In this document: positions 1 through 64,000 of the stretch, one piece after another | How positions within the stretch are numbered: the stretch's first letter is position 1 | Layout: every line of letters starts with the position of its first letter | Source of the DNA: a phage | Direction: 5' to 3' (one strand) | Sequence record: PZ386965.1 | DNA length: 64,000 nt | Translations under genes and position numbers: made by a program | Notes under the pieces: model-generated | The model's input: the letters and a program-made list of their open reading frames with translations, nothing else | What the model was told of the DNA's origin: nothing | Database searches by the model: none

Positions 1-546
1 CATGACTAGAGCTTCAGAACCAGGATTTTTCTCAACGAATTCACGTGCTTGGTTATGGGCTTCAAGTTCACTTAGTAAACCACTTCGTTGGCATCCACGG
101 TCTTGAGTACCCTGTTCAGATAAAAAGACGACGATGTATTTTTCATCGTCATACGGTTTAGACGGTTGAGCAAATGTTCCTTTACTTCCAAAAGGAGAGT
201 TATGACGCCACATCACGCCGTGAGGAGTTTCAACCTTCGTATATTCGTGCGGGCCATTTTTCTTAATTTCTTGATGTGGAACTTCGTAGACCTTAGGGTT
301 AGGACATTCAATAAAATGCTCATCTAAATCAGTCGAGAATATTAAAGTGAAACAATTACTGAATTTACCGACACCTGCCTGATAAATTTTACCTTCAGAA
401 GTTCTAATTTCACAAACCGAGCCGGCATCAGTAACTTCTAAAACTTCAAAAGGCTCGATAAGGTCATATGAGAACATGTTTTTAAGGCGTGGAGTAATAT
501 CCCCATTTTTAAAATTCATTTTATAAAAAGTATTAACTTTAAACAT
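1..546 (-). CDS. hypothetical protein, 3' end truncated by window edge (30.x-like early ORF)
   Basis: Open minus-strand frame from ATG at 544-546 (GAGGA SD upstream) running off position 1; not in ORF track because it lacks an in-window stop. Confidence 0.4.
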   Translation of the reverse strand, partial: MFKVNTFYKMNFKNGDITPRLKNMFSYDLIEPFEVLEVTDAGSVCEIRTSEGKIYQAGVGKFSNCFTLIFSTDLDEHFIECPNPKVYEVPHQEIKKNGPHEYTKVETPHGVMWRHNSPFGSKGTFAQPSKPYDDEKYIVVFLSEQGTQDRGCQRSGLLSELEAHNQAREFVEKNPGSEALVM

Positions 547-581
547 AATTTCCTCAGTGGGAGCTTCGGCTCCCAGTTAAA

Positions 582-947
582 TTAGATATCGAATTCGTTA
601 AGAACTACATCAAAGATTGCTTCGAGATGTTCAGGTTTAGCTCGGTTACTCAAGATATGACGAATCCAAGTTTTAACCAGAAGTTTACGATTAACACCAT
701 TCCAGCAAGGATGAGTACCTAAATCGCGCTGACGGAAATCATCATCTAATGCAATTTTAAAATTTGAACCTTCCATCGTGATTGAAACCGTGATGCCATT
801 TTCAAATCGCATATAAACGTAATTAGGAGTCATGCACTGTTCGATTTCACAAACTGTACCGTTTTCGTGTTTCCATAAGCAAATAACTTCAGAAGAACCA
901 GCAATACCGTTAGAAACATATTTACGTTCGAAGTTGATGTAGTTCAT
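582..947 (-). CDS. hypothetical early protein (121 aa)
   Basis: ORF track; preceded by early-promoter motif at 984-1017. Confidence 0.5.
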   Translation of the reverse strand: MNYINFERKYVSNGIAGSSEVICLWKHENGTVCEIEQCMTPNYVYMRFENGITVSITMEGSNFKIALDDDFRQRDLGTHPCWNGVNRKLLVKTWIRHILSNRAKPEHLEAIFDVVLNEFDI

Positions 948-983
948 TTTATTCTCCAGATGTTTAAGTTGTTTGTTGGTACA

Positions 984-1017
984 GGTCTATAATAACATAA
1001 CCTGTACCAAAGTAAAC
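984..1017 (-). promoter_or_regulatory. sigma70-type early promoter
   Basis: Minus strand reads GTTTAC-17 nt-TATTAT; spacer lies inside a 10-bp perfect inverted repeat (TTGGTACAGG...CCTGTACCAA). Confidence 0.45.
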
Positions 1018-1021
1018 ATTT

Positions 1022-1393
1022 TTATTTGATTTTTGTCCACTTAGCTGAATCAATAACACCTTTTGCTTTAATCTTCTCAATTAATGACTCTGCGCGATTT
1101 CTGGCATTTTCGTACCATACAACATCTTCAGAGTAACCAGTTTCTTCATCTTCGTAAGTTTTAGAACGAATACAGCCATAAACTGTAGAATTCAGGCGGT
1201 AAATTTCACCAGTGAAAAAGTTTTCGATTTCGATATGATAACAAAAATCGTCTGAAGGGCCATCAGGAGTTGTACAATAAACCACATCACCTTGAACTGA
1301 ACGAACCATCCACTGTAACTCGTTAACAACTTGAGATTTATATCCATCATGGTCACGGCATTTAATTGTAGCATTTAAATTGATAGTGTTCAT
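1022..1393 (-). CDS. hypothetical early protein (123 aa)
   Basis: ORF track; preceded by early-promoter motif at 1431-1463; N-terminus resembles neighbour 582-947. Confidence 0.5.
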   Translation of the reverse strand: MNTINLNATIKCRDHDGYKSQVVNELQWMVRSVQGDVVYCTTPDGPSDDFCYHIEIENFFTGEIYRLNSTVYGCIRSKTYEDEETGYSEDVVWYENARNRAESLIEKIKAKGVIDSAKWTKIK

Positions 1394-1430
1394 TTTATTC
1401 TCCGGTTGTTTTATTGATTAGGTGGTACAA

Positions 1431-1463
1431 GTCTATAGTAACACATCCTACAGGAGAGTAAAC
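1431..1463 (-). promoter_or_regulatory. sigma70-type early promoter
   Basis: Minus strand GTTTAC ... TACTAT followed by AGAC. Confidence 0.45.
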
Positions 1464-1495
1464 ATCTTTTTAAACTTTTTCTGCCCTAAACGCAC

Positions 1496-1517
1496 AAAAG
1501 GGAGACCGAAGTCTCCC
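1496..1517 (-). terminator. UUCG-tetraloop hairpin, intrinsic terminator-like
   Basis: GGGAGAC-UUCG-GUCUCCC then U-run on minus strand, after the small basic ORF. Confidence 0.5.
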
Positions 1518-1522
1518 TAAAA

Positions 1523-1702
1523 TTATGCAACAACCTTTCCAAAACGAGAAGCATCATCTCGAAGAACTGCACGTGCTCTGCGCATGATCTTCTCAACTGT
1601 TTGATTAATACGAGAGTTCGACCCACGCTTGTATCCAGCGCGTTTAGAGGTACCATCAACTTTCTTTTCAACTGCTTTCTTTGCTTTAGCTTGTTTTGCC
1701 AT
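1523..1702 (-). CDS. small basic protein (MAKQAKAKKAVEKK..., about 59 aa)
   Basis: ORF 1523-1744 trimmed to internal ATG at 1702; Lys/Arg-rich; followed by UUCG hairpin. Confidence 0.4.
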   Translation of the reverse strand: MAKQAKAKKAVEKKVDGTSKRAGYKRGSNSRINQTVEKIMRRARAVLRDDASRFGKVVA

Positions 1703-1999
1703 TATAAATTCTCTTTTAAATGAAAATGCAGGACTTATTGGCATTGCCTGCGCAAGCCCTCAAGGGGAACATAGGTTTTGGATATTTAACGACAGGATAA
1801 CCATAAACCTCGTCATCATACCAACCACGACTTAGACAGATAACCTTTTTCTGACGCGTGATAGTACAAAATACATTCAAGAGGTACACCGTAAAACTGC
1901 CGGGGTCTTAAAACTATAATGATTCGCAAATCATTAATCATACAGTTCGACGGCTCCTCGATTTTCTAGCCGCACTTAAGGTAGCGAATCACCTAAAAC

Positions 2000-2248
2000 T
2001 TATTTAAGGGTAATAACAAAATGACGTACTGCTTTACGAGCTGCAGAAGCCAAAGGCTTAGCATATTTCAGTTCATCTTTTGCTTCCAGTTCAGAGGCCA
2101 AAGCTGCCTGTACCGGGTTCAGATGTTTGAAATAACGCAGGATTTCCAGTGCTTCGGCTTCAACATCAATCGACGCGCCGTAGTTTTCGTGACCGTTATT
2201 CCATGCGTTTCGTTGCAGTTCAAGAGCGTGTTGTAATTGTTTAATCAT
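2000..2248 (-). CDS. rIII: rIII lysis-inhibition accessory protein (82 aa)
   Basis: 82-aa ORF adjacent to gene 31 as in T4; sequence recognisable as rIII. Confidence 0.7.
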   Translation of the reverse strand: MIKQLQHALELQRNAWNNGHENYGASIDVEAEALEILRYFKHLNPVQAALASELEAKDELKYAKPLASAARKAVRHFVITLK

Positions 2249-2364
2249 TTTAAATTCTCAATTCGAGATAATATTTAGTAGCCACGTTCGTCTGAATTTC
2301 ACCTTCTTTCGACAAGTCTCTCAGTTGTAGGCTACCGCTTAGAAGAGTGTTCTCTTCATATAGT

Positions 2365-2372
2365 TATTTATA
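2365..2372 (-). promoter_or_regulatory. possible late promoter TATAAATA (rIII)
   Basis: TATAAATA on minus strand about 117 nt upstream of rIII. Confidence 0.35.
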
Positions 2373-2705
2373 TCACTTATAAAGACACGGAATAGCTTTA
2401 TAGTGGCATGTTACGAATTTCTGTTTAATTTCTTTAGGTTGTTTAAGTCCCAAAGCCACAAATGGATGTGGAACATTTCGAATTTGTCCAACTGGTAGTG
2501 AAGTCAAATCACCGACTTCAACAAAACCTTCAGGAACATCAGGACCTACAGAATGAACTACACATAGTTCAGGAACTTCACCTTGAACACGTTTACCAAT
2601 CACAAGTCCTGATTCGGTAACTTCTTCATCACCTGCTTGAGCGGGTTCAGAAACCAGAATGACATATTCACCAACAGCACGAATTGGGAGTTGTACTTCA
2701 GACAT
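2373..2705 (-). CDS. 31: gp31 co-chaperonin (GroES analogue)
   Basis: 110 aa, [28 protein letters not shown]... recognisable as T4 gp31. Confidence 0.85.
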
Positions 2706-2735
2706 CTTATTTCCTTGTTGTTTGACGATAGATTA

Positions 2736-2760
2736 ATAATACCATACTATTCGTAAAGCA
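2736..2760 (-). promoter_or_regulatory. possible MotA-dependent middle promoter for gene 31
   Basis: Minus strand ATGCTTTA (MotA-box-like) then 12 nt then TATTAT. Confidence 0.35.
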
Positions 2761-2762
2761 TA

Positions 2763-3071
2763 TTACATAAGAAGCAAACGTTCTACCGGAGTACCATCAA
2801 CAGAAATTACTTTATCAAGGCGGAAAGAACGCCACTGACCTAACTCGGTATCGAATGCTCGAACTGATTCACGAGGTTCATAACGAACTTCTGTTGCCGG
2901 ATTGTTATTTTCATATTTGACTTCAAGTTCATCGCGCGAAGCAAACATAGTGCGTACCTCGCCGTTAGCCTTTTCAAATACAACACAATGAACGCCTACA
3001 GACAGAATAGTTTTAATACGTTCACGAAGAACCATAGTTTCTTGTTCAGTTAAAATCATATTATTCACCAC
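2763..3071 (-). CDS. hypothetical protein (31.1-like by position)
   Basis: ORF track; lies between cd and gene 31. Confidence 0.45.
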   Translation of the reverse strand: MVNNMILTEQETMVLRERIKTILSVGVHCVVFEKANGEVRTMFASRDELEVKYENNNPATEVRYEPRESVRAFDTELGQWRSFRLDKVISVDGTPVERLLLM

Positions 3072-3642
3072 AAAAGTTTCGGATTTGTTCCCAATTCAGA
3101 GAACGAAGATTATTACGAGAGTACTGAATTACTTCAATACCGGCTTGTTTTAGAATGTCTGCCCAATTTTCAGGAGATCTGTCATATAATTCTGCATATA
3201 CAACCTTTTTAATACCTGACTGTGTAATAGCTTTAGTGCAATCAGGACATGGAGAAAGCGTCGTATACAACGTAGCACCTTCAATAGAATTACCTTTACG
3301 AGCTGCAAACAAAATTGCATTCAATTCCGCATGGATTTCATTATTAGCAGACCATGCACTATGAGCGGCCCGATGTTCTTTAGCCAAAACAAAATTATCC
3401 ACCCGTCCAAATGCTGTAGTGCCTTCTTTATGCCCAGCAACGATGACCGGGCTTGGTTTATTCTTCAACCAACCGTTTTCGGATGCATGTTCGCAACAGT
3501 TTGTACCACCTGAAGGAGAGCCATTATAACCTGTAGAAATAATGCGTCCATCTTTTTCAATGACGGCACCAACTTTCCATGAACAACATTTTGATTCTTG
3601 AGAAATCAGATAAGCAATCTGAAGATATGTGCTAGCTTTCAT
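3061..3642 (-). CDS. cd: dCMP deaminase
   Basis: 193 aa with zinc-dependent deaminase motifs HAELNAI and SPCPDC. Confidence 0.9.
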   Translation of the reverse strand: MKASTYLQIAYLISQESKCCSWKVGAVIEKDGRIISTGYNGSPSGGTNCCEHASENGWLKNKPSPVIVAGHKEGTTAFGRVDNFVLAKEHRAAHSAWSANNEIHAELNAILFAARKGNSIEGATLYTTLSPCPDCTKAITQSGIKKVVYAELYDRSPENWADILKQAGIEVIQYSRNNLRSLNWEQIRNFCGE

Positions 3643-4634
3643 TATTGAACCTTATTAATATGAGTTAACAGCTCTTTAGTTTGTTCCCAACTGATGCACG
3701 CATCGGTAACGGAAACGCCATAGGACATATTATCAGAAATTTTTTGATTTCCTTCATGTAGGAATGATTCTATCATAATTCCTTTGACCAAATCATTAGC
3801 TGCTAAATTTTTACCAATACCAATTTGATTGCTATAATGCCCAGCAGCGTTTGCATGGCTACAGTCAACCATTACATAATGATTCAGACCTACGGCCCTT
3901 GCTTTGTTAGAAGCTTCTTGAATATCAGAAGAATGATAGTTCGGGCCATTGGTCCCGCCACGCAATACGATATGCGTATTCTGATTACCTTCAGCTTCAA
4001 CAATGCCTACAGTACCATCGACGTCCATACCCATATACCGATGAGGCCAGGCGGCACTATACATCGCGTCTGTAGCTACTTTAATAGAACCATTGGTTGC
4101 GTTCTTGAAGCCTACGCACATCGGTAGACCTGAAGCAATTTCACGATGTGTCTGACTTTCAGTCGTACGGGCGCCAATAGCAACCCATGAGAAAATACCA
4201 GAAAGATACTTAATCGTGAATGGGTCTAATACTTCAGTTGCTAATGGAAGTCCCATACGTAGAAGTTTACGACACAATGTTCGTGCAACTATAAGACCGT
4301 GGTTCATATCAAAACTTCCGTCAAGATATGGATCATTTACAAGACCTTTCCAACCTACGGTAGTTCGAGGCTTTTCAAAATAAACGCGCATCACTAACAG
4401 AACATTAGGAAGACGAGTTTGAAGTTCAGCCAGACGTTTGCCGTATTCAACAGCAGCAATAGGGTCATGAATTGAACAAGGACCTACAACAATAAGTTTG
4501 CGTGGGTCTTCACCATTCATAATCGAATTAACTTGTTCGCGATGAGAAGCCACTTGTGATGCGTAAGCTTCCGACAAAGGAATAATCTCAGCCAGTTCTT
4601 TTGGAGAAATAAGTTTTCCGACGACAGGTAACAT
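3642..4634 (-). CDS. 3-deoxy-7-phosphoheptulonate (DAHP) synthase, class I (AroG/AroF-like)
   Basis: 330 aa with IVVGPCSIHD, MRVYFEKPRTTVGWKGL, GARTTESQTHRE motifs of AroG-type DAHP synthase; stop overlaps cd start (TAATG). Confidence 0.9.
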   Translation of the reverse strand: MLPVVGKLISPKELAEIIPLSEAYASQVASHREQVNSIMNGEDPRKLIVVGPCSIHDPIAAVEYGKRLAELQTRLPNVLLVMRVYFEKPRTTVGWKGLVNDPYLDGSFDMNHGLIVARTLCRKLLRMGLPLATEVLDPFTIKYLSGIFSWVAIGARTTESQTHREIASGLPMCVGFKNATNGSIKVATDAMYSAAWPHRYMGMDVDGTVGIVEAEGNQNTHIVLRGGTNGPNYHSSDIQEASNKARAVGLNHYVMVDCSHANAAGHYSNQIGIGKNLAANDLVKGIMIESFLHEGNQKISDNMSYGVSVTDACISWEQTKELLTHINKVQ

Positions 4635-4754
4635 AACAATCCTTAGGAGATATAAACAGATTCTGATTCAACAATACCTTTAACCGGATTAGACAGGCTA
4701 AGTTGGTAGTGCTCAGATTTATGACCATTCTCGATAGTAATGAGATAGCTCTCG

Positions 4755-4991
4755 TTATAGTGTTCCATATACTCGAGTTGCTTCAACAAGACCATCACTG
4801 CCTAATTTAAGATTAGTAATTTGGTCACCATCTTTAGGATTTACAATTATGAGAAAAGAACGTGGAGATTCTTGAATAACTCGTAATGTTGCATCCTGGA
4901 AACGTTCAGATACTTTATTAATCAAAGTCTGAGCGAACTCTTTTACTTTAACATGAAATTCTTGAAGCGTGATAGGTTTTTCACTTAACAT
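4755..4991 (-). CDS. hypothetical protein (78 aa)
   Basis: ORF track; same strand and spacing as flanking early genes. Confidence 0.45.
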   Translation of the reverse strand: MLSEKPITLQEFHVKVKEFAQTLINKVSERFQDATLRVIQESPRSFLIIVNPKDGDQITNLKLGSDGLVEATRVYGTL

Positions 4992-5052
4992 TCTGTTTTC
5001 CTCATTGTGTTGGTAGAGTCATAGTATCACAACTCCACCATGTTGTAAACCA

Positions 5053-5328
5053 TTAAATTGCTTTGCATTCAATTTTTTGTGTACCGAAATTGATATCACA
5101 TTGGATAACTAAATCGCCGTCAAGATCAAATACCACTATGACGTGTGCAGACCCAGGGAGAAGAGTAATAGCAATAGAATCTACTTGGTCCGGGAGCAAA
5201 GCATTGAGTACATGAGTTAGTTGAGCATGAACTCTGAGTTCGGCTGCATTATCAAGCACTTCAAACATATTATTAGCAATAATCTGACTGAAGACTACCT
5301 TTACAATTTCAGAATAAGTTGGGAACAT
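5053..5328 (-). CDS. hypothetical protein (91 aa)
   Basis: ORF track. Confidence 0.45.
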   Translation of the reverse strand: MFPTYSEIVKVVFSQIIANNMFEVLDNAAELRVHAQLTHVLNALLPDQVDSIAITLLPGSAHVIVVFDLDGDLVIQCDINFGTQKIECKAI

Positions 5329-5335
5329 AATTACC

Positions 5336-5560
5336 TCAGTGTACAGTATTTACTTTAACTCGAACAACAAATCGCTCGGTCGGTTCACCTACAGGAACAA
5401 ACTCTACATGATATTCGCCTTTGTAACGAGTATTCAGATCATTACGAATTCCTGCGAGTTTGTTGATTAATGTAGGACTCATATTAAGTCCCACTAGTTT
5501 ACGAAGCATTTTGTATGCTTCATCTTCGATTTCATGATGTTTATCGTACATAGTTTTCAT
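5336..5560 (-). CDS. hypothetical protein (74 aa)
   Basis: ORF track. Confidence 0.45.
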   Translation of the reverse strand: MKTMYDKHHEIEDEAYKMLRKLVGLNMSPTLINKLAGIRNDLNTRYKGEYHVEFVPVGEPTERFVVRVKVNTVH

Positions 5561-5731
5561 TTAACCATTCAATTGCCTGGTCGACGTTATCAAATATACC
5601 GCCGTCCAACCATTCTTCATGTTCATAGTCCAGCACATCAATACCGAACCGTCCATTTACTAAAGGCCATACTACAAACAAATATTCTTTATGCCGTTCA
5701 ATGGCCTCGATCACTTCGTATAATCGTTTCA

Positions 5732-5732
<1 letters not shown>
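5541..5732 (-). CDS. hypothetical protein (63 aa)
   Basis: ORF track; immediately downstream of pseT. Confidence 0.45.
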
Positions 5733-6818
<1,086 letters not shown>

Positions 6819-6819
<1 letters not shown>

Positions 6820-7118
6820 TATTTTATTCCTAAGAAAATTTCAAGAATACGAATGTTATGCTCGCGCCGGTCTTTATTAATTTCAGCAACGTTTTTATTA
6901 ATTGACGTACTTCTAACGTTTGAAGAAATAAATTTAATCATATGACTTTTGAGTTGTTGCAAATCCAACCCTTTTTCTTTAGCAGCTTTACGAAGAGCTT
7001 TACCTGCTTCATCTAGTGCCTTTGCTGCATCTTTGTCATAATTGCCAAGTGACATTCCACGACAGATATCAATATACTCATCAGACCGTTTGATGTAATT
7101 CTCTAGTAATGTTTTCAT
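6819..7118 (-). CDS. hypothetical protein (99 aa)
   Basis: ORF track; early promoter motif at 7147-7176. Confidence 0.45.
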
Positions 7119-7146
7119 TTAGATTTCCTCAATTATCCATAGGAGC

Positions 7147-7176
7147 ATTATACTCTGCTCCCGAGAGTTTGTAAAC
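7147..7176 (-). promoter_or_regulatory. sigma70-type early promoter
   Basis: Minus strand GTTTAC-18 nt-TATAAT; near-duplicate of motif at 35308-35336. Confidence 0.45.
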
Positions 7177-7400
7177 TATTTTACTAAAGATTCGATATAC
7201 TCATGAAGAGCTTTAGTCGCTACTGCCCACTTGTTCTGATATTCATTTTTCAGATTAGCACGAGACTGAACTAACAAGCGGTCATTAGTCGGAGGCAAAG
7301 ATTCTAATCGTTGAATCTGGCGCCCATAAATCATAGCCGCCATTTCAGATTCATAGATAAGCCCTTTAATGTATTCGTGCTGTTCTTTAGTCATTGGCAT
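7176..7400 (-). CDS. hypothetical protein (74 aa)
   Basis: ORF track. Confidence 0.45.
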   Translation of the reverse strand: MPMTKEQHEYIKGLIYESEMAAMIYGRQIQRLESLPPTNDRLLVQSRANLKNEYQNKWAVATKALHEYIESLVK

Positions 7401-7681
7401 TTTTCCTCTTTTAAACCACTACGATAATAACATAACATAGTCTTCTGGTCATGTACATATCTTTTTAAGTCGTTTAACCAGATACGAAATTCTTGAGAGT
7501 CTTCAAATGGCATTCCAACCCATGGATTACCATCAATAACCTTTACTTGCCATTTCTGGTTATATTCAATAATAGATTCAGGCCATGGTGGATGTAAAGT
7601 TTCTTTAGGGCTTAAGGGCACATCCTGGGCACATCCAGCCAAAATGCCAATAGATAATACAACTGCGGTTAATTTAATCAT
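7391..7681 (-). CDS. outer-membrane lipoprotein, o-spanin-like (pseT.2 position)
   Basis: Signal peptide with lipobox (LAGC) at N-terminus; immediately follows a membrane-anchored coiled-coil ORF. Confidence 0.5.
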   Translation of the reverse strand: MIKLTAVVLSIGILAGCAQDVPLSPKETLHPPWPESIIEYNQKWQVKVIDGNPWVGMPFEDSQEFRIWLNDLKRYVHDQKTMLCYYRSGLKEEKCQ

Positions 7682-8034
7682 TCTGAGAGCTTCCTGAGGT
7701 CTTCTGCAAAGGAATCGAAGGACCTGTTGATTTGTTTTTCGACCAATCCTGGCTTACTTGCCACCACGTTCTTCTTCTTCGAATCCTTACGGAGCTTTTC
7801 ATTTTCGGCCTTAAGTTGGTCAACTAAAACACGGTTCTTATAAGTCATTTCTTCGATTGACTGATATTGAATCTTGAAGTCGTCTAATACTTTAGCATTG
7901 TTTTTAGCAGTCTCTTTAACAGAAGCCAATTCAGTATTCAGCGAATCGACTTTATGGTTCAGAAATGCTATTGTTACAGTAGCAACAACCGCAAAAGCTG
8001 CCACTACAATATATGATGCATTTACTTTAAGCAT
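7678..8034 (-). CDS. membrane-anchored coiled-coil protein, i-spanin-like (pseT.3 position)
   Basis: N-terminal hydrophobic helix then long charged coiled-coil region; stop overlaps lipoprotein start. Confidence 0.5.
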   Translation of the reverse strand: MLKVNASYIVVAAFAVVATVTIAFLNHKVDSLNTELASVKETAKNNAKVLDDFKIQYQSIEEMTYKNRVLVDQLKAENEKLRKDSKKKNVVASKPGLVEKQINRSFDSFAEDLRKLSE

Positions 8035-8522
8035 GTTTGAATAATCTCAATGATTTCGTCTCGGGATAATCCATTGATAAGAACTGTTTTAGGCCCATCA
8101 GTTTGGATTTTGTAGGTCTCAAACATTACACACAACTCTTCTGCTGTATGATATGGACTTGAGATTCCGAGACGGTTGAATTTGTCGGTAAGAGGGTCGC
8201 AAATGATGTAGAATTTTATACCTGCGATATGTACGTTGGGTTGACTAATATTAACGAACACATTAGCGTCATATTTAGTCAAATTGTTTTGAAGAAATTC
8301 TACCATAGCATTAACTGCTTCCGGCATTGCTTCGCGTTTCTCTTCAGCGTATCGGGTGGAATATTCCTTTTGCTTTAACTTCTTTTTAGCATTTTTCGCT
8401 AGAGTAGTACGAAGGTCCGTAAGATAACCAACTGGACGGCCTTTCTTAAAGACTCGGATTCCATCTGTAGAATCACCAAATGCTGCCACAACCATATCGT
8501 TAGTAATCAATTGCATATTCAT
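8022..8522 (-). CDS. alc: Alc-like host transcription inhibitor (by size and position)
   Basis: 166 aa ORF between rnlA and the spanin-like pair, as alc is in T4. Confidence 0.5.
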   Translation of the reverse strand: MNMQLITNDMVVAAFGDSTDGIRVFKKGRPVGYLTDLRTTLAKNAKKKLKQKEYSTRYAEEKREAMPEAVNAMVEFLQNNLTKYDANVFVNISQPNVHIAGIKFYIICDPLTDKFNRLGISSPYHTAEELCVMFETYKIQTDGPKTVLINGLSRDEIIEIIQTCLK

Positions 8523-8553
8523 AATTTTCTCCTCGTGTTGTTGATAAAAACCA

Positions 8554-8582
8554 TAGTAACACCATCCTTGGTGTTTGTAAAC
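8554..8582 (-). promoter_or_regulatory. sigma70-type early promoter (alc)
   Basis: Minus strand GTTTAC-17 nt-TACTAT. Confidence 0.45.
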
Positions 8583-8584
8583 CG

Positions 8585-9718
<1,134 letters not shown>

Positions 9719-9735
9719 TCAGTTAGTTTTTTTAA

Positions 9736-9765
9736 ATTGTACCACAATCCTTGTGGTATGTAAAC
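9736..9765 (-). promoter_or_regulatory. sigma70-type early promoter (rnlA)
   Basis: Minus strand GTTTAC-18 nt-TACAAT; spacer holds inverted repeat ACCACAA-TCC-TTGTGGT. Confidence 0.4.
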
Positions 9766-10175
9766 TACTTTTTCTTATGTTGGATATTCCAAGGCGGGTT
9801 GAACTTTTTGATAAAAAGTGGTTCTTCAAGGTCCATTGTTGCGATGGTCATTGAACCAAGTTCGTTGGTGACTGAAAGGTCAAAACATTGGCGGGCCCAG
9901 AATTCAACCTTTTTGCCTTGCATTAAGGCATCCAAAATCATAAGTGATTTTCTTGAATCTGAAGTCTGGTCTTTTCGATTTATGGCTGTTCGATAATAGT
10001 TAATGCGTTTCTTTAAATTCTTGGTTTTACCAATATATACAAGTTCGTCATCTATAGCAATAGCGTATATGACATTTTTCTTATTAGGGACATCAACTGT
10101 TTTAATTGTTGCATCTTCTAATAGCTCCAATTCTGTATATTTAATAAAGGAATATTCGGCGGCAATATCTTTCAT
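9765..10175 (-). CDS. denA: endonuclease II (GIY-YIG family)
   Basis: 136 aa with IYAIAID...VYIGKT GIY-YIG motif; located between rnlA and nrdB. Confidence 0.75.
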   Translation of the reverse strand: MKDIAAEYSFIKYTELELLEDATIKTVDVPNKKNVIYAIAIDDELVYIGKTKNLKKRINYYRTAINRKDQTSDSRKSLMILDALMQGKKVEFWARQCFDLSVTNELGSMTIATMDLEEPLFIKKFNPPWNIQHKKK

Positions 10176-10201
10176 AATAAAGTGGGACCGAAGTCCCGTC
10201 C

Positions 10202-11380
10202 TTAGAAATATTTTTTGTATGAATTGATTACATTTTGGTCTACATCATTATCAATTTGTGCGACAAGATAAGAACTGATTTCAACTTCCTGAGGAGCTGC
10301 TTGAACTAAATCGGAGTTCAGATATTCACGAATCCAAGGATACGGATGCTTGGTCGGAGCATTAGTGATTGGGCATGGCAAACCACACTGCTTCATACGA
10401 GACACAGTCAAGTAATCAACAAAAGCACACATACTCTGCGTATTGATACCTGGACATGTACCGTCTTTAAAGAGGTGTGCAGCCCATTCCTTCTCTTGTC
10501 TATTTACTTCCATAAAAATATCAACTGCTTCTTGTTCACATTCTTTAGCAATTTGAACCCACTCATCACCATCAGTACCAGATTGAAGTTGACGGATAAT
10601 GTACTGAGTACCCTTGAGGTGGAGTTGCTCGTCACGAGCAATGAACTTCATAATCTTTGCATTACCTTCCATAATTTCCATATTTTTATGGAAGTTGAAA
10701 GTACATGCAAATGATACGTAAAAACGAATAGCTTCCAAGGCGTTGATAACATGCAAACAGAGATAAAGAGACTTCATTAGGTCATGTTTACATTCTTCCA
10801 TGTGCATAAGACTATTTGAATATGCATCTAAATCATATTCATTTTCAGAAAAACATTTAAAAATTTCTTTAGCATTTTCCCATTCACGGGTTTTAATCAG
10901 AACGTCATCATAATAACGTCCAATGGATTCAGCGCGTTTCATAATAGCTTCATCTAATACAATTTCATCAAATACCTTCGATGGATCGGTATAAAGATTT
11001 CGCATAATATGAGTATACGAACGAGAGTGAATAGTTTCACTGAATGTCCATGTTGCGACCCATGTATCTAATGAAGGGTCAGAAATCAGTGCCATAAGTA
11101 CCGCAGATGGGGCCCTGCCTTGGATAGAATCTAATAATGATTGATACTTAAGATTGTTTGTAAAGATGTCCTGTTGGAACTGAGGAAGCTTATTGAACTG
11201 CGCAGAGTCCAACATCAAGTTTACCTCTTCTGGGCGCCAGAAAAACGACAATTGCTTTTCAATAAGTTCTTCAAAAACTTTATGACGCTGAATATCATAC
11301 CGTGCGAGGCCAAGACCAGAACCAAAGAACATCGGTTCATTCAAAACATCGACTTGTTGCGTGTTAAAAACTGTACTCAT
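10202..11380 (-). CDS. nrdB: ribonucleotide reductase class Ia small (beta) subunit
   Basis: 392 aa; di-iron ferritin-like motifs (EAIRFYVSF..., ARDEQLH); uninterrupted, no intron. Confidence 0.9.
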   Translation of the reverse strand: MSTVFNTQQVDVLNEPMFFGSGLGLARYDIQRHKVFEELIEKQLSFFWRPEEVNLMLDSAQFNKLPQFQQDIFTNNLKYQSLLDSIQGRAPSAVLMALISDPSLDTWVATWTFSETIHSRSYTHIMRNLYTDPSKVFDEIVLDEAIMKRAESIGRYYDDVLIKTREWENAKEIFKCFSENEYDLDAYSNSLMHMEECKHDLMKSLYLCLHVINALEAIRFYVSFACTFNFHKNMEIMEGNAKIMKFIARDEQLHLKGTQYIIRQLQSGTDGDEWVQIAKECEQEAVDIFMEVNRQEKEWAAHLFKDGTCPGINTQSMCAFVDYLTVSRMKQCGLPCPITNAPTKHPYPWIREYLNSDLVQAAPQEVEISSYLVAQIDNDVDQNVINSYKKYF

Positions 11381-11434
11381 TATATTTTCTCACTTAGTTA
11401 TAACTCATCCATGAGTAAATTATAATCAAAAGTC

Positions 11435-13726
11435 TTAAAGCTTACAAGCAGAACAATCTTCAGCTTTAGGTGTTTCTAATTCATAGTCATCTGTACCTGA
11501 CCCATCACGAGTGTTATGATAGTAGAGATTTTTTCCGCCAAAGTACCAGAAGTAAAGCAGATCGTCAAGCATTACCGACATTGGCACTTTACCTTTCTCA
11601 AATACTGCAGGGTCATAGTAAGTATTAGCAGAAGCAGACTGGCACACCCATTTCAACATGATAGCAACTTGGGTCAAATAAGGTTTATTACCTTTCTTAG
11701 CAAGTTTCCACGCATAGTCGTAAAGACTCATGTTATGTTCGATATTAGGAACAACCTGTCGGAAGTTGCCTTCTTTAGATTCTTTAATACTTACTGGGCC
11801 GCGTGGTGGCTCAATCCCGTTTGTAGAGTTAGATACTTGACTGCTTGACTCACAAGGCATGAGTGCAGACAACGTTGAGTTACGAATTCCGTGTTCTTTG
11901 AGTTCAGCTCGAAGTTCTTCCCAGTCACAGACGTAGTTCGGGGCTGCGATTTGGTCAATCTTTTTATTGTACCAGTCGATAGGTAATTCGCCTCTAGACC
12001 ATTTAGTGTCTGAATAATACTCACAAGGTCCTTTTTCTTTGGCGAGTTTGATTGAAGCTTTGATAAGGCCATATTGCAATCTCTCAAACAATTCATGAGT
12101 CAAATCGTTAGCGTCTTCATATGAAGCAAAGTTAGAAGCTAACCATGCAGCATAGTTCGTAACACCAACACCGAGATTTCGACGTTTTTTAGCTTTTAAA
12201 GCTTCTGGAACCGGATAATCTTGATAGTCTAACAGGTTATCAAGTGCACGTACTTGTACTTCAGCAAGTTCATTAATTTTATCTTGGTCTTGCCAATCAA
12301 ATTTATCAAGAACAAAAGCGGATAACGTGCATAAACCAATTTCAGCATCATGGCCATTCACATCATTAGTTGGAATAGCGATTTCACAACATAAGTTACT
12401 CTGACGAATTGGAGCTTTTTCACGAATAAACGGAGTGTAGTTATTCGTGTTATCAACAAACTGTGGATAAATTCGAGCAGTACCAGAACGTTCAGTCATG
12501 AACAATTCAAAGAGTTCTAATGCTTTGATTCTTTTCTTTCTGATTGTTGGGTCTTTTTCAGCTTTCTCATAAAGCTCACGGAATTTATCTTGATCTTCAA
12601 AGAACGAGTAATATAGTTCGCCTGACATTTCGTGAGGGCTAAATAAAGTAATATAATCATTTTTACCAAGGCGTTCCATCATGAGGTCATTAATCTGAAT
12701 TCCGTAGTCCATATGTCGAATACGGTTTTCATCCACGCCTTTGTTATTTTTCAGAACTAATAGGTTCTCTACTTCTAAGTGCCACATCGGATAATACGCT
12801 GTAGCAGCACCACCACGAATACCACCTTGAGAACAAGATTTTACTGCAGTTTGGAAATGTTTCCAGAATGGAATAACACCTGTATGTCGAACTTCACCCA
12901 TACCGATCTTAGAACCTTCTGCACGAAGCATACCAACGTTGATACCGATACCAGCTCGTTTAGAAATATATTCAATAATTGATGCTGAAGTTTTGTTAAT
13001 AGATTTTAACGAATCACCGGCTTCAATAACTACACAACTAGAGAACTGGCGAGTTGGAGTACGAGCACCTGCCATAATTGGAGTAGGCAACGAAACTTGA
13101 TGAGTAGAAACGGCATCATAAAAACGAATAATATGTTTCAAACGGTCATGAGTTTCGTCTTGATGTAAGGCCATACCAATAGCCATGATAGCAAACTGGG
13201 GAGTTTCATAAATCTTACCAGTTGTTTTATCTTTAACCAAGTATTTTTCTTTAAGCTGCATAGCACCAGCATAAGTCAGGTCAAAATCTCGCTCGTGTTT
13301 AATCTGAGAATCAAGATAAATGATTTCTTCTGCAGAATATCTAGACAACAACTCGGGATCGTATTTGCCTTCATTAACACAATACGAGATATGGTCGATA
13401 AAAGCAGGAGGTTCAAACTGTCCATATACATCTTTACGAAGTGCAAACATTAATCCTTTAGCGGCGACATATTGATAATCAGGTTCTTCGACAGAAATCG
13501 AGTTAGCTGCAACTTTAATACAAATCTTCTGGATATCTTTGGTGCTCATCCCATCGACAAGATGGGTCTTAATTTCTTCATACAATTCATATGGGTCGAT
13601 TTGTGTTCCTTCACATTGCCAAGTTAAGACTTGAATAATTTTCTGTGCATCAAAATTTTGGGATACACCACTGCTCTTAGTTACTTGCATATATTCCTCA
13701 GTATAGGTTGATAGACAATACTCCAA
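11435..13726 (-). CDS. nrdA: ribonucleotide reductase class Ia large (alpha) subunit
   Basis: 763 aa; active-site region NLCCEI and C-terminal redox Cys pair (CSACKL). Confidence 0.9.
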   Translation of the reverse strand: MEYCLSTYTEEYMQVTKSSGVSQNFDAQKIIQVLTWQCEGTQIDPYELYEEIKTHLVDGMSTKDIQKICIKVAANSISVEEPDYQYVAAKGLMFALRKDVYGQFEPPAFIDHISYCVNEGKYDPELLSRYSAEEIIYLDSQIKHERDFDLTYAGAMQLKEKYLVKDKTTGKIYETPQFAIMAIGMALHQDETHDRLKHIIRFYDAVSTHQVSLPTPIMAGARTPTRQFSSCVVIEAGDSLKSINKTSASIIEYISKRAGIGINVGMLRAEGSKIGMGEVRHTGVIPFWKHFQTAVKSCSQGGIRGGAATAYYPMWHLEVENLLVLKNNKGVDENRIRHMDYGIQINDLMMERLGKNDYITLFSPHEMSGELYYSFFEDQDKFRELYEKAEKDPTIRKKRIKALELFELFMTERSGTARIYPQFVDNTNNYTPFIREKAPIRQSNLCCEIAIPTNDVNGHDAEIGLCTLSAFVLDKFDWQDQDKINELAEVQVRALDNLLDYQDYPVPEALKAKKRRNLGVGVTNYAAWLASNFASYEDANDLTHELFERLQYGLIKASIKLAKEKGPCEYYSDTKWSRGELPIDWYNKKIDQIAAPNYVCDWEELRAELKEHGIRNSTLSALMPCESSSQVSNSTNGIEPPRGPVSIKESKEGNFRQVVPNIEHNMSLYDYAWKLAKKGNKPYLTQVAIMLKWVCQSASANTYYDPAVFEKGKVPMSVMLDDLLYFWYFGGKNLYYHNTRDGSGTDDYELETPKAEDCSACKL

Positions 13727-13777
13727 ACGGGATAGTATTTATCCCGTTAATTTATTATACACTTTTAAACTGAAGCG

Positions 13778-14032
13778 TTAATTATCCTCAGCAATAATTT
13801 CTTCATATTCTTTAGGAGTCAAGACTGTAATATCGAAATAAACCAGAGGCTCTTTTTCCATACCGAATCCACCACAGAATTCACGATATTCATAAATTCG
13901 TTCATGTGAATGGCAAATGAATCGTTCACCTTTAACTGTGATTTCACTATTCGGTGAAGGGATATCCAGTTCACTTGGATTTTTCATTTCAAAAATTGTG
14001 GTGCCATATGAATTAATAAAACGTAAAATCAT
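13778..14032 (-). CDS. hypothetical protein (nrdA.1-like by position)
   Basis: ORF 13778-14095 trimmed to internal start so it abuts td stop. Confidence 0.4.
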   Translation of the reverse strand: MILRFINSYGTTIFEMKNPSELDIPSPNSEITVKGERFICHSHERIYEYREFCGGFGMEKEPLVYFDITVLTPKEYEEIIAEDN

Positions 14033-14033
14033 T

Positions 14034-15729
<1,696 letters not shown>

Positions 15730-15792
15730 TTTATTCTCCTCTTCACTTTTATTTTATAGGGCTACTATAACATAGCCCTATCTTGTTATAAA

Positions 15793-16185
15793 CTACTTTT
15801 TAAAAGTTTTTTGCAAAAGTTTGATGATTTCGTCGACGTTAGTTTCATCTACGATACAATGGATTTTTGTTACACCTAAAGTTATACCTTCGTTAGTAGG
15901 TTGAGGCTTTACTAAATCTACCTCAGTAAAGTATTTGAACTCGTCAGGATAAATCTCAAAATAAGTTTCAATTTCACCACCAGCAGAACATACAGTACCA
16001 TCTTCCATAGTTACACTTACTACGTTTGACGTATCGCTATCATAATCAGGTTCCATTCCGTTTACAACAAAACTGGGCCCATGGAGTTCAATCAGTTTTA
16101 ACATCTTAGCGTTATTATGTGGTGCTTCTTGAACAAAGTCGTCTTTAAATAAAGGGTTAATGATATAAGATTTTCCGATTTCCAT
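15793..16185 (-). CDS. hypothetical protein (130 aa)
   Basis: ORF track; promoter motif at 16215-16243. Confidence 0.45.
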   Translation of the reverse strand: MEIGKSYIINPLFKDDFVQEAPHNNAKMLKLIELHGPSFVVNGMEPDYDSDTSNVVSVTMEDGTVCSAGGEIETYFEIYPDEFKYFTEVDLVKPQPTNEGITLGVTKIHCIVDETNVDEIIKLLQKTFKK

Positions 16186-16214
16186 TTTGATTTCCTCGTG
16201 TTGTTGATAGATCT

Positions 16215-16243
16215 ATATTAACACATCCAGGGAAGAAGTAAAC
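16215..16243 (-). promoter_or_regulatory. sigma70-type early promoter
   Basis: Minus strand GTTTAC-17 nt-TAATAT then AGATC. Confidence 0.4.
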
Positions 16244-16270
16244 AACTTTTTCGGTAATTTATAGATACTC

Positions 16271-16292
16271 AAAAGGGAGACCGAAGTCTCCC
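16271..16292 (-). terminator. UUCG-tetraloop hairpin terminator after gene 32
   Basis: GGGAGAC-UUCG-GUCUCCC-UUUU on minus strand immediately past gene 32 stop. Confidence 0.55.
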
Positions 16293-16298
16293 GATTTA

Positions 16299-17201
16299 TT
16301 ATAGACCAGCTAACAGGTCATCGAGGTCGCCGTCATCAGAAGATGAGGTAGAGCTCATGAAGTCATCTTCAGTTTTTGCAGAACTAAAGGCTTCCATGTC
16401 TTTATCAAAATCGTCAAGGTCAGAAGCAACTTTATCTGCAACAGAAGCTGCTGCGGCTGCTGCACCACCAAGAGCGGCAGTACCAAGAACCTTAGCGAAA
16501 GATTCATTTAATTTTTCAAAGGATTTGAACTGGTCTTTAGCCGTCAAAGTAGTAAGGTCTACCATCTGGTCATATAGTTCTTTCTGGAATGCTTCGTCAT
16601 TAATACGAGGAATTTCAGATTGACCCAAGAATTTAGATTCGTCGTAGTTGCTAAAACCAGAAACCTGCTTAGCTTTCAGAACGAAGTTGGCACCTTCAAA
16701 CGGGCAAGTAACATCAACCGGAGTTTCACCCATTTCGGTATCAACTGCAATCATTGCATTGATTTTGTCCCAAATCTTTTTACCGAAACGATATTTAAAT
16801 ACTTTACCTTCGTTATCTGGAGCTTGAGGATCTTTAACAACCAGAATATTAGCCCAATAAGAAGTTTTACGTTTCAGTTGAGAATATTCAGCTTTGTTGG
16901 TATTGTACAGGTCATTTTTACTAATGTACTGACATACAGGACAAGAGTCATAATCACCATGTGTAGAAGAGCAATTTTCAATATACCATTTACCATTTTT
17001 CTTGAAACCATGGTTAACAAGAATTGCAAATGGTAGTGCATCATCAGTTTTTGCTGGCAGGAAACGAATTACCGCTTGACCATTACCGGATGCATCTAGC
17101 TTCAGCTTCCATTCGCCTTTATCTTCTGAAGAGAAACCTTTGTTACCATTCAGTTTAGCCATTTGAGCAGCGAGGTCAGCAGTAGATTTACGTTTAAACA
17201 T
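16299..17201 (-). CDS. 32: gp32 single-stranded DNA-binding protein
   Basis: 300 aa; [36 protein letters not shown]... and zinc site [14 protein letters not shown]; acidic C-terminus. Confidence 0.95.
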
Positions 17202-17273
17202 GGATTATTACCTTTTATTTAGATTATTTAATTTATTTACAGTTGGTTGCTACGACACTTATACCTCGTAGCT
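17202..17273 (-). promoter_or_regulatory. gene 32 5' leader: candidate autoregulatory translational operator
   Basis: A/U-rich leader with repeated AAATAA elements, preceded by a 7-bp stem hairpin (GCTACGA...TCGTAGC); assignment by analogy to T4. Confidence 0.4.
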
Positions 17274-17282
17274 GGTATGATT

Positions 17283-17290
17283 TATTTATA
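17283..17290 (-). promoter_or_regulatory. possible late promoter TATAAATA (gene 32)
   Basis: TATAAATA on minus strand about 80 nt upstream of gene 32. Confidence 0.35.
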
Positions 17291-17319
17291 AAGTAATTTT
17301 AACACACAAGAAATAAAGC

Positions 17320-17973
17320 TTAATACTTACATGATTTGATTGTTTCTATGAACAATTTCTTAGCAGCATTTCTGTCGATTTGAAGTATTTTTCGATATGC
17401 CTTTAATTTGGTAGAATAATTTTGCCAGACTAAGTTATCGGTGAGTTCGTCGTGCTTATCTATAATATTCAAAAATGAGTCCAACAATAAGAAAGTCTCA
17501 AATGAAATTATATTGCTTTGTAGCAATTTGAATATGTAGCTCGACTGAACTTTATTATTATAATCAAATATCTCTTGAAGCGCACTAACTTCCACTTTCT
17601 TACTGAAATAGTAGATGTTACGTACGTCTTCAGCAAACGTCTCCTTGGCTTGTTTGAGACGTCCAATATATTCCCTATAGAAAACTAATGCATCAGCGTC
17701 TGATATCTCACCAATCCATGCGTCTTGGTTAGCAACTAAGTTGCTTATGAATATCAAGGTGAGTTCCTTCAATTTATATTTCTCTGCTAGTTTTTCAAAG
17801 AAATATTTATCTCGGCGTTTTTGATACGCATTATCCGAAACACGCATGCACCAGTTATATTTGATTACGTCATACCGACCATTAAAATGTTGTTTGCACA
17901 TCAAGTATAGTTTGTATACCGATTTTCCGTTAATATAACGTTCTCCATCAGGAGGCATGCGTATTTTAATCAT
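17320..17973 (-). CDS. 59: gp59 helicase loader
   Basis: 217 aa; MIKIRMPPDGERYINGKSVYKLYLM... matches T4 gp59. Confidence 0.85.
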   Translation of the reverse strand: MIKIRMPPDGERYINGKSVYKLYLMCKQHFNGRYDVIKYNWCMRVSDNAYQKRRDKYFFEKLAEKYKLKELTLIFISNLVANQDAWIGEISDADALVFYREYIGRLKQAKETFAEDVRNIYYFSKKVEVSALQEIFDYNNKVQSSYIFKLLQSNIISFETFLLLDSFLNIIDKHDELTDNLVWQNYSTKLKAYRKILQIDRNAAKKLFIETIKSCKY

Positions 17974-18308
17974 AATAAGAAATCTAACGTATTAGTTTTT
18001 TCACCACGAGCAACTGATGGGCGAAGCATATTTTCGTCAATTGCTTCGCTTGTAATTTTTTCAACAATTCCTGTAGGAATAAATTTAGCAAATTGTGTTT
18101 CTGGGATAGAATTTTCTTCCAAGAAAGCAGTTGTTGCTTCTAAATAAGACATACCAAATTGTTCAACCATGGATTCGATAATGAATCCGTTTTCTTGTCG
18201 GTCAAGCAATTTAGCGATATCATCTTTATCGTGTTTTACTGCTAATTCTTGTTCAGATAAACCGGCCTCATCAACCGGTTTAATATCACTTAGTGAAAAC
18301 TGTGTCAT
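17970..18308 (-). CDS. 33: gp33 late transcription co-activator
   Basis: 112 aa acidic protein between 59 and dsbA. Confidence 0.75.
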   Translation of the reverse strand: MTQFSLSDIKPVDEAGLSEQELAVKHDKDDIAKLLDRQENGFIIESMVEQFGMSYLEATTAFLEENSIPETQFAKFIPTGIVEKITSEAIDENMLRPSVARGEKTNTLDFLL

Positions 18309-18555
18309 AAAGCTCGACTACCTCTTCGTTTTCAGCTTCAAATTGGTCACGAGCGTCTTTATGATAAAGAGCTAACAAACGATTAAACATTTTTCCATCG
18401 ACGCCAAGTTCTTCTTTAGCACGAGTACGAATGTCTTTAATCAGTTCATTATAACCAGAAATTTTAAGTTTGTTATCGGAAGCTTCCTTGACTAGTTTAG
18501 CCAGTTCTTCACCATGCACATCTTGATTAAATTCAACTGCTTCTTTCTTAGCCAT
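18286..18555 (-). CDS. dsbA: dsDNA-binding protein DsbA (late transcription enhancer)
   Basis: ORF 18286-18573 trimmed to MAKKEAVEF start (89 aa), abutting rnh stop. Confidence 0.7.
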   Translation of the reverse strand: MAKKEAVEFNQDVHGEELAKLVKEASDNKLKISGYNELIKDIRTRAKEELGVDGKMFNRLLALYHKDARDQFEAENEEVVELYDTVFTK

Positions 18556-18562
18556 GTTTACC

Positions 18563-19480
18563 TCAGAATTCATTAATTACACTTGTTAATTTAGAAAGAC
18601 CAGATTTTACAAAGTATGAATAAATCTTGCCTTTAGGTTGTTGTTTATACGAGTTATAATACTCTATAATGGTTGAAGCAATATTATCAGGGATATAATC
18701 AAAATCAATGAGAACCAAATTTTCTTGATACCGTTTATATTCTTCTGCACTTAATAATACTTCAGCTTGAGAACGGTCGTTAGCAATTGCTTCAATAATC
18801 GTTGTTTTCATGCTTGGAGTTCGTTCACCATCAACTCTGGTAAACCAGAAGTCACCACGAACTCGAACAGATGCAACACCATCCTTACGGTCGCCTTTAA
18901 GAATTTTAGTCATGCAATCAATTTCAGCAGAACCGTTCTTAATTTTAACCCATTTTTTCTGTGGTGGCGACCACTGTTTAACGTTAGGGTATTTGTGTAA
19001 TTGTGTAAAGTCACCATCTGATGCAACAATACATACTTTATGTCCAGCTAATGACAAATATTTAGTTAATACACCGATATGGTCATCCGCTTCATACTTG
19101 TCAATATCCATTACAACGTATGGCATGTATTTCTTAATCTCATCAACAACTTGATGGAGTGCAGTAAAATATCCTTCCCAATCCCACTTTGAAGCTTCAC
19201 GATCGGTTTTACGATTTTTCTTGTAATAGTAAGCAAAATCACGTCGCCAATAACCTGAAGTAGCATTATCCATACACAATACAAATTTTGTATAGCCTTG
19301 CTTACGGAACATCACTACGTTTTTACGAATTGAATTCAAGATTACATGTCGAACCATTGGAACAGTAATTTTATCGCCGTCTTCAAAGTTGTTTAATGCG
19401 GCTGCTAATGCAATGTTACTAAAGTCGGCAAGTGCAATACCTTCTTTGTAATCTTCATCCAACATCATTTCTAAATCCAT
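18563..19480 (-). CDS. rnh: RNase H (5'-3' exonuclease, FEN family)
   Basis: 305 aa; MDLEMMLDEDYKEG... and ...KYEADDHIG...SDGDFTQL acidic active-site motifs. Confidence 0.9.
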   Translation of the reverse strand: MDLEMMLDEDYKEGIALADFSNIALAAALNNFEDGDKITVPMVRHVILNSIRKNVVMFRKQGYTKFVLCMDNATSGYWRRDFAYYYKKNRKTDREASKWDWEGYFTALHQVVDEIKKYMPYVVMDIDKYEADDHIGVLTKYLSLAGHKVCIVASDGDFTQLHKYPNVKQWSPPQKKWVKIKNGSAEIDCMTKILKGDRKDGVASVRVRGDFWFTRVDGERTPSMKTTIIEAIANDRSQAEVLLSAEEYKRYQENLVLIDFDYIPDNIASTIIEYYNSYKQQPKGKIYSYFVKSGLSKLTSVINEF

Positions 19481-19512
19481 ATGAACCTCTTGTTCAGTTA
19501 GTCAACTTGACT

Positions 19513-19542
19513 ATAGTAACACACTCATTTGAAAGCGTAAAC
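19513..19542 (-). promoter_or_regulatory. sigma70-type early promoter (rnh), divergent from gene 34 late promoter
   Basis: Minus strand GTTTAC-18 nt-TACTAT. Confidence 0.4.
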
Positions 19543-19545
19543 TGG

Positions 19546-19553
19546 TATAAATA
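19546..19553 (+). promoter_or_regulatory. late promoter TATAAATA (gene 34)
   Basis: Exact TATAAATA about 30 nt upstream of gene 34 ATG. Confidence 0.55.
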
Positions 19554-19583
19554 AGTATTATTGAAACAATAAAGGAAAAACGA

Positions 19584-22500
19584 ATGGCCGACATCAAACG
19601 TAAGTTCAGAGCCGAAGACGGTCTGGACGCCGGTGGCGACAAGATTGTTAACGTAGCATTAGCCGACCGTACAGTAGGTACTGATGGCGTAAACGTTGAC
19701 TTCCTGGTACAAGAAAACACCGTTCAAGTATATGATTCTACGCGTGGATACAACAAAGGATTTGTTGTTCTTTATGACAACCGTTTATACCAAGCAATAA
19801 ATGATATCGTGTCTCCTTCCGGGGCATTTAACCTTTTACAATGGCGTGCAGTTCGTACAGATGCACAATGGATAACTGTCGCTTCTGGGACTTATCAACT
19901 TTCTTCAGGTGAATCGATTTCGGTTAACACTGGTGCCGGCAATGATATGGTTTTTACATTGCCAAATACTCCAGTTGATGGTGATACTGTTGTTTTGGCT
20001 GATATTGGTGGAAGAACCGGGACAGTTAAAGTACAGATTAACGCGTCTGTGCAAAGTATTTTAAACTTTAGAGGCGAACAAGTTCGTACAGTTTTAATGA
20101 CGCGCCCACGTTCACAACTATTGTTTGTGTTTAGTAATCGTTTGTGGCAGATGTATATTACCGATTATGGTAAAGAATCAATCACTGTTACACCTGCGTC
20201 ACCATATCAAGCACAAGCAAATGATTTTATCGTTCGTCGTTTTACTAGTGCAGCACCAATCAACATTACACTTCCACGTAATGCTAACAATGGTGATATA
20301 ATCAGCCTAGTCGATTTAGATAGATTAAACCCACTGTATCATACAATTGTTAAAACATTTGATGATACAACGTCTATTGGTGAAGTCGGGACTCATATTG
20401 CCGAAGGCAGAAATGACTCTGACGCGTTTTTTGTTTTTGATGCTGCAAATAGTTTATGGCGTATATGGGAAGGCGACCAGAAATCGCGTCTTCGTATTAT
20501 CCGTGCGGATTCAAATATTCGTCCAAATGAAGAAGTTCTTATTTTTGGCACAAATAACATTACTACAGGAACTATTAATCTTACGCTGCCTTCGGGAATT
20601 TTGAGTGGTGACACTGTTAAAATTTCAATGAACTACATGCGTAAAGGCCAAACAGTAAAAATTAAAGCTGCCGAAGGTGATACAATTGCTTCTTCTGTTG
20701 CATTGCTTCAGTTCCCTAAACGTTCTGAATATCCACCTGATGCTCAATGGGTCTCTGTTACTGAACTAGAATTCAATGGCACTACGTCATATGTTCCTGT
20801 ATTAGAATTAGCGTATATCGAAGACACCATTGCTGGTACACGTTATTGGGTTGTGCAACAGAATGTCCCTACGGTAGAACGTGTTGATGCTGGAACTGAT
20901 GCTACACGAGCTCGTTTAGGTGTTATTGCTCTTGCTACTCAAGAGCAAGCAAATGTTGATTTAGAGAATACTCCAGCTAAAGAAGTGGCTATTACTCCTG
21001 AAACGTTGGCAAATCGTACAGCAACTGAAGCTCGACGTGGTATCGCTAAAATTGCTACAACAGCACAAGTTAACCAGAATTCCACAGCAGCATTTGTGGA
21101 CGATACTATTGTTACGCCTAAAAAATTAAATGAGCGTACAGCAACTGAAACTCGTCGTGGTCTTGCTGAAATTGCTACTCAGGTTGAAACCGATGCTGGT
21201 CTTGATGACACAACGATTATTACACCTAAGAAATTACAGGCACGTCAGGGTTCTGAAACACTGTCTGGTATAGTTAAATATGTATCAACTACTTCTGCTA
21301 CTCCTGCTGAAACTCGTGGGGCTGCAGGCACTAACGTTTATAATAAAACCGTAAATAATTTAACTATTTCTCCTAAAGCCCTTGACCAATATAAAGCAAC
21401 TTATGCTCAACAAGGTGCAGTAATTTTAGCTGTTGATAGTGAAGTAATTGCTGGTCAATCACAAGCAGGTTATTCTCATGCTGTAGTAACTCCTGAAACA
21501 CTACATAAGAAAACTTCTACTGATGGACGTATTGGTTTAATTGAAATTGCTACGCAAGCAGAAACTAATGCTGGGACTGATTATACACGTGCAGTAACGC
21601 CTAAGACGTTAAATGATAGGAAAGCTACGGAAGGATTATCCGGCATAGCCGAAATTGCTACGCAAGTTGAATTTGATACTGGAACTGATGATACTCGTAT
21701 CTCGACTCCACTGAAAATTAAAACTCATTTTGATTCTTCTGACCGTACCAGTGTTAATTCTGATTCCGGACTTATTGAAGAAGGAACCTTGTGGAACCAT
21801 TATACTCTTGATATTTCTAAAGCAAATGAAACACAACGTGGTACACTTCGCGTAGCGACCCAGGCAGAATCTAATGCTGGGACTTTAGATGATGTTCTTA
21901 TTACTCCTAAAAAGCTTTTAGGGACTAAGTCCACTGAAACGTCTGAAGGCGTAATTAAGGTTGCTACTCAGGCTGAAACTGTAACAGGAACTTCTGCTAA
22001 TACTGCTGTATCTCCTAAGAATTTAAAATGGATTGTCCAGAACGAACCAACATGGGCTGCTACTACAGCAATTCGTGGATTCGTTAAAACTTCATCCGGT
22101 TCTATTACATTCGTTGGTAATGATACAGTTGGTTCAACACAACCTTTAGAATCATATGAAAAAAATAGCTATGCTATATCTCCATATGAATTAAACCGTG
22201 TACTTGCTAACTATTTGCCATTAAAAGCAAAAGCTGCTGACGCAAATTTATTAGATGGCCTAGATTCATCTCAGTTTATTCGTAGGGATATTGCACAGAC
22301 GGTTAATGGTTCACTAACCTTAACCCAACAAACGAATCTGAGTGCCCCTCTTGTATCATCTAGTACTGCTACGTTTGGTGGTTCGGTATCTGCTAATAGT
22401 ACATTAACTATTTCTAACTCTGGAACAGCTACTCGACTGATTTTTGAGAAAGGACCTCAAACTGGAACTAACCCAGCACAGACGATGACTATCAGAGTTT

Positions 22501-23459
22501 GGGGAAATGAATTTGGTGGTGGTTCAGATACAACACGTTCTACTGTATTTGAAGTTGGTGATGAAACGTCTAATCATTTTTATTCTCAACGTAATAAAGA
22601 TGGGAATATAGCGTTTAGCATTAATGGTACTGTAATGCCAATAAACATTAATGCTTCCGGCTTGATGAATGTGAATGGTGTTGCAACATTTGGTCGTTCA
22701 GTTACAGCCAATGGTGAATTCATTAGCAAGTCTGCAAATGCTTTCAGAGCAATTAGTGGTGATTACGGATTCTTTATTCGTAATGATGCTGCTAATACCT
22801 ATTTTATGCTCACTGCAGCTGGTGATCAGACCGGTGGATTTAATGGATTACGTCCTTTAGCTATTAATAATGCATCTGGTCAAGTAACGATTGGTGAAAG
22901 CTTAATCATTGCTAAAGGTGCTACTATAAATTCAGGTGGTTTAACTGTTAACTCGAGAATTCGTTCTCAGGGTTCTAAAACTGCTGATTTATACACTCGT
23001 GCTCCTACTGCTGATACAGTCGGATTCTGGTCAATCGATATTAACGATTCAGCCACTTATAATCAGTTCCCGGGTTATTTTAAAATGGTTGAAAAAACTA
23101 ATGAAGTGACTGGGCTTCCATACTTAGAACGTGGCGAAGAAGTTAAATCTCCTGGTACATTGACTCAGTTTGGTAATACACTTGATTCACTTTACCAAGA
23201 TTGGATTACTTATCCAACAACTCCAGAAGCACGTACAACCCGTTGGACACGTACATGGCAGAAAACCAAAAATTCTTGGTCAAGTTTTGTTCAAGTATTT
23301 GATGGTGGAAACCCTCCTCAACCTTCTGATATCGGTGCTTTACCTTCTGATAATGCAACAATCGGAAACTTGACAATAAGAGATTTCTTAAGGATTGGTA
23401 ATGTCCGCATTATTCCAGACCCTGTGAATAAATCTGTTAAATTCGAGTGGATTGAATAA
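19584..23459 (+). CDS. 34: gp34 long tail fiber proximal subunit
   Basis: 1291 aa; MADIKRKFRAEDGLDAGGDKIVNVALADR... and repeated ATExRRG(I/L)AxIAT motifs; TATAAATA late promoter upstream. Confidence 0.9.
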   Translation: MADIKRKFRAEDGLDAGGDKIVNVALADRTVGTDGVNVDFLVQENTVQVYDSTRGYNKGFVVLYDNRLYQAINDIVSPSGAFNLLQWRAVRTDAQWITVASGTYQLSSGESISVNTGAGNDMVFTLPNTPVDGDTVVLADIGGRTGTVKVQINASVQSILNFRGEQVRTVLMTRPRSQLLFVFSNRLWQMYITDYGKESITVTPASPYQAQANDFIVRRFTSAAPINITLPRNANNGDIISLVDLDRLNPLYHTIVKTFDDTTSIGEVGTHIAEGRNDSDAFFVFDAANSLWRIWEGDQKSRLRIIRADSNIRPNEEVLIFGTNNITTGTINLTLPSGILSGDTVKISMNYMRKGQTVKIKAAEGDTIASSVALLQFPKRSEYPPDAQWVSVTELEFNGTTSYVPVLELAYIEDTIAGTRYWVVQQNVPTVERVDAGTDATRARLGVIALATQEQANVDLENTPAKEVAITPETLANRTATEARRGIAKIATTAQVNQNSTAAFVDDTIVTPKKLNERTATETRRGLAEIATQVETDAGLDDTTIITPKKLQARQGSETLSGIVKYVSTTSATPAETRGAAGTNVYNKTVNNLTISPKALDQYKATYAQQGAVILAVDSEVIAGQSQAGYSHAVVTPETLHKKTSTDGRIGLIEIATQAETNAGTDYTRAVTPKTLNDRKATEGLSGIAEIATQVEFDTGTDDTRISTPLKIKTHFDSSDRTSVNSDSGLIEEGTLWNHYTLDISKANETQRGTLRVATQAESNAGTLDDVLITPKKLLGTKSTETSEGVIKVATQAETVTGTSANTAVSPKNLKWIVQNEPTWAATTAIRGFVKTSSGSITFVGNDTVGSTQPLESYEKNSYAISPYELNRVLANYLPLKAKAADANLLDGLDSSQFIRRDIAQTVNGSLTLTQQTNLSAPLVSSSTATFGGSVSANSTLTISNSGTATRLIFEKGPQTGTNPAQTMTIRVWGNEFGGGSDTTRSTVFEVGDETSNHFYSQRNKDGNIAFSINGTVMPININASGLMNVNGVATFGRSVTANGEFISKSANAFRAISGDYGFFIRNDAANTYFMLTAAGDQTGGFNGLRPLAINNASGQVTIGESLIIAKGATINSGGLTVNSRIRSQGSKTADLYTRAPTADTVGFWSIDINDSATYNQFPGYFKMVEKTNEVTGLPYLERGEEVKSPGTLTQFGNTLDSLYQDWITYPTTPEARTTRWTRTWQKTKNSWSSFVQVFDGGNPPQPSDIGALPSDNATIGNLTIRDFLRIGNVRIIPDPVNKSVKFEWIE

Positions 23460-23467
23460 GAGGTATT

Positions 23468-24595
23468 ATGGAAAAATTTATGGCTAAGTTTGGACAAGGA
23501 TACGTCCAAACGCCATTTTTATCGGAAAGCAATTCAGTACGATTTAAATTAAGCATAGCGGGCTCTTGTCCGCTATCAACATCTCCTGCTTATATTAAGT
23601 TCCAAGATAATCCACTTGGGTCCCAGGTTTTTTCCGTTGGATTAAACGTTCGTGTAATAAATCCTACAACAGGTGCAGTAGTTGAATCTAAGACATATAA
23701 TTTCTCTACTGAAAACGACGCCACGTCAAGTGCATTTGTTACTTTCATGGACGCGTATGCTTCAAATTTTATATTTGCTCTTGTTACTAACGCTAAAACA
23801 AACTTTCCACCTGAAGTTCTTGCATGGTTTACTAAAGCTGGGAGTTCTGCTATTCCATTAGCTCAACAAGTTTTAAATATAGTGGACATTTCTTATTCTG
23901 CATTTTATATTTCTGGTAAGAATGCTATAGCACTAGAACATATTAAGTATAGTAATAAGAAAACTTCAACCGACTATAGTACACCACTTGATGTTGTGTA
24001 CGACACGATCGATGATATTGGTGCTACCGGCTTCCCTAGACGTACGTACGAATCGACAGACACATTTTTATCTGCTGTTGGAGGTACTAATAATGAAATT
24101 AAAAGGATGCCTACAACATCCATTATTACGCCTCTCGCTGGGTATAAATTGAAGCCTGGAGATTTCCTTTATATGAAATTCCAACTAATGGCCGATGCTG
24201 ATTTGTTAGCACAAGGGACGACACGACTTTCTATTCGTTTCTTTAAATCTCCTTCTACTTCACCTATTTCATTTAAAGATATAAACTTTGATGGGAGCGC
24301 AGGTGAATGGAAGATATATGAAGACTACATAGAAATTCCTGCTGGTGCTGACGGGTTCACGATTTATTGTTATCGTACAGCTCCAGTCGGCCAAGGTGGA
24401 TTAAGAAACGTTATATTCACTGAAGTATCATGTAATGGAAGCGTTTCAAAACCGGCTGAGTTTGGTATAAATGGTATTCGTGTAAATTATGTTTCAGAAT
24501 CTTTAAGTACCCCAGACATAATGACATTACCTACTCAATCTTCAACTGATACTGGTAAGGTATTTGGTCAAGAATTTAAAGAAGCATCAGAATAA
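23468..24595 (+). CDS. 35: gp35 long tail fiber hinge connector
   Basis: 375 aa directly downstream of 34. Confidence 0.8.
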   Translation: MEKFMAKFGQGYVQTPFLSESNSVRFKLSIAGSCPLSTSPAYIKFQDNPLGSQVFSVGLNVRVINPTTGAVVESKTYNFSTENDATSSAFVTFMDAYASNFIFALVTNAKTNFPPEVLAWFTKAGSSAIPLAQQVLNIVDISYSAFYISGKNAIALEHIKYSNKKTSTDYSTPLDVVYDTIDDIGATGFPRRTYESTDTFLSAVGGTNNEIKRMPTTSIITPLAGYKLKPGDFLYMKFQLMADADLLAQGTTRLSIRFFKSPSTSPISFKDINFDGSAGEWKIYEDYIEIPAGADGFTIYCYRTAPVGQGGLRNVIFTEVSCNGSVSKPAEFGINGIRVNYVSESLSTPDIMTLPTQSSTDTGKVFGQEFKEASE

Positions 24596-24600
24596 ATTTA

Positions 24601-24625
24601 GGGAGACTTCGGTCTCCCATTTTTG
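24601..24625 (+). terminator. hairpin terminator after gene 35
   Basis: GGGAGAC-UUCG-GUCUCCC then AUUUUU on plus strand. Confidence 0.55.
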
Positions 24626-24633
24626 TATAAATA
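24626..24633 (+). promoter_or_regulatory. late promoter TATAAATA (gene 36)
   Basis: Exact TATAAATA 25 nt upstream of gene 36 ATG, just after the gene 35 hairpin. Confidence 0.55.
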
Positions 24634-24657
24634 TGGTATACATATAAGGAGACAACT

Positions 24658-25320
24658 ATGGCCGATTTAAAAGCTGGTAGTACAACTGGCGGTGCCGTTA
24701 TATGGCATCAAGGTAATTTCCCTTTAATGCCAGCAGGTGATGACGTCCTGTATAAAACGTTTAAACTCTATTCAGAATATAATAAACCACAAGCGGCTGA
24801 TAATGATTTCGTTTCTAAAGCTAACGGTGGTACTTATGCCGCGACCGTTCGATTTAATGGAGGAGTACATGTTCCTACTATAGGTAGTAGTCAACAGTGC
24901 GGTGTTTATCCAGGTAACGGTGATGCTGCTACTTTTGATACAGCAAATATTGATATTGTTTCATGGTATGGCATTGGTTTTAAATCATCACAAGGATCTG
25001 CAGGTAGAACTGTTGTTGTTAACACTCGTACTGGTGATATCAGCACTAAAGGTGGTATTTATGCAACTGGTCCTGTCCGTTCTAACGCTACTGCTCCGGT
25101 TGCAGCAAATGACCTTACTAGAAAGGACTATGTTGATGGACGAATAAATATTGTTACGGATAACGCAAATTCCCGTGTATTGCGTAAAGGCGATACCATG
25201 ACTGGTACTTTAACAGCACCAAACTTTTTCTCACAGAATCCGGCGTCTGAGGCTAATCATGTTCCTCGTTTCGACCAGATTGTAATTAAAGATTCTGTTC
25301 AAGATTTCGGCTATTATTAA
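24658..25320 (+). CDS. 36: gp36 long tail fiber distal connector subunit
   Basis: 220 aa; [23 protein letters not shown]...; own late promoter. Confidence 0.85.
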
Positions 25321-25328
25321 GAGGACTT

Positions 25329-28300
25329 ATGGCTACATTAAAACAGATACAATTTAAAAGAAGCAAAGTGGCAGGAGTTAATCCTACTGCAGCACAATTA
25401 GCCGAAGGCGAATTAGCGATAAACTTAAAAGATCGAACTCTTTTTACTAAAGATGACCTCGGTAATATTATTAGCCTAGGCTTTGCTAAGGGCGGGGATA
25501 TTAACGGTAATGTAACTCAAACTGGCGATTATTTACAAAACGGCACGTATAATCTCAATGGAAATCAGTTTGTTTATGCAGGAAAATACATTGAATTTTT
25601 ACCTAAAACCACTGGAAATGGCGCTTGGGCTAACCAACATTCGAATAAAGCCCCTATCTTTACAGATTTAAGTTCAACTACTTCTGTTTCAGAATACCAT
25701 CCACTGATTAAACAACGCTATAAAGATGGAACTTTTTCTGCTGGTACATTAGTAAACGAAGGTAGTTTTAAATTCCATTATATTGATGAAACCGGGTCTT
25801 CAAAATACTGGACTTTTAATCGAAACGGTAATTTTCAAGTTGATTCCGGAAGTTTATTAGTATCTAATGGATATTTAGTTACTCAAAGTAATATTGAAAC
25901 TAAAGCTGGTTCTTTAATTGGTCCTAAAGTTATTACCAAAAATATCAATGTGAGCACTAAATCTTGGGACACTAATATTGATACTGCATATGATTTAGTT
26001 TCATTACCGACTTGGCACTATACTCCAACCGAAACGGATTTGGATACTAATGGTGTAAACTACCTTCGTAAATTCCGCGGACATGTTTCTTCTGCTATTT
26101 TCCATGAAGTTGCCGATGCTCGTTCAGGTAAACCACAGAATATTTCGTATTGGACGGGACGTAATGCTGAAGTTTATCAATGGTCTTATACCACAGATGG
26201 GCGTATGTCTGTTGCTAATTCGATAGGTATAGGTCTTGCTGATGTTGGTAACCAAGGACGTTATCCATTGGTTTCGTTTGGTAAAGGTATTGCAATTGGT
26301 GACAATGATACTGGTATTAAATGGGTTCGTGACGGGGTTATCGATTTAGTTGCGAATGGTATTTCTGCCGGCACTATTCTTAATAACGGTATTAACAGTA
26401 CTAAAAAATTGATGGTTGGTTATAGTCGAGATTCTGGTTCTACTTGGGATTACCCAAATAACAACCAAGCAATGTTTACTGCGCGTACCGATGTTGATGG
26501 TAATAATAGCGGTGACGGTCAGACTCATATTGGTTATAGCAGCAATGCCAAGATGTATCACTATTTCCGTGGCACTGGTCGTATGACCGTTAGTATGGGT
26601 GATGGGCTTCTTGTTGAGCCTGGCATTTTAGATATTAAAACTGGTTCAAATTCGTTAAATTTGCGTGCTGATGGTACCATCGCTTCTGTTCAAACGTTAA
26701 AACTTAATAATGGATTATATTTTAATGGTGATGGAACTAATGCTTCTCTAGTTTTTAAAGCGGCTTCAGGTATTGATGGCACCAAACAAATCCTTTGGGA
26801 AGGCGGCACTCGAGCAGGCCAGAATAAGAGTTATGTAACTGTTAAAGCATGGGGTAATGCCTTTAACGCATCTGGCGATAAATCTCGTGAAACCGTATTT
26901 GAAGTCTCTGATGGACAAGGTTGGTATTTCTACACTCAACGCCTGGCTCCAACTGATTCTGGAACCATAGGTCGTGTTACAACTTACTTCAATGGTGAGC
27001 TTCGTTCTAAAGGAAACCTAATAAGCGAAGGAATTCTTGAAGTTGATGGAACAAGCACACTAGCCGGTAATGTTACTATGTCTAACGGTTTGTTTGTTCA
27101 AGGTGGTTCTTCTATTACTGGACAAGTTAAAATCGGCGGAACGTTCGATGCATTAAGAATTTGGAACGCTGAATATGGTGCTATTTTCCGTCGTTCAGAG
27201 GCGGCATTGCATATTATCCCGACTCCTAAAGATGCTGGAGAATCAGGTGGAATAAGCAATCTCCGTCCATTAAGTATTAGTCTTAATAATGGTATGGTAC
27301 AAATGCGCCATTCTGTCACGTTAGGCGATGATGGCGCTGGCGGTAATATGATTACTGTGGACAATGATAACAAACTTGTTGTTGTTACTAGTCATAGTCG
27401 TATTTCTCCTAATTACCGTATGCAGGTAGGACAAGCAGCTTATATTGATGCTGAATGTACTGACACCGTTCGCCCGGCTGGTGCAGGGTCTTTTGCTTCA
27501 CAAAATAATGAAAACGTTCGTGCTCCGTTCTATATGAATATTAATCGCACAGATACAAGTACTTACGTTCCTATTTTAAAACAACGTTATGTTCAAGGAA
27601 ATAGCTGTTATTCTTTAGGTACTTTAATAAATGGCGGTAACTTCAGAGTTCATTATCATGAAGGTGGAGACGGAAGTTCAACAGGCGCAACTATAAAAGA
27701 TTTAGGATGGGAATTTACACGTTCTGGTGATTTTATATCTCCTAAGCGCATTTCTGCTGGGGGTTCAGTTTATTTAGGTACAGACGGTAACATTACTGGT
27801 GGTTCTGGTAATTTTGCCAACTTAAATAGTACAATTGAATCACTTAAAACTGATATTGTCTCAAGTTATCCAATTGGTGCTCCGATTCCTTGGCCTACTG
27901 ATACACCTCCTGAAGGCTATGCCATAATGGAAGGTCAAACATTTGATGCTGACTTGTATCCTAAGTTAGCTGCAGTGTATCCTTCCGGCGCTCTGCCTGA
28001 TATGCGTGGTCAGACGATTAAAGGTAAACCATCTGGGCGTGCTGTATTAAGTACAGAAGCAGACGGTGTTAAGTCACATAGCCATAGTGCAAGTGCATCA
28101 AGCACAGATTTGGGTACTAAGACCACTTCTAGTTTTGATTACGGTAGCAAAACGACTTCAAGCTTTGATTATGGTACTAAGACCAGTAATACCACTGGCA
28201 ACCATAACCATACAGTGAGTGGTAATACTAGTTCCGCTGGTGCGCACCAACACGCGCGTTCAGGTCCTCAGGTACAAGGCGGCATACCCACTAGCGTATT

Positions 28301-28622
28301 CTATGATGGATACAATAGTGCGGGTCCAAACGGTAACGCTAAATTCACTGCAACCGTGAGTGGTGCTACCGCATCGTCGAATATGGCCAAAACTTCTTCA
28401 GACGGTGCCCACACCCATAGTTGGTCAGGAACTACTAGCGCTACGGGTAACCATGCTCATACTGTCGGTATTGGTGCTCACACCCATTCGGTAGGTATTG
28501 GTGCTCATTCTCATACTGTTGCAATTGGTTCCCACGGACATACAATAACTGTAAATGCCACAGGAAATACAGAAAACACAGTTAAAAACGTTGCTTTTAA
28601 CTATATCGTTCGTTTAGCATAA
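25329..28622 (+). CDS. 37: gp37 long tail fiber distal subunit (receptor-binding)
   Basis: 1097 aa; C-terminal His-x-His repeats ([24 protein letters not shown]) typical of the T4-type fiber tip. Confidence 0.9.
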
Positions 28623-28626
28623 GGAG

Positions 28627-28647
28627 AAGGGACTTCGGTCCCTTTTT
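28627..28647 (+). terminator. hairpin after gene 37 (terminator or RNA-stability element)
   Basis: AAGGGAC-UUCG-GUCCCUU-UUUA on plus strand between 37 and 38. Confidence 0.45.
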
Positions 28648-28652
28648 ATAAT

Positions 28653-29204
28653 ATGAAACTCTATCACTATTATTTTGACACTAAAGAATTTTACAAAGAA
28701 GAAAATTATAAACCATTAAAAGGCGTAGGATTTCCGGCTCATTCGACACCAAAAAAACCTTTAGACCCTAAAGAAGGCTATGCTGTTATATTTGACGAAC
28801 GCGAGCAAGAATGGGTATATGTTGAAGACCATCGCGGAAAAACAGTATGGACATATGATAAGCAAAAAATTGTTATTGACACTCCAGGTGCTCTTCAAAA
28901 TGTCACTACAGAAGAACCAGGTGAATTTGACCTTTGGACTGACGACGGGTGGAAGGAAGATGAAGCGTATAAGCGGGTAGTTCAACGTGATAAGAAAATT
29001 CATGAACTCTATAAATTATTCAGTGTTTTAAGTTCTCTTATTGATGCAGAGGTTGCTAATAGAGAAGAAAAACGAAAATTTAAAGAGCTCAAAAAATTCT
29101 TTGCCCTTTTAGAAAAACATGAACATCTTGGCGGCGAATTCCCTAAATTCCCTGACCTTGAAAACAAATCTATTATCAAAGCGATTATAAATATCTTTAA
29201 GTAA
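28653..29204 (+). CDS. 38: gp38 distal tail-fiber assembly chaperone (T4 type)
   Basis: 183 aa; MKLYHYYFDTKEFYKEENYKP... matches T4-type gp38, not the T2-type adhesin. Confidence 0.85.
   Translation: MKLYHYYFDTKEFYKEENYKPLKGVGFPAHSTPKKPLDPKEGYAVIFDEREQEWVYVEDHRGKTVWTYDKQKIVIDTPGALQNVTTEEPGEFDLWTDDGWKEDEAYKRVVQRDKKIHELYKLFSVLSSLIDAEVANREEKRKFKELKKFFALLEKHEHLGGEFPKFPDLENKSIIKAIINIFK
29186..29193 (+). promoter_or_regulatory. late promoter TATAAATA (holin t)
   Basis: Exact TATAAATA 21 nt upstream of t ATG, inside the 3' end of gene 38. Confidence 0.5.
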
Positions 29205-29213
29205 GGAGGTATT

Positions 29214-29873
29214 ATGGCAACACCAAAAGTATCATTTTCGCTTAGTGATATTCTATTTGGGTTGCTAGATCGTATTTTCAAAGATAACGCTACTGGAAAG
29301 GTTTTAATGTCCCGAGTAGCGGTAATTATTCTTTTGTTCCTAATGGCACTAATATGGTACAAAGGAAGTATTTTGCTGGATTATTATGTAAGAGCTAAGT
29401 ATGATACTTATACTGAAATAATCCAAAAAGAACGAGCTTTACGTTTTGAATCTGCGGCTCTAGAACAACTGCAAATAGTTCATATCTCATCTGGTGCAGA
29501 TTTTAGTGCTGTGTATTCTTTCAGACCTAAAAACTTAAATTATTTTGTCGACCTTATAGCTTATGAAGGCAAACTACCTAGCACAATTTCTGAAAAGTCC
29601 CTTGGCGGATTCCCAGTGGATAAAACGGCCAATGAATATATAATTCATTTAAGTGGCCGTCATTTCTCATCTAAATCAGAATTTGCATTTTTGCCTACAA
29701 AATCTAAGACTGCCGAACTTTCTTATATGTATAGTTGTCCATACTTTAATTTGGATAACATCTACGCTGGAACTGTGACGATGTATTGGTATAAGGGGAG
29801 TAATATACTTGAGGAAGATCGCTTAGCAGCTATATGCAACCAAGCGGTCCGAATACTAGGAAGGGCTAAATAA
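29214..29873 (+). CDS. t: holin
   Basis: 219 aa; single N-terminal TMD then large periplasmic domain; late promoter at 29186-29193. Confidence 0.85.
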   Translation: MATPKVSFSLSDILFGLLDRIFKDNATGKVLMSRVAVIILLFLMALIWYKGSILLDYYVRAKYDTYTEIIQKERALRFESAALEQLQIVHISSGADFSAVYSFRPKNLNYFVDLIAYEGKLPSTISEKSLGGFPVDKTANEYIIHLSGRHFSSKSEFAFLPTKSKTAELSYMYSCPYFNLDNIYAGTVTMYWYKGSNILEEDRLAAICNQAVRILGRAK

Positions 29874-30146
29874 TTAGTTGTTAGAATACATCGCTAAATG
29901 ACGATAAATATTTTCAAAACCTTCATTGAATTCACTAATCAGTGTTTTCTTTTCTTCGGCAGTTAAATTTGTAATTAGTTTTCTGAACGAATTCTGATTT
30001 AGCTGCCGACCATCTTTTTTAATTCCAATCTCATTCAAGAATCCGATGAAACTTGCTCGGTCTTCAACAATATCTTCCCTAGAGAATTTAATCAAAATAG
30101 AAGCAATAGTAATAATTTCACGTACGATTTCAATGTCTTTATTCAT
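29874..30146 (-). CDS. asiA: anti-sigma70 factor AsiA
   Basis: 90 aa; MNKDIEIVREIITIASILIKFSREDIVE... matches AsiA. Confidence 0.85.
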   Translation of the reverse strand: MNKDIEIVREIITIASILIKFSREDIVEDRASFIGFLNEIGIKKDGRQLNQNSFRKLITNLTAEEKKTLISEFNEGFENIYRHLAMYSNN

Positions 30147-30192
30147 AACGTTTTATTCATTCCACTTGGTTGATATGGATATAGTACCATTA

Positions 30193-30357
30193 TCAGTGTT
30201 GATTGTAAACGGCTTTTTCTACGCTTTTAACATAATCAATGTAGTCTTCCTGTTCGTACGAGTGTAAGGCTAAGAACGGAGCTAATAGTTCATTATAGAC
30301 TAAAGCCTCACGCTCACGTTCGGCCTCTACTACGTTCTGAAGATTATGACTCATATT
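30193..30357 (-). CDS. small hypothetical protein
   Basis: ORF 30193-30408 trimmed to internal Met to avoid overlap with upstream gene. Confidence 0.3.
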   Translation of the reverse strand, partial: NMSHNLQNVVEAEREREALVYNELLAPFLALHSYEQEDYIDYVKSVEKAVYNQH

Positions 30358-30643
30358 GTTCCTTATAACTATCAATGTAGTCCTGTATGTCGAAGAATGA
30401 CATTTCATATTCTAGGGCATTAAGAGCCCGTTCTTCAGTATAGTCAGAACCAAAGACGATAGTGATTTCACCAGGCTTCATGTGATTGAAATCGACACTA
30501 AAAGGAATACGAGAACATACTTCGTCTTCCATATCTACGATAACACTACGACACACTTCTCGGTTAACCTGATAAAGCTCTGCAAGTTCTTCACAACGAA
30601 TAACAAGTTCAGTGGCAGGATTTTCTTTGATTTTAGTAAGCAT
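30344..30643 (-). CDS. arn: Arn-like protein (by position next to asiA)
   Basis: 99-aa acidic ORF at the T4 arn position. Confidence 0.45.
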   Translation of the reverse strand: MLTKIKENPATELVIRCEELAELYQVNREVCRSVIVDMEDEVCSRIPFSVDFNHMKPGEITIVFGSDYTEERALNALEYEMSFFDIQDYIDSYKEQYES

Positions 30644-30717
30644 AGTCTTTACCCTTATGTTTTTGTTTGCGTTTAGATTGAAGTTCTGATTTCTTCTTGT
30701 CCTTATGGACAGAAGCC

Positions 30718-30945
30718 TTATTGAAATCGTGTTTTGCTACAAGATTGTTCATAATGATTTATAACCTCATTTAAACATTTGTCTGTGAAAGAAAACTTTT
30801 TAGCCACAGAACATTCTATAATGTGCTCTTTCAAATCTTTAGAGTCAGTATATCCCATCTCAGTAATAAAATGGCGAATTAAAGCTTTATTCTTATCATT
30901 AACCGAATTAAAATAATCTGCTTTAGAATCAATTATTCTCATCAT
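30718..30945 (-). CDS. hypothetical protein (75 aa)
   Basis: ORF track. Confidence 0.4.
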   Translation of the reverse strand: MMRIIDSKADYFNSVNDKNKALIRHFITEMGYTDSKDLKEHIIECSVAKKFSFTDKCLNEVINHYEQSCSKTRFQ

Positions 30946-31210
30946 CTAATTTCCTTAATTGATATTGCAACGAGCTAATAATTTCTTCGTTCATTTTAAT
31001 ATACATGTCGCGCAAGAAAGGTTTTAACCCATCACGAATAATTGCTAACGTATCACCTTTACATAAATTAACCAAATAAGGATGGTCTAAAGCATCCCAA
31101 CCAGGCTGATTAGCATACATACCATAATTTTCTTCCATCATAACATTCAGGCGTTTGATATGATTAATGTGGGCTTCAATAGCATCAATCTGGAGTTGTT
31201 TAAGATTCAT
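30929..31210 (-). CDS. hypothetical protein (93 aa)
   Basis: ORF track. Confidence 0.4.
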   Translation of the reverse strand: MNLKQLQIDAIEAHINHIKRLNVMMEENYGMYANQPGWDALDHPYLVNLCKGDTLAIIRDGLKPFLRDMYIKMNEEIISSLQYQLRKLDDENN

Positions 31211-31671
31211 TAGTAAAGGTCCTCAGAGTAAAGTTCTTTTTCATTACCACCACGTTCAATACGTACTTGTCCAGCGTAAGTTGCAATAATCATTGCTTCT
31301 TCACGTGTCCAATAATTACTATATTGGTCAATAAACCCTTGGTCATCATCACAAACTTGTTGAGTAACTAATTGAGGTTTAACTACATCTAAAACTTCTG
31401 CCATATCTTTAGAATAATGACGAGCACCTGGAATAATAAGAGTTCGTCCATCTTTTAATTTAAAACGGTTGGCTGCGCAGACAATTCGTCGTTGATACTT
31501 TTGGTTTTCATCCCAATACAGAGTCTGCCAACAGATTTCAGGAACTTCGTCTAAAACATTTTGTTCTGTATATTCACCACCGTAAGAAGCTAATTTAGCA
31601 GCCAGACTTTCCGGAGTCTCACGCGACAAAGCTTTATCTAACAGAGCTAAACGTTCTTTAAAAGTTTTCAT
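31210..31671 (-). CDS. hypothetical protein (153 aa)
   Basis: ORF track; stop-start overlaps with neighbours. Confidence 0.45.
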
Positions 31672-31997
31672 TTAAACCATCCTTTAATACGTTGCCAAAT
31701 AGATTTTTGTGCTTGTTTATTTACACCAATCGAACGAATAACCGGTTGTGACTGCTGATATTCTTTATAATCTTCTTTATAGATTTCGTAAGCTGCATCA
31801 ACAAATGAACTGATCGCTGCCATGTAGTTTTTACGAAGGCCAAATGGCGCGTCATTATTTTCACGAATAACCGTATATTGGCCTGCTTTAATCTTTACAA
31901 TTGTCCCTAAATAAGCCCCGTGGTACCAAATATCCCATCCTTCCTGAGTAGGTTCTGCACATTTACGAAGTTCGTTAATAATATTCAGCTTATTCAT
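31668..31997 (-). CDS. hypothetical protein (109 aa)
   Basis: ORF track. Confidence 0.45.
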
Positions 31998-32007
31998 TAT
32001 GTATTCC

Positions 32008-32640
32008 TCACAGTACGTTAGTTACAAGGGTAATGATTTCTTTAGACACATTAGGGAAGTCAATGTAAGTATATTTACCACCGATCTTAATCTTAACATC
32101 ATTTTCAAGAGAAGTAAACAGCTTTGATTCAGTTTCTGACATGTTGTATGCAAAGATTCTAAGAGCGCCATCTCGTCGAATTTCAATTTGGCGAATGCCT
32201 AGAACTCGTTTAGCGAATCGAACTTCTAAGTTACTACGGTTTTCACCAATTTCTTTAACTTCAACTTTATCTTTAATATTTTCAAAAACAAAGTTTGCTA
32301 ATTCATGCATTTCAGGAGTAACTCCACGTGCTTTTCTGGTGTTACGTTTCTGAAGAAGTTCTGGAGCATTTTCTTGGGCAAAGAGGTCTGCAGCTTTTTG
32401 GATAATATCCATTGCTTCGCCTGTTGCTACAAGTCCATCACCGGATTTTTCGACTAAACCTTTCTTAATCAATACACCAATGTTAGAGTTAACAACTGAT
32501 GCACTGTATTCTGCTTCCAGAGCTTCACGGACATTGGCAGCAGTGGTGAAGTTGTTCTTAATGATATAAACCATTATTGCAGCAGTTTTTTCATTCAGAG
32601 CGTTTTCAGAAGCTTTGATGATGTAAGTAACTTTAGACAT
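32008..32640 (-). CDS. motA: MotA middle-transcription activator
   Basis: 210 aa; MSKVTYIIKASENALNEKTAAI...SNIGVLIKKGLVEKSGDGL matches MotA. Confidence 0.8.
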   Translation of the reverse strand: MSKVTYIIKASENALNEKTAAIMVYIIKNNFTTAANVREALEAEYSASVVNSNIGVLIKKGLVEKSGDGLVATGEAMDIIQKAADLFAQENAPELLQKRNTRKARGVTPEMHELANFVFENIKDKVEVKEIGENRSNLEVRFAKRVLGIRQIEIRRDGALRIFAYNMSETESKLFTSLENDVKIKIGGKYTYIDFPNVSKEIITLVTNVL

Positions 32641-32706
32641 TTTATTTCTCCAAATTAGTATTTGTTTTGATAGGTCTATAATATCATGTTTGAAGCAAAA
32701 GTAAAC
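32632..32706 (-). repeat. duplicated promoter/leader/start-codon module, copy 1 (motA)
   Basis: About 75 bp near-identical to 32951-33027, including ATGTCTAAA start and early promoter. Confidence 0.6.
32678..32706 (-). promoter_or_regulatory. sigma70-type early promoter (motA), copy 1 of duplicated module
   Basis: Minus strand GTTTAC-17 nt-TATTAT then AGACCTATCAA. Confidence 0.45.
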
Positions 32707-32743
32707 TTTATTTTGGGCTCTTTTTCAAAAGCCCTGGTAAAAT

Positions 32744-32959
32744 TTACAAACTCATTTCTTTAATAAGGCTAATAAGTTTTGCCTTTTTAGAACGAAGCTT
32801 TTCTAAATGATGTCCATTTGAACCGCGAACCACTAAAGAATTGATTTCAACTTCTAAGAAATTTAATTCTTCAACAAGTGCTTTACGAGGAGCATTCATA
32901 CCAGGTTTAACTTTACCGAAACGAGTAGTTGTGTTTTGGGTTAATTTCATTTTAGACAT
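32744..32959 (-). CDS. hypothetical protein (71 aa)
   Basis: ORF track; shares duplicated promoter/leader/start module with motA. Confidence 0.45.
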   Translation of the reverse strand: MSKMKLTQNTTTRFGKVKPGMNAPRKALVEELNFLEVEINSLVVRGSNGHHLEKLRSKKAKLISLIKEMSL

Positions 32960-33027
32960 TTTATTTCTCCAATTTGGTTGTTTTGTTTTGATAGGTCTAT
33001 AATATCACGTTTGAAGCACATGTAAAC
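32951..33027 (-). repeat. duplicated promoter/leader/start-codon module, copy 2
   Basis: Near-identical to 32632-32706; heads the 71-aa ORF 32744-32959. Confidence 0.6.
32998..33027 (-). promoter_or_regulatory. sigma70-type early promoter, copy 2 of duplicated module
   Basis: Near-identical to 32678-32706. Confidence 0.45.
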
Positions 33028-33038
33028 TGTTTTGTGAG

Positions 33039-33070
33039 AAAAAAAAGCACAAAAGGGAGCCGAAGCTCCC
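33039..33070 (-). terminator. UUCG-tetraloop hairpin terminator
   Basis: GGGAGC-UUCG-GCUCCC then UUUUGUGCUUUUUUUU on minus strand. Confidence 0.55.
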
Positions 33071-33146
33071 TAATCATGTTTGTCCAACCAATACAGCCAA
33101 ATCACTAGTGCAGCTATTGCACCGAGAAATCCTAAGGCTAGGGCAC

Positions 33147-34472
33147 TCAAAGTGCCTCCAAGTCTTTAGTGTACTCTGTCACAACATCAGTAGACTTCCA
33201 ATACTCATTTTCTTCTTTCTTAGCTTTAGCTTCTTCTGCTAGTTTACGTGCTTCGTCGGAAGTGATATGGAAGATGTTAAGACCCACCAGTTTATCGACA
33301 TGTTCTTTGTACATTTCGATTTGTGCTAGCTCTTCAGTCAAAGCTTTACGAGTCTTGCCCTGAATCACGATTTCACCGTTGATAACTTTTTTGATGAAGT
33401 GTGCCTTAGCAAAAGCCAGTTTAAATGCTTTTTCAGATTCAAGGATTTTGTTGTCAATACGTTTCTGAACGTAAGTCTTACGGACTTCAACAAAATCTTT
33501 GATTAAGTCCACTACGTTATCGTAGACTGCTAATTTACCCTTTTCATTAATCACTGTGATGTTTTGTGAACGACGTTCGATGAGACTAAAATCTTTCATG
33601 ATTTTTTCATGACGTAGCTCTTCATCATCAGGAAGCGAGTACTCTTTACGGAACTTCACCTTAAACCCAAAGCCGTGTTCACCACAATCATCTTCCCATG
33701 AGATTAGACCTTTGTCTTCCAACGGGTCAAGAACCTTACTCACATACGTTTCACGGTCGAATTTATACGGGATTTCAGTTATCTGCATTTGAGTGCGAGA
33801 TGTGAACTTATATGTTCCGTGAATCTCATAACGCCCATCAACTTCATGTACTTCACCATGGAATTCCGGGAATTCAACTTTTGGCTTAGTGACATTTTTA
33901 CCTTGAAGAGCTTGTAATACAGCCTTTTTTACCGATTTAAAACTATGAGGCAGAATACTTGTTGCGTAACCGGTTGCAATACCAGATACACCATTCAAAA
34001 GAACTGTCGGAATAATAGGAAGATAGAATTTTGGTGGAACGTGTTCTTTATCTTCATGAGCTGGAGCATATTCAGTATCTTTATATACGTTATAGAAATT
34101 TTTACTTACACGAGCAAAAATATAACGAGATGCTGCAGCTTTTTGGACTGTTCGAGAACCAAAGTTGCCTTGACCATCTAATAGTGGATAGTTGTTATTC
34201 CATGTGTTAGCCATCAATGCACCTGCATCTTGTGCAGAAGATTCACCATGGTGATAACCTAAATCTGCAACACCGCCTGCAATTGACGCAAGTTTATGAA
34301 ATTTTTCTTTATTACCACGAGCCAAATCTAACGCACGATGGACCACAAAACGTTGAACCGGCTTAAATCCATCAATCATGTTTGGGATTGCACGGTTTTC
34401 AACGGTGTACATCGCATATGCTAAGGCTTCGTTATCAATAATACTTTTTAGATTACGAGAATTCAATTGCAT
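33147..34472 (-). CDS. 52: gp52 topoisomerase II medium subunit (GyrA-like)
   Basis: 441 aa; ...AMYTVENRAIPNMIDGFKPVQRF... DNA breakage-reunion domain. Confidence 0.9.
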   Translation of the reverse strand: MQLNSRNLKSIIDNEALAYAMYTVENRAIPNMIDGFKPVQRFVVHRALDLARGNKEKFHKLASIAGGVADLGYHHGESSAQDAGALMANTWNNNYPLLDGQGNFGSRTVQKAAASRYIFARVSKNFYNVYKDTEYAPAHEDKEHVPPKFYLPIIPTVLLNGVSGIATGYATSILPHSFKSVKKAVLQALQGKNVTKPKVEFPEFHGEVHEVDGRYEIHGTYKFTSRTQMQITEIPYKFDRETYVSKVLDPLEDKGLISWEDDCGEHGFGFKVKFRKEYSLPDDEELRHEKIMKDFSLIERRSQNITVINEKGKLAVYDNVVDLIKDFVEVRKTYVQKRIDNKILESEKAFKLAFAKAHFIKKVINGEIVIQGKTRKALTEELAQIEMYKEHVDKLVGLNIFHITSDEARKLAEEAKAKKEENEYWKSTDVVTEYTKDLEAL

Positions 34473-34476
34473 ATTT

Positions 34477-34617
34477 TCACCATATTAATGAACGAATATC
34501 CATTATAACATCTGAAATGAAAAGCACTACTTGGATTAGTCCAAACATCACACCATAGTACAGAACCGTAAGCAACAACAAGAGCCCGAAGGCTCCTGCT
34601 AAGATTTTCTTAATCAT
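34477..34617 (-). CDS. small hydrophobic peptide (46 aa)
   Basis: Hand-translated minus-strand ORF MIKKILAGAFGLLLLLTV...; ATG overlaps upstream stop (TAATG). Confidence 0.35.
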   Translation of the reverse strand: MIKKILAGAFGLLLLLTVLYYGVMFGLIQVVLFISDVIMDIRSLIW

Positions 34618-34763
34618 TACTCGCCTTTTAACACGTTAAAAAGAGCTAAGACCGCTAAGGTGCCTTGTGATACGGCCTGTTGAAATACTGTTGTTTCGCC
34701 TGTAACTAAAGTGTTAACGAATAAAAACGACCAACACAACAATGCAATAATCCATGATACCAT
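34617..34763 (-). CDS. small hydrophobic peptide (48 aa; ac-like by position)
   Basis: Hand-translated ORF MVSWIIALLCWSFLFVNTLV...; between ndd and gene 52. Confidence 0.35.
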   Translation of the reverse strand: MVSWIIALLCWSFLFVNTLVTGETTVFQQAVSQGTLAVLALFNVLKGE

Positions 34764-34815
34764 TTTAATTACCTCAAAAATAAATTAAAGGCCTAACTTA
34801 ATAGGCCTGTATAAA

Positions 34816-35262
34816 TTAGTAACTCTGCAGAATGAATTTGAAATTATCGGCCAGAAGACGGTTCATTTCAGTGAGTGTTTGATATTCTGATGTATGGTTG
34901 CGAGTGAATGCCAGAGCCAATTGACCTTTACCATAACCAGTGGTCAGTGGTTTCATGTTCTTGGCTGAAACAAAGATTACGTCATATTCAATATTATTAG
35001 TACCCATGGTACGGGCTAGTTGCGAACGGCCTTGACGAATGTGAGAAAGAATTGCATCCAACCCTTGTTTAGAACGTTGACGTCCTACAAAGAATCGTGC
35101 TGCTACTTGTCGCCAATCAGATGAACCTTTAACAAAGAAGTAAAAACCTTCACGAGAACGAAACTCTTTAGAAACTTCAGAACCGTATTCGCCGTTACGA
35201 ACCACTGCAACAACTTCACCGCCAACTGCCAGAAGGTCTTTACGAGTTAAATATTTGGACAT
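34816..35262 (-). CDS. ndd: nucleoid disruption protein
   Basis: 148 aa; ...[12 protein letters not shown]...[14 protein letters not shown]...[20 protein letters not shown] matches Ndd. Confidence 0.75.
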
Positions 35263-35307
35263 GCTAATTTCCTCAATTGATTAATGTTTTTTGTAATCCA
35301 TGAGAGC

Positions 35308-35336
35308 ATTATACTCTGCTCTCAAGAGTTTGTACA
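35308..35336 (-). promoter_or_regulatory. sigma70-type early promoter (ndd)
   Basis: Minus strand TTGTAC(AAAC)...TATAAT. Confidence 0.4.
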
Positions 35337-35339
35337 ATT

Positions 35340-35540
35340 TTATTCGGCTATATCAGAACGTTCAAAAAGCTCTTCAACAGTTAAACATTCAGTGTCATCT
35401 TCAATAAAGAATCGAGTCCAACACGTTGGGGCGATACAGTTATGAGTTTGTCCGGCGATAGAAGCTACACGAATAAGCTGCTGACCATTATTCAGAACAA
35501 ATTTTTCACCAATTTCAACATCTTTAAAAAGCTTAGCCAT
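35340..35540 (-). CDS. hypothetical protein (66 aa)
   Basis: ORF track; promoter motif at 35569-35598. Confidence 0.4.
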   Translation of the reverse strand: MAKLFKDVEIGEKFVLNNGQQLIRVASIAGQTHNCIAPTCWTRFFIEDDTECLTVEELFERSDIAE

Positions 35541-35790
35541 TTTGTGTTCCTCATGTTTCAGTAGGACTACTATACCATAATCCTACCTTGTTGTAAACAA
35601 TTAAATTACATTAAAATATGTTAAAGCCAACCATGTTCCAGTGAACGAACATGCGATGTAAAACCACGCATCACAAATTGTTCTTAGTACAATAAGAAGT
35701 GCATTTTTCATAAGTACCTCAACACAATTGAAAATATTATACAAATCATTGGGATACTAAGCAACCATATTCCTATCCACATTTTAGAGC

Positions 35791-36054
35791 TCATATCTCA
35801 ACTTCCGCAAGTTCCATATATCCTTTGTTGATAACCTCTTTAAGGTCTTTAGAAAGAATAACATTAAAATGGTCGTTCATATGCCCGTTAACCAGACGAG
35901 TTATTTCGGCTTCAGATGACATATAAGGCACGTCCGAGTCCCAATGAGATAGACCTAAATGAGTATAAATCATCCCTTCGTCATCTGCGGTGTTGTACAT
36001 TGAAACAAACTCACCAGTCACTTTATGTTTTGCGTAGAAAAATTTAAATTTCAT
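35791..36054 (-). CDS. hypothetical protein (87 aa)
   Basis: ORF track; promoter motif at 36081-36110. Confidence 0.4.
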   Translation of the reverse strand: MKFKFFYAKHKVTGEFVSMYNTADDEGMIYTHLGLSHWDSDVPYMSSEAEITRLVNGHMNDHFNVILSKDLKEVINKGYMELAEVEI

Positions 36055-36080
36055 GATGTTATCCTCTTTTAGATAGGACT

Positions 36081-36110
36081 ACTATATCATAGTCCTACTT
36101 AGTTGTAAAC
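36081..36110 (-). promoter_or_regulatory. sigma70-type early promoter
   Basis: Minus strand GTTTAC-18 nt-TATAGT; 8-bp inverted repeat TAGGACTA/TAGTCCTA spans the -10. Confidence 0.4.
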
Positions 36111-36122
36111 ACTTTTATGAAA

Positions 36123-36680
36123 TTAAAGATGAAGATACCAGCCGTTGTAGTTGCTCTTGCGGACGATTTTCTTTAGGTCTTCATGGTCTCCCACGAACTT
36201 TATAGAATAAGAGAAGACGTCAGGTGAGGTTTCTTTGACATTCAATATAATAATACAGTCAGCGACTCGATGATTAAGGAAGGGCCCTATGTTGATTCCG
36301 TTGCCGCCTGGATAATCACCACTGTATCCTGTGGTAACAGAAATCCATTTAGAATCCATCTGATGTGTCTTGACTTCTACACGAATTCCACAATATTTGG
36401 GATGGGCCAACACGTCCCATGCATACGTGTATGGGTCTTCTACATCTTCAATACCTTTATTAACATATCCGTCTAGCCAATTTGCTACTACATACTCTGC
36501 AAAGACTGCAACCTTACAACGTCGAACTACATCTTCTTTGTTTTGGTCTGGATTTTGGCTCAACGAATATCGAGCAGTGTCAGCAATCTTCACCTTCATT
36601 TCACTAGTCAAAAACTCATTCGACAGAATAAATGTCGGAAGACTCTTCAGTCTCAACAATCCCAAGTTCGTCTTTACCAT
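36123..36680 (-). CDS. denB: putative PD-(D/E)xK nuclease, endonuclease IV-like by position
   Basis: ORF 36123-36743 trimmed to second Met (185 aa); WDVLAHPK...IRVEVK resembles D...E-x-K nuclease motif; between ndd and rIIB. Confidence 0.4.
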   Translation of the reverse strand: MVKTNLGLLRLKSLPTFILSNEFLTSEMKVKIADTARYSLSQNPDQNKEDVVRRCKVAVFAEYVVANWLDGYVNKGIEDVEDPYTYAWDVLAHPKYCGIRVEVKTHQMDSKWISVTTGYSGDYPGGNGINIGPFLNHRVADCIIILNVKETSPDVFSYSIKFVGDHEDLKKIVRKSNYNGWYLHL

Positions 36681-36903
36681 AGATACCTCTGATGTGTAGT
36701 TCGCCAAAATAAATGCGGTCACCTTCTTCAAGATATTCAGCATCTACAGGTGGAATTTCATTAACAACTTCGTCGCATTCTAACCAGCCATAGTGTGCAT
36801 CACCTGGGTGTTTTACCAATTTAGCACAATAAACCGATTTACACTTATGATGACCACGAAGATTAGCAATTTTGGATTCTGATACGTCAAATGGATGAAT
36901 CAT
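36616..36903 (-). CDS. hypothetical protein (95 aa)
   Basis: ORF track; Cys/His-containing; immediately downstream of rIIB terminator hairpin. Confidence 0.4.
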   Translation of the reverse strand: MIHPFDVSESKIANLRGHHKCKSVYCAKLVKHPGDAHYGWLECDEVVNEIPPVDAEYLEEGDRIYFGELHIRGIYGKDELGIVETEESSDIYSVE

Positions 36904-36916
36904 AATTACCCCTAAA

Positions 36917-36939
36917 GAAAAAAGGGGACCGAAGTCCCC
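36917..36939 (-). terminator. UUCG-tetraloop hairpin terminator after rIIB
   Basis: GGGGAC-UUCG-GUCCCC-UUUUUUC on minus strand. Confidence 0.55.
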
Positions 36940-36944
36940 AATTA

Positions 36945-37892
36945 TTATTCTGCAAATAATTCAGTAACGTCTGAAATTACTTCATAACGACAAGTACGCA
37001 TCTTAGCATCACCATAGTCAACCGGGATGGATACAACATCACGTGGATGAACTTTAACCTTAACAACTTTATCTGAGCTTGAACCAAAGTGGCGAATATA
37101 AGATTTAGCACAAACGTGGAGACCGCGAGAACAGGTTTGAGTATCATCGTCGTTAACTCGAGTACGAGGCATTGAAACAACTTTACCTGGGGAGTTATCA
37201 AATGTGCCACTATAGCAGTCTAAATAGTCCTTACGAACTACTTTCCACGCATAGAAATACCCATCTTCAGTGATTTCAATATCATTTGCAACCAAGAAGT
37301 CGAATAAACGTTGTACAGCTTTTTCGCTTGGGTTTTCTAACAGGTTTTCAAGGAACGGCAGATAGAATTTAAAGTCTTCGCCTTTTTCCATGGAATCAAT
37401 AATACGATTAACCAGGCCAGAACGAATCTCTATACCTTGATAAAATAAACTACCACCTTCAATAACAACATTACCGTCAACAAACTTACTAATAGCTTTC
37501 TTGATGTTAATAAGTTCGACAGCTTTACTAAGGTTTCCTGCGACCAGATTAGCTTTAATTTCTTCAAAATTTGCATGACTTGATGGGGTCGCATTGTATG
37601 CTACGCGTCCTTCAATAATTGAAATAAATTTAGATGACGCGTTCCATACGATTTCAGGACGATGTCCGCCGATAATAGGTTCATCATTTTCTGGAACTTC
37701 TTCGATTACATAAGAGGCATCGTTTGCTTCAGGGACAACGCCTTCTGCTTTAAAATTCTTAACAATCTTACGAAGAGTATCTGTTGAAATGTCGAAGTAA
37801 TCGGCAATTTCTTTACGAGTCCATTTGCCTGATTCAACCAGGCCGTAAGCTTCTAACTGTTCTTCTTGGGACAAGCATTTGATATTGTACAT
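36945..37892 (-). CDS. rIIB: rIIB protein
   Basis: 315 aa; MYNIKCLSQEEQLEAYGL... and C-terminal ...CSRGLHVCAKSYIRHFGSS... match rIIB. Confidence 0.85.
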   Translation of the reverse strand: MYNIKCLSQEEQLEAYGLVESGKWTRKEIADYFDISTDTLRKIVKNFKAEGVVPEANDASYVIEEVPENDEPIIGGHRPEIVWNASSKFISIIEGRVAYNATPSSHANFEEIKANLVAGNLSKAVELINIKKAISKFVDGNVVIEGGSLFYQGIEIRSGLVNRIIDSMEKGEDFKFYLPFLENLLENPSEKAVQRLFDFLVANDIEITEDGYFYAWKVVRKDYLDCYSGTFDNSPGKVVSMPRTRVNDDDTQTCSRGLHVCAKSYIRHFGSSSDKVVKVKVHPRDVVSIPVDYGDAKMRTCRYEVISDVTELFAE

Positions 37893-37901
37893 AATGTTTC
37901 C

Positions 37902-40115
37902 TTATTTGGCCGCTTCCACGGCCTTCATGAATTTAACGATTTGAGCGACCTGTTCTTTGGAAAGAGTACCACGTCGTCCCATGTATTCTGACACAATATG
38001 ATAATTGGTTTCGAATTCAATAACCATTTTATCATCATTATCGTAAGCATTATCTTTAAGCTTATTGAAAATTTTAGCACACAGTTCTAACTTCTTATTC
38101 AGGTCTGTATTAGTAGCACCTGCGAATCGATTCCATCCCCAACGATTATTTACTGTTGAGAGTTTTGCAAAGTCTTTACTGATTTCTTTGTTCTTAGAGC
38201 TAAAATACTTACTAAGGAAGTTAAGCTCTTCATTACGAGTAATATGATTCAAATAAGGCTGTGCTCTACGACTTGGTGATACATACTCATCATAATCCAC
38301 TTTATCGATTAGCGTAATATAGTCATTAATTGATTTTTCGAACAAACATTCTACTTCACCAAGTTTACGAACTTTCTTAGCAATCTGTGGACGAACTACA
38401 GTGAACTCTTTAATACCTGACAAATCAGCAATACGGGTCAAGAAATTGGAGTCATAGTTCAACCAACCTTTATCTGCGTCAAGACATTCAGCATTAGAAC
38501 GATTACGAACTATAGCATAACCTTGGATTTCATCTGCTTCACTTGCCGGAATAAAGAGGTCTTCTGATACCCAAACATCGTTTTCATTCTTAAAGAATCG
38601 ATGAGCACTTGGCGATTTAGGACGAGGCTCATTAGTCCGTTTCCTGACTTCAATCCATGGCTTAACGATTTGTAAAAGCTCTGAAGTCTTGTACATGTTA
38701 ATGTTGTCGCCATCAAAGATAACTTTAAGGCGTTCCAGAAGTTTCATTGCATCTTCGTCTGTAGGGTCAACGAATAGTACGCTTTTACCAAAACCTCGTG
38801 GAACTTTACCAGTTAATTTAACCTCGTCTTTAGACATTTCAATTGAATTAAGAGCTCGCATTAATGGAACGCGTCCCTTAACGTCGTCAATAACAATTTC
38901 AACGTTTTTAATGTTAATGCCAATCAGACTGTTAATTGAAATGGTTGCCGTTGAGCTACCACTTTCACGAATACGACGAAGACGAGGGGATTCAACGATA
39001 TCATATACGACGCCAAGATTACACCACTCAGGCCCCATTTTAAAACGTTTGTACAACTCAGAATAAGTTAGTTGTTCTTTAGAGTATTTCAGTGATTCAA
39101 TATTAGACCCAGCCTTTTCCATGTATTTACGAGCGGTATATCCAAGAGAATCAATTTCACGGAACACATGACGTGGGTATTTACAATCAATCCATTTCTT
39201 AGAATCTTCAGCGAACAATTTAGCATCGATTTCTGCAACGCGTTTATGGATATTTGCTACTGTACGTTTATCAAATGACAATGCTTCACGAGACGGAGCT
39301 ACATCTAGTTCACCCATAGGGAATTTAATATAAGCTGTAGTGCATCGCGTCATCATCCACGTTTGTTCTTTAATAACACTTCCGATTGGATATACAATAC
39401 CGCCATAAACAGCCATGATATTACCGCGTTCACCCCATGGAGCTTCCTTGGCCAAATATACATCATCAAATTCAGGGAAGTATTTAATATCTTTAACACC
39501 ACGAACTTCTGCAATATCACCTAGAGGACGCATAACATACGCAATTTCGGATGCAAACTTTTCAAAATCTTCCGGGTTAACCGGTACGACTACTTCTACA
39601 CCAGTACGGTCATCAGGACCCATCTTATCTACAAAAGTCGGCTTAATTTGTGGACCCGTGTCATCTTGGTAGATTACGTAACCACGAACTTCACCATTGT
39701 GATAAGACGTAAGGTTAAACGTATCGGTATATGCTAGTGGAGCTTTAGAGCCGAGTCCGAATCCACCAATGAAATCGTTGCTCGATGTTTTAGTTGAAGC
39801 AAAATATGAGTTATAGATTCCTGGCTCTTCGTCATTACCTCGAATGGTGAAATCGCTCATACCAGGACCAAAGTCTCGAACTACAAAGCGTGGGTCTAAA
39901 CGACCTGGAGCCTGAACAATAAACTTATCAGTGCAACCGTTAAGAATTTGTCCATCGATACAGTTTGTAATTAATTCACGTACACAAGCCAATTCTTTGT
40001 TTGTATAAAGGTCATTAGACAAAATCTTATAAACTTTGCTATTGCCTTGAATAGTGAATGCTGTGCTCTTACCGCCTGAACCAATAATCGTTTCTTTAGC
40101 CGTTTCAATAATCAT
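37902..40115 (-). CDS. rIIA: rIIA protein
   Basis: 737 aa; MIIETAKETIIGSGGKSTAFTIQ... with GHKL-type ATPase-like N-terminus. Confidence 0.9.
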   Translation of the reverse strand: MIIETAKETIIGSGGKSTAFTIQGNSKVYKILSNDLYTNKELACVRELITNCIDGQILNGCTDKFIVQAPGRLDPRFVVRDFGPGMSDFTIRGNDEEPGIYNSYFASTKTSSNDFIGGFGLGSKAPLAYTDTFNLTSYHNGEVRGYVIYQDDTGPQIKPTFVDKMGPDDRTGVEVVVPVNPEDFEKFASEIAYVMRPLGDIAEVRGVKDIKYFPEFDDVYLAKEAPWGERGNIMAVYGGIVYPIGSVIKEQTWMMTRCTTAYIKFPMGELDVAPSREALSFDKRTVANIHKRVAEIDAKLFAEDSKKWIDCKYPRHVFREIDSLGYTARKYMEKAGSNIESLKYSKEQLTYSELYKRFKMGPEWCNLGVVYDIVESPRLRRIRESGSSTATISINSLIGINIKNVEIVIDDVKGRVPLMRALNSIEMSKDEVKLTGKVPRGFGKSVLFVDPTDEDAMKLLERLKVIFDGDNINMYKTSELLQIVKPWIEVRKRTNEPRPKSPSAHRFFKNENDVWVSEDLFIPASEADEIQGYAIVRNRSNAECLDADKGWLNYDSNFLTRIADLSGIKEFTVVRPQIAKKVRKLGEVECLFEKSINDYITLIDKVDYDEYVSPSRRAQPYLNHITRNEELNFLSKYFSSKNKEISKDFAKLSTVNNRWGWNRFAGATNTDLNKKLELCAKIFNKLKDNAYDNDDKMVIEFETNYHIVSEYMGRRGTLSKEQVAQIVKFMKAVEAAK

Positions 40116-40127
40116 ATTTTTCTCTCA

Positions 40128-40328
40128 TCACAAGTTACGTTTAAAAATTTCTGCTACTTCAAGAAGTTCTTCTTTAGTAGCTGTATCGGTTTGTATTTTA
40201 TATCGAATTTCTTTAAAGCGTTCTTTAAAGGACTCTGCTGATTCGATATCAAAAAATCTTTGGATAAGCCGGAATTCCCGGAGCACTGCTTTATCAAAAA
40301 GTTCCAAGTCCACGTTATATGTTCTCAT
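40128..40328 (-). CDS. rIIA.1-like small protein
   Basis: 66 aa ORF directly upstream of rIIA. Confidence 0.45.
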   Translation of the reverse strand: MRTYNVDLELFDKAVLREFRLIQRFFDIESAESFKERFKEIRYKIQTDTATKEELLEVAEIFKRNL

Positions 40329-40420
40329 AATATTCTCTTCAGTAGATTCCTAGGGCACTATTACTAAAGACCATATAATCTATCATCTTATGTGTAATAG
40401 TGCCTCAGGCTATTCAGGAT

Positions 40421-41521
40421 TTACGCTGTGAAGATTTTATCCCACATCGCAACAACTGCATCTCGATTATACTTCTTCCATACTGCTTCAGCACGTTTAA
40501 CTCGAGCTTCGTATGTGTCAGTGAATTCTAATACAGCTTTTGTGTAAAGCGCAACTACTTCTTTCTTAGGAGTAGAGGAATCAATTTCTACACGCACAGT
40601 ATCTGGGTCGTATTCAAATGACGCATGAGGATAATCCTTAAAAACTAACTGGATTACAGGGACACCTTTAGAGATGGCTTCAATAGAACTATTCTCTACC
40701 GTACCTGTGTCAGGACACGTATTAATAAGTGCTTTAGCTGTTTTAAGACGTTCCATAATTTCACTGTGTGGAGCATCAATAATAACAGGATATTTAGCTG
40801 GTGGTGCCCATTTACTAGGACAGTATCCTGCACCATTTTCGCCTAGTGCTTTAATCGCTTCAAGAGCAACATCAGTACGACGCATTTTAGTGTCATAACG
40901 TTGTGCACTAATAATCAGATCAGTCGCCGGAAGAACTTCAGGTTTCTCATTCAAACAAATAACCGGATAATCTTCGGCTTCAAACAACGGATTTGCTCGC
41001 CAATAATCATAATCAATTTTGTCAGTCAGACCTGAAGTCATATAACAATATTTACGTTCAAATTCACGGAAGGCTTTAGTAGGAGCATAACTCTTACCAC
41101 CGTTCTTATGAATTTGAATAGTCTGGTCCCAAATTTGAACAATGCCACGAGATACCGGTTCAAATGGTGTTGCCATAAAATTCTTATGAACTTTAGAGAG
41201 ACCTGCGTCTTTAATTGCCTGAACGGTTAGTTTAGTCGGTTCCATAGTAACAACGAAATCGTATTCATGGATGCCGGCTAGTTCAACAATCTTACGAGCC
41301 ATAGTATAACTCATACCTAGACTGAATTTAGTCAGATGACCAACAGGATGATGATTAACCTTCCAATCACCAAATGTGTCATTATCAAAACCAATATAAT
41401 CAATATCGGCACCGATAGAAACTAAATATTTCAACACATTTAAATGTACTGCTTCAAGACCACCTTGTACACGGTCAGGATTAAATGGGACTGCACGAGA
41501 TGGGATAAACATAACTTTCAT
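40421..41521 (-). CDS. GT-B fold glycosyltransferase (GT4-like)
   Basis: 366 aa; N-terminal ...FNPDRVQGGLEAVHLNVLKYL (GG-E motif) and C-terminal TVENSSIEAISKGVPVI (E-x7-E-like); ATG at 41519-41521. Confidence 0.65.
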   Translation of the reverse strand: MKVMFIPSRAVPFNPDRVQGGLEAVHLNVLKYLVSIGADIDYIGFDNDTFGDWKVNHHPVGHLTKFSLGMSYTMARKIVELAGIHEYDFVVTMEPTKLTVQAIKDAGLSKVHKNFMATPFEPVSRGIVQIWDQTIQIHKNGGKSYAPTKAFREFERKYCYMTSGLTDKIDYDYWRANPLFEAEDYPVICLNEKPEVLPATDLIISAQRYDTKMRRTDVALEAIKALGENGAGYCPSKWAPPAKYPVIIDAPHSEIMERLKTAKALINTCPDTGTVENSSIEAISKGVPVIQLVFKDYPHASFEYDPDTVRVEIDSSTPKKEVVALYTKAVLEFTDTYEARVKRAEAVWKKYNRDAVVAMWDKIFTA

Positions 41522-41539
41522 AATTAAGCCTTATTAAAA

Positions 41540-41565
41540 TTAAAATGAAGCTCCCGAAGGAGCTT
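41540..41565 (-). terminator. UUCG-tetraloop hairpin after gene 39
   Basis: AAGCUCC-UUCG-GGAGCUU then U-rich tail on minus strand, between gene 39 and the glycosyltransferase gene. Confidence 0.45.
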
Positions 41566-43381
41566 AGGACATCCATTCTTTACGAAGTTCTGAATCATCA
41601 CCCATCAACATTTCAAAGAGTTCTTTCCAATTTTCAGGAAGTTTAACTACGTCGTACACAGGGTTCTGAATCATTTCACGATATTCTGACTTTTCAAGGG
41701 AGCCTAATCCCTTGATGTATCGAATACTATGCTTAGGCAGTGTATCTTTAACTTCTTCATACTCAGCTACAGTATAAAACCATTTTTGAGTTTTGCCAAT
41801 TTGTGCAATAATTACAGGTGTTTTAACAAAGCGAATACGTCCTTGTTCAAACAATTCAGGCCAATTACTAAAGAAAGCAAGCAAAGCCGGATAGATACTT
41901 CCAAGACCGTCATGATCTGCATCAGTCATAATTGCAATATTACGATAGTTCGTATTCTCTGCCTTTTCACCAAGAATAAGACCTGTGATAGCACAGATAT
42001 CAAAGAGCTCTTTGTTCTTCATCATATCAGCATATGACATACCCCAGCTATTCATCACCTTACCACGTAACGGGAATCCGCCGTGTAGTTCACGGTCACG
42101 AACATCAATGAGATAACCAATTGCAGAATCACCTTCTGTTAAGAACAATGTCGTATCTGCATCTTTACCACATTGGTTAGCTTTAATATGCTTATGAACC
42201 TTAGCTTTAGTTGCCTTTTTAGCTGCTTTAGTTTCTGCAGCCTTTTCTGCCGCCAATTTACGAGCTAATGCTGCTTCAACAATAGGCATAATCAAGGCTT
42301 CGTTTTTAAGAAGTGCCTGAGCAATTTTCTTAGCATCTAATTGGATATGATTACGAATATCGCCATACGTTGACGTTAAACGTTCTTTAGTCTGAGAATC
42401 AAAACGCATGTTGCTCATGTCTCTAATAAACATCAACATTGTGAGGCATTCTTTAACACGAGCTTTAGTGACTTCAATACCCTTATATTTCTTTTTAATA
42501 CCCGGCAAAAGATGTTCGCAGATATCGTCCATTACACATTCAACATGATGTCCACCATTTTTAGTATGGATGTTATTCACATAAGTTAAATGACGGAAGC
42601 CATCTGGTGATGTTGTGAATGCTATAGAGACTTTATCATTTTCTTGAATGATGTTATCTTCACCAAATTGTTTAGCAAATCGTTTAAAATTACCATCAAC
42701 CTTTTTACCGTTAAATGTGAACTTGATATCAGGATAAACGACTGCCAATGTTTGAAGTCGGTCTAAAGTAATATCTAAATAAATTTGAGATAAATTATGC
42801 TCTTCAAATGAAGTGAAATCAGGAGTGAAGATTACTTTAGTGCCTTTACCTTTAGATTTCTTAGAAGACCATGATTTGTTTTCCATTCCGTTTGAACAGT
42901 TAACAGTGATTTCATTTTCGCCATCTGACGTAATGCCTGTAAACAACGTAGAGAAGATATTAGTTAAACTACTCCCTACACCGTTCATACCACCGGTCTT
43001 GCGTTCAGAGTCATCACCAAAGTTACCACCAGCCTTTGGAATAGTCCAGGCTGCTACAGGCCCAGGAATTTGTTCACCTGTTTGGTCGGTAACTAAACCT
43101 TGAGGAATACCACGTCCGTTATCTTCTACAGAAACTTGATTATTTTTAATTTGCACATCAATTTTATTTGCAAACTTAAATGATGTACGAATAGCTTCAT
43201 CAACCGAGTTGTCAATAATCTCATCGATTAATTTAACCAGGCCAGGAACATATTCAACTTGTTGATATTTACCAAACAAAAAACGCTCATGTGCTTCTTT
43301 GGCCGAAGAACCAATATACATACCACTACGTTTCTTAATATGTTCTACATCTGACAATACCTTAATTTCATTTTTAATCAT
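41564..43381 (-). CDS. 39: topoisomerase II large subunit (GyrB-like), unsplit
   Basis: 605 aa; GHKL ATPase motifs (IDNSVDEA, NGRGIP, GGMNGVGSS) and Toprim region in one ORF. Confidence 0.9.
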   Translation of the reverse strand: MIKNEIKVLSDVEHIKKRSGMYIGSSAKEAHERFLFGKYQQVEYVPGLVKLIDEIIDNSVDEAIRTSFKFANKIDVQIKNNQVSVEDNGRGIPQGLVTDQTGEQIPGPVAAWTIPKAGGNFGDDSERKTGGMNGVGSSLTNIFSTLFTGITSDGENEITVNCSNGMENKSWSSKKSKGKGTKVIFTPDFTSFEEHNLSQIYLDITLDRLQTLAVVYPDIKFTFNGKKVDGNFKRFAKQFGEDNIIQENDKVSIAFTTSPDGFRHLTYVNNIHTKNGGHHVECVMDDICEHLLPGIKKKYKGIEVTKARVKECLTMLMFIRDMSNMRFDSQTKERLTSTYGDIRNHIQLDAKKIAQALLKNEALIMPIVEAALARKLAAEKAAETKAAKKATKAKVHKHIKANQCGKDADTTLFLTEGDSAIGYLIDVRDRELHGGFPLRGKVMNSWGMSYADMMKNKELFDICAITGLILGEKAENTNYRNIAIMTDADHDGLGSIYPALLAFFSNWPELFEQGRIRFVKTPVIIAQIGKTQKWFYTVAEYEEVKDTLPKHSIRYIKGLGSLEKSEYREMIQNPVYDVVKLPENWKELFEMLMGDDSELRKEWMS

Positions 43382-43424
43382 GTTGTCTCCTCGTTATGAA
43401 GGTATTCTATCATCCGAAATCTAA

Positions 43425-43445
43425 AGCAAAAAGGGCCGAAGCCCT
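43425..43445 (-). terminator. UUCG-tetraloop hairpin terminator
   Basis: AGGGC-UUCG-GCCCU-UUUUGC on minus strand. Confidence 0.5.
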
Positions 43446-43891
43446 TATTTAAATTTAATTTTCTGAAGTGCATCAATTGCAGCCAAACGCCCTTGTTCAC
43501 TTTTAACTGTAATGACCACATCGCCTGATACGATCACCGAACCATCAACAAATTCTATAGAGCCTTTTTTGAAATCGACAGCTGTATCTGGTTCCGGAAC
43601 TTCTTCAAAGAATTTAAATTCTGCACCGTAAATCAGAATATCACCTTGCATACTATGAATAGTTCGGCCATAATCGCCTACGGCTTCTACAGCAATCACT
43701 GAAACACCATAGCCAATCATCTCTTCCACAATAAAATCTTTGGACAATAAAGTAGTATGCAGATTAGTATTAAGACGTTTACCAGTCGTATTAAGAATTC
43801 TCAAGAAATTATCTTCCTGTCCTTTGATAATACGATATTTCTTACCAACTTCAAAACCTTTAAAACCTTTAAAAGCCGTATTAAAAGCCAT
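43445..43891 (-). CDS. hypothetical protein (148 aa)
   Basis: ORF track; followed by UUCG hairpin terminator. Confidence 0.45.
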   Translation of the reverse strand: MAFNTAFKGFKGFEVGKKYRIIKGQEDNFLRILNTTGKRLNTNLHTTLLSKDFIVEEMIGYGVSVIAVEAVGDYGRTIHSMQGDILIYGAEFKFFEEVPEPDTAVDFKKGSIEFVDGSVIVSGDVVITVKSEQGRLAAIDALQKIKFK

Positions 43892-43893
43892 AA

Positions 43894-44073
43894 TTAACCC
43901 TTCTTAAGTAAGTCGTAAAAACCACCATTCACATGTTTAGGAGCAGAAACCCGACGAGTAGACAGACGATGACATTCAGGGCAAACATCGTTTTCTCGTT
44001 CAGAAATCCTTTTAATTTTTTCATATTCATGGCCACAATCTTCAGATTGACATTTATAGTCGTATAACGGCAT
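43894..44073 (-). CDS. zinc-ribbon small protein (FmdB-like, 59 aa)
   Basis: Hand-translated MPLYDYKCQSEDCGHEYEK...CPECH...; below the 60-aa track threshold. Confidence 0.45.
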   Translation of the reverse strand: MPLYDYKCQSEDCGHEYEKIKRISERENDVCPECHRLSTRRVSAPKHVNGGFYDLLKKG

Positions 44074-44075
44074 TA

Positions 44076-44480
44076 TTATTCCTTAAAATGTGCTTTCAAC
44101 ATTTGATACAAAGACCATGCCTGGTCGTTATTTTCGATAGTAACTTTCATTACTGGGAATTCTGTGAAATCTTCTATCTGTTCTTGCTCTTCAGATGCTT
44201 GATATGGATTTCCAACTTCATCAAAAAACTCTGCTTCACTAGTAGAGAGCCAGATAAAGTTTTCATCAAGGATATCACCGCCTGTTGCGTATCCAACCAT
44301 GCCAGTAGATGTCACAATTTTAGTAGGACGTCCAAGATGGTCAACATCTAATACTTTAAATGGTTCCATGCCAAGACGTCGTGCATAAATCCCATTATCA
44401 GTATGGTCTTTAATAAACTCTTCTTGGGCACGTTTATCTTTAAATTGGTACCATGAGTTAACGCGGAATTTATTAGCCAT
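44076..44480 (-). CDS. hypothetical protein (134 aa)
   Basis: ORF 44076-44498 begins on a TTG; likely true start is ATG at 44480 overlapping upstream stop. Confidence 0.45.
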
Positions 44481-44707
44481 TAGTAAGTTTCCTTCCAATA
44501 AGTTGTACCGTTTTCAGTGATTTCACGGAAGATACCATAGATAGGCATTTCATCACCGAGTTTTTCGTAAACGTAAACCACTTCAGTGTAGCATAAAAAT
44601 TCAGTCCAGTTTTTCTGTACAACAACTAAATCAGGATTAAACAGAACATCTTCAAACTCATCGATGTTTGAATCAGTAGTTACGTTTTTAATGATTTGAC
44701 GTTTCAT
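44480..44707 (-). CDS. hypothetical protein (75 aa)
   Basis: ORF 44480-44752 trimmed to Met with GAGGAG SD; promoter motif lies in the untrimmed N-terminus. Confidence 0.4.
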
Positions 44708-44764
44708 AATATTCTCCTCTTGTTTTGATATGACTATAGTATCATAGGCCATAGTTGTTGTACA

Positions 44765-45289
44765 TCATTTTAGCAAAATAAAATCAACTTGTTCTGCCAA
44801 TGAACGTCTAAACATTAATTGACAACTTCCGAGGATGAAATCAGGTGCTTCATAGACAGCGATGTAGTATCCTTTAGCTTTCAAGAGTTCAACATCCACT
44901 TGGTCATCAAACCATGCATAAACCGCGTCAACACTTTCAAATCCAAAATAGAACCCTTGAGCCCAATCTTCACTCAATTCAAATGTGTACTCAATTCTAT
45001 GGTATCTTAAGATATTTTGTTCAAGGAGTTTGTCTTCATTTACTGTAGGACGATTAGGGACATTATAGTTGTCGCCGTGATGGTAGAAGTTACCTGAGAT
45101 TATTCCATGTTTATCAAGGAACTCCCATGTTTCTTCGGAGTTGTCAGTGCCAGACCAACCGTAAGGTGAGCGAGGTTCTTTATTCCAAGAGGTTTCCCAA
45201 ATTCTGACGGCTTTACCGTCTTCGATAACAATTCCTGGTAATGATTCACGTTGAGTACAAAAACTACGTTCTACGCGATAAACTAACAT
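44765..45289 (-). CDS. hypothetical protein (174 aa)
   Basis: ORF track; promoter motif at 45316-45344. Confidence 0.45.
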   Translation of the reverse strand: MLVYRVERSFCTQRESLPGIVIEDGKAVRIWETSWNKEPRSPYGWSGTDNSEETWEFLDKHGIISGNFYHHGDNYNVPNRPTVNEDKLLEQNILRYHRIEYTFELSEDWAQGFYFGFESVDAVYAWFDDQVDVELLKAKGYYIAVYEAPDFILGSCQLMFRRSLAEQVDFILLK

Positions 45290-45315
45290 ATTATTCTCCT
45301 CTGGTTGATATGGTT

Positions 45316-45344
45316 ATAATATCAAAACCAGAGGAGAAGTAAAC
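45316..45344 (-). promoter_or_regulatory. sigma70-type early promoter
   Basis: Minus strand GTTTAC-17 nt-TATTAT. Confidence 0.4.
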
Positions 45345-45348
45345 AACT

Positions 45349-45768
45349 TTATGCGAAAGCAGCTGGGCTATATTTTTTAATTTGGAATTCAGGAACTACC
45401 ATGAACTGCCCGGCAAAAACAATGTTATAAAGCTTGACACCATCTTCTACCCAACGGTCGCTAATAAATCCAGCGATTTGCTTAGTTTTCCATGGTGTTC
45501 CATCAGTTGCCGCAGCAATAGTGAATTCATGGTCTTTTTCAACAGAAACTGATCTGCATAGTCCCCATTTGAACGCTTTTTCTTCTGGCTCAATGAACTG
45601 GCTTTTAACGTAACCAATGTTGCCATCAGCATCACGAACTTTAACTTCATTGCGACCAAAAACAGGATCACTTACATAAAGAACTTCAACCAACTTACCA
45701 GCAACTTTAGAGCGAGAAGCATCCGATACGTGTACGTAATCACCAATAGAGAGATTTGCAATATTCAT
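45349..45768 (-). CDS. hypothetical protein, paralog family member 1
   Basis: Shares C-terminal GFISDRWVEDGVKLYNIVFAGQF with two upstream ORFs. Confidence 0.5.
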   Translation of the reverse strand: MNIANLSIGDYVHVSDASRSKVAGKLVEVLYVSDPVFGRNEVKVRDADGNIGYVKSQFIEPEEKAFKWGLCRSVSVEKDHEFTIAAATDGTPWKTKQIAGFISDRWVEDGVKLYNIVFAGQFMVVPEFQIKKYSPAAFA

Positions 45769-45777
45769 AATAATTCC

Positions 45778-46233
45778 TTAAGCTTTACGAGGAGATACAT
45801 AGCGAGTGATTTCAGATTCTTTAACAACTCTGAAGTCACCTAAGAATACGATATTGTATAACTTTTCACCATCTTCTACCCATTGGTCACTAATGAAGCC
45901 ACACATGATATCAGTTTTGTTTGGATAACCATATTCGTCGATGAAATCAAATTCTTTATCAGTCCGGAATTCAACGCCTTTGCAAAGGGCCCATTTGAAC
46001 TGTACATTAGGTTCAGTAGAAGCAAAATGAGCGCTCACATGAGTTTCCAAGAATTTAGGACTTACGTAAGCGTACTGAGTTTCAGTTTTTCCAGAACTAG
46101 GAATGATTCGAACTTTAACTTCTTTAACACGACCAGTACCATTAGTACGAAGTCCTACCACTTCAACTAGACGACCTGCAGCTTTAGAACGAGATGCAGA
46201 CGATACACGCTTAATTTCACCAATAGTAATCAT
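45778..46233 (-). CDS. hypothetical protein, paralog family member 2
   Basis: ORF 45778-46296 trimmed to Met downstream of promoter; C-terminal GFISDQWVEDGEKLYNIVFLGDF. Confidence 0.5.
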   Translation of the reverse strand: MITIGEIKRVSSASRSKAAGRLVEVVGLRTNGTGRVKEVKVRIIPSSGKTETQYAYVSPKFLETHVSAHFASTEPNVQFKWALCKGVEFRTDKEFDFIDEYGYPNKTDIMCGFISDQWVEDGEKLYNIVFLGDFRVVKESEITRYVSPRKA

Positions 46234-46263
46234 AATTTCTCTCTCTTTGTTTAAGTTGAATTC

Positions 46264-46293
46264 ATTATACTCCATCCATCCTTGGATGTACAA
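46264..46293 (-). promoter_or_regulatory. sigma70-type early promoter (paralog 2)
   Basis: Minus strand TTGTAC-18 nt-TATAAT; spacer contains CATCCAAGGATGGATG palindrome. Confidence 0.4.
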
Positions 46294-46295
46294 CA

Positions 46296-46790
46296 TTAAT
46301 TTAGAATATTAACTACTGCACTACGTGGAACCACACTAAAATCACCAGCATGAACAACGTTCAGAAGTTCAACACCGTCTTCAATCCACTGATCAGTTAC
46401 CCATCCATTTACTGGACCAGCGAATGGGCGTCGAATTGAAACATATTTACACAACAAATCAGTAGGCTCAATAGGCTTAATCAGAGTACCGTACATACAA
46501 GCGATATCCATATCAATACAGATGTCTTTAACGGGTTCTACTTCTTCAATCAACAGTTCAAAGTCGGTGCTTGGAAGGGCGGTGGTAGAAATTGTACCGT
46601 ATGAATTTTTAATTTCTAAGAATAACCAAGGGCCTTCAGCTTGTTTGATGAAGTTAACAATAGTGAAACTATTACCTTGAGTGGCACCTAAAATTTCACA
46701 AAACTTTTCATAAGCTCGCATTGAAGCACCGTACCAGTTAATTTGTTTTTCGTCTTTCAGGATGTAAGTAGCCGTGGTATTGATATTCAT
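46296..46790 (-). CDS. hypothetical protein, paralog family member 3 (divergent)
   Basis: C-terminal GWVTDQWIEDGVELLNVVHAGDF related to members 1 and 2. Confidence 0.5.
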   Translation of the reverse strand: MNINTTATYILKDEKQINWYGASMRAYEKFCEILGATQGNSFTIVNFIKQAEGPWLFLEIKNSYGTISTTALPSTDFELLIEEVEPVKDICIDMDIACMYGTLIKPIEPTDLLCKYVSIRRPFAGPVNGWVTDQWIEDGVELLNVVHAGDFSVVPRSAVVNILN

Positions 46791-46822
46791 AATGTTTTTT
46801 CCTGTTTGGTTAAGATAGAAAT

Positions 46823-46852
46823 ATTATACTCCAACCATCCTTGGTTGTAAAC
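46823..46852 (-). promoter_or_regulatory. sigma70-type early promoter (paralog 3)
   Basis: Minus strand GTTTAC-18 nt-TATAAT; spacer contains CAACCAAGGATGGTTG palindrome. Confidence 0.4.
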
Positions 46853-46857
46853 TGTTT

Positions 46858-47535
46858 TTATCGCTGTTTTACACTTAACGGGTCAGGATTCTCAGGGACA
46901 TCTTCAAGGCCAAGCGCATAACGCTGAGCATATTTTAACATCAAAATATCTTTAGCACAATCGTGAATACTATCATGGGCAACGAATCCTTTTAGCGTAC
47001 CCATCGGTAATGGACACATACTTAATCCTCGTGTCAACGAGTAAGCTTCGATTGCCGTACGAATATCACGTTGAGCCCAGAATTTAACAGGTTCTAATTT
47101 ATCGGTATCAATATCTGGTTCAAGAACACCTTCATCACGATAGAGGTCACGAATCAAATCGACCAAGATCGGGAAGTCAAAGCTCATACCACGGCACCAC
47201 ATCTGTGATTTCCATTGGTCAACTTTATTAGCTCGACAATAATCTAAAAAGATTTTAATGCCTTCAAGCGTAGTGACATCGTCTTCAGACGGGGCCAGGT
47301 TTTTACGTGCTTCTGCTGATTGTTCTTTCCACCATTTCATAGTGGATTTAGCGAAAACTCGCTTCCCTTTTTGAGAAGCTAAATTAAATTTAATTCGCTT
47401 ACCTCGTTGAACAAGTTCTTCAAATGTTTCAACAACTTCAGGGTCCGAATTATATGCAATAACCGCAAGGTCAATAACAGCCGCTTTTGATGTATTGCCG
47501 AATGTTTCAAAGTCTATAATAACATCAGTGCTCAT
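46858..47535 (-). CDS. dexA: exonuclease A (DnaQ-like 3'-5' exonuclease)
   Basis: 225 aa; MSTDVIIDFETFG... DEDD exonuclease motif I; position upstream of dda. Confidence 0.8.
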   Translation of the reverse strand: MSTDVIIDFETFGNTSKAAVIDLAVIAYNSDPEVVETFEELVQRGKRIKFNLASQKGKRVFAKSTMKWWKEQSAEARKNLAPSEDDVTTLEGIKIFLDYCRANKVDQWKSQMWCRGMSFDFPILVDLIRDLYRDEGVLEPDIDTDKLEPVKFWAQRDIRTAIEAYSLTRGLSMCPLPMGTLKGFVAHDSIHDCAKDILMLKYAQRYALGLEDVPENPDPLSVKQR

Positions 47536-47544
47536 AATTTTCTC

Positions 47545-48858
47545 TCAAATAAAATGGACGTCAAAACGACCACGAGTTGTGCCGACATACAATAACTGTT
47601 TAGCTAATTCTGAATCGGCGTAATGGATACACGGTGTATAAACAAAGGCCGTGTCAACAGACATACCCTGGGCCTTATGGAAGGTTGATACTGGTAGTGC
47701 CTTTACCTTAGTGAACATACGTTTAGCATCCCAGAATTCACTCCATGGAGCTTTACCACCTTTATTCCAGAATTTGTATGTTTCTGCGGTCTTAGCCAAA
47801 AACAAATTGAATTTATAAAGCTCTTCTTCGGAAGAAATAACCTTTATATCTTCGCGGATGTATTCTTCATCATCCCCATATGTTTCTACTGTAAGATTCC
47901 AGTATCGTATCATATATTCGCCTGAAACACCGCGTGCTTTAACGAATGTAGACGTTTCTACAGCGTCTCGAATACGAACGAATTGCCCGTTATTGAAAAG
48001 CATTTCGGTCATATTTTTGCCATCTAGCTTATATGTCTTAGTAAATGGCTCTTGTAGAACAATGACTTCGTCTTTAATAAATGGCTTTTCTGTTTCAAAA
48101 AGTTTTCGGCGAATAATTGAATTCAACTTATCTACTGACTTATTTGTGAATGCCATCATTCGATTTTCGAAAAGGTCTTCAGGAGTTTTAACGACATTAA
48201 AATAATTCATCATATACGATTTAAGGTCTGTATATCCATGAACACCATGCCCATCAACTACTTTATCATAAATCCATTTGCCATTACGAATATCAGTCGC
48301 AACATCAATAATTGGCGCATTGCTACGTTTAACTTCTGTAAGGTCGCATTGCACGAAGTCTTTGTGAGTGAAGAAAGGACTTAGATACGCAGTTGATTCG
48401 CCTGGGTCCACCGGTCGAATCTGACATCGGTCACCAATTCCAATTACTGTACACCATTTAGGGATACTAGCTAACATTATTTTAAACAGAGAACGGTCGC
48501 ACATTGACGCTTCATCAAATAACAGTACACGGCACAAGGCTAAGTCGGGAACCTTTTTCTGTTCAAATAATACGTTTTCTTCGTATGTGGTTGGGTTGAT
48601 TTTAAGAATGCTATGAATGGTTGATGCTTCTTGACCAGCAAGTTTGCTTAGAACCTTTTTAGCAGCATGTGTAGGGGCTGCTAAAATAATACCTGATTCT
48701 CCGGCAGAAATAAGAGCTTCAACAATAAATCTAGTAAGGGTTGTTTTACCTGTACCAGCAGGCCCATTAATAGTTACGTGATGTTTCTTTTCTTTAATAG
48801 CTTTCATAACAACGTTGAAGGCGTTTTTCTGGCCTTCAGTCAAATCATCAAATGTCAT
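47545..48858 (-). CDS. dda: Dda DNA helicase (SF1B)
   Basis: 437 aa; Walker A GPAGTGKTT and SF1 helicase motifs. Confidence 0.9.
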   Translation of the reverse strand: MTFDDLTEGQKNAFNVVMKAIKEKKHHVTINGPAGTGKTTLTRFIVEALISAGESGIILAAPTHAAKKVLSKLAGQEASTIHSILKINPTTYEENVLFEQKKVPDLALCRVLLFDEASMCDRSLFKIMLASIPKWCTVIGIGDRCQIRPVDPGESTAYLSPFFTHKDFVQCDLTEVKRSNAPIIDVATDIRNGKWIYDKVVDGHGVHGYTDLKSYMMNYFNVVKTPEDLFENRMMAFTNKSVDKLNSIIRRKLFETEKPFIKDEVIVLQEPFTKTYKLDGKNMTEMLFNNGQFVRIRDAVETSTFVKARGVSGEYMIRYWNLTVETYGDDEEYIREDIKVISSEEELYKFNLFLAKTAETYKFWNKGGKAPWSEFWDAKRMFTKVKALPVSTFHKAQGMSVDTAFVYTPCIHYADSELAKQLLYVGTTRGRFDVHFI

Positions 48859-49166
48859 CGTAAAGTCCCTGCAATTGGAATACTAACAATACGGCCTGTG
48901 TCCAGGATTCGTTGATATAATCTTTGCGTCTCCGCATCTAGTTTAACGTGTTTCATTTCAAGCTTATTAAACCAGAACTTACGCGGAGTTTCGACCATTC
49001 TTAGAACTCCCATTTTTAAATCTGTTTTATACTGTGTTTTCAAAGTATTGAAAACTTTATCTGCAATATCCTTTCTAAAAAATACTGCAGGACGATGCTC
49101 ATCAAGTGGAACCGGGACAGTAAATCCTTCCATATCTCGATAAACTATTGCATATACATAAACCAT
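48855..49166 (-). CDS. hypothetical protein (dda.1-like)
   Basis: 103 aa; stop-start overlap with dda. Confidence 0.45.
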   Translation of the reverse strand: MVYVYAIVYRDMEGFTVPVPLDEHRPAVFFRKDIADKVFNTLKTQYKTDLKMGVLRMVETPRKFWFNKLEMKHVKLDAETQRLYQRILDTGRIVSIPIAGTLR

Positions 49167-49168
49167 AA

Positions 49169-49915
49169 TTAACCTTTAATCAGTTGGAATAATGATGCGC
49201 TAAGTGGTAAGCCACGTTTCAATTTTAATTTACCAATGAAACCAATCTTTTCAAAACGTTGCAGACCTTGGATAACTTTATCATATGTATCGAAAAGCGA
49301 TTCAGCGTCAGTTAATTTAGTTTTAGTTTTCCAGTCAGAGCCTTTAAGAAGAACGTTGAGTTTAGTAAGTTCATGGCCTTCTGCTTGATGTGAGCCATTA
49401 ATGCGTGCTTTCAAAGCAACAATTCTAAGTTTAGATTCGTTAGATAAAGGTTGATTTTTCATCATGTTAGCCATATGCTTAACACGATTTTCACGTTTTG
49501 CTCGGATTTTTAAAATAGTATCATAAACCTTTTTAATTTGGGCCCATTTCTTCTCGTCGAGATTAAGTTTCTCTACTTTACGGGCAGAAGGATTAGCAAT
49601 ACGTCTTGCAACAGCGTCACGTTTCTCAATAAGCTCTTCTAATGTTAAATCAGAACGAGCCGTGTTATATTTTTTCTTAACTGGGATAACATTACCTTTA
49701 ATGTAGCCTATATCATTATTAAAACGTTCTAAGGATAATTTCTCACCTTCAACAGAGTTATTAAAAGATTCACCTGAGTAAGCGCAGACCTTTTGATCAA
49801 GAATGTTTTTAAGGTAATTAAAGTCTAAGTTAAAATCCTTAGAGCGTCTCTTCGCAGAAGCTCTGGTGTGGTCAAGACGACGATTGATTTTGTTAATTTT
49901 ATTATTTGATAACAT
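49169..49915 (-). CDS. srd: Srd-like protein (by size and position)
   Basis: 248 aa basic protein between dda.1 and modA. Confidence 0.4.
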   Translation of the reverse strand: MLSNNKINKINRRLDHTRASAKRRSKDFNLDFNYLKNILDQKVCAYSGESFNNSVEGEKLSLERFNNDIGYIKGNVIPVKKKYNTARSDLTLEELIEKRDAVARRIANPSARKVEKLNLDEKKWAQIKKVYDTILKIRAKRENRVKHMANMMKNQPLSNESKLRIVALKARINGSHQAEGHELTKLNVLLKGSDWKTKTKLTDAESLFDTYDKVIQGLQRFEKIGFIGKLKLKRGLPLSASLFQLIKG

Positions 49916-50066
49916 AATATTTTCCTCGGTCTTACGGACGTTTGGTCATTTAGCTGATGAGTCTATAGTATCATGTTCTCAGGATATGTACACTCTTTTT
50001 CGTAAAATGCTTTAAATTTTTGTGTGTTATAATGGTTCTGAGTTCCATCCGGTTATTCCAATCCAG

Positions 50067-50675
50067 TCAGTAACCGACAATAGACAGATTCCAGATTGTA
50101 TAACGTCCATCTTGAATAATAGAATCTACACGCAGTGTAGTCCCTATAGGGAGCATAAATTCACATTCGTCAGATATAAGTCTAGCATTAGACCGTCTTG
50201 TCGCTTCAGGGAAAGCTCCATTGAACTCACAAGATGGCGCAGCCAGAATCATGTTAAGCATATGTTCACGGAAGTTGAAAGCAAATGGTGCATCTTTGAT
50301 GCAGAACATATTAAATGTTCCATAAAAATTATATGAAGCGAAGTTACGTGCTACACCGAACACTGGGCTGAAGCTCATTACTCTGTCAAATTTAATAATA
50401 CTACCAATGCCTTTATCATCGAGTGTGGCCATAGTTTTCTTAGAGATTCCACGATACATTGTCTCAGGAACAGAAGACGTCCAATTTCTACGAACGATTG
50501 AACTTAACTCCTGTTGAATACAGTCTGGCTTGTTTTCCATACACTGCCACAGTACACTTTGTTCAATGTCGCTGAATTGACTATCAATTTCGTACTGCAA
50601 TTCATCTTGATATTCAGGGCATTGAGCACGGCGAACCATTTCCTCAATTTCACATTCATTATACGGCATAAACAT
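50067..50675 (-). CDS. modA: ADP-ribosyltransferase ModA-like
   Basis: 202 aa; paralogous to next ORF; YRGIS...S...E pattern of R-S-E type ARTs. Confidence 0.65.
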   Translation of the reverse strand: MFMPYNECEIEEMVRRAQCPEYQDELQYEIDSQFSDIEQSVLWQCMENKPDCIQQELSSIVRRNWTSSVPETMYRGISKKTMATLDDKGIGSIIKFDRVMSFSPVFGVARNFASYNFYGTFNMFCIKDAPFAFNFREHMLNMILAAPSCEFNGAFPEATRRSNARLISDECEFMLPIGTTLRVDSIIQDGRYTIWNLSIVGY

Positions 50676-50732
50676 TTAGGTTTCTCCTGTGGTTGATAAA
50701 GGTATAGTATCATCGTCGGTAGAGTTTGTACA

Positions 50733-51314
50733 CTAAAAATTCAACATTTTTAAATGAATGATTTTGTATAGTCGAGATAAAGGGTCATATTCTAAGTCTT
50801 CAATTTCCACAATCTCAAATCTAGAGATACCTGAGACCATGTATTCTTGTTCAGATTCAATCATATCTAGGACGTCAACACGCGTTTCTTCCATAACATG
50901 CTTAGGATTCTTTCCGGCAAGTACAATGTTAACCATGTTTTGGTAGTAATCAAAAATGAATGGAGCATTCCTGAGACTAAGAATAGTGTACGTCTGATAT
51001 TCCCATCTCCCAGAGAATTGACGAGCCGTACTGAAATCAGTTGTGAACGATGTTACTCGTCCAGGAGACCAATGGCATCCAACAGAAAGAAGGGAAAGAC
51101 GTTCTACTTCTTCTGGAGTTACACCACGGTAGAGTTCTACTGGTACTGTAGAAGTCATATGCTTACGAACAAGACGGTCTAATTCATAGTGGAAATCTGG
51201 GTCTTCCTTAGAATCGGTGCAAGCCCAGAGAATGTTTTGTTCTTGGCGGGTGAATTTGCTATCAATCAGATTTGTTAGGTATTCGCGTTCTTGAAGTTCA
51301 GATTGACATGTCAT
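50733..51314 (-). CDS. modB: ADP-ribosyltransferase ModB-like
   Basis: 193 aa; paralog of preceding ORF (LYRGVTPEE..., NILWAC vs SVLWQC). Confidence 0.6.
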   Translation of the reverse strand: MTCQSELQEREYLTNLIDSKFTRQEQNILWACTDSKEDPDFHYELDRLVRKHMTSTVPVELYRGVTPEEVERLSLLSVGCHWSPGRVTSFTTDFSTARQFSGRWEYQTYTILSLRNAPFIFDYYQNMVNIVLAGKNPKHVMEETRVDVLDMIESEQEYMVSGISRFEIVEIEDLEYDPLSRLYKIIHLKMLNF

Positions 51315-51530
51315 GATAGACCTCCATTTAAAGATAAGCCTATCATAACACGAGAGGAGGGAATGTAAACTACTTTTTAAGCTTTCCTACTAAAGGTCCA
51401 TCAGGACCAGGTTGTTCTAACATGAATAACGATGCTTTAAAAAGCAATGTCAACCCTTTCACCATTCGATACCATATCTCAAAGTCTTTTTCCTTGATTT
51501 CTAGTAAGAATTTCTCTTTAAATTTCTCTT

Positions 51531-51719
51531 TCATTTCCAAGGACTCCATGGTGGAGGGTCGTCATAATAAGAGGCAAGGTCTTTCAGGGCTTCGACAGGT
51601 AAACTAAAGCCGTGTCGTTGTATAATACTATCTAGTTCATCAACAAGTTCACTACGATGCACTTTAGGAGCCTCAACTTCAGGCTCGTCAAACATACTCA
51701 TAAGGTCCATATTATTCAC
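51531..51719 (-). CDS. hypothetical protein (62 aa)
   Basis: ORF track. Confidence 0.4.
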   Translation of the reverse strand: MNNMDLMSMFDEPEVEAPKVHRSELVDELDSIIQRHGFSLPVEALKDLASYYDDPPPWSPWK

Positions 51720-52179
51720 CGAGATAAAAACTAGCAGGTTCAGAGAATGTTTCTAGCGCTACACCTTTTGTCTTAAAAAAATTCCAAATAGCTCGTTGCA
51801 AATGGACTAAATCTGCTAATGATGTAATAAAGTATTTTTTGGCAAAATACTTATGGTCTCGCTTTTCAAACAGGTCTAAACGCTTTTCTGGATTCACATA
51901 AACGGCATTTTCCGTAGATTCATAACCTAAGTCCTTTATGCCTTCTTCAAGACTAAACGGAGAATTTTTAGAACGAGTAATAGCTCCAACTCGCTCTACA
52001 CGAATTTTGTAACCTTTAGGAATCTGCAATATATTGCAGAATTCTTCTACAATATATTGCGGATTATTTAGACTTTTGTTAATGAGAATAGCTATTTCTA
52101 GTGGAGTCTTATCTTCCACTGGTATATGTTTAAATGACTTGGCTTCAAGCAAATACATTTTAAATAGCATAGCATCCAT
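51712..52179 (-). CDS. hypothetical protein (155 aa)
   Basis: ORF track. Confidence 0.45.
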   Translation of the reverse strand: MDAMLFKMYLLEAKSFKHIPVEDKTPLEIAILINKSLNNPQYIVEEFCNILQIPKGYKIRVERVGAITRSKNSPFSLEEGIKDLGYESTENAVYVNPEKRLDLFEKRDHKYFAKKYFITSLADLVHLQRAIWNFFKTKGVALETFSEPASFYLGE

Positions 52180-52385
52180 TATAATTTCCTCGATGGTTCA
52201 CCCATATAAAGTTTTACAATACGTTCGCCTTCATCTTCGACGAGCTTTTCTTCATGTTTCTGGAATTCTTTAGCCATATTCTCTTCAAGAACATCCAGCC
52301 AATCTTCTGGACCGACACCATCGTCCCAGCTTTTAAACCATTTAACTATCTTGTTCATTCGCAGCTCCCTGAGCTTGAACCACAA
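52179..52385 (-). CDS. hypothetical protein (68 aa)
   Basis: ORF track. Confidence 0.4.
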   Translation of the reverse strand: MWFKLRELRMNKIVKWFKSWDDGVGPEDWLDVLEENMAKEFQKHEEKLVEDEGERIVKLYMGEPSRKL

Positions 52386-52555
52386 TCAGAATAACTTGAC
52401 CCGGAATCACCAGACCAAGATGATACGTATGAATGATTATAATCTGAAGAGCCTGAAGCATTAACCTGTTTTGTTTTTTGACGAACAACTTCTTCCATCA
52501 TTCCATCACCAATGTATTCCCAACTTTTTTCGTGTGTATCAGGAATAGGCAACAT
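52355..52555 (-). CDS. small protein with Ser/Gly/Cys-rich C-terminal tail
   Basis: ORF 52355-52678 trimmed to Met clear of upstream gene; tail ...SGSSDYNHSYVSSWSGDSGSSYSDCGSSSGSCE. Confidence 0.35.
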   Translation of the reverse strand: MLPIPDTHEKSWEYIGDGMMEEVVRQKTKQVNASGSSDYNHSYVSSWSGDSGSSYSDCGSSSGSCE

Positions 52556-52568
52556 ACCTTCGCCTGGT

Positions 52569-52865
52569 TTAACAGCAAATAACTTCTTCAGTATCGTAAG
52601 CATTAATTGTTCCTCGAACAAAACGAACGCCACCGTCGTCCCAGCGGATTTCGGCATTAAATTTGACGTCTTCACCATCCATCATGAATGAGTGTATGAC
52701 TACATCATCGTAATATCCAAGACCGTATTTCAACGAAACTTCTTGAGCAATCAAAGCACCTAATGTGTTATTAGGTTTAATCCAACGATTTAACATATTG
52801 TTCTCCTCTTGAGTAAGTAAGAATATCTTAACACAGTTTTTAGTGGTTGTAAACTGTATAAACAA
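52569..52865 (-). CDS. hypothetical protein (98 aa)
   Basis: ORF track. Confidence 0.4.
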   Translation of the reverse strand: MFIQFTTTKNCVKIFLLTQEENNMLNRWIKPNNTLGALIAQEVSLKYGLGYYDDVVIHSFMMDGEDVKFNAEIRWDDGGVRFVRGTINAYDTEEVICC

Positions 52866-52890
52866 AAAAAAGGAATCCCGAAGGATTCCT
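52861..52890 (-). terminator. UUCG-tetraloop hairpin terminator after soc
   Basis: AGGAAUCC-UUCG-GGAUUCCU then UUUUUUUU on minus strand. Confidence 0.6.
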
Positions 52891-52898
52891 TAAATTAT

Positions 52899-53135
52899 TT
52901 AACCACTTACTGGTGTAGGGGTAAACATTGCAGCGTTCTTAGTTTTCCAAGTTGCTGCATCAGAAACGACATCAGAATAAGCTGCCTTTTCTGACGGAAA
53001 GATTTGGTAATGAGAATCTGCAATCCGATGTTCGTTTGAATAAATCTCAAACGGAACAGAAACTTCCATACCTTTAACTTCTTTACCTTCACCAGCAGGA
53101 TGCGTAAAGGTTTTGATGTTTACATAACCACCCAT
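52899..53135 (-). CDS. soc: small outer capsid protein Soc
   Basis: 78 aa; ...YVNIKTF...YQIFPSEKAAYS... matches Soc; TATAAATA late promoter upstream. Confidence 0.75.
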   Translation of the reverse strand: MGGYVNIKTFTHPAGEGKEVKGMEVSVPFEIYSNEHRIADSHYQIFPSEKAAYSDVVSDAATWKTKNAAMFTPTPVSG

Positions 53136-53166
53136 AATTAACTCCTTTGTTGTTTAATTACAGGTG

Positions 53167-53174
53167 TATTTATA
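53167..53174 (-). promoter_or_regulatory. late promoter TATAAATA (soc)
   Basis: Plus-strand TATTTATA, i.e. TATAAATA on minus strand, about 32 nt upstream of soc. Confidence 0.5.
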
Positions 53175-53180
53175 ACTTAA

Positions 53181-53717
53181 TTAGTAACCATTATCCTGAC
53201 GTTCAAAGTTGTGTTGGTTTTTCAAGTAGTAAAGTTTAAAGATTTCTTCAGCCGAAAGACCTAGACCTTGGAACATATTTAGAACGAAATGCAGAATATC
53301 AATCATTTCAAATTTAATTTCAAGCTGGTCTTCAGGAGACAGTTCATCGATACGACGATTTCGATATTCAGCATGTTGTGCTTTCCATGGCTTCCATACA
53401 CTGCTGGCGGCTTTTTCACCATTGCTCATACCACCAAGTGAAGTCAACAGTTCACGGAATTCATCATCAATATAATCTTTCTGATTACGCAGCCAATCAA
53501 CAACATCACCAGCAGTGGCCAATTCATCAGGATGTTTGTTATGTTCAGGCTTGTCATTTGCCAGACGAACCTGTAAAGATTTCTGCATATCAAGCATTAC
53601 CTGCAGTGGGTCTTTATCTTCGTGAATCAGAGCATTAAAATAAGCTTCTTCTGCTTTATCAACACCAGAAATAAGTTGTGAACATTCATTAAAGTGTGCC
53701 ATTATTTTTCCTTTCAA
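53181..53717 (-). CDS. 56: gp56 dCTPase/dUTPase (MazG-like)
   Basis: 178 aa; ...FNECSQLISGVDKAEE...DPLQVMLDMQKSLQVRLAN... matches gp56. Confidence 0.85.
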   Translation of the reverse strand: MKGKIMAHFNECSQLISGVDKAEEAYFNALIHEDKDPLQVMLDMQKSLQVRLANDKPEHNKHPDELATAGDVVDWLRNQKDYIDDEFRELLTSLGGMSNGEKAASSVWKPWKAQHAEYRNRRIDELSPEDQLEIKFEMIDILHFVLNMFQGLGLSAEEIFKLYYLKNQHNFERQDNGY

Positions 53718-53790
53718 TTCAGTATAAGAGAGTTAATTCTAACATTAATTTTATAAAGCGTAATAAATAATAGGTAACCAAGGAGATATT

Positions 53791-53988
53791 ATGTTTAAAC
53801 TTCCATCGTTAATCAACGCTATTAAAGGCAATAAAAAGAAAACTGCTATCGCCGCAATAGTTGTAGGTGGCATTATTTCATGGAACTTCGGGATTGCACC
53901 GTTGTTAGTTGCCCATGGTATTATAGTTCCTTCTGTTCCATTGGATACTGTAGTTGATTTGGCCTTTGCTATTATAGGGCTTGTTTAA
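53791..53988 (+). CDS. small membrane protein (65 aa), plus strand
   Basis: Strong SD AAGGAG 6 nt before ATG; two hydrophobic segments; stop shares TTTAAA with the convergent gene 61 stop. Confidence 0.4.
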   Translation: MFKLPSLINAIKGNKKKTAIAAIVVGGIISWNFGIAPLLVAHGIIVPSVPLDTVVDLAFAIIGLV

Positions 53989-55007
53989 ATCTTCGAATAA
54001 CGAGATAATCTCATTTTAGCATGCAACCCACTTGAAATATTCTGTTTCATATATTCTAAAATTTCTTGTGGTGTTGCATTTTCTTTCATTACCATATCAT
54101 TCACATCCTTTGATCTCCATGGAGCTCGATCCCAGAACATGACACGTTCGCCTGAATCAACTAATCGCTTCATGCGAGCTATAGTATCCGGATGCCTAGG
54201 TTCATTATCCATTACCCATACCCGACGTTCTTTAAATGGTACCACATCTAAATCTATCGAGCCGCCTGTAATAGCGATTGCATTGGGTATGAATAAACTA
54301 TCAATAGGGCCTTCCATTACCCAGACGTCTCCTTCCTTAACACGTTCAACACCATAAATTTTTGTTGCAGACTCAAACGCTTTAATAGTGATATATTTCT
54401 GAGGAGCATCTTTACGAAGTGCACGTCCTTGGAATGACTCGGCCTTCCCATCTTTATTAAAAATAGGAATCACTAAACGCGGTTCAGGAATCTCTTTCTT
54501 ATACGTACCAGGTTGAATCTTGTTGACCAATTTGGGCCATTCTAATGTGAACCATAATCTGTTCCATGATTCTTTAGGAATACACCGAGACTTAACATAT
54601 TTCACAATAGGATGCTCTTCAGGCAACTTGTCCAGACGAGAACAAGACGGCAAAGAATTTATAGTCTTTTTCTCTGGCTCTGGCTTAGCTTCAGGAACCT
54701 TTTCAATCTTTGGTTCCATTCTAGCTTTTTCTTTACGAACTTCCATTAGATACTCGCGATAAAGCTCTTCATCGTACTCTTTTAAGTATCCGGAAATTGT
54801 ATTGTGGTATTGACAGTTATAGCAATGTACATTACCAGGAGTACCACCGTAATACCATCCGCGGGCTTTCATTGCATCTGTCTGAGAGTCGCCACAAACT
54901 GGACAACGAAATGTTAATTTAAATGTGCTTGAATTATTGATTTGTCTAAAACGAGGGAGGTGAGAAAACGCACGATAAGCAAATTCATTATCTATCCATT
55001 CAGCCAT
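53985..55007 (-). CDS. 61: gp61 DNA primase
   Basis: 340 aa; N-terminal zinc ribbon CPVCGDS...CYNC and Toprim-like core. Confidence 0.85.
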   Translation of the reverse strand: MAEWIDNEFAYRAFSHLPRFRQINNSSTFKLTFRCPVCGDSQTDAMKARGWYYGGTPGNVHCYNCQYHNTISGYLKEYDEELYREYLMEVRKEKARMEPKIEKVPEAKPEPEKKTINSLPSCSRLDKLPEEHPIVKYVKSRCIPKESWNRLWFTLEWPKLVNKIQPGTYKKEIPEPRLVIPIFNKDGKAESFQGRALRKDAPQKYITIKAFESATKIYGVERVKEGDVWVMEGPIDSLFIPNAIAITGGSIDLDVVPFKERRVWVMDNEPRHPDTIARMKRLVDSGERVMFWDRAPWRSKDVNDMVMKENATPQEILEYMKQNISSGLHAKMRLSRYSKI

Positions 55008-55046
55008 AGTATTCTCCAGAGGCCTTAAATTAATAAGGCCATCTTA

Positions 55047-55541
55047 TCACAACTTATTAATATTTACTTTAATTCGCTTTCTTTTCTTGGAAGGAATTTG
55101 TTCTGGACCTTTATTTACAATTGCACCTGTAGTAGTTCCTGATGCAATAGCTTGAGGACTGCCACCTGAATCACCAGCCACCATATCCTCAAATAAAGGG
55201 AGTTCTTTAAATATTTCTTTCTGTTGTTCTTCTGTAATGTTATAGCGGGATGCTACGACACTCCAGGCAGACATCATTGAGGCCATTCCATTAAGTCCTG
55301 GAACAGTACTCATCATTCGCTTCATTGAACGAACTGAAGCATGAAAAGGTGTATAAGCCGCTTTCTCTTCGGGAGTAGAAGGACGTTTAAGAACACTTCC
55401 ACGTTCGTCGATTATTTTGGCTTCGTACGCTTTCCATTCGGTAAAAGGTTTTTGCATTAGTCGAATAAACTTATATGCGTAAACAGAATCTATTGCAGTG
55501 TTAATAATACCCATAGGTACCTCCTGAGTATATTTAATCAA
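55047..55541 (-). CDS. hypothetical protein (164 aa)
   Basis: ORF track. Confidence 0.45.
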   Translation of the reverse strand: MIKYTQEVPMGIINTAIDSVYAYKFIRLMQKPFTEWKAYEAKIIDERGSVLKRPSTPEEKAAYTPFHASVRSMKRMMSTVPGLNGMASMMSAWSVVASRYNITEEQQKEIFKELPLFEDMVAGDSGGSPQAIASGTTTGAIVNKGPEQIPSKKRKRIKVNINKL

Positions 55542-55731
55542 TCACAAAGATCGCTTTATCACCGTTCGCATCTGTGACTTCATATGTAGTGTCTTCATAG
55601 TGTGGAATATTCCAAATTACACCATCATTAGCTTTTACGCTAATATTGTATTGGTGTTTTGAAACAACTTCATAATCTTCAAAACTTGTAAAAACACTAA
55701 TTTTAGAACCAGTGCAAATTGCAGTAGTCAT
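55534..55731 (-). CDS. hypothetical protein (65 aa)
   Basis: ORF track. Confidence 0.4.
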   Translation of the reverse strand: MTTAICTGSKISVFTSFEDYEVVSKHQYNISVKANDGVIWNIPHYEDTTYEVTDANGDKAIFVID

Positions 55732-55732
55732 T

Positions 55733-56392
55733 TTAACCTCGATTCATAAATGCATTAAATATTTGGTCATCAACAGAAATTTCTAATTCGACTTCAATTG
55801 CTTCAACCTTTTCTTCAGGTGGTAATTCGTATCCACACACTACAATTTTTTCATCGATATCAAAATATACAGAAGCAATACGATTAATGTTACTTTCAGT
55901 TAAGTCTAAATCAACATCAACATCTTTTTGACCTACACTTAAAGGATAACTAATACGGGTTATTTTATTATCTTTAACAAAGAGTCCACCAACATACTCT
56001 GTACTACGTTTGAAGTTTACACGTTTCCGAATTGAAAGATATGATACATCTTTACCGTGAGCTCGGCTCATAGGACATAATGAATAGCTAGAATAAGAGA
56101 TGTCAAATCCTACGCCTTCAACATGTGCTAGAGTATCATGAGTAAACCAATTATAGTCGTATGCTAAATCCATTAAATTATAATATGTGAAAGGCACTGG
56201 ATTAACATCATATGTTGTACCTTTAAAATCTGCCCAGGCAACGATTTCGTTATCTTTAACAATTACAAAAATTATACCAATATGGTATCCGTTATTATTT
56301 TCATTCGGTGTTATATTATAACATTGTGCATTAGGAAATTTACCATATTTAAATGGCGCGTTTTTGTGCATATAATAAATCATATTATTCAC
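55733..56392 (-). CDS. hypothetical protein (219 aa)
   Basis: ORF track. Confidence 0.45.
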   Translation of the reverse strand: MNNMIYYMHKNAPFKYGKFPNAQCYNITPNENNNGYHIGIIFVIVKDNEIVAWADFKGTTYDVNPVPFTYYNLMDLAYDYNWFTHDTLAHVEGVGFDISYSSYSLCPMSRAHGKDVSYLSIRKRVNFKRSTEYVGGLFVKDNKITRISYPLSVGQKDVDVDLDLTESNINRIASVYFDIDEKIVVCGYELPPEEKVEAIEVELEISVDDQIFNAFMNRG

Positions 56393-56678
56393 CTGTGATT
56401 TCGGTTACGATATCTTTGTTATCGAAATTAGGGTCACAATACAAAACATAGTTGTACTGCATGATACCGCCAGACTTAAGTTGTTCAACAACTTTATTAA
56501 CCATATTAGGACGGTCTCGTTTAGTGATGTTCATGATATCAGAGAAGATTTGTTGTTCAACATCTTCTTGATTTGCAGTCATTGACCACTCACAGAGGTC
56601 TTTATCATAACCTGCCGTAACTGGAGCCGGTGCACATGATACTGCAAGTAGGATTGCTGCCAATGATAACTTTTTCAT
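56385..56678 (-). CDS. sp: Spackle-like periplasmic protein
   Basis: 97 aa with signal peptide MKKLSLAAILLAVSCAPAPVTA; size and position match sp. Confidence 0.65.
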   Translation of the reverse strand: MKKLSLAAILLAVSCAPAPVTAGYDKDLCEWSMTANQEDVEQQIFSDIMNITKRDRPNMVNKVVEQLKSGGIMQYNYVLYCDPNFDNKDIVTEITGE

Positions 56679-56708
56679 TTTAACTCCTTAGTTGATTTGA
56701 TAGGACTA

Positions 56709-56738
56709 CTATACTATAGTCCATCTATAATGTAAACA
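56709..56738 (-). promoter_or_regulatory. sigma70-type early promoter (sp)
   Basis: Minus strand GTTTAC-18 nt-TATAGT. Confidence 0.4.
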
Positions 56739-56741
56739 AGT

Positions 56742-56990
56742 TTATTCTTTTTCGCGAATAATAATTACTTGTTGAGGCTGCTGAGCCGATTTCTTTTCGG
56801 CAACGATAGACCAAATTAAAGTTCCAATCCAACCAACCATCGTCCAGTTAAAGAGTAAAGATACAAAGAAGATTGCTGTTGTGCTTTTTGTGCCACGAAT
56901 AAGTGCGATTACCCAAGGCAACATGTAAATGATGATTGAACCAATACCTGCGATTAAAACTGCTACTGAACTAGCCACGAATAATTCCAT
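56742..56990 (-). CDS. small integral membrane protein (82 aa)
   Basis: Two or three predicted TM helices by eye. Confidence 0.45.
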   Translation of the reverse strand: MELFVASSVAVLIAGIGSIIIYMLPWVIALIRGTKSTTAIFFVSLLFNWTMVGWIGTLIWSIVAEKKSAQQPQQVIIIREKE

Positions 56991-57051
56991 GTTAATTTCC
57001 TCTTGATTTGTTATGTTTATAGTATCTTGGTTTAACTTTGGTGTAAACCAA

Positions 57052-57420
57052 TTAATTAAATTTGTTTAAACGTTCAATACACTGGACGTAGTTATTCGCG
57101 ATTTGTTTCTGGGTAGGCTCTTTACCAGTTGTTTCAACATAGCGAATAAATGCGATTTCAGTAGCCTGTAGACAATGTTCTTTAACGCGTTGTTCTTTTG
57201 ACATAGCTACAGTATCAGAGTCACGATAACGTTGAGCATGAGCATCAGCTTGAATCATTCGATTACCTACAGTAACCGGGTCTTCCACTTCAACTTTAGG
57301 TTGGTTGTACTGTTTAACATTCGGATTGTAAATCAGTTGGCCAACGTTATTAGGGATAAAGCCATGAGCACCACATCCGGTTAATCCAAATACCATTGCT
57401 AAAGCGATTAATTTTTTCAT
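57052..57420 (-). CDS. lipoprotein (122 aa)
   Basis: ORF 57052-57480 trimmed to MKKLIALAMVFGLTGC lipobox start with AGGAAA SD; promoter motif lies in the untrimmed N-terminus. Confidence 0.5.
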   Translation of the reverse strand: MKKLIALAMVFGLTGCGAHGFIPNNVGQLIYNPNVKQYNQPKVEVEDPVTVGNRMIQADAHAQRYRDSDTVAMSKEQRVKEHCLQATEIAFIRYVETTGKEPTQKQIANNYVQCIERLNKFN

Positions 57421-57448
57421 TTCAATTTCCTCTATAGTTGATAGGTCT

Positions 57449-57478
57449 ATAGTATCACTACCATAGACCCCTGTAAAC
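57449..57478 (-). promoter_or_regulatory. sigma70-type early promoter (lipoprotein gene)
   Basis: Minus strand GTTTAC-18 nt-TACTAT; inverted repeat GGTCTAT/ATAGACC. Confidence 0.4.
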
Positions 57479-57490
57479 AATTATTTTATT

Positions 57491-57631
57491 TTATTCCTCG
57501 TCTTCATGCTCGTAAGCATGTTCTTCAGATTCACGGTCGCAGTCTAAACAAGTCGCATTATCATATGCATCGAAAACAGCTTCGTCTTCATAGACGCTAC
57601 AACCACACACTACACATTCTACTTCTTCCAT
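57491..57631 (-). CDS. small acidic CxxC...CxxC zinc-ribbon protein (46 aa)
   Basis: ORF 57491-57694 trimmed to MEEVECVVCGC... start (AGGAAA SD) just downstream of dmd stop. Confidence 0.4.
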   Translation of the reverse strand: MEEVECVVCGCSVYEDEAVFDAYDNATCLDCDRESEEHAYEHEDEE

Positions 57632-57632
57632 T

Positions 57633-57836
57633 TTAGATTTCCTCTTTACGCCAATCGGATTCAAAAACTTTCTTATCATCAACAAATGCTTCAACTAAAG
57701 CTTTATTTACTTCAGCAAATTGAGAAGTGGCCCGTAGGATTTGGTCTTTATCAGACACGTCCATGGTAACTTCTTTGGTAAACATATTCCCATTTTCAAA
57801 CCAACCAATAAACAACACTTTAGCCATATTTTCCAT
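57633..57836 (-). CDS. dmd: Dmd antitoxin (discriminator of mRNA degradation)
   Basis: ORF 57633-57896 trimmed to MENMAKVLFIGWFENGNMFTKE...; matches Dmd core. Confidence 0.65.
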   Translation of the reverse strand: MENMAKVLFIGWFENGNMFTKEVTMDVSDKDQILRATSQFAEVNKALVEAFVDDKKVFESDWRKEEI

Positions 57837-57837
57837 T

Positions 57838-58155
57838 TTAGATTTCCTCACAGAAGGCCCATTCAGCGTGATAAACTGTAGCACCTTTAGTATCATTCAT
57901 TTGAACTACGTCTACCGGAGAAATTACTCGATAGAGACGTGGTTCACCTCCATAAGAGTGTGCTGCTCGTCCTGCATAAATCTTTGCTAAACCGATATCT
58001 TCAGTAAAGAATACACGATCCAAGTTTTTCTTACGTCCAGTTTCAGACAGAACTCCTGTTTCTTCAGGAGGACAAAGCATGTTTTCGATGTTAGCTGAAC
58101 TACTTGAACCGTGATAAAAAATCTTAAATTCTGCTTTACAATCGATGGTTTTCAT
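57838..58155 (-). CDS. small protein with possible minimal ADP-ribosyltransferase (Arr-like) fold
   Basis: 105 aa; FYHGSSS near N-terminus, VFFTED and LYRVISPVD segments; resemblance judged by eye only. Confidence 0.35.
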   Translation of the reverse strand: MKTIDCKAEFKIFYHGSSSSANIENMLCPPEETGVLSETGRKKNLDRVFFTEDIGLAKIYAGRAAHSYGGEPRLYRVISPVDVVQMNDTKGATVYHAEWAFCEEI

Positions 58156-58181
58156 TTTGTTCTCCAGTAGTTGATAGGTCT

Positions 58182-58210
58182 ATAATAACACAACTACCGG
58201 AGAAGTAAAC
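58182..58210 (-). promoter_or_regulatory. sigma70-type early promoter (Arr-like ORF)
   Basis: Minus strand GTTTAC-17 nt-TATTAT then AGACCTATCAA. Confidence 0.4.
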
Positions 58211-58585
58211 TTAAAAATGTAATTTAGATATATCTGCGTTGATTTCGTTTTGGTTTGCGTCGTATGCAATTAAACGAACCGCTTTAGATGGGTCATTCAA
58301 TGCATAGAAATGATGGAACATTGCTCGAACGATATCACCATTTACGAGTTCTACCTGGATAGGAGAACCTTTTTCGAGTTGGAAATGTTCATAAGCTTTG
58401 ATGGTTCGCAGATAATCAAGTTTTTGATTTCCGGCTCCGACAATTTGTACGATACGTTTGCCCATGTTTTCCATACGAGATACAATAGTTTTAGGGGCAA
58501 GAATAACGTAGGTTGCCAGTGGAGAAACTACTTCAACAGTTGTGTTTTCTGTGATTGCAGTAAAAATTGCTTGAGACATATTCAT
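58211..58585 (-). CDS. hypothetical protein (124 aa)
   Basis: ORF track; own SD and early promoter motif at 58616-58645. Confidence 0.45.
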   Translation of the reverse strand: MNMSQAIFTAITENTTVEVVSPLATYVILAPKTIVSRMENMGKRIVQIVGAGNQKLDYLRTIKAYEHFQLEKGSPIQVELVNGDIVRAMFHHFYALNDPSKAVRLIAYDANQNEINADISKLHF

Positions 58586-58615
58586 AATGTTTTCCTCTTG
58601 GTTGGTGTAAGTACA

Positions 58616-58645
58616 TCATATCATGCCTAGAGGAAGATGTAAACC
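58616..58645 (-). promoter_or_regulatory. sigma70-type early promoter (124-aa ORF)
   Basis: Minus strand GTTTAC-18 nt-TATGAT. Confidence 0.35.
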
Positions 58646-58650
58646 CCGAA

Positions 58651-58668
58651 AGGAGACCGAAGTCTCCT
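58651..58668 (-). terminator. UUCG-tetraloop hairpin after gene 41
   Basis: AGGAGAC-UUCG-GUCUCCU on minus strand; downstream U-run imperfect. Confidence 0.4.
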
Positions 58669-58673
58669 TTTTA

Positions 58674-60116
58674 TTAAAATTTTAACTCGTTGGCTAAGCT
58701 ATCTAGGTCAGCACGTGTTGCTTTGGCTTTACCTACGCGTTCCGTACGATTCACCTCTGCCTGACGCATCTGAGCACCTGCGTTTTCATTTACTGTGTTA
58801 GGTGTGTTCATGCCTTCTTGCTCAATCTCAACCCATTTCTGATTGCCTTTACGTACACCCATCAAGAACTTGTTCCACTTATTCTTATCACCGTATCGTG
58901 ATTTGATTTGTTTGATAAGTTGTTGTTCAGCTTGTGCAAGTTCTTCGGTTTCAATTACGGCCAACATGAAATCTGCCGTTGCTGGTAAACCTGCTGATTC
59001 TGCGATATCACTCATGTTCATGTCTGAAGCATCCCATGCTGCACGTCCTACTTGAGCTGCAGTCCATAGAACTGTTTCAGATTCTACTGCTAATGCACGA
59101 AGTTCTTCTGCGATAGCTTTAACTAATGTGTAGCTATTTTCAGTGTAAACTCTGATACGACAAGACCCACAAATACCTAAGTAATCAACCATGATTACAG
59201 ATGGCACAAAGTTCTTCTTAAGTTTTAACTCATTAAGCAATGCACGAAATGTATTAGCATTAGCTCCACCAGTAGGATACTGTTTAACTACTAAACGTCC
59301 TAATGTGGATTTTGAACGCCATTTTTCCATCTTGGCTTTATATTCAGCATAAGATACGTTACCGTCATCAATATCATCAAGTGATACGTCAAGCATGTTT
59401 GCATCTATACGCTTAGCGCAAACTTCTTCAGCCATTTCCATTGAAATATAAAGAACATTATGGCCTGTTTGAAGATAATCTGCAGCAAGTGAACAAAGGC
59501 CTAAAGATTTACCAACGTTAACACCAGCCATTAAAACATTCAGTGTACCGGTTTCAGCACCACCTTTAGTGATTTTATTCAGAATGTTTAATTTGAACGG
59601 GACCTTACGTGCTTTGTTCAGATAAGAAAGCCAGCGTGCTTCATAGTCTTCCATCCAGTCATGCCCAACATAACTATCAAACGAAATTGAAAGTGCTTGA
59701 CGCATAATATCAGGAATAGCTCCTACGTCAGGCATTTTCTTGTTACGTTGTTCTGGAGGTAGTTCAGCATTAGACTGAATCTCAATGATTTTGGACGTAG
59801 CATTATACATCGCTTTTTGCTGGACATATTTCTCAGTTTCTTTAACCAACCATTCGTGGTCTTCAGGAGTATCAGCCAATTTTTCAATTAGGTCTGAAGT
59901 TCCTTTATATTCGGCTTCAGTTAAAGAACTGTTATCTAAAGCCACCTTTAATGCATTGATAGATGGCATTGCATTATATTCGTTAACGTGGCTCTTTATA
60001 ATTTTAAAGACGTTTTTTGCCGGTCCACGCTCAAAATACTCAGAATCCATATAAGGCCAGACCTTAGAAAAATAAGCCTGGTCATATACTAGATGAGACA
60101 AAATAATTTCTACCAC
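58674..60116 (-). CDS. 41: gp41 replicative DNA helicase (DnaB-like)
   Basis: 480 aa; Walker A ...GVNVGKSLGL... and RecA-like core. Confidence 0.9.
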   Translation of the reverse strand: MVEIILSHLVYDQAYFSKVWPYMDSEYFERGPAKNVFKIIKSHVNEYNAMPSINALKVALDNSSLTEAEYKGTSDLIEKLADTPEDHEWLVKETEKYVQQKAMYNATSKIIEIQSNAELPPEQRNKKMPDVGAIPDIMRQALSISFDSYVGHDWMEDYEARWLSYLNKARKVPFKLNILNKITKGGAETGTLNVLMAGVNVGKSLGLCSLAADYLQTGHNVLYISMEMAEEVCAKRIDANMLDVSLDDIDDGNVSYAEYKAKMEKWRSKSTLGRLVVKQYPTGGANANTFRALLNELKLKKNFVPSVIMVDYLGICGSCRIRVYTENSYTLVKAIAEELRALAVESETVLWTAAQVGRAAWDASDMNMSDIAESAGLPATADFMLAVIETEELAQAEQQLIKQIKSRYGDKNKWNKFLMGVRKGNQKWVEIEQEGMNTPNTVNENAGAQMRQAEVNRTERVGKAKATRADLDSLANELKF

Positions 60117-60125
60117 GATAACTCC

Positions 60126-60488
60126 TTAAAAGAATTTAAATTTTTTCTTGGCCCGTTCATTAAAAGCTTGTTGTACTTGCATTGTAACACATTTTTCAAC
60201 ATGCGGTGCAAGTTCTGCTTTTCTGTCCTGGTCAAGAACTGCAAAGTCCATTACGATTTTACCATCAACCCAGTCTAGTTTTGTAATATAGACTATATGA
60301 TGAGAACCGTCTTCAAGTGTAATCAGAATCTCTTGAATGACATTTTCCATTGCTGAACGGATAATTTTAAGAGATTCATTAAACACTCGTTCTTTGCGAA
60401 TGTCTTCCCCTTCCGAAGAAGGGGATTCATCAACGATTTCTAGATTTAAATCATCGAGATTATTCATCGAAATCTTCCATTTCGTCAA
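60126..60488 (-). CDS. 40: gp40-like protein (by position between 41 and uvsX)
   Basis: 120 aa ORF. Confidence 0.45.
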   Translation of the reverse strand: MTKWKISMNNLDDLNLEIVDESPSSEGEDIRKERVFNESLKIIRSAMENVIQEILITLEDGSHHIVYITKLDWVDGKIVMDFAVLDQDRKAELAPHVEKCVTMQVQQAFNERAKKKFKFF

Positions 60489-61632
60489 GGTCGTTTTCTA
60501 TATCTGCTGCAGACGGAGCATCAGAAGCTTTAACCGGAACTTTAGTTGTTGCTTTGCAATTAATAAGGTCGTTAACAGCGTCATCAACTTCTTTAATAGA
60601 AGAGATAGCACCTAGTTTATATTTAGTTTCAATTGCATCTCGGAAAGGTTTGTGTTTAAACAAAGGTCCCCAGAATTCTACACAATCAGTAGCTTTAGCA
60701 CGCCACGATTTCTCTTCACGAATCATTTCGCCTGTTTCTTCGTCAAGGAATTCACGAGCATACCAACCGGCTTTAGGCTTAACAACAAATCCAATTTCAG
60801 TTGCCATTTCTAACAAGCCACTGAATGGGTCGATACCACCATCAAAATTAACTGTGATTGGGAAAGTAGATTTTTCTTTAACTGTACGAGATTTTTCTGC
60901 TTTCAACGTGAAGTCATAACCGGTCAATTCTGTACCTTCTTTAACCTGACGTTTAGAGATAAAGAATACAGTGTTAGCAGAGTAAAGAATACCTGTACCA
61001 CCACCCATAATCTCTTTAGGATATAGTCCGCCGATTTCCATTGCTGTATGGTTGATTGCAACACACGGAATATCTTTAATAGTCAGATACGGGGTCACAA
61101 TACGGAACAGAGATTTAAGTGCCTTAGCACGAGACATATCACCTACGACTTTCTCATTCAATGCATCTTCGGTTTCTTTCTTAGATGCAGTATTACCGAT
61201 TGAATCGATAAAGATAATAACTTTATCACCGCGTTCAATCGCGTCAAGCTGATTAGTCATATCAACTTTAAGTTGTTCGACGGACTGAATTGGTGTATGA
61301 ACTACACGGTCTAAATCAACACCCATTGAACGAAAATAAGATTCTGAAGCACCAAATTCTGAGTCATAGAACAAACAGATTGCATCTTTATATTTCTTCA
61401 TATACGCTGCAACCATAGTTAGTCCAAACAGCGTTTTAAAGTGTTTAGAAGGTGCAGCAAAAATAGTCAAGCCTGATTGCAATCCTGCATTCAGAGCACC
61501 ACCTAGTGCAATATTCAACATCGGAATACGAGTAGGGACTTCATCACGATTATTAAACAGCTTAGACTTAGTCAAGTCTGCAGTCATTTTAGAAGTAGAA
61601 GCTTTAATCAGACGAGATTTTAAATCAGACAT
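60460..61632 (-). CDS. uvsX: UvsX recombinase (RecA-like)
   Basis: 390 aa; RecA-fold with Walker A-like ...FAAPSKHFKTLFGL... and acidic C-terminus. Confidence 0.9.
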   Translation of the reverse strand: MSDLKSRLIKASTSKMTADLTKSKLFNNRDEVPTRIPMLNIALGGALNAGLQSGLTIFAAPSKHFKTLFGLTMVAAYMKKYKDAICLFYDSEFGASESYFRSMGVDLDRVVHTPIQSVEQLKVDMTNQLDAIERGDKVIIFIDSIGNTASKKETEDALNEKVVGDMSRAKALKSLFRIVTPYLTIKDIPCVAINHTAMEIGGLYPKEIMGGGTGILYSANTVFFISKRQVKEGTELTGYDFTLKAEKSRTVKEKSTFPITVNFDGGIDPFSGLLEMATEIGFVVKPKAGWYAREFLDEETGEMIREEKSWRAKATDCVEFWGPLFKHKPFRDAIETKYKLGAISSIKEVDDAVNDLINCKATTKVPVKASDAPSAADIENDLDEMEDFDE

Positions 61633-61731
61633 TGTATTTTTCCATAGGCATCATTATATTTTACTCATGTTTAAAAGATAAAACGATTATATACTAAGGG
61701 TTATACAGCATTTAAAACTTTAAACAGGCTC

Positions 61732-62280
61732 TTAACGAGCCCATTTGATGATTTCTGTAATCAAACCATTACGTTCGCTTGCATTAAATCCTATAACTTT
61801 GTTAGCACCATCATGATTAAGTAATTGATATGTTTGGATTTTGTTATGAATTGCAAACTCTTCAAAATGTGAAATGACTGTATTAAAACCGAATGAAGAC
61901 AAAGTAATAAGGTCGTCTTCAAAACTTTCAGTCATTTCGTTACGTGTTAAAATAATTGTGAACACATCATGGTTTTGGCAAAGACGAACATAGTCCTGTT
62001 CATAAACGTCAAGAATCGAGTCCGCATCTTGTCGAATACGTCCATAAACCCAGTTACTAATATATCCACGGTCTAACAGATAAATCTTAGTAGGGTCTAA
62101 ATAATTCAACATCGTTTCGAAACAACCAACTTCATTTCGAGACTTAACATCGAAACGTCCATCAACTGTTCGTTTAGGGAAATCAATCTTTACATATCTT
62201 TCACTAATTTCCATTATGTCATTAATGAAAGTTGTTTTACCGGCATTATCCGGGCCATCTACTAAAATAATTTTAGCCAT
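61732..62280 (-). CDS. P-loop NTPase, nucleotide or sugar kinase-like (182 aa)
   Basis: N-terminal Walker A VDGPDNAGKTT; small kinase-like size. Confidence 0.5.
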   Translation of the reverse strand: MAKIILVDGPDNAGKTTFINDIMEISERYVKIDFPKRTVDGRFDVKSRNEVGCFETMLNYLDPTKIYLLDRGYISNWVYGRIRQDADSILDVYEQDYVRLCQNHDVFTIILTRNEMTESFEDDLITLSSFGFNTVISHFEEFAIHNKIQTYQLLNHDGANKVIGFNASERNGLITEIIKWAR

Positions 62281-62281
62281 T

Positions 62282-63181
62282 TTATTCCTCGATTACGACA
62301 TCTTCGTATTTAGGTATATTATACGGCGAAGAAATTAAAGCATTAAAGTAGATGAACTCACCAAGACCTGGATGGAATACTTCTTCAGGATTTTCGAAAT
62401 ATTGAATTTTCGGACGTCCTTTAAGAATTTGATAGTACTCAGTTTTAGTTGGTTTAAAAATTCGAATCAGCGCTTCTTCAGGATACTTATTTCTGTCGAA
62501 GCTATTATTTGGATCGGTTATATAAAGCGCTTGGCCTAATTGAATTGCACATTCAACCACTTGTTCAAAACGATAGCACGGGTCACTAATTCGAAATGGA
62601 TGAAAAATACCATCTAGATGAATAGGAGCCAAATCACCTACAAGACGCTGCATGATGGAAGGACGTATAACTTTCTGCGTTACGATAATCTTATTACCAT
62701 CTGCACCTGCGTTAACCAGCACTTCTTTTTGACGTTCATTCAACACAGTAGTTTGAAGTGAACGATTAACAGACAACATGTCGGTTTTTAAGAATTCATC
62801 AATATAAAAACGTGGTTTATTAGGGTCTGCAGTGATATTGAAATTGAATTCCACATCAAAAGCGCCGCCATAACCAGTGATATCTGTGATTAGAAAATCA
62901 CAATCATAATAATCAATTAATGAATCAACCACAAATTCATTTTCAGTCCAGAAATATTTACGAGTGTTATACGCGTTATCTTTATACCATAATGGAACAA
63001 ACTTAAATTCTGGGAAAAGACGTTCACATTCTTTAATATCAGATGCATTACGTGGATATGTAATCACATCACCCGGATTAGCACGGTGCAAATGAAGTTG
63101 GAAGTTGCCATCCTTAAGGATAGCATACTGTCCAGTTTCATAAGACCGCATACTCAAGATTGGTACGCGGAAAATAGCCAT
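62282..63181 (-). CDS. hypothetical protein (299 aa), candidate modification enzyme
   Basis: ORF track; occupies the uvsX-42 interval where T4 has beta-glucosyltransferase but has no recognisable bgt motifs. Confidence 0.45.
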   Translation of the reverse strand: MAIFRVPILSMRSYETGQYAILKDGNFQLHLHRANPGDVITYPRNASDIKECERLFPEFKFVPLWYKDNAYNTRKYFWTENEFVVDSLIDYYDCDFLITDITGYGGAFDVEFNFNITADPNKPRFYIDEFLKTDMLSVNRSLQTTVLNERQKEVLVNAGADGNKIIVTQKVIRPSIMQRLVGDLAPIHLDGIFHPFRISDPCYRFEQVVECAIQLGQALYITDPNNSFDRNKYPEEALIRIFKPTKTEYYQILKGRPKIQYFENPEEVFHPGLGEFIYFNALISSPYNIPKYEDVVIEE

Positions 63182-63897
63182 TAGTCAAGGAATCCTTTAA
63201 CATAATCAAAATCACGTTCAAACACATGGGCACTTACCATGGTATGAGTATAATCACCAACTTCTACACCGCATTCGTTAGCGATATAATGAAGTAATTT
63301 TCCTTGGAGATAAAAATCCAACTGCATAACAACAGCACAGTTCTGAGAACGCATATGACAGTGGGTATAAAGCTTACCATCACGAATATAATAAGTTACT
63401 GAGTCAGTACATGGATATTCAAGTGTTTCGTCCGAATCAAGCAAAGCCTGATCAGAACTTTCTAGAATTTGGAACACAACTCTTCGAGAGTTAGGTTTTT
63501 CTTTAAGTTCTTTTAGAAGAGTTGGTAATTGGGCCGCAATGCGAGGACCATAGAAAGTGTTGAAGTTCGCCGGCAAAACATCTGATTTTGGTTTAGAAAT
63601 AAATTTAGCGACATTAGGATATGCCTTAAACGCTTCTTCTGCGTTGGTACCACCAGAAATCATAAACTTCCAGAAGTCTTCGGCATATTCATAAGAGATG
63701 CGGTTAATACGTGGGTCGGTCATTTTGAATGATGATGGAGTGTCAACAACTACTGTCATAGACCCAATTTCATTACAACGTCCAATACGAGAATCAGTTA
63801 CGAATTCCGGGTTTTCTAAAATTTCACGATTGACTGCTTTAAACGCGGTTTGAAAATCTGCGGCTTTGATATATTTCATTGTGTTATGTTTTCCCAT
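63181..63897 (-). CDS. 42: thymidylate synthase-family pyrimidine hydroxymethylase (probable dCMP hydroxymethylase)
   Basis: 238 aa; ...SRRVVFQI...YPCTDSVTYYIRDG...MRSQN... parallels the TS active-site architecture seen in td in this window. Confidence 0.6.
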   Translation of the reverse strand: MGKHNTMKYIKAADFQTAFKAVNREILENPEFVTDSRIGRCNEIGSMTVVVDTPSSFKMTDPRINRISYEYAEDFWKFMISGGTNAEEAFKAYPNVAKFISKPKSDVLPANFNTFYGPRIAAQLPTLLKELKEKPNSRRVVFQILESSDQALLDSDETLEYPCTDSVTYYIRDGKLYTHCHMRSQNCAVVMQLDFYLQGKLLHYIANECGVEVGDYTHTMVSAHVFERDFDYVKGFLD

Positions 63898-64000
63898 GTT
63901 TACCTCAATACAATTTATTATATACTCAATTCGTAAAGCTTATTTGAATTTCTTGACAATGTTGATATAACGTAAAGCTTCAGAATCTATACTTCCAAGA

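Follow-up and report, generated by a model that had tools for sequence, protein, structure and literature searches.

A T-even phage DAHP synthase with a replaced inhibitor site and its possible link to prephenate-dependent cytosine hydroxylation

The locus at 3642..4634 (minus strand) raises the question of why a phage would need a DAHP synthase of its own. It lies in a 64,000-nucleotide stretch of DNA (PZ386965.1), referred to as the window, that originates from an RB69-like coliphage and is 99% identical to phage PhAPEC2. The existence of the gene is not new, as it is present in the GenBank annotation and in the PHROGs catalogue. What is added here to the existing annotation is the inferred loss of the allosteric site and a putative link to prephenate. 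In a search of the literature, no paper on a phage DAHP synthase or on a connection between prephenate and phage 5-hydroxycytosine was found; the original reports describing HY126 and the Serratia/BASEL arabinosyl-phages, where a mention is possible, lay outside the scope of that search.

Gene, locus and origin

The coding sequence starts with ATG, specifies 330 amino acids and is preceded by the Shine-Dalgarno sequence AAGGA (4640..4644, minus) 5 nt 5' of the start codon. The stop codon TAA (3644-3642) shares a nucleotide with the ATG (3642-3640) of the downstream dCMP deaminase gene cd (3061..3642, minus; Pfam dCMP_cyt_deam_1, 1.7e-26; PhAPEC2 annotation). The resulting TAATG (3640..3644, minus), pointed out in an earlier note made from the DNA alone, was confirmed in the sequence, and the gene is translationally coupled to cd within the pseT-cd block of early genes. 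A comparable overlap of the two genes was detected in a metagenomic relative. A scan for promoters and terminators returned nothing that exceeded the shuffled expectation. The segment is flanked by a 13-nt imperfect direct repeat with the left copy, ATAACGAGAGCTA, at the cd.2 stop (4746..4758, minus) and the right copy, ATAATGAAAGCTA, at the DAHP synthase stop and cd start (3633..3645, minus). RB69 has one copy of the repeat at its cd.2/cd junction, and the intervening 1113 bp are absent.

The product is almost certainly a genuine class I-alpha DAHP synthase. The scores with Pfam PF00793 DAHP_synth_1 (5.6e-75; 252 vs a cutoff of 25.5), NCBIfam TIGR00034 aroFGH (428.4 bits vs 173.2) and PRK12755 (456 vs 343) were all above the cutoffs, the E. 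coli AroF structure 6agm was matched at 8e-105, and the phrog_5045 profile was matched over the full length (9.9e-182, 604 bits). These family scores, far above chance, agree with the earlier description of a full-length AroF/G/H-type enzyme, and both motifs quoted for it, YFEKPRTTVGWKGLVNDP and AIGARTTESQTHREIASG, are present in the translation. The AroG and AroH equivalog models remained below their cutoffs (365 vs 568 and 386 vs 463, respectively). The AlphaFold2 model (pLDDT 91, pTM 0.91) was aligned by Foldseek with 4hso, 1qr7 and 5cks at TM 0.93-0.95, corresponding to the (beta/alpha)8 barrel of the solved DAH7PS structures. The phage enzyme resembles E. coli AroF, AroG and AroH (EC 2.5.1.54) in fold (TM 0.94), sequence (about 47-57% identity) and metal, PEP and E4P residues, and it carries Gly at AroG position 211 as does the Tyr-type AroF.

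A recent capture from the host or contamination with host DNA was rejected. The GC3 of 0.293 and CAI of 0.667 belong to the phage gene pool, whereas the E. coli aroFGH genes have values of 0.50-0.57 and 0.44-0.51, respectively; codons are used entirely in the phage manner. The nearest cellular proteins share about 50-55% identity with it, the best match reaching about 55%, and in the tree the phage enzymes form a separate monophyletic clade. The pseT-cd slot is shared by Mosigvirus, Marfavirus, Winklervirus, Bragavirus, Kanagawavirus, Kagamiyamavirus and metagenomic T4-likes.

Active site and inhibitor site

Residues were compared, in AroG numbering, between 28 sequences of the phage clade and 98 cellular sequences. 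The metal ligands C61, H268, E302 and D326 were invariant in both sets, as were R92, K97, P98, R99, R165, K186 and R234. Position 100 was T throughout the phage set (28/28) and either T or S among the cellular sequences. When 16 sequences, comprising the E. coli isozymes and phage copies, were aligned, the PEP-binding residues R92, K97, G163, A164, R165, K186 and R234 all occupied invariant columns. The motif KPR(T/S) is typical of E4P-utilizing enzymes and KANRS of KDO8P synthases; KPRT was retained in every phage copy and NCBIfam returned DAHP-synthase families only, and KDO8P synthase (KdsA) was rejected as the identity of the protein. Judged from the alignments, every residue for catalysis and for the binding of metal, PEP and E4P is intact, and the loss of catalytic residues envisaged in the earlier note was not found.

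The inhibitor site presented a different picture. Position 150, P in 90/98 cellular sequences, is I in 27/28 phage copies; position 151, Q in 97/98, is K in 27/28; position 180, S in 96/98, is P in 28/28; and position 209, F in 96/98, is Y in 28/28. Deletion has removed the N-terminal arm bearing D6/D7 from each of the 28 phage sequences. It had been described as about 15-20 residues short; the arm is shorter, but only by 8-9 residues relative to AroF/AroG/AroH (10 vs 17-19 residues ahead of the conserved Pro19 column). Over its whole length the protein has 20 aa fewer than AroG, and the remainder of the difference is internal or C-terminal. The DAHP synthase of Aeromonas phage HJ05, which was acquired independently, has A150, H151, P180 and V209.

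Feedback-resistant forms of AroF have been engineered by changes at the N-terminus, including N8K. In AroG, feedback resistance resulted from P150L, S180F, F209A and changes of Q151 (PMC9529685), positions that are also altered in the phage enzymes. In contrast to these engineered variants, the phage changes are natural, combined and kept over a long evolutionary time. Because the inhibitor-site residues are replaced, the arm is deleted and HJ05 is similarly changed, the phage DAHP synthase is probably insensitive to feedback by aromatic amino acids. The idea of deregulation, which had been based on the N-terminal arm, is thereby strengthened by the replacement, across the phage clade, of four near-universal inhibitor-site residues. 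Phage DAHP synthases may represent natural, evolution-tested feedback-resistant enzymes that could serve in the production of aromatic compounds.

The base-hydroxylation module and the distribution of the gene

At the far end of the window, a thymidylate-synthase homologue (63181..63897, minus; Pfam Thymidylat_synt, 1.9e-15; synteny with PhAPEC2 gp041) opens the base-modification module. It is the orthologue of RB69 gp48, the O2/FMN-dependent 5-hydroxy-dCMP synthase, with the function taken from PMC13326640. This ThyA-like enzyme uses FMN and O2 and alone suffices for 5-hydroxy-dCMP in E. coli (PMC13326640). It is accompanied by the RB69 gp46:47 orthologue (62282..63181, minus), a candidate DNA arabinosyltransferase by position and PhAPEC2 annotation with the role proposed in PMC13326640, and by the nucleotide kinase-like RB69 gp45 orthologue (61732..62280, minus; PhAPEC2 synteny and annotation; PMC13326640, Table 1). 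The RB69 modification was structurally solved as arabinofuranose on 5-hydroxycytosine only (PMC13326640).

Two genes from the ThyA-like gene and just beyond window position 64000, the module contains a gene for a U32-family protein (PhAPEC2 gp043; Pfam Peptidase_U32, 7.3e-11). The protein is 82-89% identical across genera and 14-23% identical to UbiU, UbiV, TrhP and RlhA. The equivalents of UbiU C193 and C232 are kept, the segment with the other two of the four canonical cluster cysteines is absent, and an additional CX4CX3CX2C motif is found at the C-terminus. The oxygen donor of UbiU/V is prephenate (PMC10990095), and the U32 enzymes RlhA, which forms 5-hydroxycytidine (PMC5727448), and TrhP (PMC6599085) require prephenate.

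In sister genera, a gene for a monofunctional chorismate mutase (Pfam CM_2, 2.4e-10) lies between the U32 gene and the ThyA-like hydroxylase gene and overlaps each of them by 4 nt. The mutase was found in 51 records. It is translationally coupled in Kanagawa-, Winkler-, Marfa-, Teguna- and Kagamiyamavirus. No chorismate mutase was detectable in Mosigvirus, in which the slot is occupied by an unrelated 79-aa ORF; this ORF049 had no match in Pfam, NCBIfam or PDB sequences and no similarity to the Entb_45 mutase that would reveal a hidden chorismate mutase.

The DAHP synthase was found in phage records of Escherichia (125), Klebsiella (25), Shigella (12), Proteus (7), Serratia (6), Enterobacter (4) and Edwardsiella (3). 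The corresponding numbers for the U32 protein were 137, 26, 14, 7, 7, 4 and 3, with none in Acinetobacter. The arabinose genes are distributed far more widely (Acinetobacter 57, Enterobacter 9). The co-distribution shows that the DAHP synthase follows the U32-family gene and not the arabinose genes. Within Kanagawavirus, Entb_45 has the DAHP synthase, U32 and chorismate mutase, whereas all three are missing from IME523, with clean indels at two distinct loci whose flanking sequences are 80-96% identical.

The association is not complete. U32 is present but the DAHP synthase missing in RB69 and in no fewer than five natural Mosigviruses (moha, JK42, JK36, mar005P1 and ECO111 5-P), and likewise in the Tegunavirus and Shewanella Thanatos phages, which possess chorismate mutase as well; this speaks against a connection of the enzyme with U32 and prephenate. 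Aerobically, RB69 has fully arabinosylated 5-hydroxycytosine DNA despite lacking the gene; the DAHP synthase is therefore dispensable for the modified DNA, and its absence from RB69 and some wild relatives makes it auxiliary. Moreover, the co-occurrence with U32 could stem largely from shared ancestry, with only two or three independent events.

In IMG/VR, a scan with 10-kb flanks detected no new bacteriophage lineage with a DAHP synthase beside U32, chorismate mutase or CmoA. Most of the distant matches there were giant-virus bins. Further phage-labelled records with a DAHP synthase were considered as possible independent contexts. Human-faecal 'Bacteriophage sp.' contigs and IMG/VR L076 were set aside due to bacterial DNA or prophage flanks (aroD, an ABC transporter, aroF-tyrA beside a P2-type integrase). 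Pseudomonas phage Y13, whose record is unverified, and Acinetobacter MD-2021a contigs, whose genes are annotated aroF_1/aroF_2, were discarded as bacterial in appearance, and IMG/VR L051 as seemingly eukaryotic-viral.

Possible purposes of the enzyme and related systems

The purpose of the DAHP synthase would be a deregulated supply of prephenate for U32 and O2-independent hydroxylation of cytosine, a reading to which we assign an even chance. Expressed alongside cd from the early pseT-cd block, the enzyme would convert PEP and erythrose-4-phosphate to DAHP with its aromatic-amino-acid feedback site lost. Carbon would be forced into the host shikimate pathway despite abundant Phe, Tyr and Trp and the shut-off of host transcription, and chorismate and prephenate would be raised. 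With prephenate, the U32 protein would provide an O2-independent path to 5-hydroxycytosine beside the flavin/O2 path, which may be useful to phages of facultative anaerobes in the gut. About 63,000 cytosines per genome, multiplied by the burst size, would create a stoichiometric demand for prephenate. Further points against this reading are that no chorismate mutase was detectable in Mosigvirus, that the phage U32 protein has little similarity to UbiU, UbiV, TrhP and RlhA and lacks a cysteine-bearing segment, and that the ThyA-like enzyme by itself suffices for 5-hydroxy-dCMP synthesis in E. coli. The wider proposal falls slightly short of an even chance: that 5-hydroxycytosine enteric T-even phages possess two parallel hydroxylation routes, the FMN/O2-dependent ThyA-like enzyme and an O2-independent divergent U32 with oxygen from prephenate, the latter supplied by the feedback-blind DAHP synthase, joined in many genera by a monofunctional chorismate mutase. 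The boost of shikimate flux suggested in the earlier note is probably right but too general, as the comparative evidence favours prephenate for U32 and not aromatic amino acids or sugars.

The strongest alternative is a general auxiliary metabolic gene, in which case the deregulated enzyme would increase chorismate for aromatic amino acids (or folate, quinones) in phage protein synthesis with no link to DNA modification. The intact and probably feedback-insensitive enzyme fits this explanation, PHROGs places it in the class of auxiliary metabolic genes, the gene is distant from the modification module and dispensable in several Mosigviruses, and the chorismate mutase could also feed Phe/Tyr synthesis. 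Still, no DAHP synthase match was found in U32-less T-even groups, including Dhakavirus, whose members are coliphages with the same hosts. In Kanagawavirus, the loss of the gene correlates with the loss of U32 and chorismate mutase, and the chorismate mutase is translationally coupled within the base-hydroxylation module itself. The sole independent phage lineage with a DAHP synthase also has a prephenate consumer: in HJ05, about 3 kb separates the gene from that of a CmoA-like carboxy-SAM synthase. We consider the general role unlikely. If the prephenate link fails, the gene becomes an ordinary, already annotated auxiliary metabolic gene.

It is improbable that the gene is a nearly neutral passenger that contributes little to fitness and occupies a plastic slot, which is the position of cd.1 in T4. 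Its presence varies among near-identical Mosigviruses, the direct repeats flank the segment, homing-endonuclease genes are located nearby in Klebsiella phage EI, and the dN/dS within a genus is about 0.45, a value derived from very few substitutions. However, the dN/dS between genera is 0.14-0.24, similar to that of cd, the gene and all its catalytic residues are kept between genera that share merely 58-77% identity, and all 213 matches in the phage collection cover at least 80% of the query. At the sequence level, long-term purifying selection on the phage DAHP synthase is evident. In a search for a gene sweep among the Mosigviruses, the sliding identity gave an ordinary mosaic pattern only.

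An erythrose-4-phosphate sink, by which the removal of E4P would shift the non-oxidative pentose-phosphate pathway in favour of the pentoses needed for nucleotides and UDP-arabinose, is very improbable. Among the phage records with the isomerase and the kinase/uridylyltransferase, 57 from Acinetobacter and 5 from Enterobacter lack the DAHP synthase; Klebsiella phages have the DAHP synthase, yet none is among the isomerase matches listed; and the loss of PEP along with E4P would be wasteful. A link to the arabinose pathway was rejected, considering the different distributions and the lack of the gene in RB69.

Five-carbon sugar phosphates are weak substrates of the E. coli DAHP synthase, DAHP and KDO8P synthases are homologous, and the phage produces arabinose-5-phosphate. 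Nevertheless, the earlier note's speculation that DAHP, or an octulosonate made from arabinose-5-phosphate, provides a 3-deoxy-sugar acid for DNA modification is hardly credible, as the solved modification contains arabinofuranose on 5-hydroxycytosine only (PMC13326640) and is made by RB69 without the gene, the E4P-type KPRT is strictly conserved and NCBIfam gave no KDO8P synthase.

The proposed prephenate supply has parallels in known systems. As in TrhO/TrhP (tRNA ho5U), UbiIHF/UbiUV (ubiquinone) and RlhA (rRNA 5-hydroxycytidine), the phage pairs a flavin/O2 enzyme, gp48, with a U32 protein, and a pyrimidine hydroxylated at C5 is formed. Unlike TrhP, UbiUV and RlhA, the phage U32 is very divergent and lacks the canonical cysteine segment, and its substrate and its dependence on prephenate are putative. 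Beyond the TrhO/TrhP-type pairs, the chorismate mutase of sister genera and the DAHP synthase of the source phage would constitute a dedicated prephenate supply. We know of no cellular system with its own DAHP synthase for prephenate-dependent hydroxylation.

If the prephenate reading is true, it would account for an oxygen-containing DNA base in gut phages without oxygen and give a role to the highly conserved, unexplained U32 protein of the modification module. The chemistry of prephenate as an oxygen donor would reach viral DNA, beyond RNA and quinones. A virus would thereby have commandeered the shikimate pathway for DNA modification for the first time, and prephenate would have its first use as an organic oxygen donor at the DNA level. 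Restriction escape by modification, relevant to phage therapy, could then hinge on oxygen and host aromatic metabolism.

The source of genome-scale prephenate for other phage modifications would be addressed as well. The CmoA/CmoX carboxymethylcytosine pathway of Synechococcus phage S-B43 likewise modifies phage DNA across the whole genome at the expense of prephenate, and its authors left prephenate availability as an open question (PMC12783734). The chemistry differs in that carboxy-SAM and not an oxygen donor is involved, and no DAHP synthase was reported for S-B43. In HJ05, the CmoA-like gene is combined with a DAHP synthase, recalling the S-B43 pathway.

Catalytic and allosteric residues of the phage DAHP synthase

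The ORF at 3642..4634 (-), encoding 330 aa, is essentially certainly a class I-alpha DAHP synthase, as the earlier note had claimed. It matched Pfam DAHP_synth_1 (5.6e-75) and NCBIfam TIGR00034 (aroFGH; 428 bits against a cutoff of 173), and its best solved relative was E. coli AroF (8e-105). The AlphaFold2 model (pLDDT 91) resulted in TM values of 0.93-0.95 on solved DAH7PS structures. Both motifs quoted in that note were found in the ORF. The catalytic residues, the loss of which would have refuted that claim, were conserved throughout an alignment of 28 phage-clade and 98 cellular DAHP synthases: the metal ligands C61, H268, E302 and D326 (AroG numbering is used for all residues), the PEP-binding R92, K97, R165, K186 and R234, and the erythrose-4-phosphate KPRT motif. 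G163 and A164 were invariant in a separate, smaller alignment. There was no sign of an inactive enzyme or of a KDO8P synthase.

The N-terminus, from which deregulation had been suspected in the earlier note, was 8-9 residues shorter than that of the E. coli enzymes, and not 15-20 residues as proposed there. The arm with AroG D6/D7, which contacts the bound inhibitor, was missing in 28/28 phage copies. Stronger evidence comes from four allosteric positions, 92-99% conserved in the cellular enzymes, which were replaced across the phage clade: P150 (P in 90/98 cellular sequences) by I in 27/28, Q151 (Q in 97/98) by K in 27/28, S180 (S in 96/98) by P in 28/28, and F209 (F in 96/98) by Y in 28/28. 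In AroG, P150L, S180F, F209A/S and changes of Q151 lead to feedback resistance, and S180 binds the main chain of the inhibitor (PMC9529685). The DAHP synthase of Aeromonas phage HJ05 carries A150, H151, P180 and V209, and was acquired independently since its nearest tree neighbours are cellular; therefore, two phage lineages are without the same allosteric site. Judged by these residues, the phage DAHP synthase is likely feedback-insensitive. The gene as such was already known, because it is annotated in many GenBank records and in the PHROGs family phrog_5045; what is new beyond annotation is a clade-wide, apparently allostery-stripped variant tied to the DNA-modification module.

Gene layout, origin and polymorphism

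The window derives from a Mosigvirus, an RB69-like T-even coliphage, with 99.1% identity to phage vB_EcoM_PhAPEC2 over the tested stretch. The DAHP synthase gene occupies the T4 cd.1 position, between cd.2 and cd, within the co-directional pseT-cd block. An AAGGA ribosome-binding site lies 5 nt upstream of its start, and the TAATG overlap described in the earlier note was confirmed in the sequence, the TAA overlapping the ATG of cd (dCMP deaminase). Promoter- or terminator-like signals above shuffled expectation were not detected between the gene and its neighbours, and we infer that it is co-transcribed with the neighbours in this block. Inside the gene, at window ~4139-4110 (-), a MotA-box-like ATTGCTTCA is followed by TAGGCT at a suitable distance; going by this pattern match only, cd could have a middle promoter here, within the DAHP synthase ORF. 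The annotated cd of RB69 encodes 169 aa (L003:5743-6252) compared with 193 aa in the window (3061-3642), and the alignment revealed small indels near the RB69 3' end, which would fit sequencing errors like those that have been reported elsewhere in the RB69 genes.

The GC3 of the DAHP synthase gene (0.293) and its CAI to the phage gene pool (0.667) matched the means of the other 54 window genes (0.288 and 0.688), unlike those of E. coli aroF/G/H (0.50-0.57 and 0.44-0.51). The nearest cellular proteins shared only about 50-55% identity, and the phage DAHP synthases were monophyletic in 48/50 bootstrap NJ trees. The same slot holds a DAHP synthase in Marfavirus, Winklervirus, Bragavirus, Kanagawavirus, Kagamiyamavirus and metagenomic T4-like contigs, with a dN/dS between genera of 0.14-0.24, similar to cd. 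The DAHP synthase is an old phage gene. Host DNA as its source, including the recent contamination considered in the earlier note, is contradicted by the phage-like composition, the cellular identity of only about 50-55%, the monophyly and the kept slot.

Several records filed as phage (MT837410, MT838377, OQ572414, CAKLQH02..., AGRM01000002) matched the DAHP synthase but are bacterial DNA or resemble it: one contig has aroD, MarR and ABC transporter genes, a second has overlapping ORFs of high GC content, and one record is a scaffold of a Salmonella genome. When 'phage' auxiliary genes are counted in this collection, such records need to be filtered out. Class I DAHP synthases with 40-48% identity to the phage protein were also found in dozens of giant-virus metagenome bins (IMG/VR loci L037-L097) and in two contigs of 1.9 and 2.2 Mb from the same set. 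Apparently, large eukaryotic viruses often encode enzymes for entry into the shikimate pathway.

The gene is dispensable. RB69, where cd.2 runs straight into cd with overlapping stop and start codons, moha, JK42, JK36, mar005P1 and ECO111 5-P are without it, mar005P1 being mixed, as some assemblies are gene-less and another mar005p1 record has the DAHP synthase. Imperfect 13-nt direct repeats, ATAACGAGAGCTA and ATAATGAAAGCTA (window 4746-4758 and 3633-3645), bracket a 1113-bp DAHP synthase segment, and a single repeat copy is present at the gene-less junctions of RB69 (L003:~6252), moha, JK42, JK36, ECO111 5-P and some mar005P1 assemblies. The segment is an insertion/deletion polymorphism among near-identical phages. 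In Klebsiella phage EI (Marfavirus; L004:1481-4548), Seg-like and MobE-like homing-endonuclease genes lie on either side of the DAHP synthase and could help to move the segment between co-infecting phages.

A proposed prephenate supply for DNA hydroxylation

RB69-type phage DNA carries arabinosylated 5-hydroxycytosine; 5-hydroxy-dCMP is made by the thymidylate-synthase homologue gp48 with FMN and O2, and arabinose is derived from ribulose-5-phosphate via phage enzymes (PMC13326640). The gp48 orthologue (ThyA-like) lies at window 63181-63897. Beside it, just beyond window 64000 (PhAPEC2 L002:4587-5747), is the gene of a peptidase-U32-family protein (RB69 gp50, PhAPEC2 gp043; Pfam 7.3e-11), listed in the pathway paper only as a 'sugar or heterocycle reductase' (PMC13326640). 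Neither that paper nor the 2018 RB69 paper mentions DAHP synthase, U32, chorismate or prephenate.

The hydroxylations carried out by iron-sulfur proteins of the U32 family depend on prephenate and not on O2 (PMC10990095, PMC5727448, PMC6599085). For UbiU/UbiV, prephenate is the donor of the oxygen atom (PMC10990095), RlhA needs prephenate for 5-hydroxycytidine in 23S rRNA (PMC5727448), and TrhP, which depends on prephenate, is paired with the O2-dependent TrhO (PMC6599085; PMC12783734). Since the base in the phage DNA corresponds to the RlhA product in rRNA and the published phage 5-hydroxycytosine route is strictly O2-dependent, we propose that the U32 protein with prephenate would provide an O2-independent route. 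The DAHP synthase, together with chorismate mutase where present, would serve as its deregulated prephenate supply line, with the demand arising while feedback inhibition acts on the host enzymes and host transcription has stopped. By a rough estimate, ~63,000 cytosines per genome and a burst of 100-200 would demand several million prephenate molecules per cell, a substantial share of the normal aromatic flux. This purpose of the DAHP synthase is a new hypothesis, to which we give about an even chance.

Between genera, the phage U32 proteins share 82-89% identity, far above the conservation of their neighbours. Against the proposal, the identity to characterised U32 members is only 14-23%, and the PhAPEC2 protein (L002:4590-5747; U32 alignment A4) is without the segment that bears two of the canonical cysteines. 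The equivalents of UbiU C193 and C232 are kept. The C-terminal motif DFDCANEICGSTCTYCE (CX4CX3CX2C) could bind an iron-sulfur cluster.

Co-distribution with U32, chorismate mutase and arabinose genes

Counted by the first word of the organism name, the distribution of the DAHP synthase matched that of the U32 protein (125 and 137 records, respectively, in Escherichia, 25 and 26 in Klebsiella, 12 and 14 in Shigella, 7 and 7 in Proteus, 6 and 7 in Serratia, 4 and 4 in Enterobacter, 3 and 3 in Edwardsiella, 0 genuine and 0 in Acinetobacter), although, given the phylogeny, much of this co-occurrence does not count as independent. The hosts of all phages with genuine U32 matches are Enterobacterales and Shewanella, both facultative anaerobes, with 0/57 in records of phages of the strictly aerobic Acinetobacter. 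The pattern fits the O2-independent proposal; however, it is not decisive because Dhakaviruses and IME523 infect enteric hosts without the U32 gene.

A monofunctional chorismate mutase (Pfam CM_2, 2.4e-10; 79 aa) lies between the U32 and ThyA-like genes, with a 4-nt overlap with both, in Kanagawa-, Winkler-, Marfa-, Teguna- and Kagamiyamaviruses. Phage Entb_45 (this region at L015:4989-7092) has the DAHP synthase, U32 protein and chorismate mutase, whereas IME523 of the same genus is without all three, the absences being clean indels at two separate loci with flanks 80-96% identical to Entb_45. The pair is a natural experiment within a single genus. The prephenate proposal is weakened by the dispensability of the DAHP synthase and by Tegunaviruses and Thanatos phages, where U32 and chorismate mutase occur in its absence. 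The main rival, that the DAHP synthase is a generic auxiliary gene of the aromatic pathway, is considered unlikely beside the prephenate proposal. The idea of the earlier note that the gene is a sugar-acid source for the DNA modification is excluded, since RB69 modifies its DNA without the gene and the modification therefore does not require it; nor does the distribution follow the arabinose genes, of which the isomerase and the kinase/uridylyltransferase occur in 57 Acinetobacter and 9 Enterobacter phage records.

A further weakness of the proposal is that no chorismate mutase was recognisable in Mosigvirus, where ORF049 (79 aa, phrog_8601; window 63940-64000, C-terminal end only; PhAPEC2 L002:4351-4590) fills the slot. 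ORF049 is unrelated to chorismate mutase, had no match in Pfam, NCBIfam and PDB sequence searches, and occurs alongside chorismate mutase in Yersinia phages.

Besides the phage clade above, just one verified phage lineage has a class I DAHP synthase, namely that of HJ05, a 79-kb phage that is not T4-like. Its gene lies ~3 kb from that of a CmoA-like carboxy-SAM synthase (TIGR00740, 7e-35), an enzyme type which also consumes prephenate (PMC12783734). U32 and CmoA-like genes together were found in roughly 0.6% of 50,697 phage records. The ~5 kb at HJ05 L007:287-5546 contain the CmoA-like gene, a weak terminase-like gene, the DAHP synthase, whose allosteric site is degenerate, and an Acb2/Tad1-like anti-CBASS sponge. 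Judging from this arrangement, HJ05 may have a DNA modification of the carboxymethyl type and supply the prephenate for it itself.

Follow-up and report, generated by a model that had tools for sequence, protein, structure and literature searches.

The window, a 64,000-nucleotide stretch of phage DNA (sequence record PZ386965.1), contains a tail fibre locus in the order 34-35-36-37-38-t, with open reading frames of 1291, 375, 220, 1097, 183 and 219 amino acids, respectively, which agrees with the annotation of T4. The frames of 375 and 220 residues, which lie between gp34 and gp38, correspond to gp35 and gp36, and the 219-residue product of gene t, which follows the 183-residue frame, is a holin. 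Positions 28077-28622 of the plus strand are in frame with gene 37 and are translated into the last 181 residues of gp37 and the stop codon (hereafter, the distal segment). The features of genes 37 and 38 are as follows.

25329..28622, + strand: gene 37, long tail fibre distal subunit, 1097 aa (open reading frame; megablast to annotated gp37 genes; sliding identity)
27786..28073, + strand: N-terminal part of the collar (D10) domain, aa 820-915, approximately T4 786-881 (2XGF alignment; Pfam)
28074..28253, + strand: outgoing (ascending) leg, aa 916-975, 60 residues versus 50 in T4, with H-x-H at 917, 959 and 973 (mapped on T4 882-931)
28119-28148 and 28149-28178, + strand: two tandem KTTSSFDYG(S/T) units, aa 931-940 and 941-950; one in T4 (translation; alignment)
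28254..28391, + strand: head ("tip") subdomain, aa 976-1021, 46 residues versus 28 in T4, the predicted receptor-contacting surface (mapped on T4 932-959)
28392..28568, + strand: returning (descending) leg, aa 1022-1080, 59 residues versus 50 in T4, with H-x-H at 1028, 1042, 1051, 1060 and 1069 (mapped on T4 960-1009)
28446..28526, + strand: three tandem 9-residue GxHxHxV(G/A)I units, the last being GAHSHTVAI; two in T4; the source of the eighth H-x-H
28569..28622, + strand: last collar strand, aa 1081-1097, 17 residues (17 in T4), and the stop codon (T4 1010-1026)
28629..28647, + strand: intergenic hairpin GGGAC-TTCG-GTCCC followed by TTTTT, between genes 37 and 38 (read from the sequence)
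28653..29204, + strand: gene 38, T4-type tail fibre assembly chaperone, 183 aa (identity to T4 gp38; Pfam Caudo_TAP)

The hairpin between the two genes is absent from the output of the terminator scan, though visible in the sequence. The gene 38 product has 66% identity with T4 gp38 across 179 residues (E = 3e-91) and barely passes the Pfam Caudo_TAP model (22.2 bits versus a cut-off of 22.1). It is therefore of the chaperone type, not of the approximately 260-residue adhesin type of T2 and T6, in line with the T4-type chaperone partner named in the original prediction. gp37 itself is a mosaic. By sliding identity, residues 1-500 are nearest to SHSML-52-1, residues 651-850 to phi25-307, and residues 901-1097 to p000v, and the breakpoints are spread over the entire length of the protein. 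Elsewhere, the window has 98% DNA identity to Mosigvirus phages, e.g., SHSML-52-1.

In T4, the D10 collar of gp37 comprises residues 811-881 and 1010-1026, and the D11 needle consists of a stem (residues 882-931 and 960-1009) and a tip subdomain (residues 932-959), with needle histidines binding seven iron ions (PMC6957217). In a phmmer search of the PDB, residues 820-1097 of the window gp37 align end to end with residues 2-242 of 2XGF chain A, the T4 gp37 tip (E = 4e-90). The Pfam Collar domain (PF07484) is found at residues 850-897 (E = 1.5e-11), ahead of the needle, and the C-terminal end of the protein is the conserved collar strand, as in T4. The two tips thus share the collar, needle and head, all seven H-x-H positions of T4 and the C-terminal strand, as well as the gp38 partner and the order of the locus. 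The proposed match to the T4-type needle is upheld by this alignment and by the conserved H-x-H positions, with metal binding itself presumed.

The window gp37 is longer than that of T4 (1097 versus 1026 residues), as stated in the original prediction. The 71 extra residues are divided between the region upstream of residue 820 (34 residues) and the tip (37 residues), where the outgoing leg accounts for 10, the head for 18 and the returning leg for 9. The suggestion that the extra length lies in a repeat region carrying host-range determinants is therefore correct for the 18 residues in the receptor-contacting head, but not for the 19 in the structural stem or for the 34 in the shaft. The tip is also not essentially identical to that of T4: identity is about 63% over 278 residues, with four indels, and it is only 30-40% in the 50-residue blocks that cover the head.

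Both repeat families reported from the first reading of the sequence are present near the C-terminus of gp37, and the peptides quoted there agree exactly with the translation. The tandem KTTSSFDYG(S/T) repeats consist of two units, as listed above, and the H-x-H array is real, although seven motifs had been listed where eight are present; the one missed is KSHSHSA, at the start of the distal segment. All 16 histidines in the last 181 residues belong to H-x-H pairs. When these residues are shuffled, the mean number of H-x-H motifs is 1.3 and the maximum in 20,000 trials is 6, compared with the 8 observed. Tandem Repeats Finder called a 27-nt GxGAHxHxV array at 28452-28519 (2.5 copies, 73% matches); it did not call the two-copy 30-nt KTTSSFDYG array, whose DNA units are only 23/30 identical.

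The layout of the needle can be expressed as intervals counted from the collar DMRG motif and then between successive H-x-H motifs, the middle value spanning the head. The window tip has intervals of 42,14 (outgoing), 55 (head) and 14,9,9,9 (returning), whereas that of T4 has 32,14 (outgoing), 37 (head) and 14,9,9 (returning). The window tip therefore differs from T4 in having eight rather than seven H-x-H motifs, a longer stem in both legs, and an enlarged head whose sequence is largely different. Its spacing is one of the recurrent layouts in the family.

The last 209 residues of gp37, which include the whole distal segment, are 100% identical to those of gp37 of p000v, an Escherichia phage of the genus Mosigvirus (AYN56436.1, MK047717). 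Within the 543 coding nucleotides of the distal segment the two phages differ at nine, all of them third-position and synonymous, and their gp38 proteins are 100% identical. The shaft of p000v gp37 (1032 aa) is, in contrast, strongly different, with 12-46% identity in 50-residue blocks at residues 151-500 and 651-800. Tips of the same length with 87-98% protein identity occur in JS09, phiD1, HX01, VR25, Bas41, SHSML-52-1 and many other Mosigvirus and Tequatrovirus phages, and the gp37/gp38 region of AV118 has 91.2% nucleotide identity to the window over 80% of the query. Matches to the tip were obtained in 677 phage records. Bas41 (FriedrichZschokke) shares both the long-stem layout and the head type of the window, with 88.8% identity in the tip and about 78% in the head, as counted from the alignment; its gp38 is of another class, 65% identical to that of the window. 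JK45 has the same long-stem layout with a different head type. A link between gp38 class and either stem length or head type was considered and rejected.

The long stem is found in 11 of 14 T-even tips (13 phage records and the window). The C-terminus of lambda Stf has the same stem layout (42,14 before the head and 14,9,9,9 after it) and two KTT(S/G)SFDYG units, and is about 61% identical to the window tip over 262 residues. Lambda Stf differs in its head (interval of 48 versus 55 in the window), its N-terminal fibre, its siphovirus context and its partner, which is Tfa and not gp38. The prevalence of the long stem among the T-even tips, together with the lambda Stf layout, indicates that T4 is the short form. 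The gp37 tip of the window is ordinary, of T4 type and with the common long stem, and is already known and already sequenced.

The distal segment very probably corresponds to the distal needle (D11) and last collar strand of a T4-type gp37 with its own receptor-binding site, in which eight sites, one extra rung and a head that most likely binds OmpC are predicted. Three gp37 chains would trimerise with the aid of the adjoining gp38 chaperone and of gp57A, which is encoded elsewhere in the genome. Each chain would run outward through residues 916-975, form the 46-residue head at residues 976-1021, and run back through residues 1022-1080, and the three chains together would build a six-stranded antiparallel needle. 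Every H-x-H motif would bind one metal ion (iron in T4) on the fibre axis, with all three chains taking part, which would give eight metal sites versus seven in T4, the eighth being presumably occupied like the others. One additional rung would be formed where the outgoing leg has its second KTTSSFDYG unit and the returning leg its third GxGAHxHxV unit, and this rung would keep the two legs equal (60/59 residues, compared with 50/50 for T4). Specificity would reside in the divergent and enlarged head, which most likely binds OmpC and possibly LPS with it. The AlphaFold2 monomer model of residues 820-1097, built on a 37-sequence alignment, is unusable (mean pLDDT 51, pTM 0.21), and for this reason the longer needle and the eighth site are proposed from sequence comparison.

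The correspondence between the two legs extends to homologues. The 90%-identity clusters supplied 115 of the 229 parsed homologues and the 50%-identity representatives the other 114, and the first interval was excluded when the legs were split. The homologue listing comprised proteins of up to 481 residues, mostly prophage Stf fragments, and full-length T-even gp37 proteins were taken from the phage collection. One homologue, with a first interval of 69 and probably a degenerate H-x-H, remained unclassed. In all 228 others, a first outgoing interval of 22, 32, 41-42 or 52 is paired with 1, 2, 3 or 4 nine-residue returning steps, respectively, and the two legs have equal numbers of 14-residue steps (0/0, 1/1 or 2/2). 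These two kinds of step vary independently, and seven distinct matched layouts were found. The same holds where heads are shared between stem forms: JK45 (long stem) and PhiZZ23 (short stem) share a head and have both indels present or absent together, and in each of the 3 of 71 head clusters that contain both stem forms, the legs are matched every time. One metagenome contig (L004, from metagenome 3300030021), which is outside the 229 parsed homologues, breaks the rule with a long outgoing and a short returning leg; either matching is not always obligatory or the missing 27-nt unit reflects a collapsed repeat in the contig.

A structural basis for this matching is suggested by contacts in the T4 tip between Gly921 and Phe970 and between His929 and Gly964 (G921-F970 and H929-G964; PMC6957217), which give an antiparallel register of i + j ~1892. 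This register would set the T4 KTTSSFDYG unit (897-905) opposite GAHTHTVAI (987-995). The second KTTSSFDYG unit and the extra GxGAHxHxV unit of the window are thus best read as the two putative halves of one added needle rung, with lateral pairing between the two inserted units predicted from the same register. More generally, the needle of the T4 gp37/lambda Stf family is probably built of quantised paired rungs of two kinds, with the legs kept matched by structural selection; the window tip would be the common eight-site form, and the T4 tip a shortened one. A "10/9" rung, in which a KTTSSFDYG-like outgoing unit stands opposite a GxGAHxHxV returning unit, may add one metal site, and a "14/14" rung, with one H-x-H unit in each leg, may add two. 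Natural needles may contain one to four "10/9" rungs and zero to two "14/14" rungs.

The legs might instead match through shared ancestry only, being co-inherited around a swappable head with no structural requirement. The sequences have a common descent, two crossovers within the conserved His boxes would exchange the head and leave both legs from one parent, and one unmatched natural sequence, the metagenome contig, exists. Co-inheritance could account for part of the matching. Ancestry of this kind is nevertheless an improbable sole cause, given the seven matched layouts that arise from two independently varying kinds of step, and given that gp37 is heavily mosaic, yet the sole unmatched needle lay outside the parsed homologues. 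The T4 contacts, in addition, would set the two units opposite each other. A different origin, by recent slippage or duplication, would let the tandem units act as a fast and variable switch of host range. Such a switch would suit the head-to-tail arrangement of the 30- and 27-nt repeats, the known host-range plasticity of the gene, and a copy number unlike that of T4. It would resemble the laboratory host-range mutants of T4 with duplications in the gene 37 adhesin that were reportedly described by Tetart and co-workers in 1996. The repeat units of the window, however, have diverged at synonymous sites (18-20/27 identical for GxGAHxHxV, in addition to the value given above for KTTSSFDYG) and are therefore old and not recent slippage products. 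Their copy numbers are equal in p000v, phiD1, HX01, SHSML-52-1, Bas41, JK45, slur14, GiZh, F2 and lambda Stf, and the copy numbers of the two legs are locked together family-wide. Recent slippage was rejected on the synonymous divergence and the conserved copy number, and its probability is very low indeed.

The paired-rung rule is a modest by-product of the analysis. It was not found stated in the literature searched, where a query for GXHXH in tail fibers returned no paper, and may be implicit in the paper on the T4 tip structure (Bartual et al. 2010). If confirmed structurally, it would provide a simple design constraint for gp37 and Stf, namely that units be changed in both legs together, and the length of the needle could be tuned by engineering matched units in or out. 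T4 serves as the structural reference with a shorter needle, so that homology models of most natural T4-type tips would have to include an additional rung and an enlarged head.

OmpC is the likely receptor of the window tip, by analogy with its relatives. Bas41, JK45, JK42 and other T4-like phages require ompC in RB-TnSeq screens in K-12 and O157:H7, and every T4-like phage of that study recognised OmpC (bioRxiv 10.64898/2026.07.23.740414). AV117 and AV118 have been confirmed on ompC mutants, and AV110, whose tip is 95.3% identical to that of the window at the nucleotide level, is a predicted OmpC user (PMC10844046). In a screen of 73 Straboviridae phages, the Gp37 C-terminal domains were aligned for the 17 OmpC-specific phages (bioRxiv 10.64898/2026.04.02.716166). 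For T4, residues of the tip that are critical for binding, two histidines among them, have been reported (PMC6957217). Apart from these histidines, the window has identical residues only at the positions aligned with G938 and G943, in a region where the alignment is unreliable; receptor contacts are thus not transferable from T4 and, as far as the aligned residues can tell, must differ from those of T4.

An enlarged, divergent head on the same fold could bind another receptor, either the LPS core alone or another porin, e.g., OmpF. The head is 18 residues longer than that of T4, and its low identity in the head-covering blocks would be in keeping with a change of receptor. A T-even phage with its adhesin on gp37, TuIa, was reportedly shown by Montag and co-workers in 1990 to use OmpF. 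AV116 and AV122, which have a T4-type gp37, appear to be LPS- rather than OmpC-dependent (PMC10844046). A receptor other than OmpC is nonetheless unlikely, since Bas41, which shares its head type with the window, is ompC-dependent in both K-12 and O157:H7, since OmpC was recognised throughout the RB-TnSeq set, and since the 17 OmpC-specific phages of the larger screen are the set characterised via the Gp37 C-terminal domains. With OmpC as the preferred receptor, the analysis provides a confident annotation of the host-recognition module in a Mosigvirus-like phage together with a testable prediction, which could be of use in phage cocktail design and tail-fibre swapping, with limited practical value.

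In the published view, variation of the gp37 tip concentrates in the head (PMC10844046; bioRxiv 10.64898/2026.04.02.716166). SHSML-52-1, the closest genome to the window, has the same stem and a different head, and this difference on a shared stem fits that view.

By sequence comparison with five phages, the 1097-residue long tail fibre distal subunit gp37 (window 25329-28622, + strand) is a mosaic of three parts, each with a different closest relative. Identity is 98-100% to SHSML-52-1 over residues 1-500, 98-100% to phi25-307 over residues 651-850, and 100% to p000v over residues 901-1097; at residues 551-600, the best identity among the same five phages is at most 66%.

Within gp37, residues 44-169 (window 25458-25835) and 670-801 (27336-27731) form an internal repeat with a local BLOSUM62 alignment score of 137, and share the pattern Y.P..KQRY...GTL.N.G.F..HY. 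In the alignment with T4 gp37, most of this pattern in the N-terminal copy (residues 44-169) faces a gap. Shaft residues 483-665 (window 26775-27323) are homologous to the proximal fibre protein gp34 (encoded at window 19584-23459) in its C-terminal part, matching the structures PDB 4UXE and 5NXF at E of about 1e-11. The segment corresponds to the already known module that gp34 and gp37 have in common.

The T4-type tail fibre assembly chaperone gp38 (183 residues; window 28653-29204, + strand) was compared with its counterparts in loci L001, L026, L027, L029, L030, and L033, and the chaperones fall into two classes with about 65% identity between them. One class comprises the window, p000v, SHSML-52-1, HX01, phi25-307, phiD1, and JK45, and the other comprises T4, Bas41, PhiZZ23, SP18, and GiZh. 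Among the phages of both classes compared, gp38 class correlates with neither gp37 stem length nor head type.

The gap that separates the stop codon of gene 37 from the start codon of gene 38 holds a GC-rich hairpin (window 28629-28647; GGGAC-TTCG-GTCCC) with a UUCG-type loop, followed by TTTTT. In sequence, this hairpin resembles an intrinsic terminator, or else an element that would stabilise the RNA; it is not among the sites returned by the consensus terminator scan.

Unmatched legs were found in one needle only, that of the metagenome contig L004 (IMGVR_UViG_3300030021_000020, about 2160-2280), which has two KTTSSFDYG units in the outgoing leg but only two 9-residue steps in the returning leg (H-x-H spacing [42,14|55|14,9,9]). 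One 27-nt unit is truly absent from the contig, and the mismatch may reflect either a repeat collapsed during metagenome assembly or a difference in leg length that is tolerated.

Follow-up and report, generated by a model that had tools for sequence, protein, structure and literature searches.

Two early promoter-leader-start modules bracketing a removable 71-aa gene upstream of motA in an RB69-like phage are probably PeSL-family cassettes

The window analyzed here is a stretch of 64,000 nucleotides of phage DNA (record PZ386965.1). Its source was identified as a Mosigvirus (RB69-like T4-type phage): over the 1.4-kb stretch around the locus, identity was 99.6% to Shigella phage SHSML-52-1 and ~98% to many RB69-like phages. 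All genes at the locus are encoded on the minus strand, where the order is gene 52, a 26-codon ORF with a TTG start, a hairpin with a U tract, module 2, a 71-aa ORF, a second hairpin, module 1, and motA (Table 1). Gene 52 is annotated as such or as DNA topoisomerase II in SHSML-52-1, RB69, and T4. The 26-codon ORF had no PHROG match and is the positional counterpart of T4 motA.1; at the same overlap with gene 52, T4 encodes the 49-aa motA.1 and the Dhakavirus phage JS98 a 34-aa ORF with an ATG start. The motA product matched MotA_activ (PF09114, 2.3e-39) and MotCF (PF09158, 2.2e-08) in Pfam, both over the curated cut-offs, corresponding to an N-terminal activation domain and a C-terminal MotA-box binding domain. 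It also belonged to phrog_1345 (7.8e-90), and the gene is named motA in relatives. A homing endonuclease or transposon was rejected, as the ORF listing contained no such ORF between gene 52 and motA.

Table 1. Features between gene 52 and motA, listed in the direction of transcription.
Feature	Coordinates	Strand	Basis and remarks
Gene 52 (topoisomerase II medium subunit)	33147..34472	-	ORF listing; conserved upstream neighbour
Hydrophobic 26-codon ORF, TTG start (predicted)	33070..33150	-	Read from sequence; overlaps gene 52 stop codon
Intrinsic terminator after gene 52 (predicted)	33040..33071	-	Terminator scan and RNA fold
Module 2, promoter-leader-start of 71-aa ORF	32951..33027	-	Promoter scan, alignments
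Module 2, promoter elements	-35 GTTTACA 33027-33021; TG 33007-33006; -10 TATTAT 33004-32999	-	Sequence
Module 2, transcript elements	predicted +1 near 32992; SD GGAG 32970-32967; ATG TCT AAA 32959-32951	-	Sequence
71-aa cargo ORF (phrog_6200)	32744..32959	-	ORF listing, PHROG
Hairpin after 71-aa ORF	32715..32734	-	RNA fold
Module 1, promoter-leader-start of motA	32632..32706	-	Promoter scan, alignments
Module 1, promoter elements	-35 GTTTACT 32706-32700; -10 TATTAT 32683-32678, TG before it	-	Sequence
Module 1, transcript elements	predicted +1 near 32671; SD GGAG 32651-32648; ATG TCT AAA 32640-32632	-	Sequence
motA, middle-mode transcription activator	32008..32640	-	Pfam, PHROG, annotation in relatives

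Each module is preceded by a hairpin. The terminator scan identified AGGGAGC-UUCG-GCUCCCU (33054-33071) followed by a U-rich tail, with a folding energy of −16 kcal/mol (z = −3.4), and T4, RB69, and JS98 all have a hairpin at the position matching this gene 52 terminator. The hairpin after the 71-aa ORF, GGGCUUUU-GAAA-AAGAGCCC, has an 8-bp stem and a GAAA loop (−12.3 kcal/mol, z = −2.7), and the A-rich upstream region of module 1 lies 3' of it. It has no U tract, and the terminator scan made no terminator call there; some upstream transcripts therefore probably read through into motA. Its JS98 counterpart, GAGCUCUU-GAAA-AAGAGCUC (−17.3 kcal/mol, z = −5.6), keeps the stem via a compensatory G-C to A-U change, which supports the hairpin.

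A preliminary description of this DNA had claimed that the two modules are near-identical across an early promoter, a leader with its ribosome-binding site, and the first codons, and had set an identity under ~80 percent as grounds for abandoning the claim. Alignment on the minus strand bore it out at exactly these coordinates: the 75 nt of module 1 (32706 to 32632) and the 77 nt of module 2 (33027 to 32951) were identical in 69 of 77 columns (89.6%), with six substitutions and one 2-nt indel. Shuffling one copy gave 46.5 ± 2.2 identities and a maximum of 54. Two exact words common to the modules, a 25-mer (GATATTATAGACCTATCAAAACAAA) and a 22-mer (TTGGAGAAATAAAATGTCTAAA), had no further match in the 64-kb window, even with three mismatches allowed (0 expected by chance), and a repeat search recovered the same pair, cut into two by the indel. 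We also compared 41 candidate early-promoter modules from the window and the rest of SHSML-52-1 (the 99.6% relative); of the resulting 820 pairs (mean identity 0.62, sd 0.05), modules 1 and 2 tied for the top at 0.83 over 105 nt. The conserved part begins at the −35 GTTTAC and takes in the extended −10, an unstructured leader, the GGAG ribosome site, and ATG TCT AAA, so that MotA and the 71-aa protein both start MSK, as had been described. Through the leader end, the Shine-Dalgarno, and the three codons, 22 of 22 nt are identical, and other family members differ there. Because identity runs on through this non-consensus sequence, the modules are homologous and not merely consensus-like.

Both modules have the anatomy of T4-type early promoters, which carry GTTTAC at −36 to −31, an A-rich stretch at −40 to −44, a TGn motif, and a −10 box with A at −11 and T at −7 (PMC1524935, PMC2988021; Miller 2003, Nolan 2006, Hinton 2010). 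These elements were all read in the modules. The promoter scan scored 10/12 consensus matches for module 2 and 9/12 for module 1, each with a spacer of 16 and TG present, and the A-rich stretches before GTTTAC are CACAAAACA (module 2, as in T4) and CAAAATAAA. The sequence AGACCTA after the −10 box places C at −3 and −2, and C at −3 to −1 has been reported for RB69 early promoters (PMC1524935). The predicted leaders are ~30 nt long and A/C-rich, with GGAG 8 nt before the ATG in both copies. A structured leader was rejected, since neither leader (−2.6 kcal/mol for module 1; −1.7 kcal/mol, z = −0.1, for module 2) folds better than shuffles. The sole match to a known RNA family was preQ1-II, which spanned terminator and promoter with 29.5 bits, below its gathering score of 47, and was attributed to chance. 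Promoter activity, transcription start sites, and termination are here predicted from sequence features.

The 71-aa ORF was assigned to phrog_6200, a PHROG family of unknown function (2.8e-40), and was present in 94 phage records from Mosigvirus and Dhakavirus. No Pfam family was found for its protein, the best match being RACo_C_ter at E = 0.16. Between the window and JS98 orf253, dN/dS was 0.21 at a dS of 1.16, compared with a dS of 1.00 for motA; the dN/dS identifies the ORF as a real gene under purifying selection. By these values it has been at the locus for about as long as Mosigvirus and Dhakavirus have been separate, and is as old there as motA. An AlphaFold2 model (pLDDT 76) placed helices at residues 23-44 and 50-70, and the protein is predicted to consist of a disordered basic N-terminus followed by a two-helix hairpin. 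Foldseek against viral models matched uncharacterised T4-like phage proteins only, and a word-indexed search returned 8 close homologues only. HMMER against 1.84 billion representatives returned the protein's own cluster and two long repetitive proteins, which we judged to be coiled-coil noise. A 66-aa paralogue (36% identity), itself preceded by a module of the same promoter family, occurs elsewhere in Mosigvirus and T4-like genomes and is absent from the 64-kb window. Conserved, dispensable, small, and predicted to be early, the 71-aa protein fits the profile of a host-takeover or anti-defence factor, which is our guess from context.

The modules belong to a dispersed promoter/leader family. 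The 20-mer GATAYTATAGACCTATCAAA, comprising the −10 box and the initial transcribed region, was found in 34 IMG/VR stretches with up to 7 copies per genome, each copy followed by a Shine-Dalgarno and a different small ORF; the contigs were from Mosigvirus, Dhakavirus, and some T4-like phages. A whole-genome scan of SHSML-52-1 gave further members, one of which matched module 1 as closely as module 2 does, and weaker members lie in the window near 44743, 996, 57456, and 57026. The upstream CACAAAAC motif is common in the wider module family. The leader sequence TATAGACCTATCAAAACAA... is strongly conserved and precedes many early genes in Mosigvirus, Dhakavirus, and some T4-like genomes.

The occupancy of the site in Mosigvirus was investigated with a hypothetical deletion product as the query, in which the sequence upstream of module 2 was joined to module 1 and motA. 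This query aligned uninterrupted, at ~97.5% identity, with RB69 and many other Mosigvirus genomes, and in two pieces with ORF-bearing genomes. Approximately 76-81 of the ~150 Mosigvirus records (GenBank/RefSeq duplicates counted) carry the 71-aa ORF, while RB69 and about half of the records have no such ORF and one chimeric module. Mosigvirus JS09 holds both states (SSE1 empty, ST0 filled). Filled and empty sites were intermixed when 20 genomes were clustered by their flanks; the flanks are so little variable (2-3% divergent, 68 variable columns) that this intermixing has little phylogenetic weight and the events cannot be counted. The genomes without the ORF, RB69 included, are best read as deletions.

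Two diagnostic blocks were used to trace the copies: A, the spacer just after GTTTAC, and B, the leader, each numbered 1 or 2 for the window module carrying that variant. Three combinations occurred at empty sites, namely A2-B1 in RB69 and PTK, A2-B2 in 8 genomes, and A1-B2 in moskry and mar007P3; the junction of B2 with motA was matched at ≥99% identity by 60 records. The A2-B2 class implies a crossover within the 22-nt stretch covering the Shine-Dalgarno and ATG TCT AAA. Filled sites can be mosaic as well. A module-1 leader precedes the 71-aa ORF in phiEC1 and ST2 (8 records total), SF has the module-1 spacer on module 2, and NHEP11 has a module-2 leader before motA. These combinations and mosaics require repeated exchange between the two copies, which may have taken place either within one genome or between co-infecting phages, and the mosaic copies in genomes that keep the ORF point to gene conversion.

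JS98 and other Dhakavirus genomes have the same architecture, with an orthologous ORF (72-76% aa identity) in the same place. Concerted evolution is indicated: the JS98 copies have JS98-specific bases in common, and copies from one genome differ at 2-3 of 45 positions, those from different genera at 5 of 45. All Dhakavirus orthologues of the ORF start MNK, whereas those of Mosigvirus start MSK like MotA. The ORF therefore probably acquired a motA-type 5' end by copying. The shared start codons would most simply be a conversion tract from motA into the 71-aa ORF. Module 2 lies directly after the gene 52 terminator, which is the place of the single motA promoter in T4 and RB69. By position, then, it would be the "original" motA promoter; sequence alone does not prove this orthology because CACAAAAC is common in the wider family.

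The T4 motA early promoter and its RegB-cleaved leader are known from Uzan et al. 1988/1990, in the parts relayed by PMC2988021 and PMC3014915. It is the promoter of the same gene at the same position after the gene 52 terminator, and GTTTAC with CACAAAAC upstream, GGAG, and ATG TCT AAA are common to T4 and the present phage. T4 differs in having a single promoter, no 71-aa ORF and motA.1 instead, and another −10 and leader.

Other cargo was found at the same site. The Dhakavirus contig L032 keeps the terminator, hairpin, and modules but has a 75-aa ORF where the 71-aa ORF would be. This 75-aa ORF recurs at a T4-like locus (L017), again with that hairpin and a Dhakavirus-type promoter, before a T4-type motA; at a conserved CTATCAA in L017, the T4 motA promoter gives way to the foreign Dhakavirus-type leader, and TATAGACCTATCAAAACAA... 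marks the left junction of this intergeneric cassette transfer. At ≥95% identity, the 75-aa ORF was present in 138 records, among them HP3 and other named T4-like phages. In a further contig (L018), the site is taken by a 73-aa ORF, which in IME08 stands in tandem with the 71-aa homologue; Mosigvirus genomes carry a 66%-identical relative of the 73-aa ORF at a different locus. An empty Dhakavirus site was also found (L037).

These observations resemble the promoter-early stem-loop (PeSL) cassettes of T4-type phages (Arbiol et al. 2010, PMC2839356; Comeau et al. 2014, PMC4122927). In a PeSL, which stands before small unknown ORFs, a strong early promoter is combined with a hairpin, an A/T-rich region, a Shine-Dalgarno, and a start codon; the stem-loop belongs to the promoter or adjoins it and serves as terminator or attenuator (PMC2839356, PMC4122927). 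The criteria used for PeSLs include mini-circle excision and promoter and terminator activity in reporters (PMC2839356, PMC4122927). Here, as there, a composite sigma-70-type element of ~100 bp is conserved and repeated around the genome before small unknown ORFs. A hairpin lies just upstream of each module, the one before module 2 being a predicted terminator, both modules contain the A/T-rich region, Shine-Dalgarno, and start codon, and the promoters (TTTACA/TTTACT, TATTAT, TG) follow the T4/PST consensus TTTACW-N17-TAYWAT (PMC4122927), except that the −35/−10 spacer is 16 nt and not 17. In many family members, moreover, the −10 box lies within a 10-bp palindrome (−16.5 kcal/mol, z = −6.4), the type that makes up the most frequent PeSL class (PMC2839356). 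A small ORF lies between direct copies, relatives differ by the ORF plus one cassette, and the cargo is replaced; two copies alternate with one chimeric copy in three block combinations. The published precedent is RB49, whose ORFan192 lies between two PeSLs, and phi1, which has a single PeSL (PMC2839356, PMC4122927).

The locus also differs from the described PeSLs. The flanked genes include motA, a conserved regulator adjoining the likewise conserved gene 52, in place of an ORFan deep within a hyperplastic region, the hairpins are upstream of the promoters and unrelated to one another, the repeat reaches the first three codons, and ~150 genomes with several block combinations and mosaics are available instead of one phage pair. 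The motA locus and RB69 go unmentioned in PMC2839356 and PMC4122927, which makes the locus a new example of a mechanism already known. As such, it is an unusually well-populated PeSL example and not a new kind of element.

A further parallel is offered by the internal-protein (IP) loci of T-even phages, whose repeats include a conserved N-terminal targeting peptide. As far as their description by Repoila et al. 1994 is carried over into PMC2839356 and PMC4122927, variable small genes there sit between conserved promoter/leader-type repeats and are shuffled among related phages, with a different cargo class and at a different locus.

Consequently, we consider the two modules, with a probability of roughly 0.8, to be PeSL-family cassettes at a recombination-prone site that bracket a removable gene, and not the product of a one-off duplication. 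Each cassette would comprise, in order, a hairpin, an A-rich region, GTTTAC, the extended −10 (TGaTATTAT), a ~30-nt leader, GGAG, and a start codon. Host sigma-70 RNA polymerase would initiate at both promoters immediately upon infection, and the 71-aa protein and MotA would therefore be made together. As direct repeats of 77-100 bp, the modules are also substrates for the phage's homologous recombination. As the comparison of genomes shows, such recombination removes the ORF with one module and leaves a chimeric single module, as in RB69 and about half of Mosigvirus; it also converts one copy by the other and generates mosaics, including the MSK start on the ORF; and it replaces the cargo by other small ORFs, as in Dhakavirus and Tequatrovirus.

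The preliminary description had instead suggested promoter capture by duplication, by which the small gene came to be co-regulated with motA. In its adaptive form, this holds that the promoter-leader-start of motA was duplicated locally and fixed because it gave an unrelated gene motA-like immediate-early control. Part of that proposal stands: the segments are homologous, their identity covers the Shine-Dalgarno and the first three codons, motA-type sequence probably overwrote the 5' end of the ORF (MSK against the Dhakavirus MNK), and the 71-aa ORF is under purifying selection. Co-regulation of the ORF and motA is likewise plausible. The origin by capture fares less well. The module comes from a dispersed family that heads many early ORFs and is not a private copy from motA, and the copy before the ORF is the one that sits where T4 and RB69 have their single motA promoter. 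The ORF is as old as motA (dS 1.16 against 1.00), and in JS98 its orthologue is already headed by a separate module that lacks the MSK and Shine-Dalgarno identity, so that expression did not depend on this duplication. The gene and one module are moreover missing from about half of the Mosigvirus records, and other ORFs fill the same slot elsewhere. The pattern thus fits PeSL shuffling better, and we regard adaptive capture as unlikely.

A similarly speculative idea, to which we give slightly more room, concerns the conserved leader: TATAGACCTATCAAAACAA... might be a functional 5'-UTR signal, or a favoured recombination point that makes the gap between gene 52 and motA a genuine cassette integration site. 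As a signal, it could serve S1/RegB recruitment, translation enhancement, or promoter escape. Convergence, in which selection of all T4-type early promoters towards one strong consensus produced the likeness, is much less probable still. Such promoters do have long consensus stretches across the UP, −35, TGn, and −10 elements (PMC2988021, PMC1524935), and the candidate modules already average 0.62 identity. The module pair, however, lies ~4 sd above that background, its complete identity over 22 nt falls where other members differ, and the chimeric single copies and mosaics show physical exchange. An artefact, whether a collapsed or expanded assembly or a 71-aa ORF that is not a real gene, has a negligible chance: short direct repeats can mislead assemblers in general, with nothing specific pointing to it here, but the same architecture recurs in ~80 independently sequenced genomes and a second genus, and the ORF has its own PHROG family and a dN/dS of 0.21.

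On the PeSL reading, the locus provides a clean natural example of the gain, loss, and swapping of a small early gene in T4-like phages with the essential neighbours undisturbed, and the cargo sits directly before the master regulator of middle transcription. It leaves current concepts unchanged. Since filled, empty, converted, and alternative-cargo states are all present in public genomes, the site is a possible test bed for PeSL recombination and, by the same token, a possible safe landing site for early-expressed genes in RB69-like phages. It also identifies a conserved but dispensable 71-aa protein, predicted to be immediate-early.

Regulation of the two genes by phage factors was considered last. 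The MotA box, (a/t)(a/t)(a/t)TGCTTtA, sits 12 ± 1 bp upstream of the −10 in place of a −35 (PMC2988021). A MotA-dependent middle promoter was rejected for the modules, as just 7 nt separate TTTTGCTTCA and ATGTGCTTCA from TATTAT and there is a good −35; the modules also have no TAnnnT at 11-13 nt from the −10. A MotA-box-like TGCTT(C/T)A in the spacer of the motA promoter raises the possibility that MotA shuts off motA and the cargo gene, and a literature search found no report of MotA autoregulation. In T4, the motA mRNA is cut by RegB in its Shine-Dalgarno site (PMC2988021). The cleavage site is an unpaired GGAG in the translation initiation region, with GGAGRAYARAA as the strong consensus (PMC3014915). 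RegB cleavage of motA mRNA has been shown in T4 only and is predicted here from the GGAG, which both mRNAs would carry. In the modules, GGAG is followed by AAATAAA, matching 5 of 7 positions of RAYARAA, the leader is unstructured, and a regB gene is annotated in SHSML-52-1, the closest genome.

The promoter-leader-start unit at the motA locus belongs to a dispersed early-promoter family whose other members precede different genes. One of these, a third module in the Shigella phage SHSML-52-1, matches module 1 at 83% identity across 105 nt, shares the spacer TTTTGCTTTAAACAT with it and heads a hypothetical 326-aa gene in the nrdC-like region. Weaker members within the window precede other small ORFs. 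Many family members carry a 10-bp palindrome, AGGTCTATAG...CTATAGACCT, which covers the spacer and the -10/+1 region and folds at −16.5 kcal/mol (z = −6.4); it is absent from both modules at the motA locus.

Feature coordinates in the window and in compared phage stretches (L handles)
Feature	Location	Strand	Remarks
TGCTTCA in promoter spacer, module 2	about 33012-33018	-	sequence
TGCTTCA in promoter spacer, module 1	about 32691-32697	-	sequence
Hydrophobic ORF, 26 codons, LSALALGFLGAIAALVIWLYWLDKHD	33070-33150	-	TTG start; overlaps gene 52 stop codon
Weaker promoter/leader-family members	window 44743, 996, 57456, 57026	-	4-6 mismatches to the 25-mer common to modules 1 and 2
Third module	L056 26253-26330 (SHSML-52-1 record about 150252-150329)		outside window
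66-aa distant paralogue of 71-aa ORF	L056 13017-13263; L022 2081-2327		
Gene 52-motA slot with different small ORFs	L017 1060-1740; L032 390-990; L018 880-1440		other phages
Promoter regions with 10-bp palindrome	L005, L006, L011, L016, L020, L023, L025, L031, L033; window about 57456		

The 71-aa ORF also has a distant relative. A 66-aa paralogue (36% identity, with the RFGK...EMS pattern in both) occupies a different locus in the genomes of Mosigvirus and T4-like phages, downstream of a module of the same family, and is not present in the window. In other phages, the slot between gene 52 and motA is occupied by a 75-aa ORF (MKFKIENEIV...) or a 73-aa ORF (MKTLNINSFF...). In the T4-like locus L017, the T4 motA promoter meets a Dhakavirus-type leader at CTATCAA, a sequence junction which suggests cassette transfer between genera.

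Both motA-locus modules contain TGCTTCA in the promoter spacer. The equivalent in the Dhakavirus phage JS98 is TGCTTTA, a perfect MotA-box core, and the T4 motA promoter spacer carries TGCTTTG in inverted orientation. Use of TGCTTCA as a middle promoter was ruled out, as just 7 nt separate the motif from the -10 box. MotA might repress its own promoter; a literature search on such repression returned nothing. An Rfam preQ1-II riboswitch match (32998-33086, minus strand; E = 0.013; 29.5 bits, below the gathering score of 47) overlies the terminator hairpin and promoter and was judged to be due to chance.

The 26-codon ORF at the end of gene 52, which is without annotation in RB69-like genomes, has a GGAGG 4 nt ahead of its start codon. 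Its positional counterpart in T4 is motA.1 (49 aa, with an ATGA overlap), and that in JS98 is a 34-aa ORF with an ATG start. The window ORF resembles a conserved membrane peptide expressed by translational coupling.

Follow-up and report, generated by a model that had tools for sequence, protein, structure and literature searches.

The DNA analysed here, referred to as the window, is a 64 kb stretch of an ∼169 kb phage genome, elsewhere in which endonuclease genes may sit. It groups with the genus Mosigvirus (the RB69-like T-even phages), sharing 95–98% nucleotide identity with Mosigvirus genomes and, around gene 39, 97–98% with many of them (e.g. NBG1, ESh15, APCEc01 and SHSML-52-1). RB69 has the same genus-level backbone, with ∼94% identity in the nrdB–td block, which makes the window a different isolate. 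A greedy ORF map of the window contained 100 ORFs, 78 of which have a T4 counterpart and lie in T4 gene order. The order of 30.7, cd, pseT, denA, nrdB, nrdA, td, frd, 32, 59, rnh and 34–38, followed by t, motA, 52, rIIB, rIIA, 39, dexA, dda, modA/B, 56, 61, 41 and uvsX, is in near-perfect agreement with T4. Since the largest intergenic gap in the map is ∼220 bp, an unnoticed endonuclease gene would not fit between the ORFs.

Between the cd and cd.2 homologues is a gene for a 330-aa protein of DAHP synthase family I (3642..4634, − strand; PF00793, E 6e-75) with no T4 counterpart. This family also includes KDO8P synthases, which use arabinose-5-phosphate, and DNA of the genus has been described as hydroxymethyl-arabinosylated (10.1101/2021.03.08.434280); the protein may be relevant to this modification. 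A 366-aa ORF between rIIA.1 and gene 39 (40421..41521, − strand) has no T4 homologue and no Pfam match, and is annotated as a putative hmC-arabinosyltransferase in related BASEL phages. Downstream of uvsX, three ORFs (61732..63897, − strand) take the place of T4 segA, beta-gt and gene 42. These encode a 182-aa thymidylate-kinase-like protein (phrog_761), a 299-aa uncharacterised protein and a 238-aa member of the thymidylate-synthase family, the last of which is only 25% identical to T4 gp42 and is annotated as dCMP hydroxymethylase in relatives. The imm and imm.1 homologues (56742..57480, − strand) lie between sp and gene 41, whereas their T4 position is between genes 42 and 43, indicating that the gene pair has been relocated. 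Three consecutive ORFs of 139, 172 and 164 aa (45349..46790, − strand) at the position of T4 motB, motB.1 and motB.2 all match the MotB family (PF17613), which suggests a tandem paralog array. The gp61.2 homologue (55733..56392, − strand) matches the Pfam family AdfA (anti-DarT factor A; E 6e-118) and, based on this match, is an anti-defence gene.

Gene 39 and its topoisomerase partner

The topoisomerase genes and the positions in gene 39 that correspond to the T4 interruptions are as follows.

41564..43381, − strand: gene 39, a single, uninterrupted, ATG-initiated ORF of 605 aa for the topoisomerase II large (GyrB/ParE-like) subunit
41948..41962, − strand: gene 39 codons 474–478 (A-E-N-T-N), uninterrupted, at the insertion point of the ∼1 kb mobA/60.1 DNA of T4
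41903..41908, − strand: gene 39 codons 492–493 (GGT CTT, Gly-Leu), equivalent of the take-off and landing codons of T4 gene 60
33147..34472, − strand: gene 52, topoisomerase II medium (GyrA/ParC-like) subunit, 88% identical to T4 gp52

A sequence-only reading of this DNA had described gene 39 as one 605-aa ORF with no gene 60, mobA or translational bypass element, and alignment with T4 39 plus 60 bore this out. The protein is collinear, in a single frame, with T4 gp39 aa 1–473 followed by gp60 aa 27–159: aa 1–474 are 79% identical to the gp39 part and aa 473–605 are 87% identical to the gp60 part, these being the coding sequences on either side of the insert in the T4 39/mobA/60.1/60 locus. 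Pfam domains were found in the order HATPase_c (47–190), DNA_gyraseB (transducer; 249–385), Toprim (411–519) and TOPRIM_C (520–604), with a weak, sub-threshold Toprim match (17.5 bits) and a TOPRIM_C match just below its cut-off (28.0 compared with 29 bits). The T4 split point falls within the Toprim domain of the window protein (aa 411–519). Hence, one ORF carries the ATPase, transducer and Toprim regions, and the same phage encodes the GyrA/ParC-like gp52 (Pfam DNA_topoisoIV, PF00521; E 5e-78). The gp39 protein would act as the GyrB/ParE-like ATPase–Toprim subunit and form a two-subunit type II topoisomerase with gp52, a complex that we infer from homology to relax DNA in an ATP-dependent manner. 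With gp39 in one piece and gp52 as its partner, gp60 and ribosomal bypass would not be needed.

At the junction, homology to T4 gp39 stops at GEKA and homology to gp60 restarts at NY. The last 43 residues of T4 gp39 (aa 474–516) and the first 26 of gp60 (aa 1–26) are insertion-derived and have no counterpart in the window. The junction sequence of the window gene is GEKAENTNYRNIAIMTDADHDG; it reads GLILGEKA-ENT-NYRNIAIMTDADHDGLGS, and nearly the same sequence is present in Tequatrovirus CM8 (GEKAENLNYHNIAIMTDADHDG) and in DLP3. A contiguous AEN(T/L)NY is therefore common to the window, the unsplit Tequatrovirus CM8 and the Acinetobacter phage DLP3, and no T4 insert-derived residues were found at the window junction when it was aligned with T4, CM8 and DLP3. 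Because the junction lacks insert residues and matches CM8 and DLP3, gene 39 has the 'parental' form and not that of a re-fused gene.

The features that T4 has and the window lacks are the ∼1 kb mobA insert, the HNH gene, the stop codon and the 50-nt gap. At the bypass site, the window reads GAC GGT CTT GGA (D-G-L-G) without a break, compared with GAT GGA TAG, the gap and then GGA TTA in T4, and nucleotide comparison with T4 gene 60 revealed no stop codon or 50-nt coding gap at this position. The T4 50-nt bypass sequence had no match across the window, and the T4 insert DNA matched nothing in it except the gene 60 coding part. Neither tblastn nor the Pfam HNH models gave any signal for an HNH (MobA) gene or pseudogene in gene 39. 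All three hallmarks of the MobA/gene 60 cassette, i.e. the split into two ORFs, the HNH gene and the 50-nt gap, were absent from the locus.

The one-piece arrangement is widespread. All of the 60 closest relatives have a single gene 39. In a broader survey, tblastn with gp39 identified 1,942 phage records with a homologue, and in an evenly spread sample of these (n = 60) the gene was unsplit in ∼55, many Tequatroviruses among them, and split with a homing endonuclease in ∼4. The unsplit genes of RB69, T2 and most T4-like phages resemble that of the window in length (∼604–605 aa), in their ATPase/transducer/Toprim organisation, in the gp52 partner and in the AEN(T/L)NY...DADHDG junction; nothing of substance differs. 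Unsplit Tequatrovirus gp39 shares 82.5% identity with the window protein, and the CM8 gene is annotated 'gp60plus39'. The gp39 of vB-Eco-KMB38 is 100% identical, although the nearby ORF layout differs.

These observations agree with published work, in which T4 is the exception, both for its 15 homing endonuclease genes and for a topoisomerase gene split by mobA 'as compared to related phage' (PMC2988022). Petrov et al. (2010, PMC2993671, Table 5) give 0 homing endonuclease genes for RB69 and 15 for T4, and the MobA–bypass cassette, the 'parental' unsplit genomes and rare re-fused cases have been described in a 2022 preprint (bioRxiv 10.1101/2022.08.31.505936). An unsplit gene 39 in a genome with no introns or endonucleases is thus a common and already known state for T4 relatives. 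From this distribution and literature, the unsplit gene appears to be ancestral. The T4 39/mobA/60.1/60 arrangement with its 50-nt gap would then be derived, having arisen when the MobA homing cassette inserted within the Toprim domain.

Intron and homing endonuclease sites in the window

The genes and spacers relevant to the T4 introns and homing endonucleases are listed below (the spacers and the nrdA segment have no strand).

9765..10175, − strand: denA (endonuclease II), the sole GIY-YIG protein in the window, 78% identical to T4 DenA
10202..11380, − strand: nrdB, ribonucleotide reductase small subunit, 392 aa, intron-less
11381..11434: nrdA–nrdB spacer, 54 bp, the site of mobE and nrdB.1 in T4, empty here
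11435..13726, − strand: nrdA, ribonucleotide reductase large subunit, 763 aa, a continuous ORF with Pfam support
13669..13726: 57-bp segment at the 5′ end of nrdA, where phage a20 instead has DNA with a Mob-like HNH gene, unoccupied here
14034..14894, − strand: td, thymidylate synthase, 286 aa, intron-less (Pfam Thymidylat_synt, 2–286)
17202..17319: spacer of 118 bp between genes 32 and 59, where T4 carries segG, empty here
53136..53180: spacer of 45 bp between gene 56 and soc, where T4 carries segF, empty here

In td, aa 1–183 align to T4 exon 1 and aa 184–286 to exon 2 without a break. The insertion point of the td introns of T4 and a20 corresponds to the boundary between window positions 14346 and 14345, where the junction is contiguous, CAACG is kept and T4 and the window do not differ in the 17 nt downstream of this point. 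Similarly, nrdB aa 1–225 align to T4 exon 1 and aa 227–392 to exon 2, with the T4 and a20 insertion point at about window positions 10705 and 10704. NrdA is 87% identical to its T4 counterpart over 753 aa in one alignment segment. The 1,017-nt td insert and the 598-nt nrdB insert of T4 are absent from the window genes, and the insert DNA had no significant match in the window. The window therefore has the same genes and insertion sites as those used by the T4-type td (I-TevI) and nrdB (I-TevIII) introns, but no intron RNA signal or intron ORF.

Searches with the group I intron model (Intron_gpI, RF00028) in permissive mode returned nothing at E ≤ 10 in window 9500–15800 and nothing at E ≤ 1 across the whole window. 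As a positive control, the same mode detected both T4 introns, that of td at 40.3 bits (E 9e-8) and that of nrdB at 35.7 bits (E 2e-6). A scan at the Rfam gathering score was dropped as an intron test, as it was blank both on the window and on T4's own nrdB–td region (T4 locus 17400–25800), the gathering cut-off of 50 bits being higher than the scores of the T4 introns. Permissive mode with the T4 control and alignment of the exon junctions were used in its place; a clean gathering-score scan is not proof of absence for ORF-containing phage group I introns. In neither td nor nrdB was an ORF interruption or an RF00028 match found. In agreement with the earlier proposal that td and nrdB are intron-free, both are continuous across the T4 exon junctions, and nrdA is one ORF; splicing of td and nrdB is not required.

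Homing endonuclease genes were also absent from the window. The 15 T4 homing endonucleases and gp60.1 gave only matches with E > 0.4 by tblastn in six frames, and the three homing endonucleases of a20 gave none at E ≤ 1. A Pfam scan of all 100 ORFs found no HNH, LAGLIDADG or other homing-endonuclease family, and the sole match of any nuclease type was to GIY-YIG, by DenA (PF01541; 28.1 bits, cut-off 22.6), a conserved 136-aa host-DNA nuclease and not a homing endonuclease. PHROGs searches with ten of the larger ORFs, nine of them without a T4 match, returned no endonuclease annotation. We relied on Pfam for the GIY-YIG class because our own Seg/I-Tev profile scored DenA at only E 3.4 and is insensitive to divergent GIY-YIG proteins. 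Accordingly, neither Seg/I-TevI/I-TevII-type GIY-YIG endonucleases nor Mob/I-TevIII-type HNH endonucleases were detected, and the original statement that there are no mobA, seg-like or I-Tev-like ORFs, with denA the only GIY-YIG gene, was upheld by the Pfam and six-frame searches.

The sites that T4 homing endonuclease genes occupy are short spacers in the window. Neither the MobE protein nor DNA of the mobE region had a match in the window. In the gene 32–59 spacer, only a 58-nt stretch upstream of gene 32 (17226..17282) is conserved with T4, at 86% identity despite the missing segG; this stretch probably serves gene 32 as a conserved regulatory leader.

Two candidate endonuclease ORFs were considered and rejected. 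ORF 6819..7118 gave a marginal match to the N-terminal Seg/I-Tev profile (E 0.06), the only one in the six-frame profile search, which returned nothing of the HNH type. The alignment contains no GIY or YIG motif and no catalytic Glu, Pfam GIY-YIG was silent at E ≤ 1, the protein is Lys/Glu-rich and helical-looking by eye, and a match to TnsD was sub-threshold (17.9 bits compared with a cut-off of 32.4). ORF 61732..62280 (182 aa), which lies at the T4 segA position, instead matched its thymidylate-kinase PHROG (phrog_761) at E 1e-44, with weak, sub-threshold Pfam P-loop matches.

The same sites in close relatives

Close relatives were compared over the nrdB–td interval (6.3 kb, window 9700–16000), where ∼50 distinct genomes are 94–96% identical to the window. 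About 15 of these ∼50 have 0.6–3 kb of extra DNA with annotated homing endonucleases or split td/nrdB genes, and RB69, PECP20, PhAPEC2 and others have the unoccupied block seen in the window. Both introns are present in a20 and NRG-P0074, that of td in AV110, F27 and SQ17, and that of nrdB in WFK, all at sites unoccupied in the window. Just after frd (15491..15496), many close relatives have ∼240–250 bp of extra DNA, which in a20 contains an 83-aa hypothetical ORF and which is missing in the window and RB69. Over window 29800–64000, the 60 closest relatives had no insertion of more than ∼0.5 kb, with 98–100% coverage and no large gaps.

Phage a20 (OQ067374), which shares ∼96% identity with the window in the flanking blocks, carries three elements exactly at sites that are empty in the window. 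Its nrdB has an additional 1,092 bp (10700–11791) that is 99.1–99.5% identical to the T4 nrdB intron, whereas the exons are only ∼80% identical to T4, and this intron contains a full-length 269-aa I-TevIII-like ORF, the T4 copy of which is truncated. Upstream of nrdA, 681 bp replace the 57 bp of the window and encode a Mob-like HNH protein (a20_71) that is 48% identical to MobE. Its td has an additional 1,016 bp (16056–17072), with an intron 90% identical to that of T4 compared with 71–79% for the exons, and an intron ORF 89% identical to I-TevI. The excess of identity to T4 in the nrdB intron (∼99%) over its exons (∼80%) is a signature of homing into Mosigvirus, and suggests that the intron moved recently between Tequatrovirus and Mosigvirus. 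In a review from 2010, no convincing evidence was reported for intron movement between genome types.

The absence of introns and endonucleases had been taken to indicate a lineage lacking T4 selfish elements. This part of the earlier account did not stand, since ∼15 of ∼50 close Mosigvirus relatives are occupied in the nrdB–nrdA–td region and a20 has three elements. The genus is polymorphic, and the absence belongs to this genome (also RB69 and others), not to the lineage. It was further argued that the accessory genes of the window are unlikely to be homing-endonuclease cargo, which does not follow from present-day absence and is supported only indirectly, by the lack of insertions above ∼0.5 kb in the 60 closest relatives over 29800–64000.

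Polymorphism of selfish elements and the alternatives

We are confident that the window derives from an RB69-like T-even phage with an ordinary one-piece gene 39, in which homing sites are unoccupied as a result of presence/absence polymorphism. The td and nrdB genes are intron-less alleles and the mobE, segG and segF sites short spacers, all of them representing unoccupied homing sites whose emptiness reflects the polymorphism of selfish elements within the genus, as opposed to a lineage-wide property. The empty sites were presumably never invaded rather than cleaned, although the precise loss of an intron would leave nothing behind to tell 'invaded and cleanly lost' from 'never invaded'.

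Precise loss ('hit and run') of introns or of a MobA cassette once present in ancestors of the phage is an unlikely alternative overall. Such losses have a precedent in fused topoisomerase genes with insert-derived termini in an Aeromonas clade (bioRxiv 10.1101/2022.08.31.505936), and intron-positive relatives of the window do exist. However, the gene 39 junction contains no insert residues and matches distant unsplit homologues. Furthermore, the td site is 81% identical to T4 (73/90 nt) compared with 77–80% for the rest of the gene, and identity this close to the gene average argues that there is no T4-like co-conversion tract.

We consider it very unlikely that resistance to I-TevI, I-TevIII, MobE and MobA, when the phage co-infects with relatives that carry introns, actively keeps the td, nrdB and gene 39 sites empty. 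Under that proposal, the resistance could come, for example, from synonymous differences in the targets (in td, CAACGT in place of CAACGC) or from an uncharacterised lineage-specific ORF. We infer instead that the empty sites remain cleavable, and the td site, judged from its sequence, is probably still a homing target.

There is also little to recommend the idea that one of the 22 small, uncharacterised lineage-specific ORFs encodes a homing endonuclease from a family not yet recognised, which we regard as highly improbable. Informative Pfam or PHROGs annotation is lacking for these ORFs, a new endonuclease family would escape domain searches, and Hef is a T-even homing endonuclease without classical motifs (cited in PMC2988022); ORF 6819..7118 also had its marginal profile match. 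That match is without GIY, YIG or catalytic Glu, with no Pfam GIY-YIG support, most of the 22 ORFs are shorter than 110 aa (1..546, 43445..43891 and 62282..63181 being larger), and those within 29800–64000 look fixed (98–100% coverage), unlike homing genes, which are present or absent between genomes.

Finally, a clade that as a whole is free of, or resistant to, T4-type selfish elements, with their absence fixed, is equally hard to credit: RB69 has no nrdB–td insertion and is listed without homing endonuclease genes (PMC2993671, Table 5), and the 60 closest relatives lack insertions of more than 0.5 kb in 29800–64000, but ∼15 of ∼50 relatives carry introns or endonucleases, a20 has three and a nrdB intron 99% identical to that of T4, and such occupied close relatives indicate that the clade can be, and partly has been, invaded.

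Polymorphism within the genus is therefore the reading that we retain. For annotation, gene 39 should be recorded as encoding the whole large subunit of topoisomerase II, neither a gene 60 nor a recoding event being expected, and beyond such correct annotation the finding matters little. It does provide a correction, in that the absence of selfish elements from one segment does not characterise a lineage in which approximately one-third of the sampled close relatives are occupied. In mixed infections, a phage with these sites empty would be a natural homing recipient.

Follow-up and report, generated by a model that had tools for sequence, protein, structure and literature searches.

The window, by which is meant the whole 64,000-nucleotide stretch of phage DNA analysed here, carries what is very probably the motB.1 – motB – motB-like cluster of an RB69-type (Mosigvirus) T4-like phage, a statement that covers the explanation as a whole, its inferred parts included. 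The three genes encode small two-domain β-barrel proteins with one common C-terminal domain of ∼55–75 aa, and they are set in the early, dispensable dda-dexA...cef-goF region. The cluster is already known from the RB69 genome annotation of 2003 and from Patterson-West et al. 2021 (PMC7827196). Since these are published small early proteins sharing one C-terminal domain, the finding is real but ordinary, and nothing new is added on the cluster itself. What has been clarified is that the paralogues are conserved rather than diversifying, that the second motB copy is probably co-transcribed with motB, and that this copy represents an old lineage that appears to travel with motB as a cassette.

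Identity and gene order of the locus

The three minus-strand open reading frames described in the sequence-only reading are present, with lengths of 139, 151 and 164 aa. Their positions, and those of their C-terminal domains, are as follows.

46296..46790, minus strand: ORF3, motB.1, 164 aa, pI 4.5, intact full-length form
46299..46469, minus strand: C-terminal domain of ORF3, MotB.1 type, residues 108–164, net charge −3
45778..46233, minus strand: ORF2, motB, 151 aa, pI 8.8, matching PF17613 profile positions 2–157
45781..46002, minus strand: C-terminal domain of ORF2, MotB type, residues 78–151
45349..45768, minus strand: ORF1, second motB paralogue, 139 aa, pI 6.1, equivalent to RB69ORF010c 'similar to motB'
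45352..45573, minus strand: C-terminal domain of ORF1, MotB type, residues 66–139

The length given for ORF2 takes the conserved MITIGE as its first residues; the frame itself stays open up to 46296 and would give 172 aa.

The window belongs to an RB69-like Mosigvirus, being 96–98% identical to SHSML-52-1 and RB69. The gene order, compared with T4, RB51 and IME08, is dda, dexA, ORF3, ORF2, ORF1, motB.2, cef, goF, which places the cluster in the dexA-to-cef early region that the MotB family occupies in Tevenvirinae genomes. In the RB69 annotation (AY303349), ORF3 corresponds to motB.1, ORF2 to motB and ORF1 to "RB69ORF010c similar to motB", with which ORF1 is 99% identical; the Pfam and PHROG matches are consistent with these names. 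RB69 has been described as having two motB copies, one motB.1 and one 29-aa peptide (Patterson-West et al. 2021, PMC7827196); the same study noted that MotB and MotB.1 have a common C-terminal domain and proposed that duplication was likely.

Two full-length paralogues and a domain-sharing relative

Composition-adjusted BLASTP aligned ORF1 and ORF2 along their whole length (44% identity, E 3e-32), whereas ORF3 was matched to ORF1 (E 2e-10) and to ORF2 (E 3e-10) in the C-terminal domain only. All three proteins pass the curated gathering cut-off of 25 bits for Pfam PF17613 (motB), with scores of 81.4 for ORF1, 131.1 for ORF2 and 35.1 for ORF3. Moreover, hhalign comparison of two family alignments paired ORF3 residues 112–163 with MotB residues 82–146 over 52 columns (probability 98.6%, E 5e-16). 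Together, these data support true paralogy in the early-gene region, as had been supposed from the letters of the sequence.

The C-terminal block, first quoted as GFISD[RQ]WVEDG[VE]KLYNIVF[AL]G[QD]F together with a second version, occurs as quoted in all three proteins. That this block might be a compositional coincidence is virtually inconceivable: the BLASTP E-values of ∼1e-10 were obtained with composition adjustment, the hhalign E-value is 5e-16, the Pfam scores lie above the gathering threshold, and dozens of homologues show the block without variation. The alignments thus show a similarity that is not compositional. The N-terminal motif needed a small correction, in that ASRSK[AV]AG[KR]LVEV is indeed common to ORF1 and ORF2, but ORF1 has DASRSK and not the SASRSK originally given for both.

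The full two-domain MotB layout (a KOW-like N-terminal domain with its SRSKAAGxLVEV motif, together with the C-terminal domain) is found in ORF2 and ORF1. ORF2 comprises a basic KOW-like N-terminal domain, a linker and the C-terminal domain; it matches phrog_1671 (E 5.5e-64), is 95% identical to RB69 MotB, and gave an AF2 model with a pLDDT of 85, rising above 90 in the C-terminal domain. In ORF1 the linker is short to minimal and the net positive charge of the N-terminal domain is lost (−1 versus +7 in ORF2).

ORF3, by contrast, does not have this layout, its match being limited to PF17613 profile positions 78–153 (ORF3 residues 84–159). It is instead built from a MotB.1-type N-terminal domain, a disordered linker (residues 86–106) and a MotB-family C-terminal domain, and it matches the MotB.1 family phrog_2333 over its full length (residues 1–164, E 2.6e-82). 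Homologues of ORF3 are 46–98% identical over 98–100% of the query, the orthologue is labelled motB.1 in RB69, RB51 and mar005P1, and the AF2 model had a pLDDT of 78. ORF3 is related to the MotB family through one shared domain and is not a full member of it. The supposed 'triplication' therefore reduces to one pair of full-length paralogues, ORF1 and ORF2, with ORF3 sharing a ∼55-aa C-terminal domain behind an unrelated N-terminal domain.

Promoters and transcription units

Upstream of ORF3 and of ORF2, matches to the promoter consensus were identified, and a hairpin follows ORF1.

46823..46851, minus strand: P1, TTTACA-17-TATAAT, 11/12 consensus positions, just after dexA and upstream of motB.1 (ORF3)
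46264..46292, minus strand: P2, TGTACA-17-TATAAT, 10/12 consensus positions, directly past the ORF3 stop and upstream of motB and motB-like
45294..45338, minus strand: hairpin immediately after ORF1, −23.9 kcal/mol, z −6.5, with 0/200 shuffles folding as well

P1 and P2 are predicted sigma-70-type early promoters, as judged from their match to the consensus. A 22-nt element, CCAAGGATGGNTGGAGTATAAT, is common to both and to no other site in the 64-kb window (0 expected), their spacers are identical at 15/17 positions, and P1 is conserved in seven Mosigvirus relatives. Promoter-like sites as a class show no excess in the region (18, versus 18.4 in shuffled sequence).

A near-identical early promoter had been assigned to each of the three genes, but only ORF3 and ORF2 have one. 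ORF1 starts 9 nt past the ORF2 stop codon; a third promoter was sought and rejected, since the gap contains none and the third promoter-like site (45343–45316) lies downstream of ORF1, where it would serve the next gene, motB.2. ORF2 and ORF1 thus probably form one bicistronic unit that ends at the strong hairpin. The hairpin overlaps the site at 45343–45316, and its 3′ arm holds the motB.2 Shine-Dalgarno sequence (GAGGAG). It is conserved in Mosigvirus, and RB51 has a hairpin of other sequence but the same layout (−23.7 kcal/mol). P1 and P2 are associated with weak stems only (z −1.2 and −1.6). The cluster ends at the hairpin after ORF1, which looks like a promoter/stem-loop cassette of PeSL type; indeed, an early promoter consensus and a stem-loop at a variable-gene border were found together at 45294–45343.

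Pairwise dN/dS values point to purifying selection

Pairwise dN/dS values between orthologues (Nei-Gojobori, eight comparisons) were 0.01–0.19 for ORF1, 0.03–0.21 for ORF2 and 0.02–0.28 for ORF3, similar to those of the neighbouring goF and motB.2. No comparison approached the value of 1 or above that diversification would give, and positive selection was rejected on the grounds that every pairwise value is well below 1. As judged from these substitution rates, purifying selection maintains each of the three genes, and the MotB.1-type C-terminal domain remains 62–81% identical across very different phages. The description of the genes as 'diversifying' finds no support in these values.

It had been suggested that the cluster is a tandem triplication under diversifying (positive) selection, of the arms-race anti-defence type, with each copy independently transcribed. 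In its favour, three adjacent genes of a plastic early region have a domain in common, the xenogeneic silencer H-NS is subject to interference by MotB (PMC7827196), and dN/dS for motB and motB-like is somewhat above that of dda and dexA. Nevertheless, this explanation is quite improbable given dN/dS values of 0.01–0.28 throughout and the conservation of the MotB.1-type domain across distant phages, the missing promoter of ORF1, the unrelated N-terminal domain of ORF3 and the age of the ORF1-type lineage. For 'anti-defence' in the narrow sense no evidence was found, and no such phenotype is reported in the literature found.

The broader 'host-interaction' label is reasonable, because MotB, the characterized member of the family, is a host-takeover protein that changes the footprints of H-NS and affects host genes under H-NS control (PMC6070864, PMC7827196). 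[quoted passage not shown] Tight non-specific DNA binding, copurification with H-NS/StpA and toxicity are known only from T4 MotB (∼47% identical), and any function ascribed to the RB69-type proteins is carried over from it.

The second motB copy is an old paralogue

ORF1 is an old full-length MotB paralogue lineage. In the tree, all orthologous MotB proteins form a clade that excludes the ORF1-type proteins (bootstrap 0.89). A recent local duplication of motB in the RB69 lineage was considered and rejected, since the ORF1-type was joined to its neighbouring motB in just 7.5% of bootstraps. An ORF1 orthologue (at least 80% identity) is present in 208 of the 778 phage records that contain any MotB homologue. 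No ORF1-type remnant was detected in T4, two places only being found in T4 records.

In RB51, a Tequatrovirus, motB and motB-like are 89% and 86% identical to the window proteins at the amino-acid level, while the flanking genes are less similar (dexA 70%, motB.2 41%, cef 69%). This pattern of identities suggests that motB and motB-like pass together, as one cassette, between Mosigvirus phages and certain members of Tequatrovirus.

ORF1 might alternatively be a non-functional relic, a redundant copy of motB in the course of decay. This view would fit its reduced length, the loss of most of the linker and of the N-terminal positive charge, and its absence from T4 and T6. It is, however, very improbable: the frame is intact in 8/8 relatives examined, with dN/dS of 0.01–0.19, the at least 80% identical orthologue recurs in 208 phage records, the 9-nt gap to motB is also kept in RB51, and PF17613 is still passed at 81 bits.

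Fold and possible role of the shared C-terminal domain

In modelling, the shared C-terminal domain came out as an SH3/Tudor-like barrel and not as an OB fold. In Foldseek searches the whole MotB model aligned with tandem Tudor and KOW6-KOW7 structures, and distant MotB-family members pass the Pfam KOW (PF00467) threshold. The MotB N-terminal domains have a mean charge of +5.3. Most members have a C-terminal domain of net negative charge (means −2.3 and −3.3); the value for ORF1 is +1. A PDB sequence search with the C-terminal domain profile returned no match, even at E 10. Against 1.84 billion representative proteins the same profile gave only 34 clusters at E ≤ 1e-3, of which ∼29 are real, and the real matches inspected are small proteins with an N-terminal domain of KOW type or MotB.1 type. 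Matches of 600–860 aa were set aside; these contain a short stretch of the profile repeated 4–7 times each, and the one inspected (P0243), with repeated SGYATEQWVE motifs, looks spurious.

Judged from charge and fold alone, DNA binding by MotB would take place mainly via the basic KOW-like N-terminal domain, and the acidic SH3/Tudor-like C-terminal domain would be a common protein-interaction or oligomerization module. The cluster would then offer three different N-terminal 'heads' on one module. The heads may be a basic KOW domain (MotB), a neutral KOW domain (the second copy) and an LSm-like domain (MotB.1), the MotB.1 N-terminal domain having been assigned an LSm-like fold, a bent β-sheet of five strands, in the GoF/MotB.1/Frd.2 fold family (Kim et al. 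2025, PMC12152347). It is conceivable, though on balance doubtful, that the module is not a DNA-binding OB fold and serves to dock the three nucleic-acid-binding heads on a common partner, such as H-NS/StpA or one another.

A competing proposal, that all three proteins are non-specific DNA binders via a common OB-fold (cold-shock-like) C-terminal domain, the cluster serving to raise the dose of a DNA-coating protein, must be regarded as unlikely. It draws on the published HHpred analysis in which the MotB C-terminal domain was called an OB-fold DNA-binding domain (PMC7827196), on the three proteins having no other part in common, and on the tight binding of DNA by MotB. When structural similarity of the MotB C-terminal domain to the cold-shock-like OB fold was assessed, none was found.

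If the docking-module reading were true, the T4 MotB.1 expressed from a plasmid was not full-length, because a spurious frameshift in the reference used for gene synthesis deletes the module's core.

The T4 reference form of MotB.1

The T4 reference MotB.1 is 119 aa in length and lacks the last ∼28 residues of the conserved domain. It is truncated inside this domain because of an extra G that is found only in the reference. Deletion of T4 motB.1 gave no phenotype in burst or latent period (PMC12152347). The only functional study of MotB.1 appears to have used the truncated reference protein for synthesis and assay, and the negative MotB.1 results may consequently need repeating with the 143-aa protein. 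Recognition of this truncation is a practically useful by-product of the present analysis.

Comparison with known systems

The hairpin region can be compared with PeSL cassettes (Arbiol et al. 2010, PMC2839356; Comeau et al. 2014, PMC4122927), with which it has in common a TTTACW-N17-TAYWAT-type promoter plus stem-loop at a variable early-gene border, and the motB cassette likewise appears to have been exchanged between genera. It differs in that a strong hairpin is present only at the site after ORF1. Neither RB69 nor motB is mentioned in those two papers.

With tandem SH3-like barrel readers (53BP1 tandem Tudor, UHRF1 TTD, SAWADEE and Spt5 KOW6-KOW7) the resemblance is one of fold and not of family membership, and implies no aromatic-cage function; identity is 7–19% and TM-scores are 0.26–0.32, low because the domain orientation differs.

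The RB69 record (AY303349) has the order motB.1, RB69ORF012c, motB, RB69ORF010c, as in the window, with proteins 95–99% identical. In that record, however, two 1-nt insertions split motB.1 into ORFs of 132 aa and 29 aa, whereas the window gene is unbroken. The "29-aa peptide" of RB69 is a frameshift remnant.

ORF2 is the orthologue of T4 MotB, with which it shares the two-domain layout, the dexA-cef position and an early promoter; the layout of ORF1 is alike. The identity of ORF2 is ∼47% with the T4-type cluster P0094 and, over the C-terminal 62 aa, 50% with T4 MotB, but ORF2 is shorter (151 versus 162 aa) and has a shorter linker. T4 lacks an ORF1-type paralogue, which is distinguished by its minimal linker, its non-basic N-terminal domain and its lack of a promoter of its own. 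Finally, ORF3 is ∼46% identical to the 143–144-aa T4-type MotB.1 proteins, rising to 81% in the C-terminal 62 aa, and differs from T4 MotB.1 in being intact, 164 aa in length and equipped with a 21-residue disordered linker insert.

Organization and identity of the motB cluster

The 4.9-kb region around the cluster is 96-98% identical to Mosigvirus genomes, for example those of Shigella phage SHSML-52-1, Escherichia phage Mizar and RB69. It lies within the dda-to-goF stretch, which in T4-type phages is early and dispensable.

Features of the cluster and its flanks (all minus strand)
47545-48858, dda
46858-47535, dexA
46851-46823, P1, strong T4-early-type promoter (TTTACA-17-TATAAT) upstream of ORF3
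46296-46790, ORF3, motB.1 (RB69 record name), 164 aa; phrog_2333, E 2.6e-82
46292-46264, P2, strong T4-early-type promoter (TGTACA-17-TATAAT) upstream of ORF2
45778-46233, ORF2, motB (RB69 record name), 151 aa; phrog_1671
45349-45768, ORF1, 'RB69ORF010c similar to motB' (RB69 record name), 139 aa; phrog_1671
44765-45289, motB.2 (RB69 record name), 174 aa
after motB.2 in gene order, cef, then goF

The PHROGs label of phrog_1671 is 'MotB-like transcriptional regulator'. A C-terminal domain common to MotB and MotB.1, combined with differing N-terminal domains, was described by Patterson-West et al. (2021; PMC7827196), who considered that either protein may derive from the other by duplication. 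This arrangement, together with the RB69 record names, means that the cluster was already known: it has been described in the literature for a familiar group of phages. The conserved N-terminus of the family, MITIGE, places the start of ORF2 and makes a 172-aa reading, which would begin upstream of P2, unlikely.

The three proteins share a C-terminal domain

The sequence-only reading had described a tandem triplication of one early gene. The three ORFs and their quoted sequence blocks are indeed present, and the observation is real, if partly mis-described; its interpretation is partly supported. ORF1 and ORF2 are full-length homologues (44% identity, E 3e-32), whereas ORF3 aligns with them at the C-terminus only (E 2e-10 with ORF1 and 3e-10 with ORF2, composition adjustment on). 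ORF1, ORF2 and ORF3 score 81.4, 131.1 and 35.1 bits, respectively, against Pfam PF17613 'motB', each above its gathering score of 25. When the family alignments of MotB and MotB.1 were compared profile to profile, the probability was 98.6% (E 5e-16, 52 columns) and MotB residues 82-146 matched MotB.1 residues 112-163, which shows that the shared unit is the whole C-terminal domain and extends beyond the 23-residue block first recognized. Together, the composition-adjusted E values, Pfam scores and profile-profile comparison rule out compositional accident as the source of the likeness.

AlphaFold2 models were made with family alignments. The MotB (ORF2) model (pLDDT 85) comprises two all-β domains separated by a disordered linker (residues 66-75), with pLDDT >90 in the C-terminal domain; the MotB.1 (ORF3) model (pLDDT 78) has a disordered linker at residues 86-106. 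In Foldseek searches, which used whole proteins and so gave matches not resolved by domain, 140-158 columns of MotB aligned to tandem Tudor, SAWADEE, UHRF1 TTD and Spt5 KOW6-KOW7 structures, and no OB-fold protein was among the matches listed. Distant family members were found among 1.84 billion representative proteins, and their N-termini passed the Pfam KOW threshold. On these grounds we read the MotB model as two SH3-like barrels in tandem, the first KOW-like and the second Tudor-like, in contrast to the HHpred-based proposal that the C-terminal domain is an OB-fold (PMC7827196). The family is very narrow, with only 34 clusters at E <= 1e-3 in the same 1.84 billion proteins, of which ∼ 29 are real, and the members inspected are small proteins.

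Two putative promoters for the three genes

A near-identical early promoter had been proposed for each copy. This holds for ORF3 and ORF2: P1 and P2 have in common a 22-nt element, CCAAGGATGGNTGGAGTATAAT, which occurs at these two sites only in the 64-kb window (0 expected by chance). ORF1, however, starts 9 nt past the ORF2 stop codon, and no promoter is present in the gap. RB51 has this 9-nt junction too, so that the two genes, ORF2 and ORF1, are best taken as a single bicistronic unit.

Directly after ORF1, on the minus strand, is a strong hairpin (45294-45338; 12+6 bp, -23.9 kcal/mol, z -6.5) whose 3' arm includes the motB.2 Shine-Dalgarno sequence (GAGGAG). A third promoter-like site (45343-45316, TTTACT-16-TATTAT) lies 3' of ORF1, inside the hairpin. 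The hairpin is kept in Mosigvirus, and its RB51 counterpart has another sequence in the same layout (-23.7 kcal/mol). In read-through transcripts the hairpin would sequester the motB.2 ribosome site, which would be free in transcripts from the embedded promoter (start ∼ 45309).

Function and selection

[quoted passage not shown] As its orthologue, ORF2 should act likewise. Net charge averages +5.3 in the N-terminal domain of MotB (+7 in ORF2), which makes this domain basic. In most family members the shared C-terminal domain has a net negative charge (means -2.3 and -3.3; ORF1, +1), and MotB.1 is acidic overall (pI 4.5). This charge analysis suggests the KOW-like N-terminal domain as the main site of DNA binding; the C-terminal domain may be an interaction or oligomerization module. 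The ORF1 N-terminal domain carries a net charge of -1, compared with +7 in ORF2, and most of the linker is lost. The nucleic-acid affinity of ORF1 has probably diverged, and its sequence suggests that non-specific DNA binding is altered or lost.

In pairwise Nei-Gojobori comparisons of the window with seven Mosigvirus genomes and RB51, dN/dS was 0.01-0.19 (ORF1), 0.03-0.21 (ORF2) and 0.02-0.28 (ORF3), compared with 0.11-0.19 in goF and 0.01-0.07 in dda and dexA. All three genes are thus under purifying selection, and these pairwise rates do not support the diversifying duplication proposed earlier. The MotB.1-type C-terminal domain retains 62-81% identity among phages with unalignable N-terminal parts.

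Disrupted motB.1 in reference records

The T4 reference (NC_000866.4 / AF158101.6) carries an extra G in the conserved core of motB.1, with ATTGGAAGATGG as opposed to ATTGAAGATGG elsewhere (NC_000866.4 locus 1745-1855, window 46299-46400). The annotated 119-aa product ends GWVTDQWIGRWR, and the rest of the C-terminal domain (EDGVELLNVVHAGEYSVVPRSAVVAILN, then stop) is intact in the next frame. The extra G is absent from 13 other T4, T4T, RB55 and RB59 records; MT984581 annotates 143 aa, and homologues of 143-145 aa are common. In the RB69 reference (AY303349 locus 3799-3985, window 46296-46480), two 1-nt T insertions within 60 nt break motB.1 into 132-aa and 29-aa ORFs, the latter RB69ORF012c; what Patterson-West et al. 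(2021) listed as a 29-aa 'Category 3' peptide is accordingly an RB69 motB.1 remnant. In the T6 record (AP018814 locus 1888-2427) a 180-aa-type motB.1 is split into 55-aa and 101-aa ORFs, through either an error of sequencing or a genuine mutation. The gene is intact (164 aa) in the window and SHSML-52-1. It is possible that intact motB.1 was counter-selected during cloning or propagation of these three classic laboratory phages.

Kim et al. (2025; PMC12152347) had motB.1 synthesized, apparently on the basis of the T4 reference, cited NC_000866.4 for the amber construct and reported a 13.8-kDa monomer; their plasmid-expression assays therefore probably used truncated MotB.1. This problem with the reference sequences is, like the reassignment of the fold, a useful if modest by-product of the analysis.

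Age and apparent exchange of the motB pair

Of the 778 phage records in which tblastn with ORF1 as query found a homologue of MotB, 208 carry an ORF1-type orthologue (>=80% identity), and no match fell between 60% and 80%. Copy number does vary across phages: T4, T6 and IME08 have motB.1 and motB without a second motB, which is present in RB51 (Tequatrovirus). In a neighbour-joining tree of KOW-type proteins (180 columns; moderate evidence), ORF1-type sequences fall outside the clade of all orthologous MotB proteins (bootstrap 0.89), and a grouping with the neighbouring motB appears in only 7.5% of replicates. Both values argue for an old duplication and against a recent local one.

In three Klebsiella/Enterobacter phage proteins of 145-149 aa (P0163, P0170 and P0196), the N-terminal domain is a MotB-like KOW domain and the C-terminal domain is of the MotB.1 type. 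These proteins are intermediates between the two subfamilies and show recombination of the domains.

Gene order is not the same in all genera: it is dexA, motB.2, motB.1, motB in T4, RB51 and IME08, and dexA, motB.1, motB, motB-like, motB.2 in RB69 and the window (44765-46790). Either motB.2 has been transposed or the motB block has. Protein identity between RB51 and the window is 89% for motB and 86% for the motB-like gene, compared with 70%, 41% and 69% for flanking dexA, motB.2 and cef. Within Mosigvirus, dS of the pair (0.38-0.46) is above that of the flanks in some genomes. The motB and motB-like pair thus appears to behave as an exchanged cassette, which fits the promoter/stem-loop (PeSL) shuffling of T4-type phages (PMC2839356, PMC4122927).
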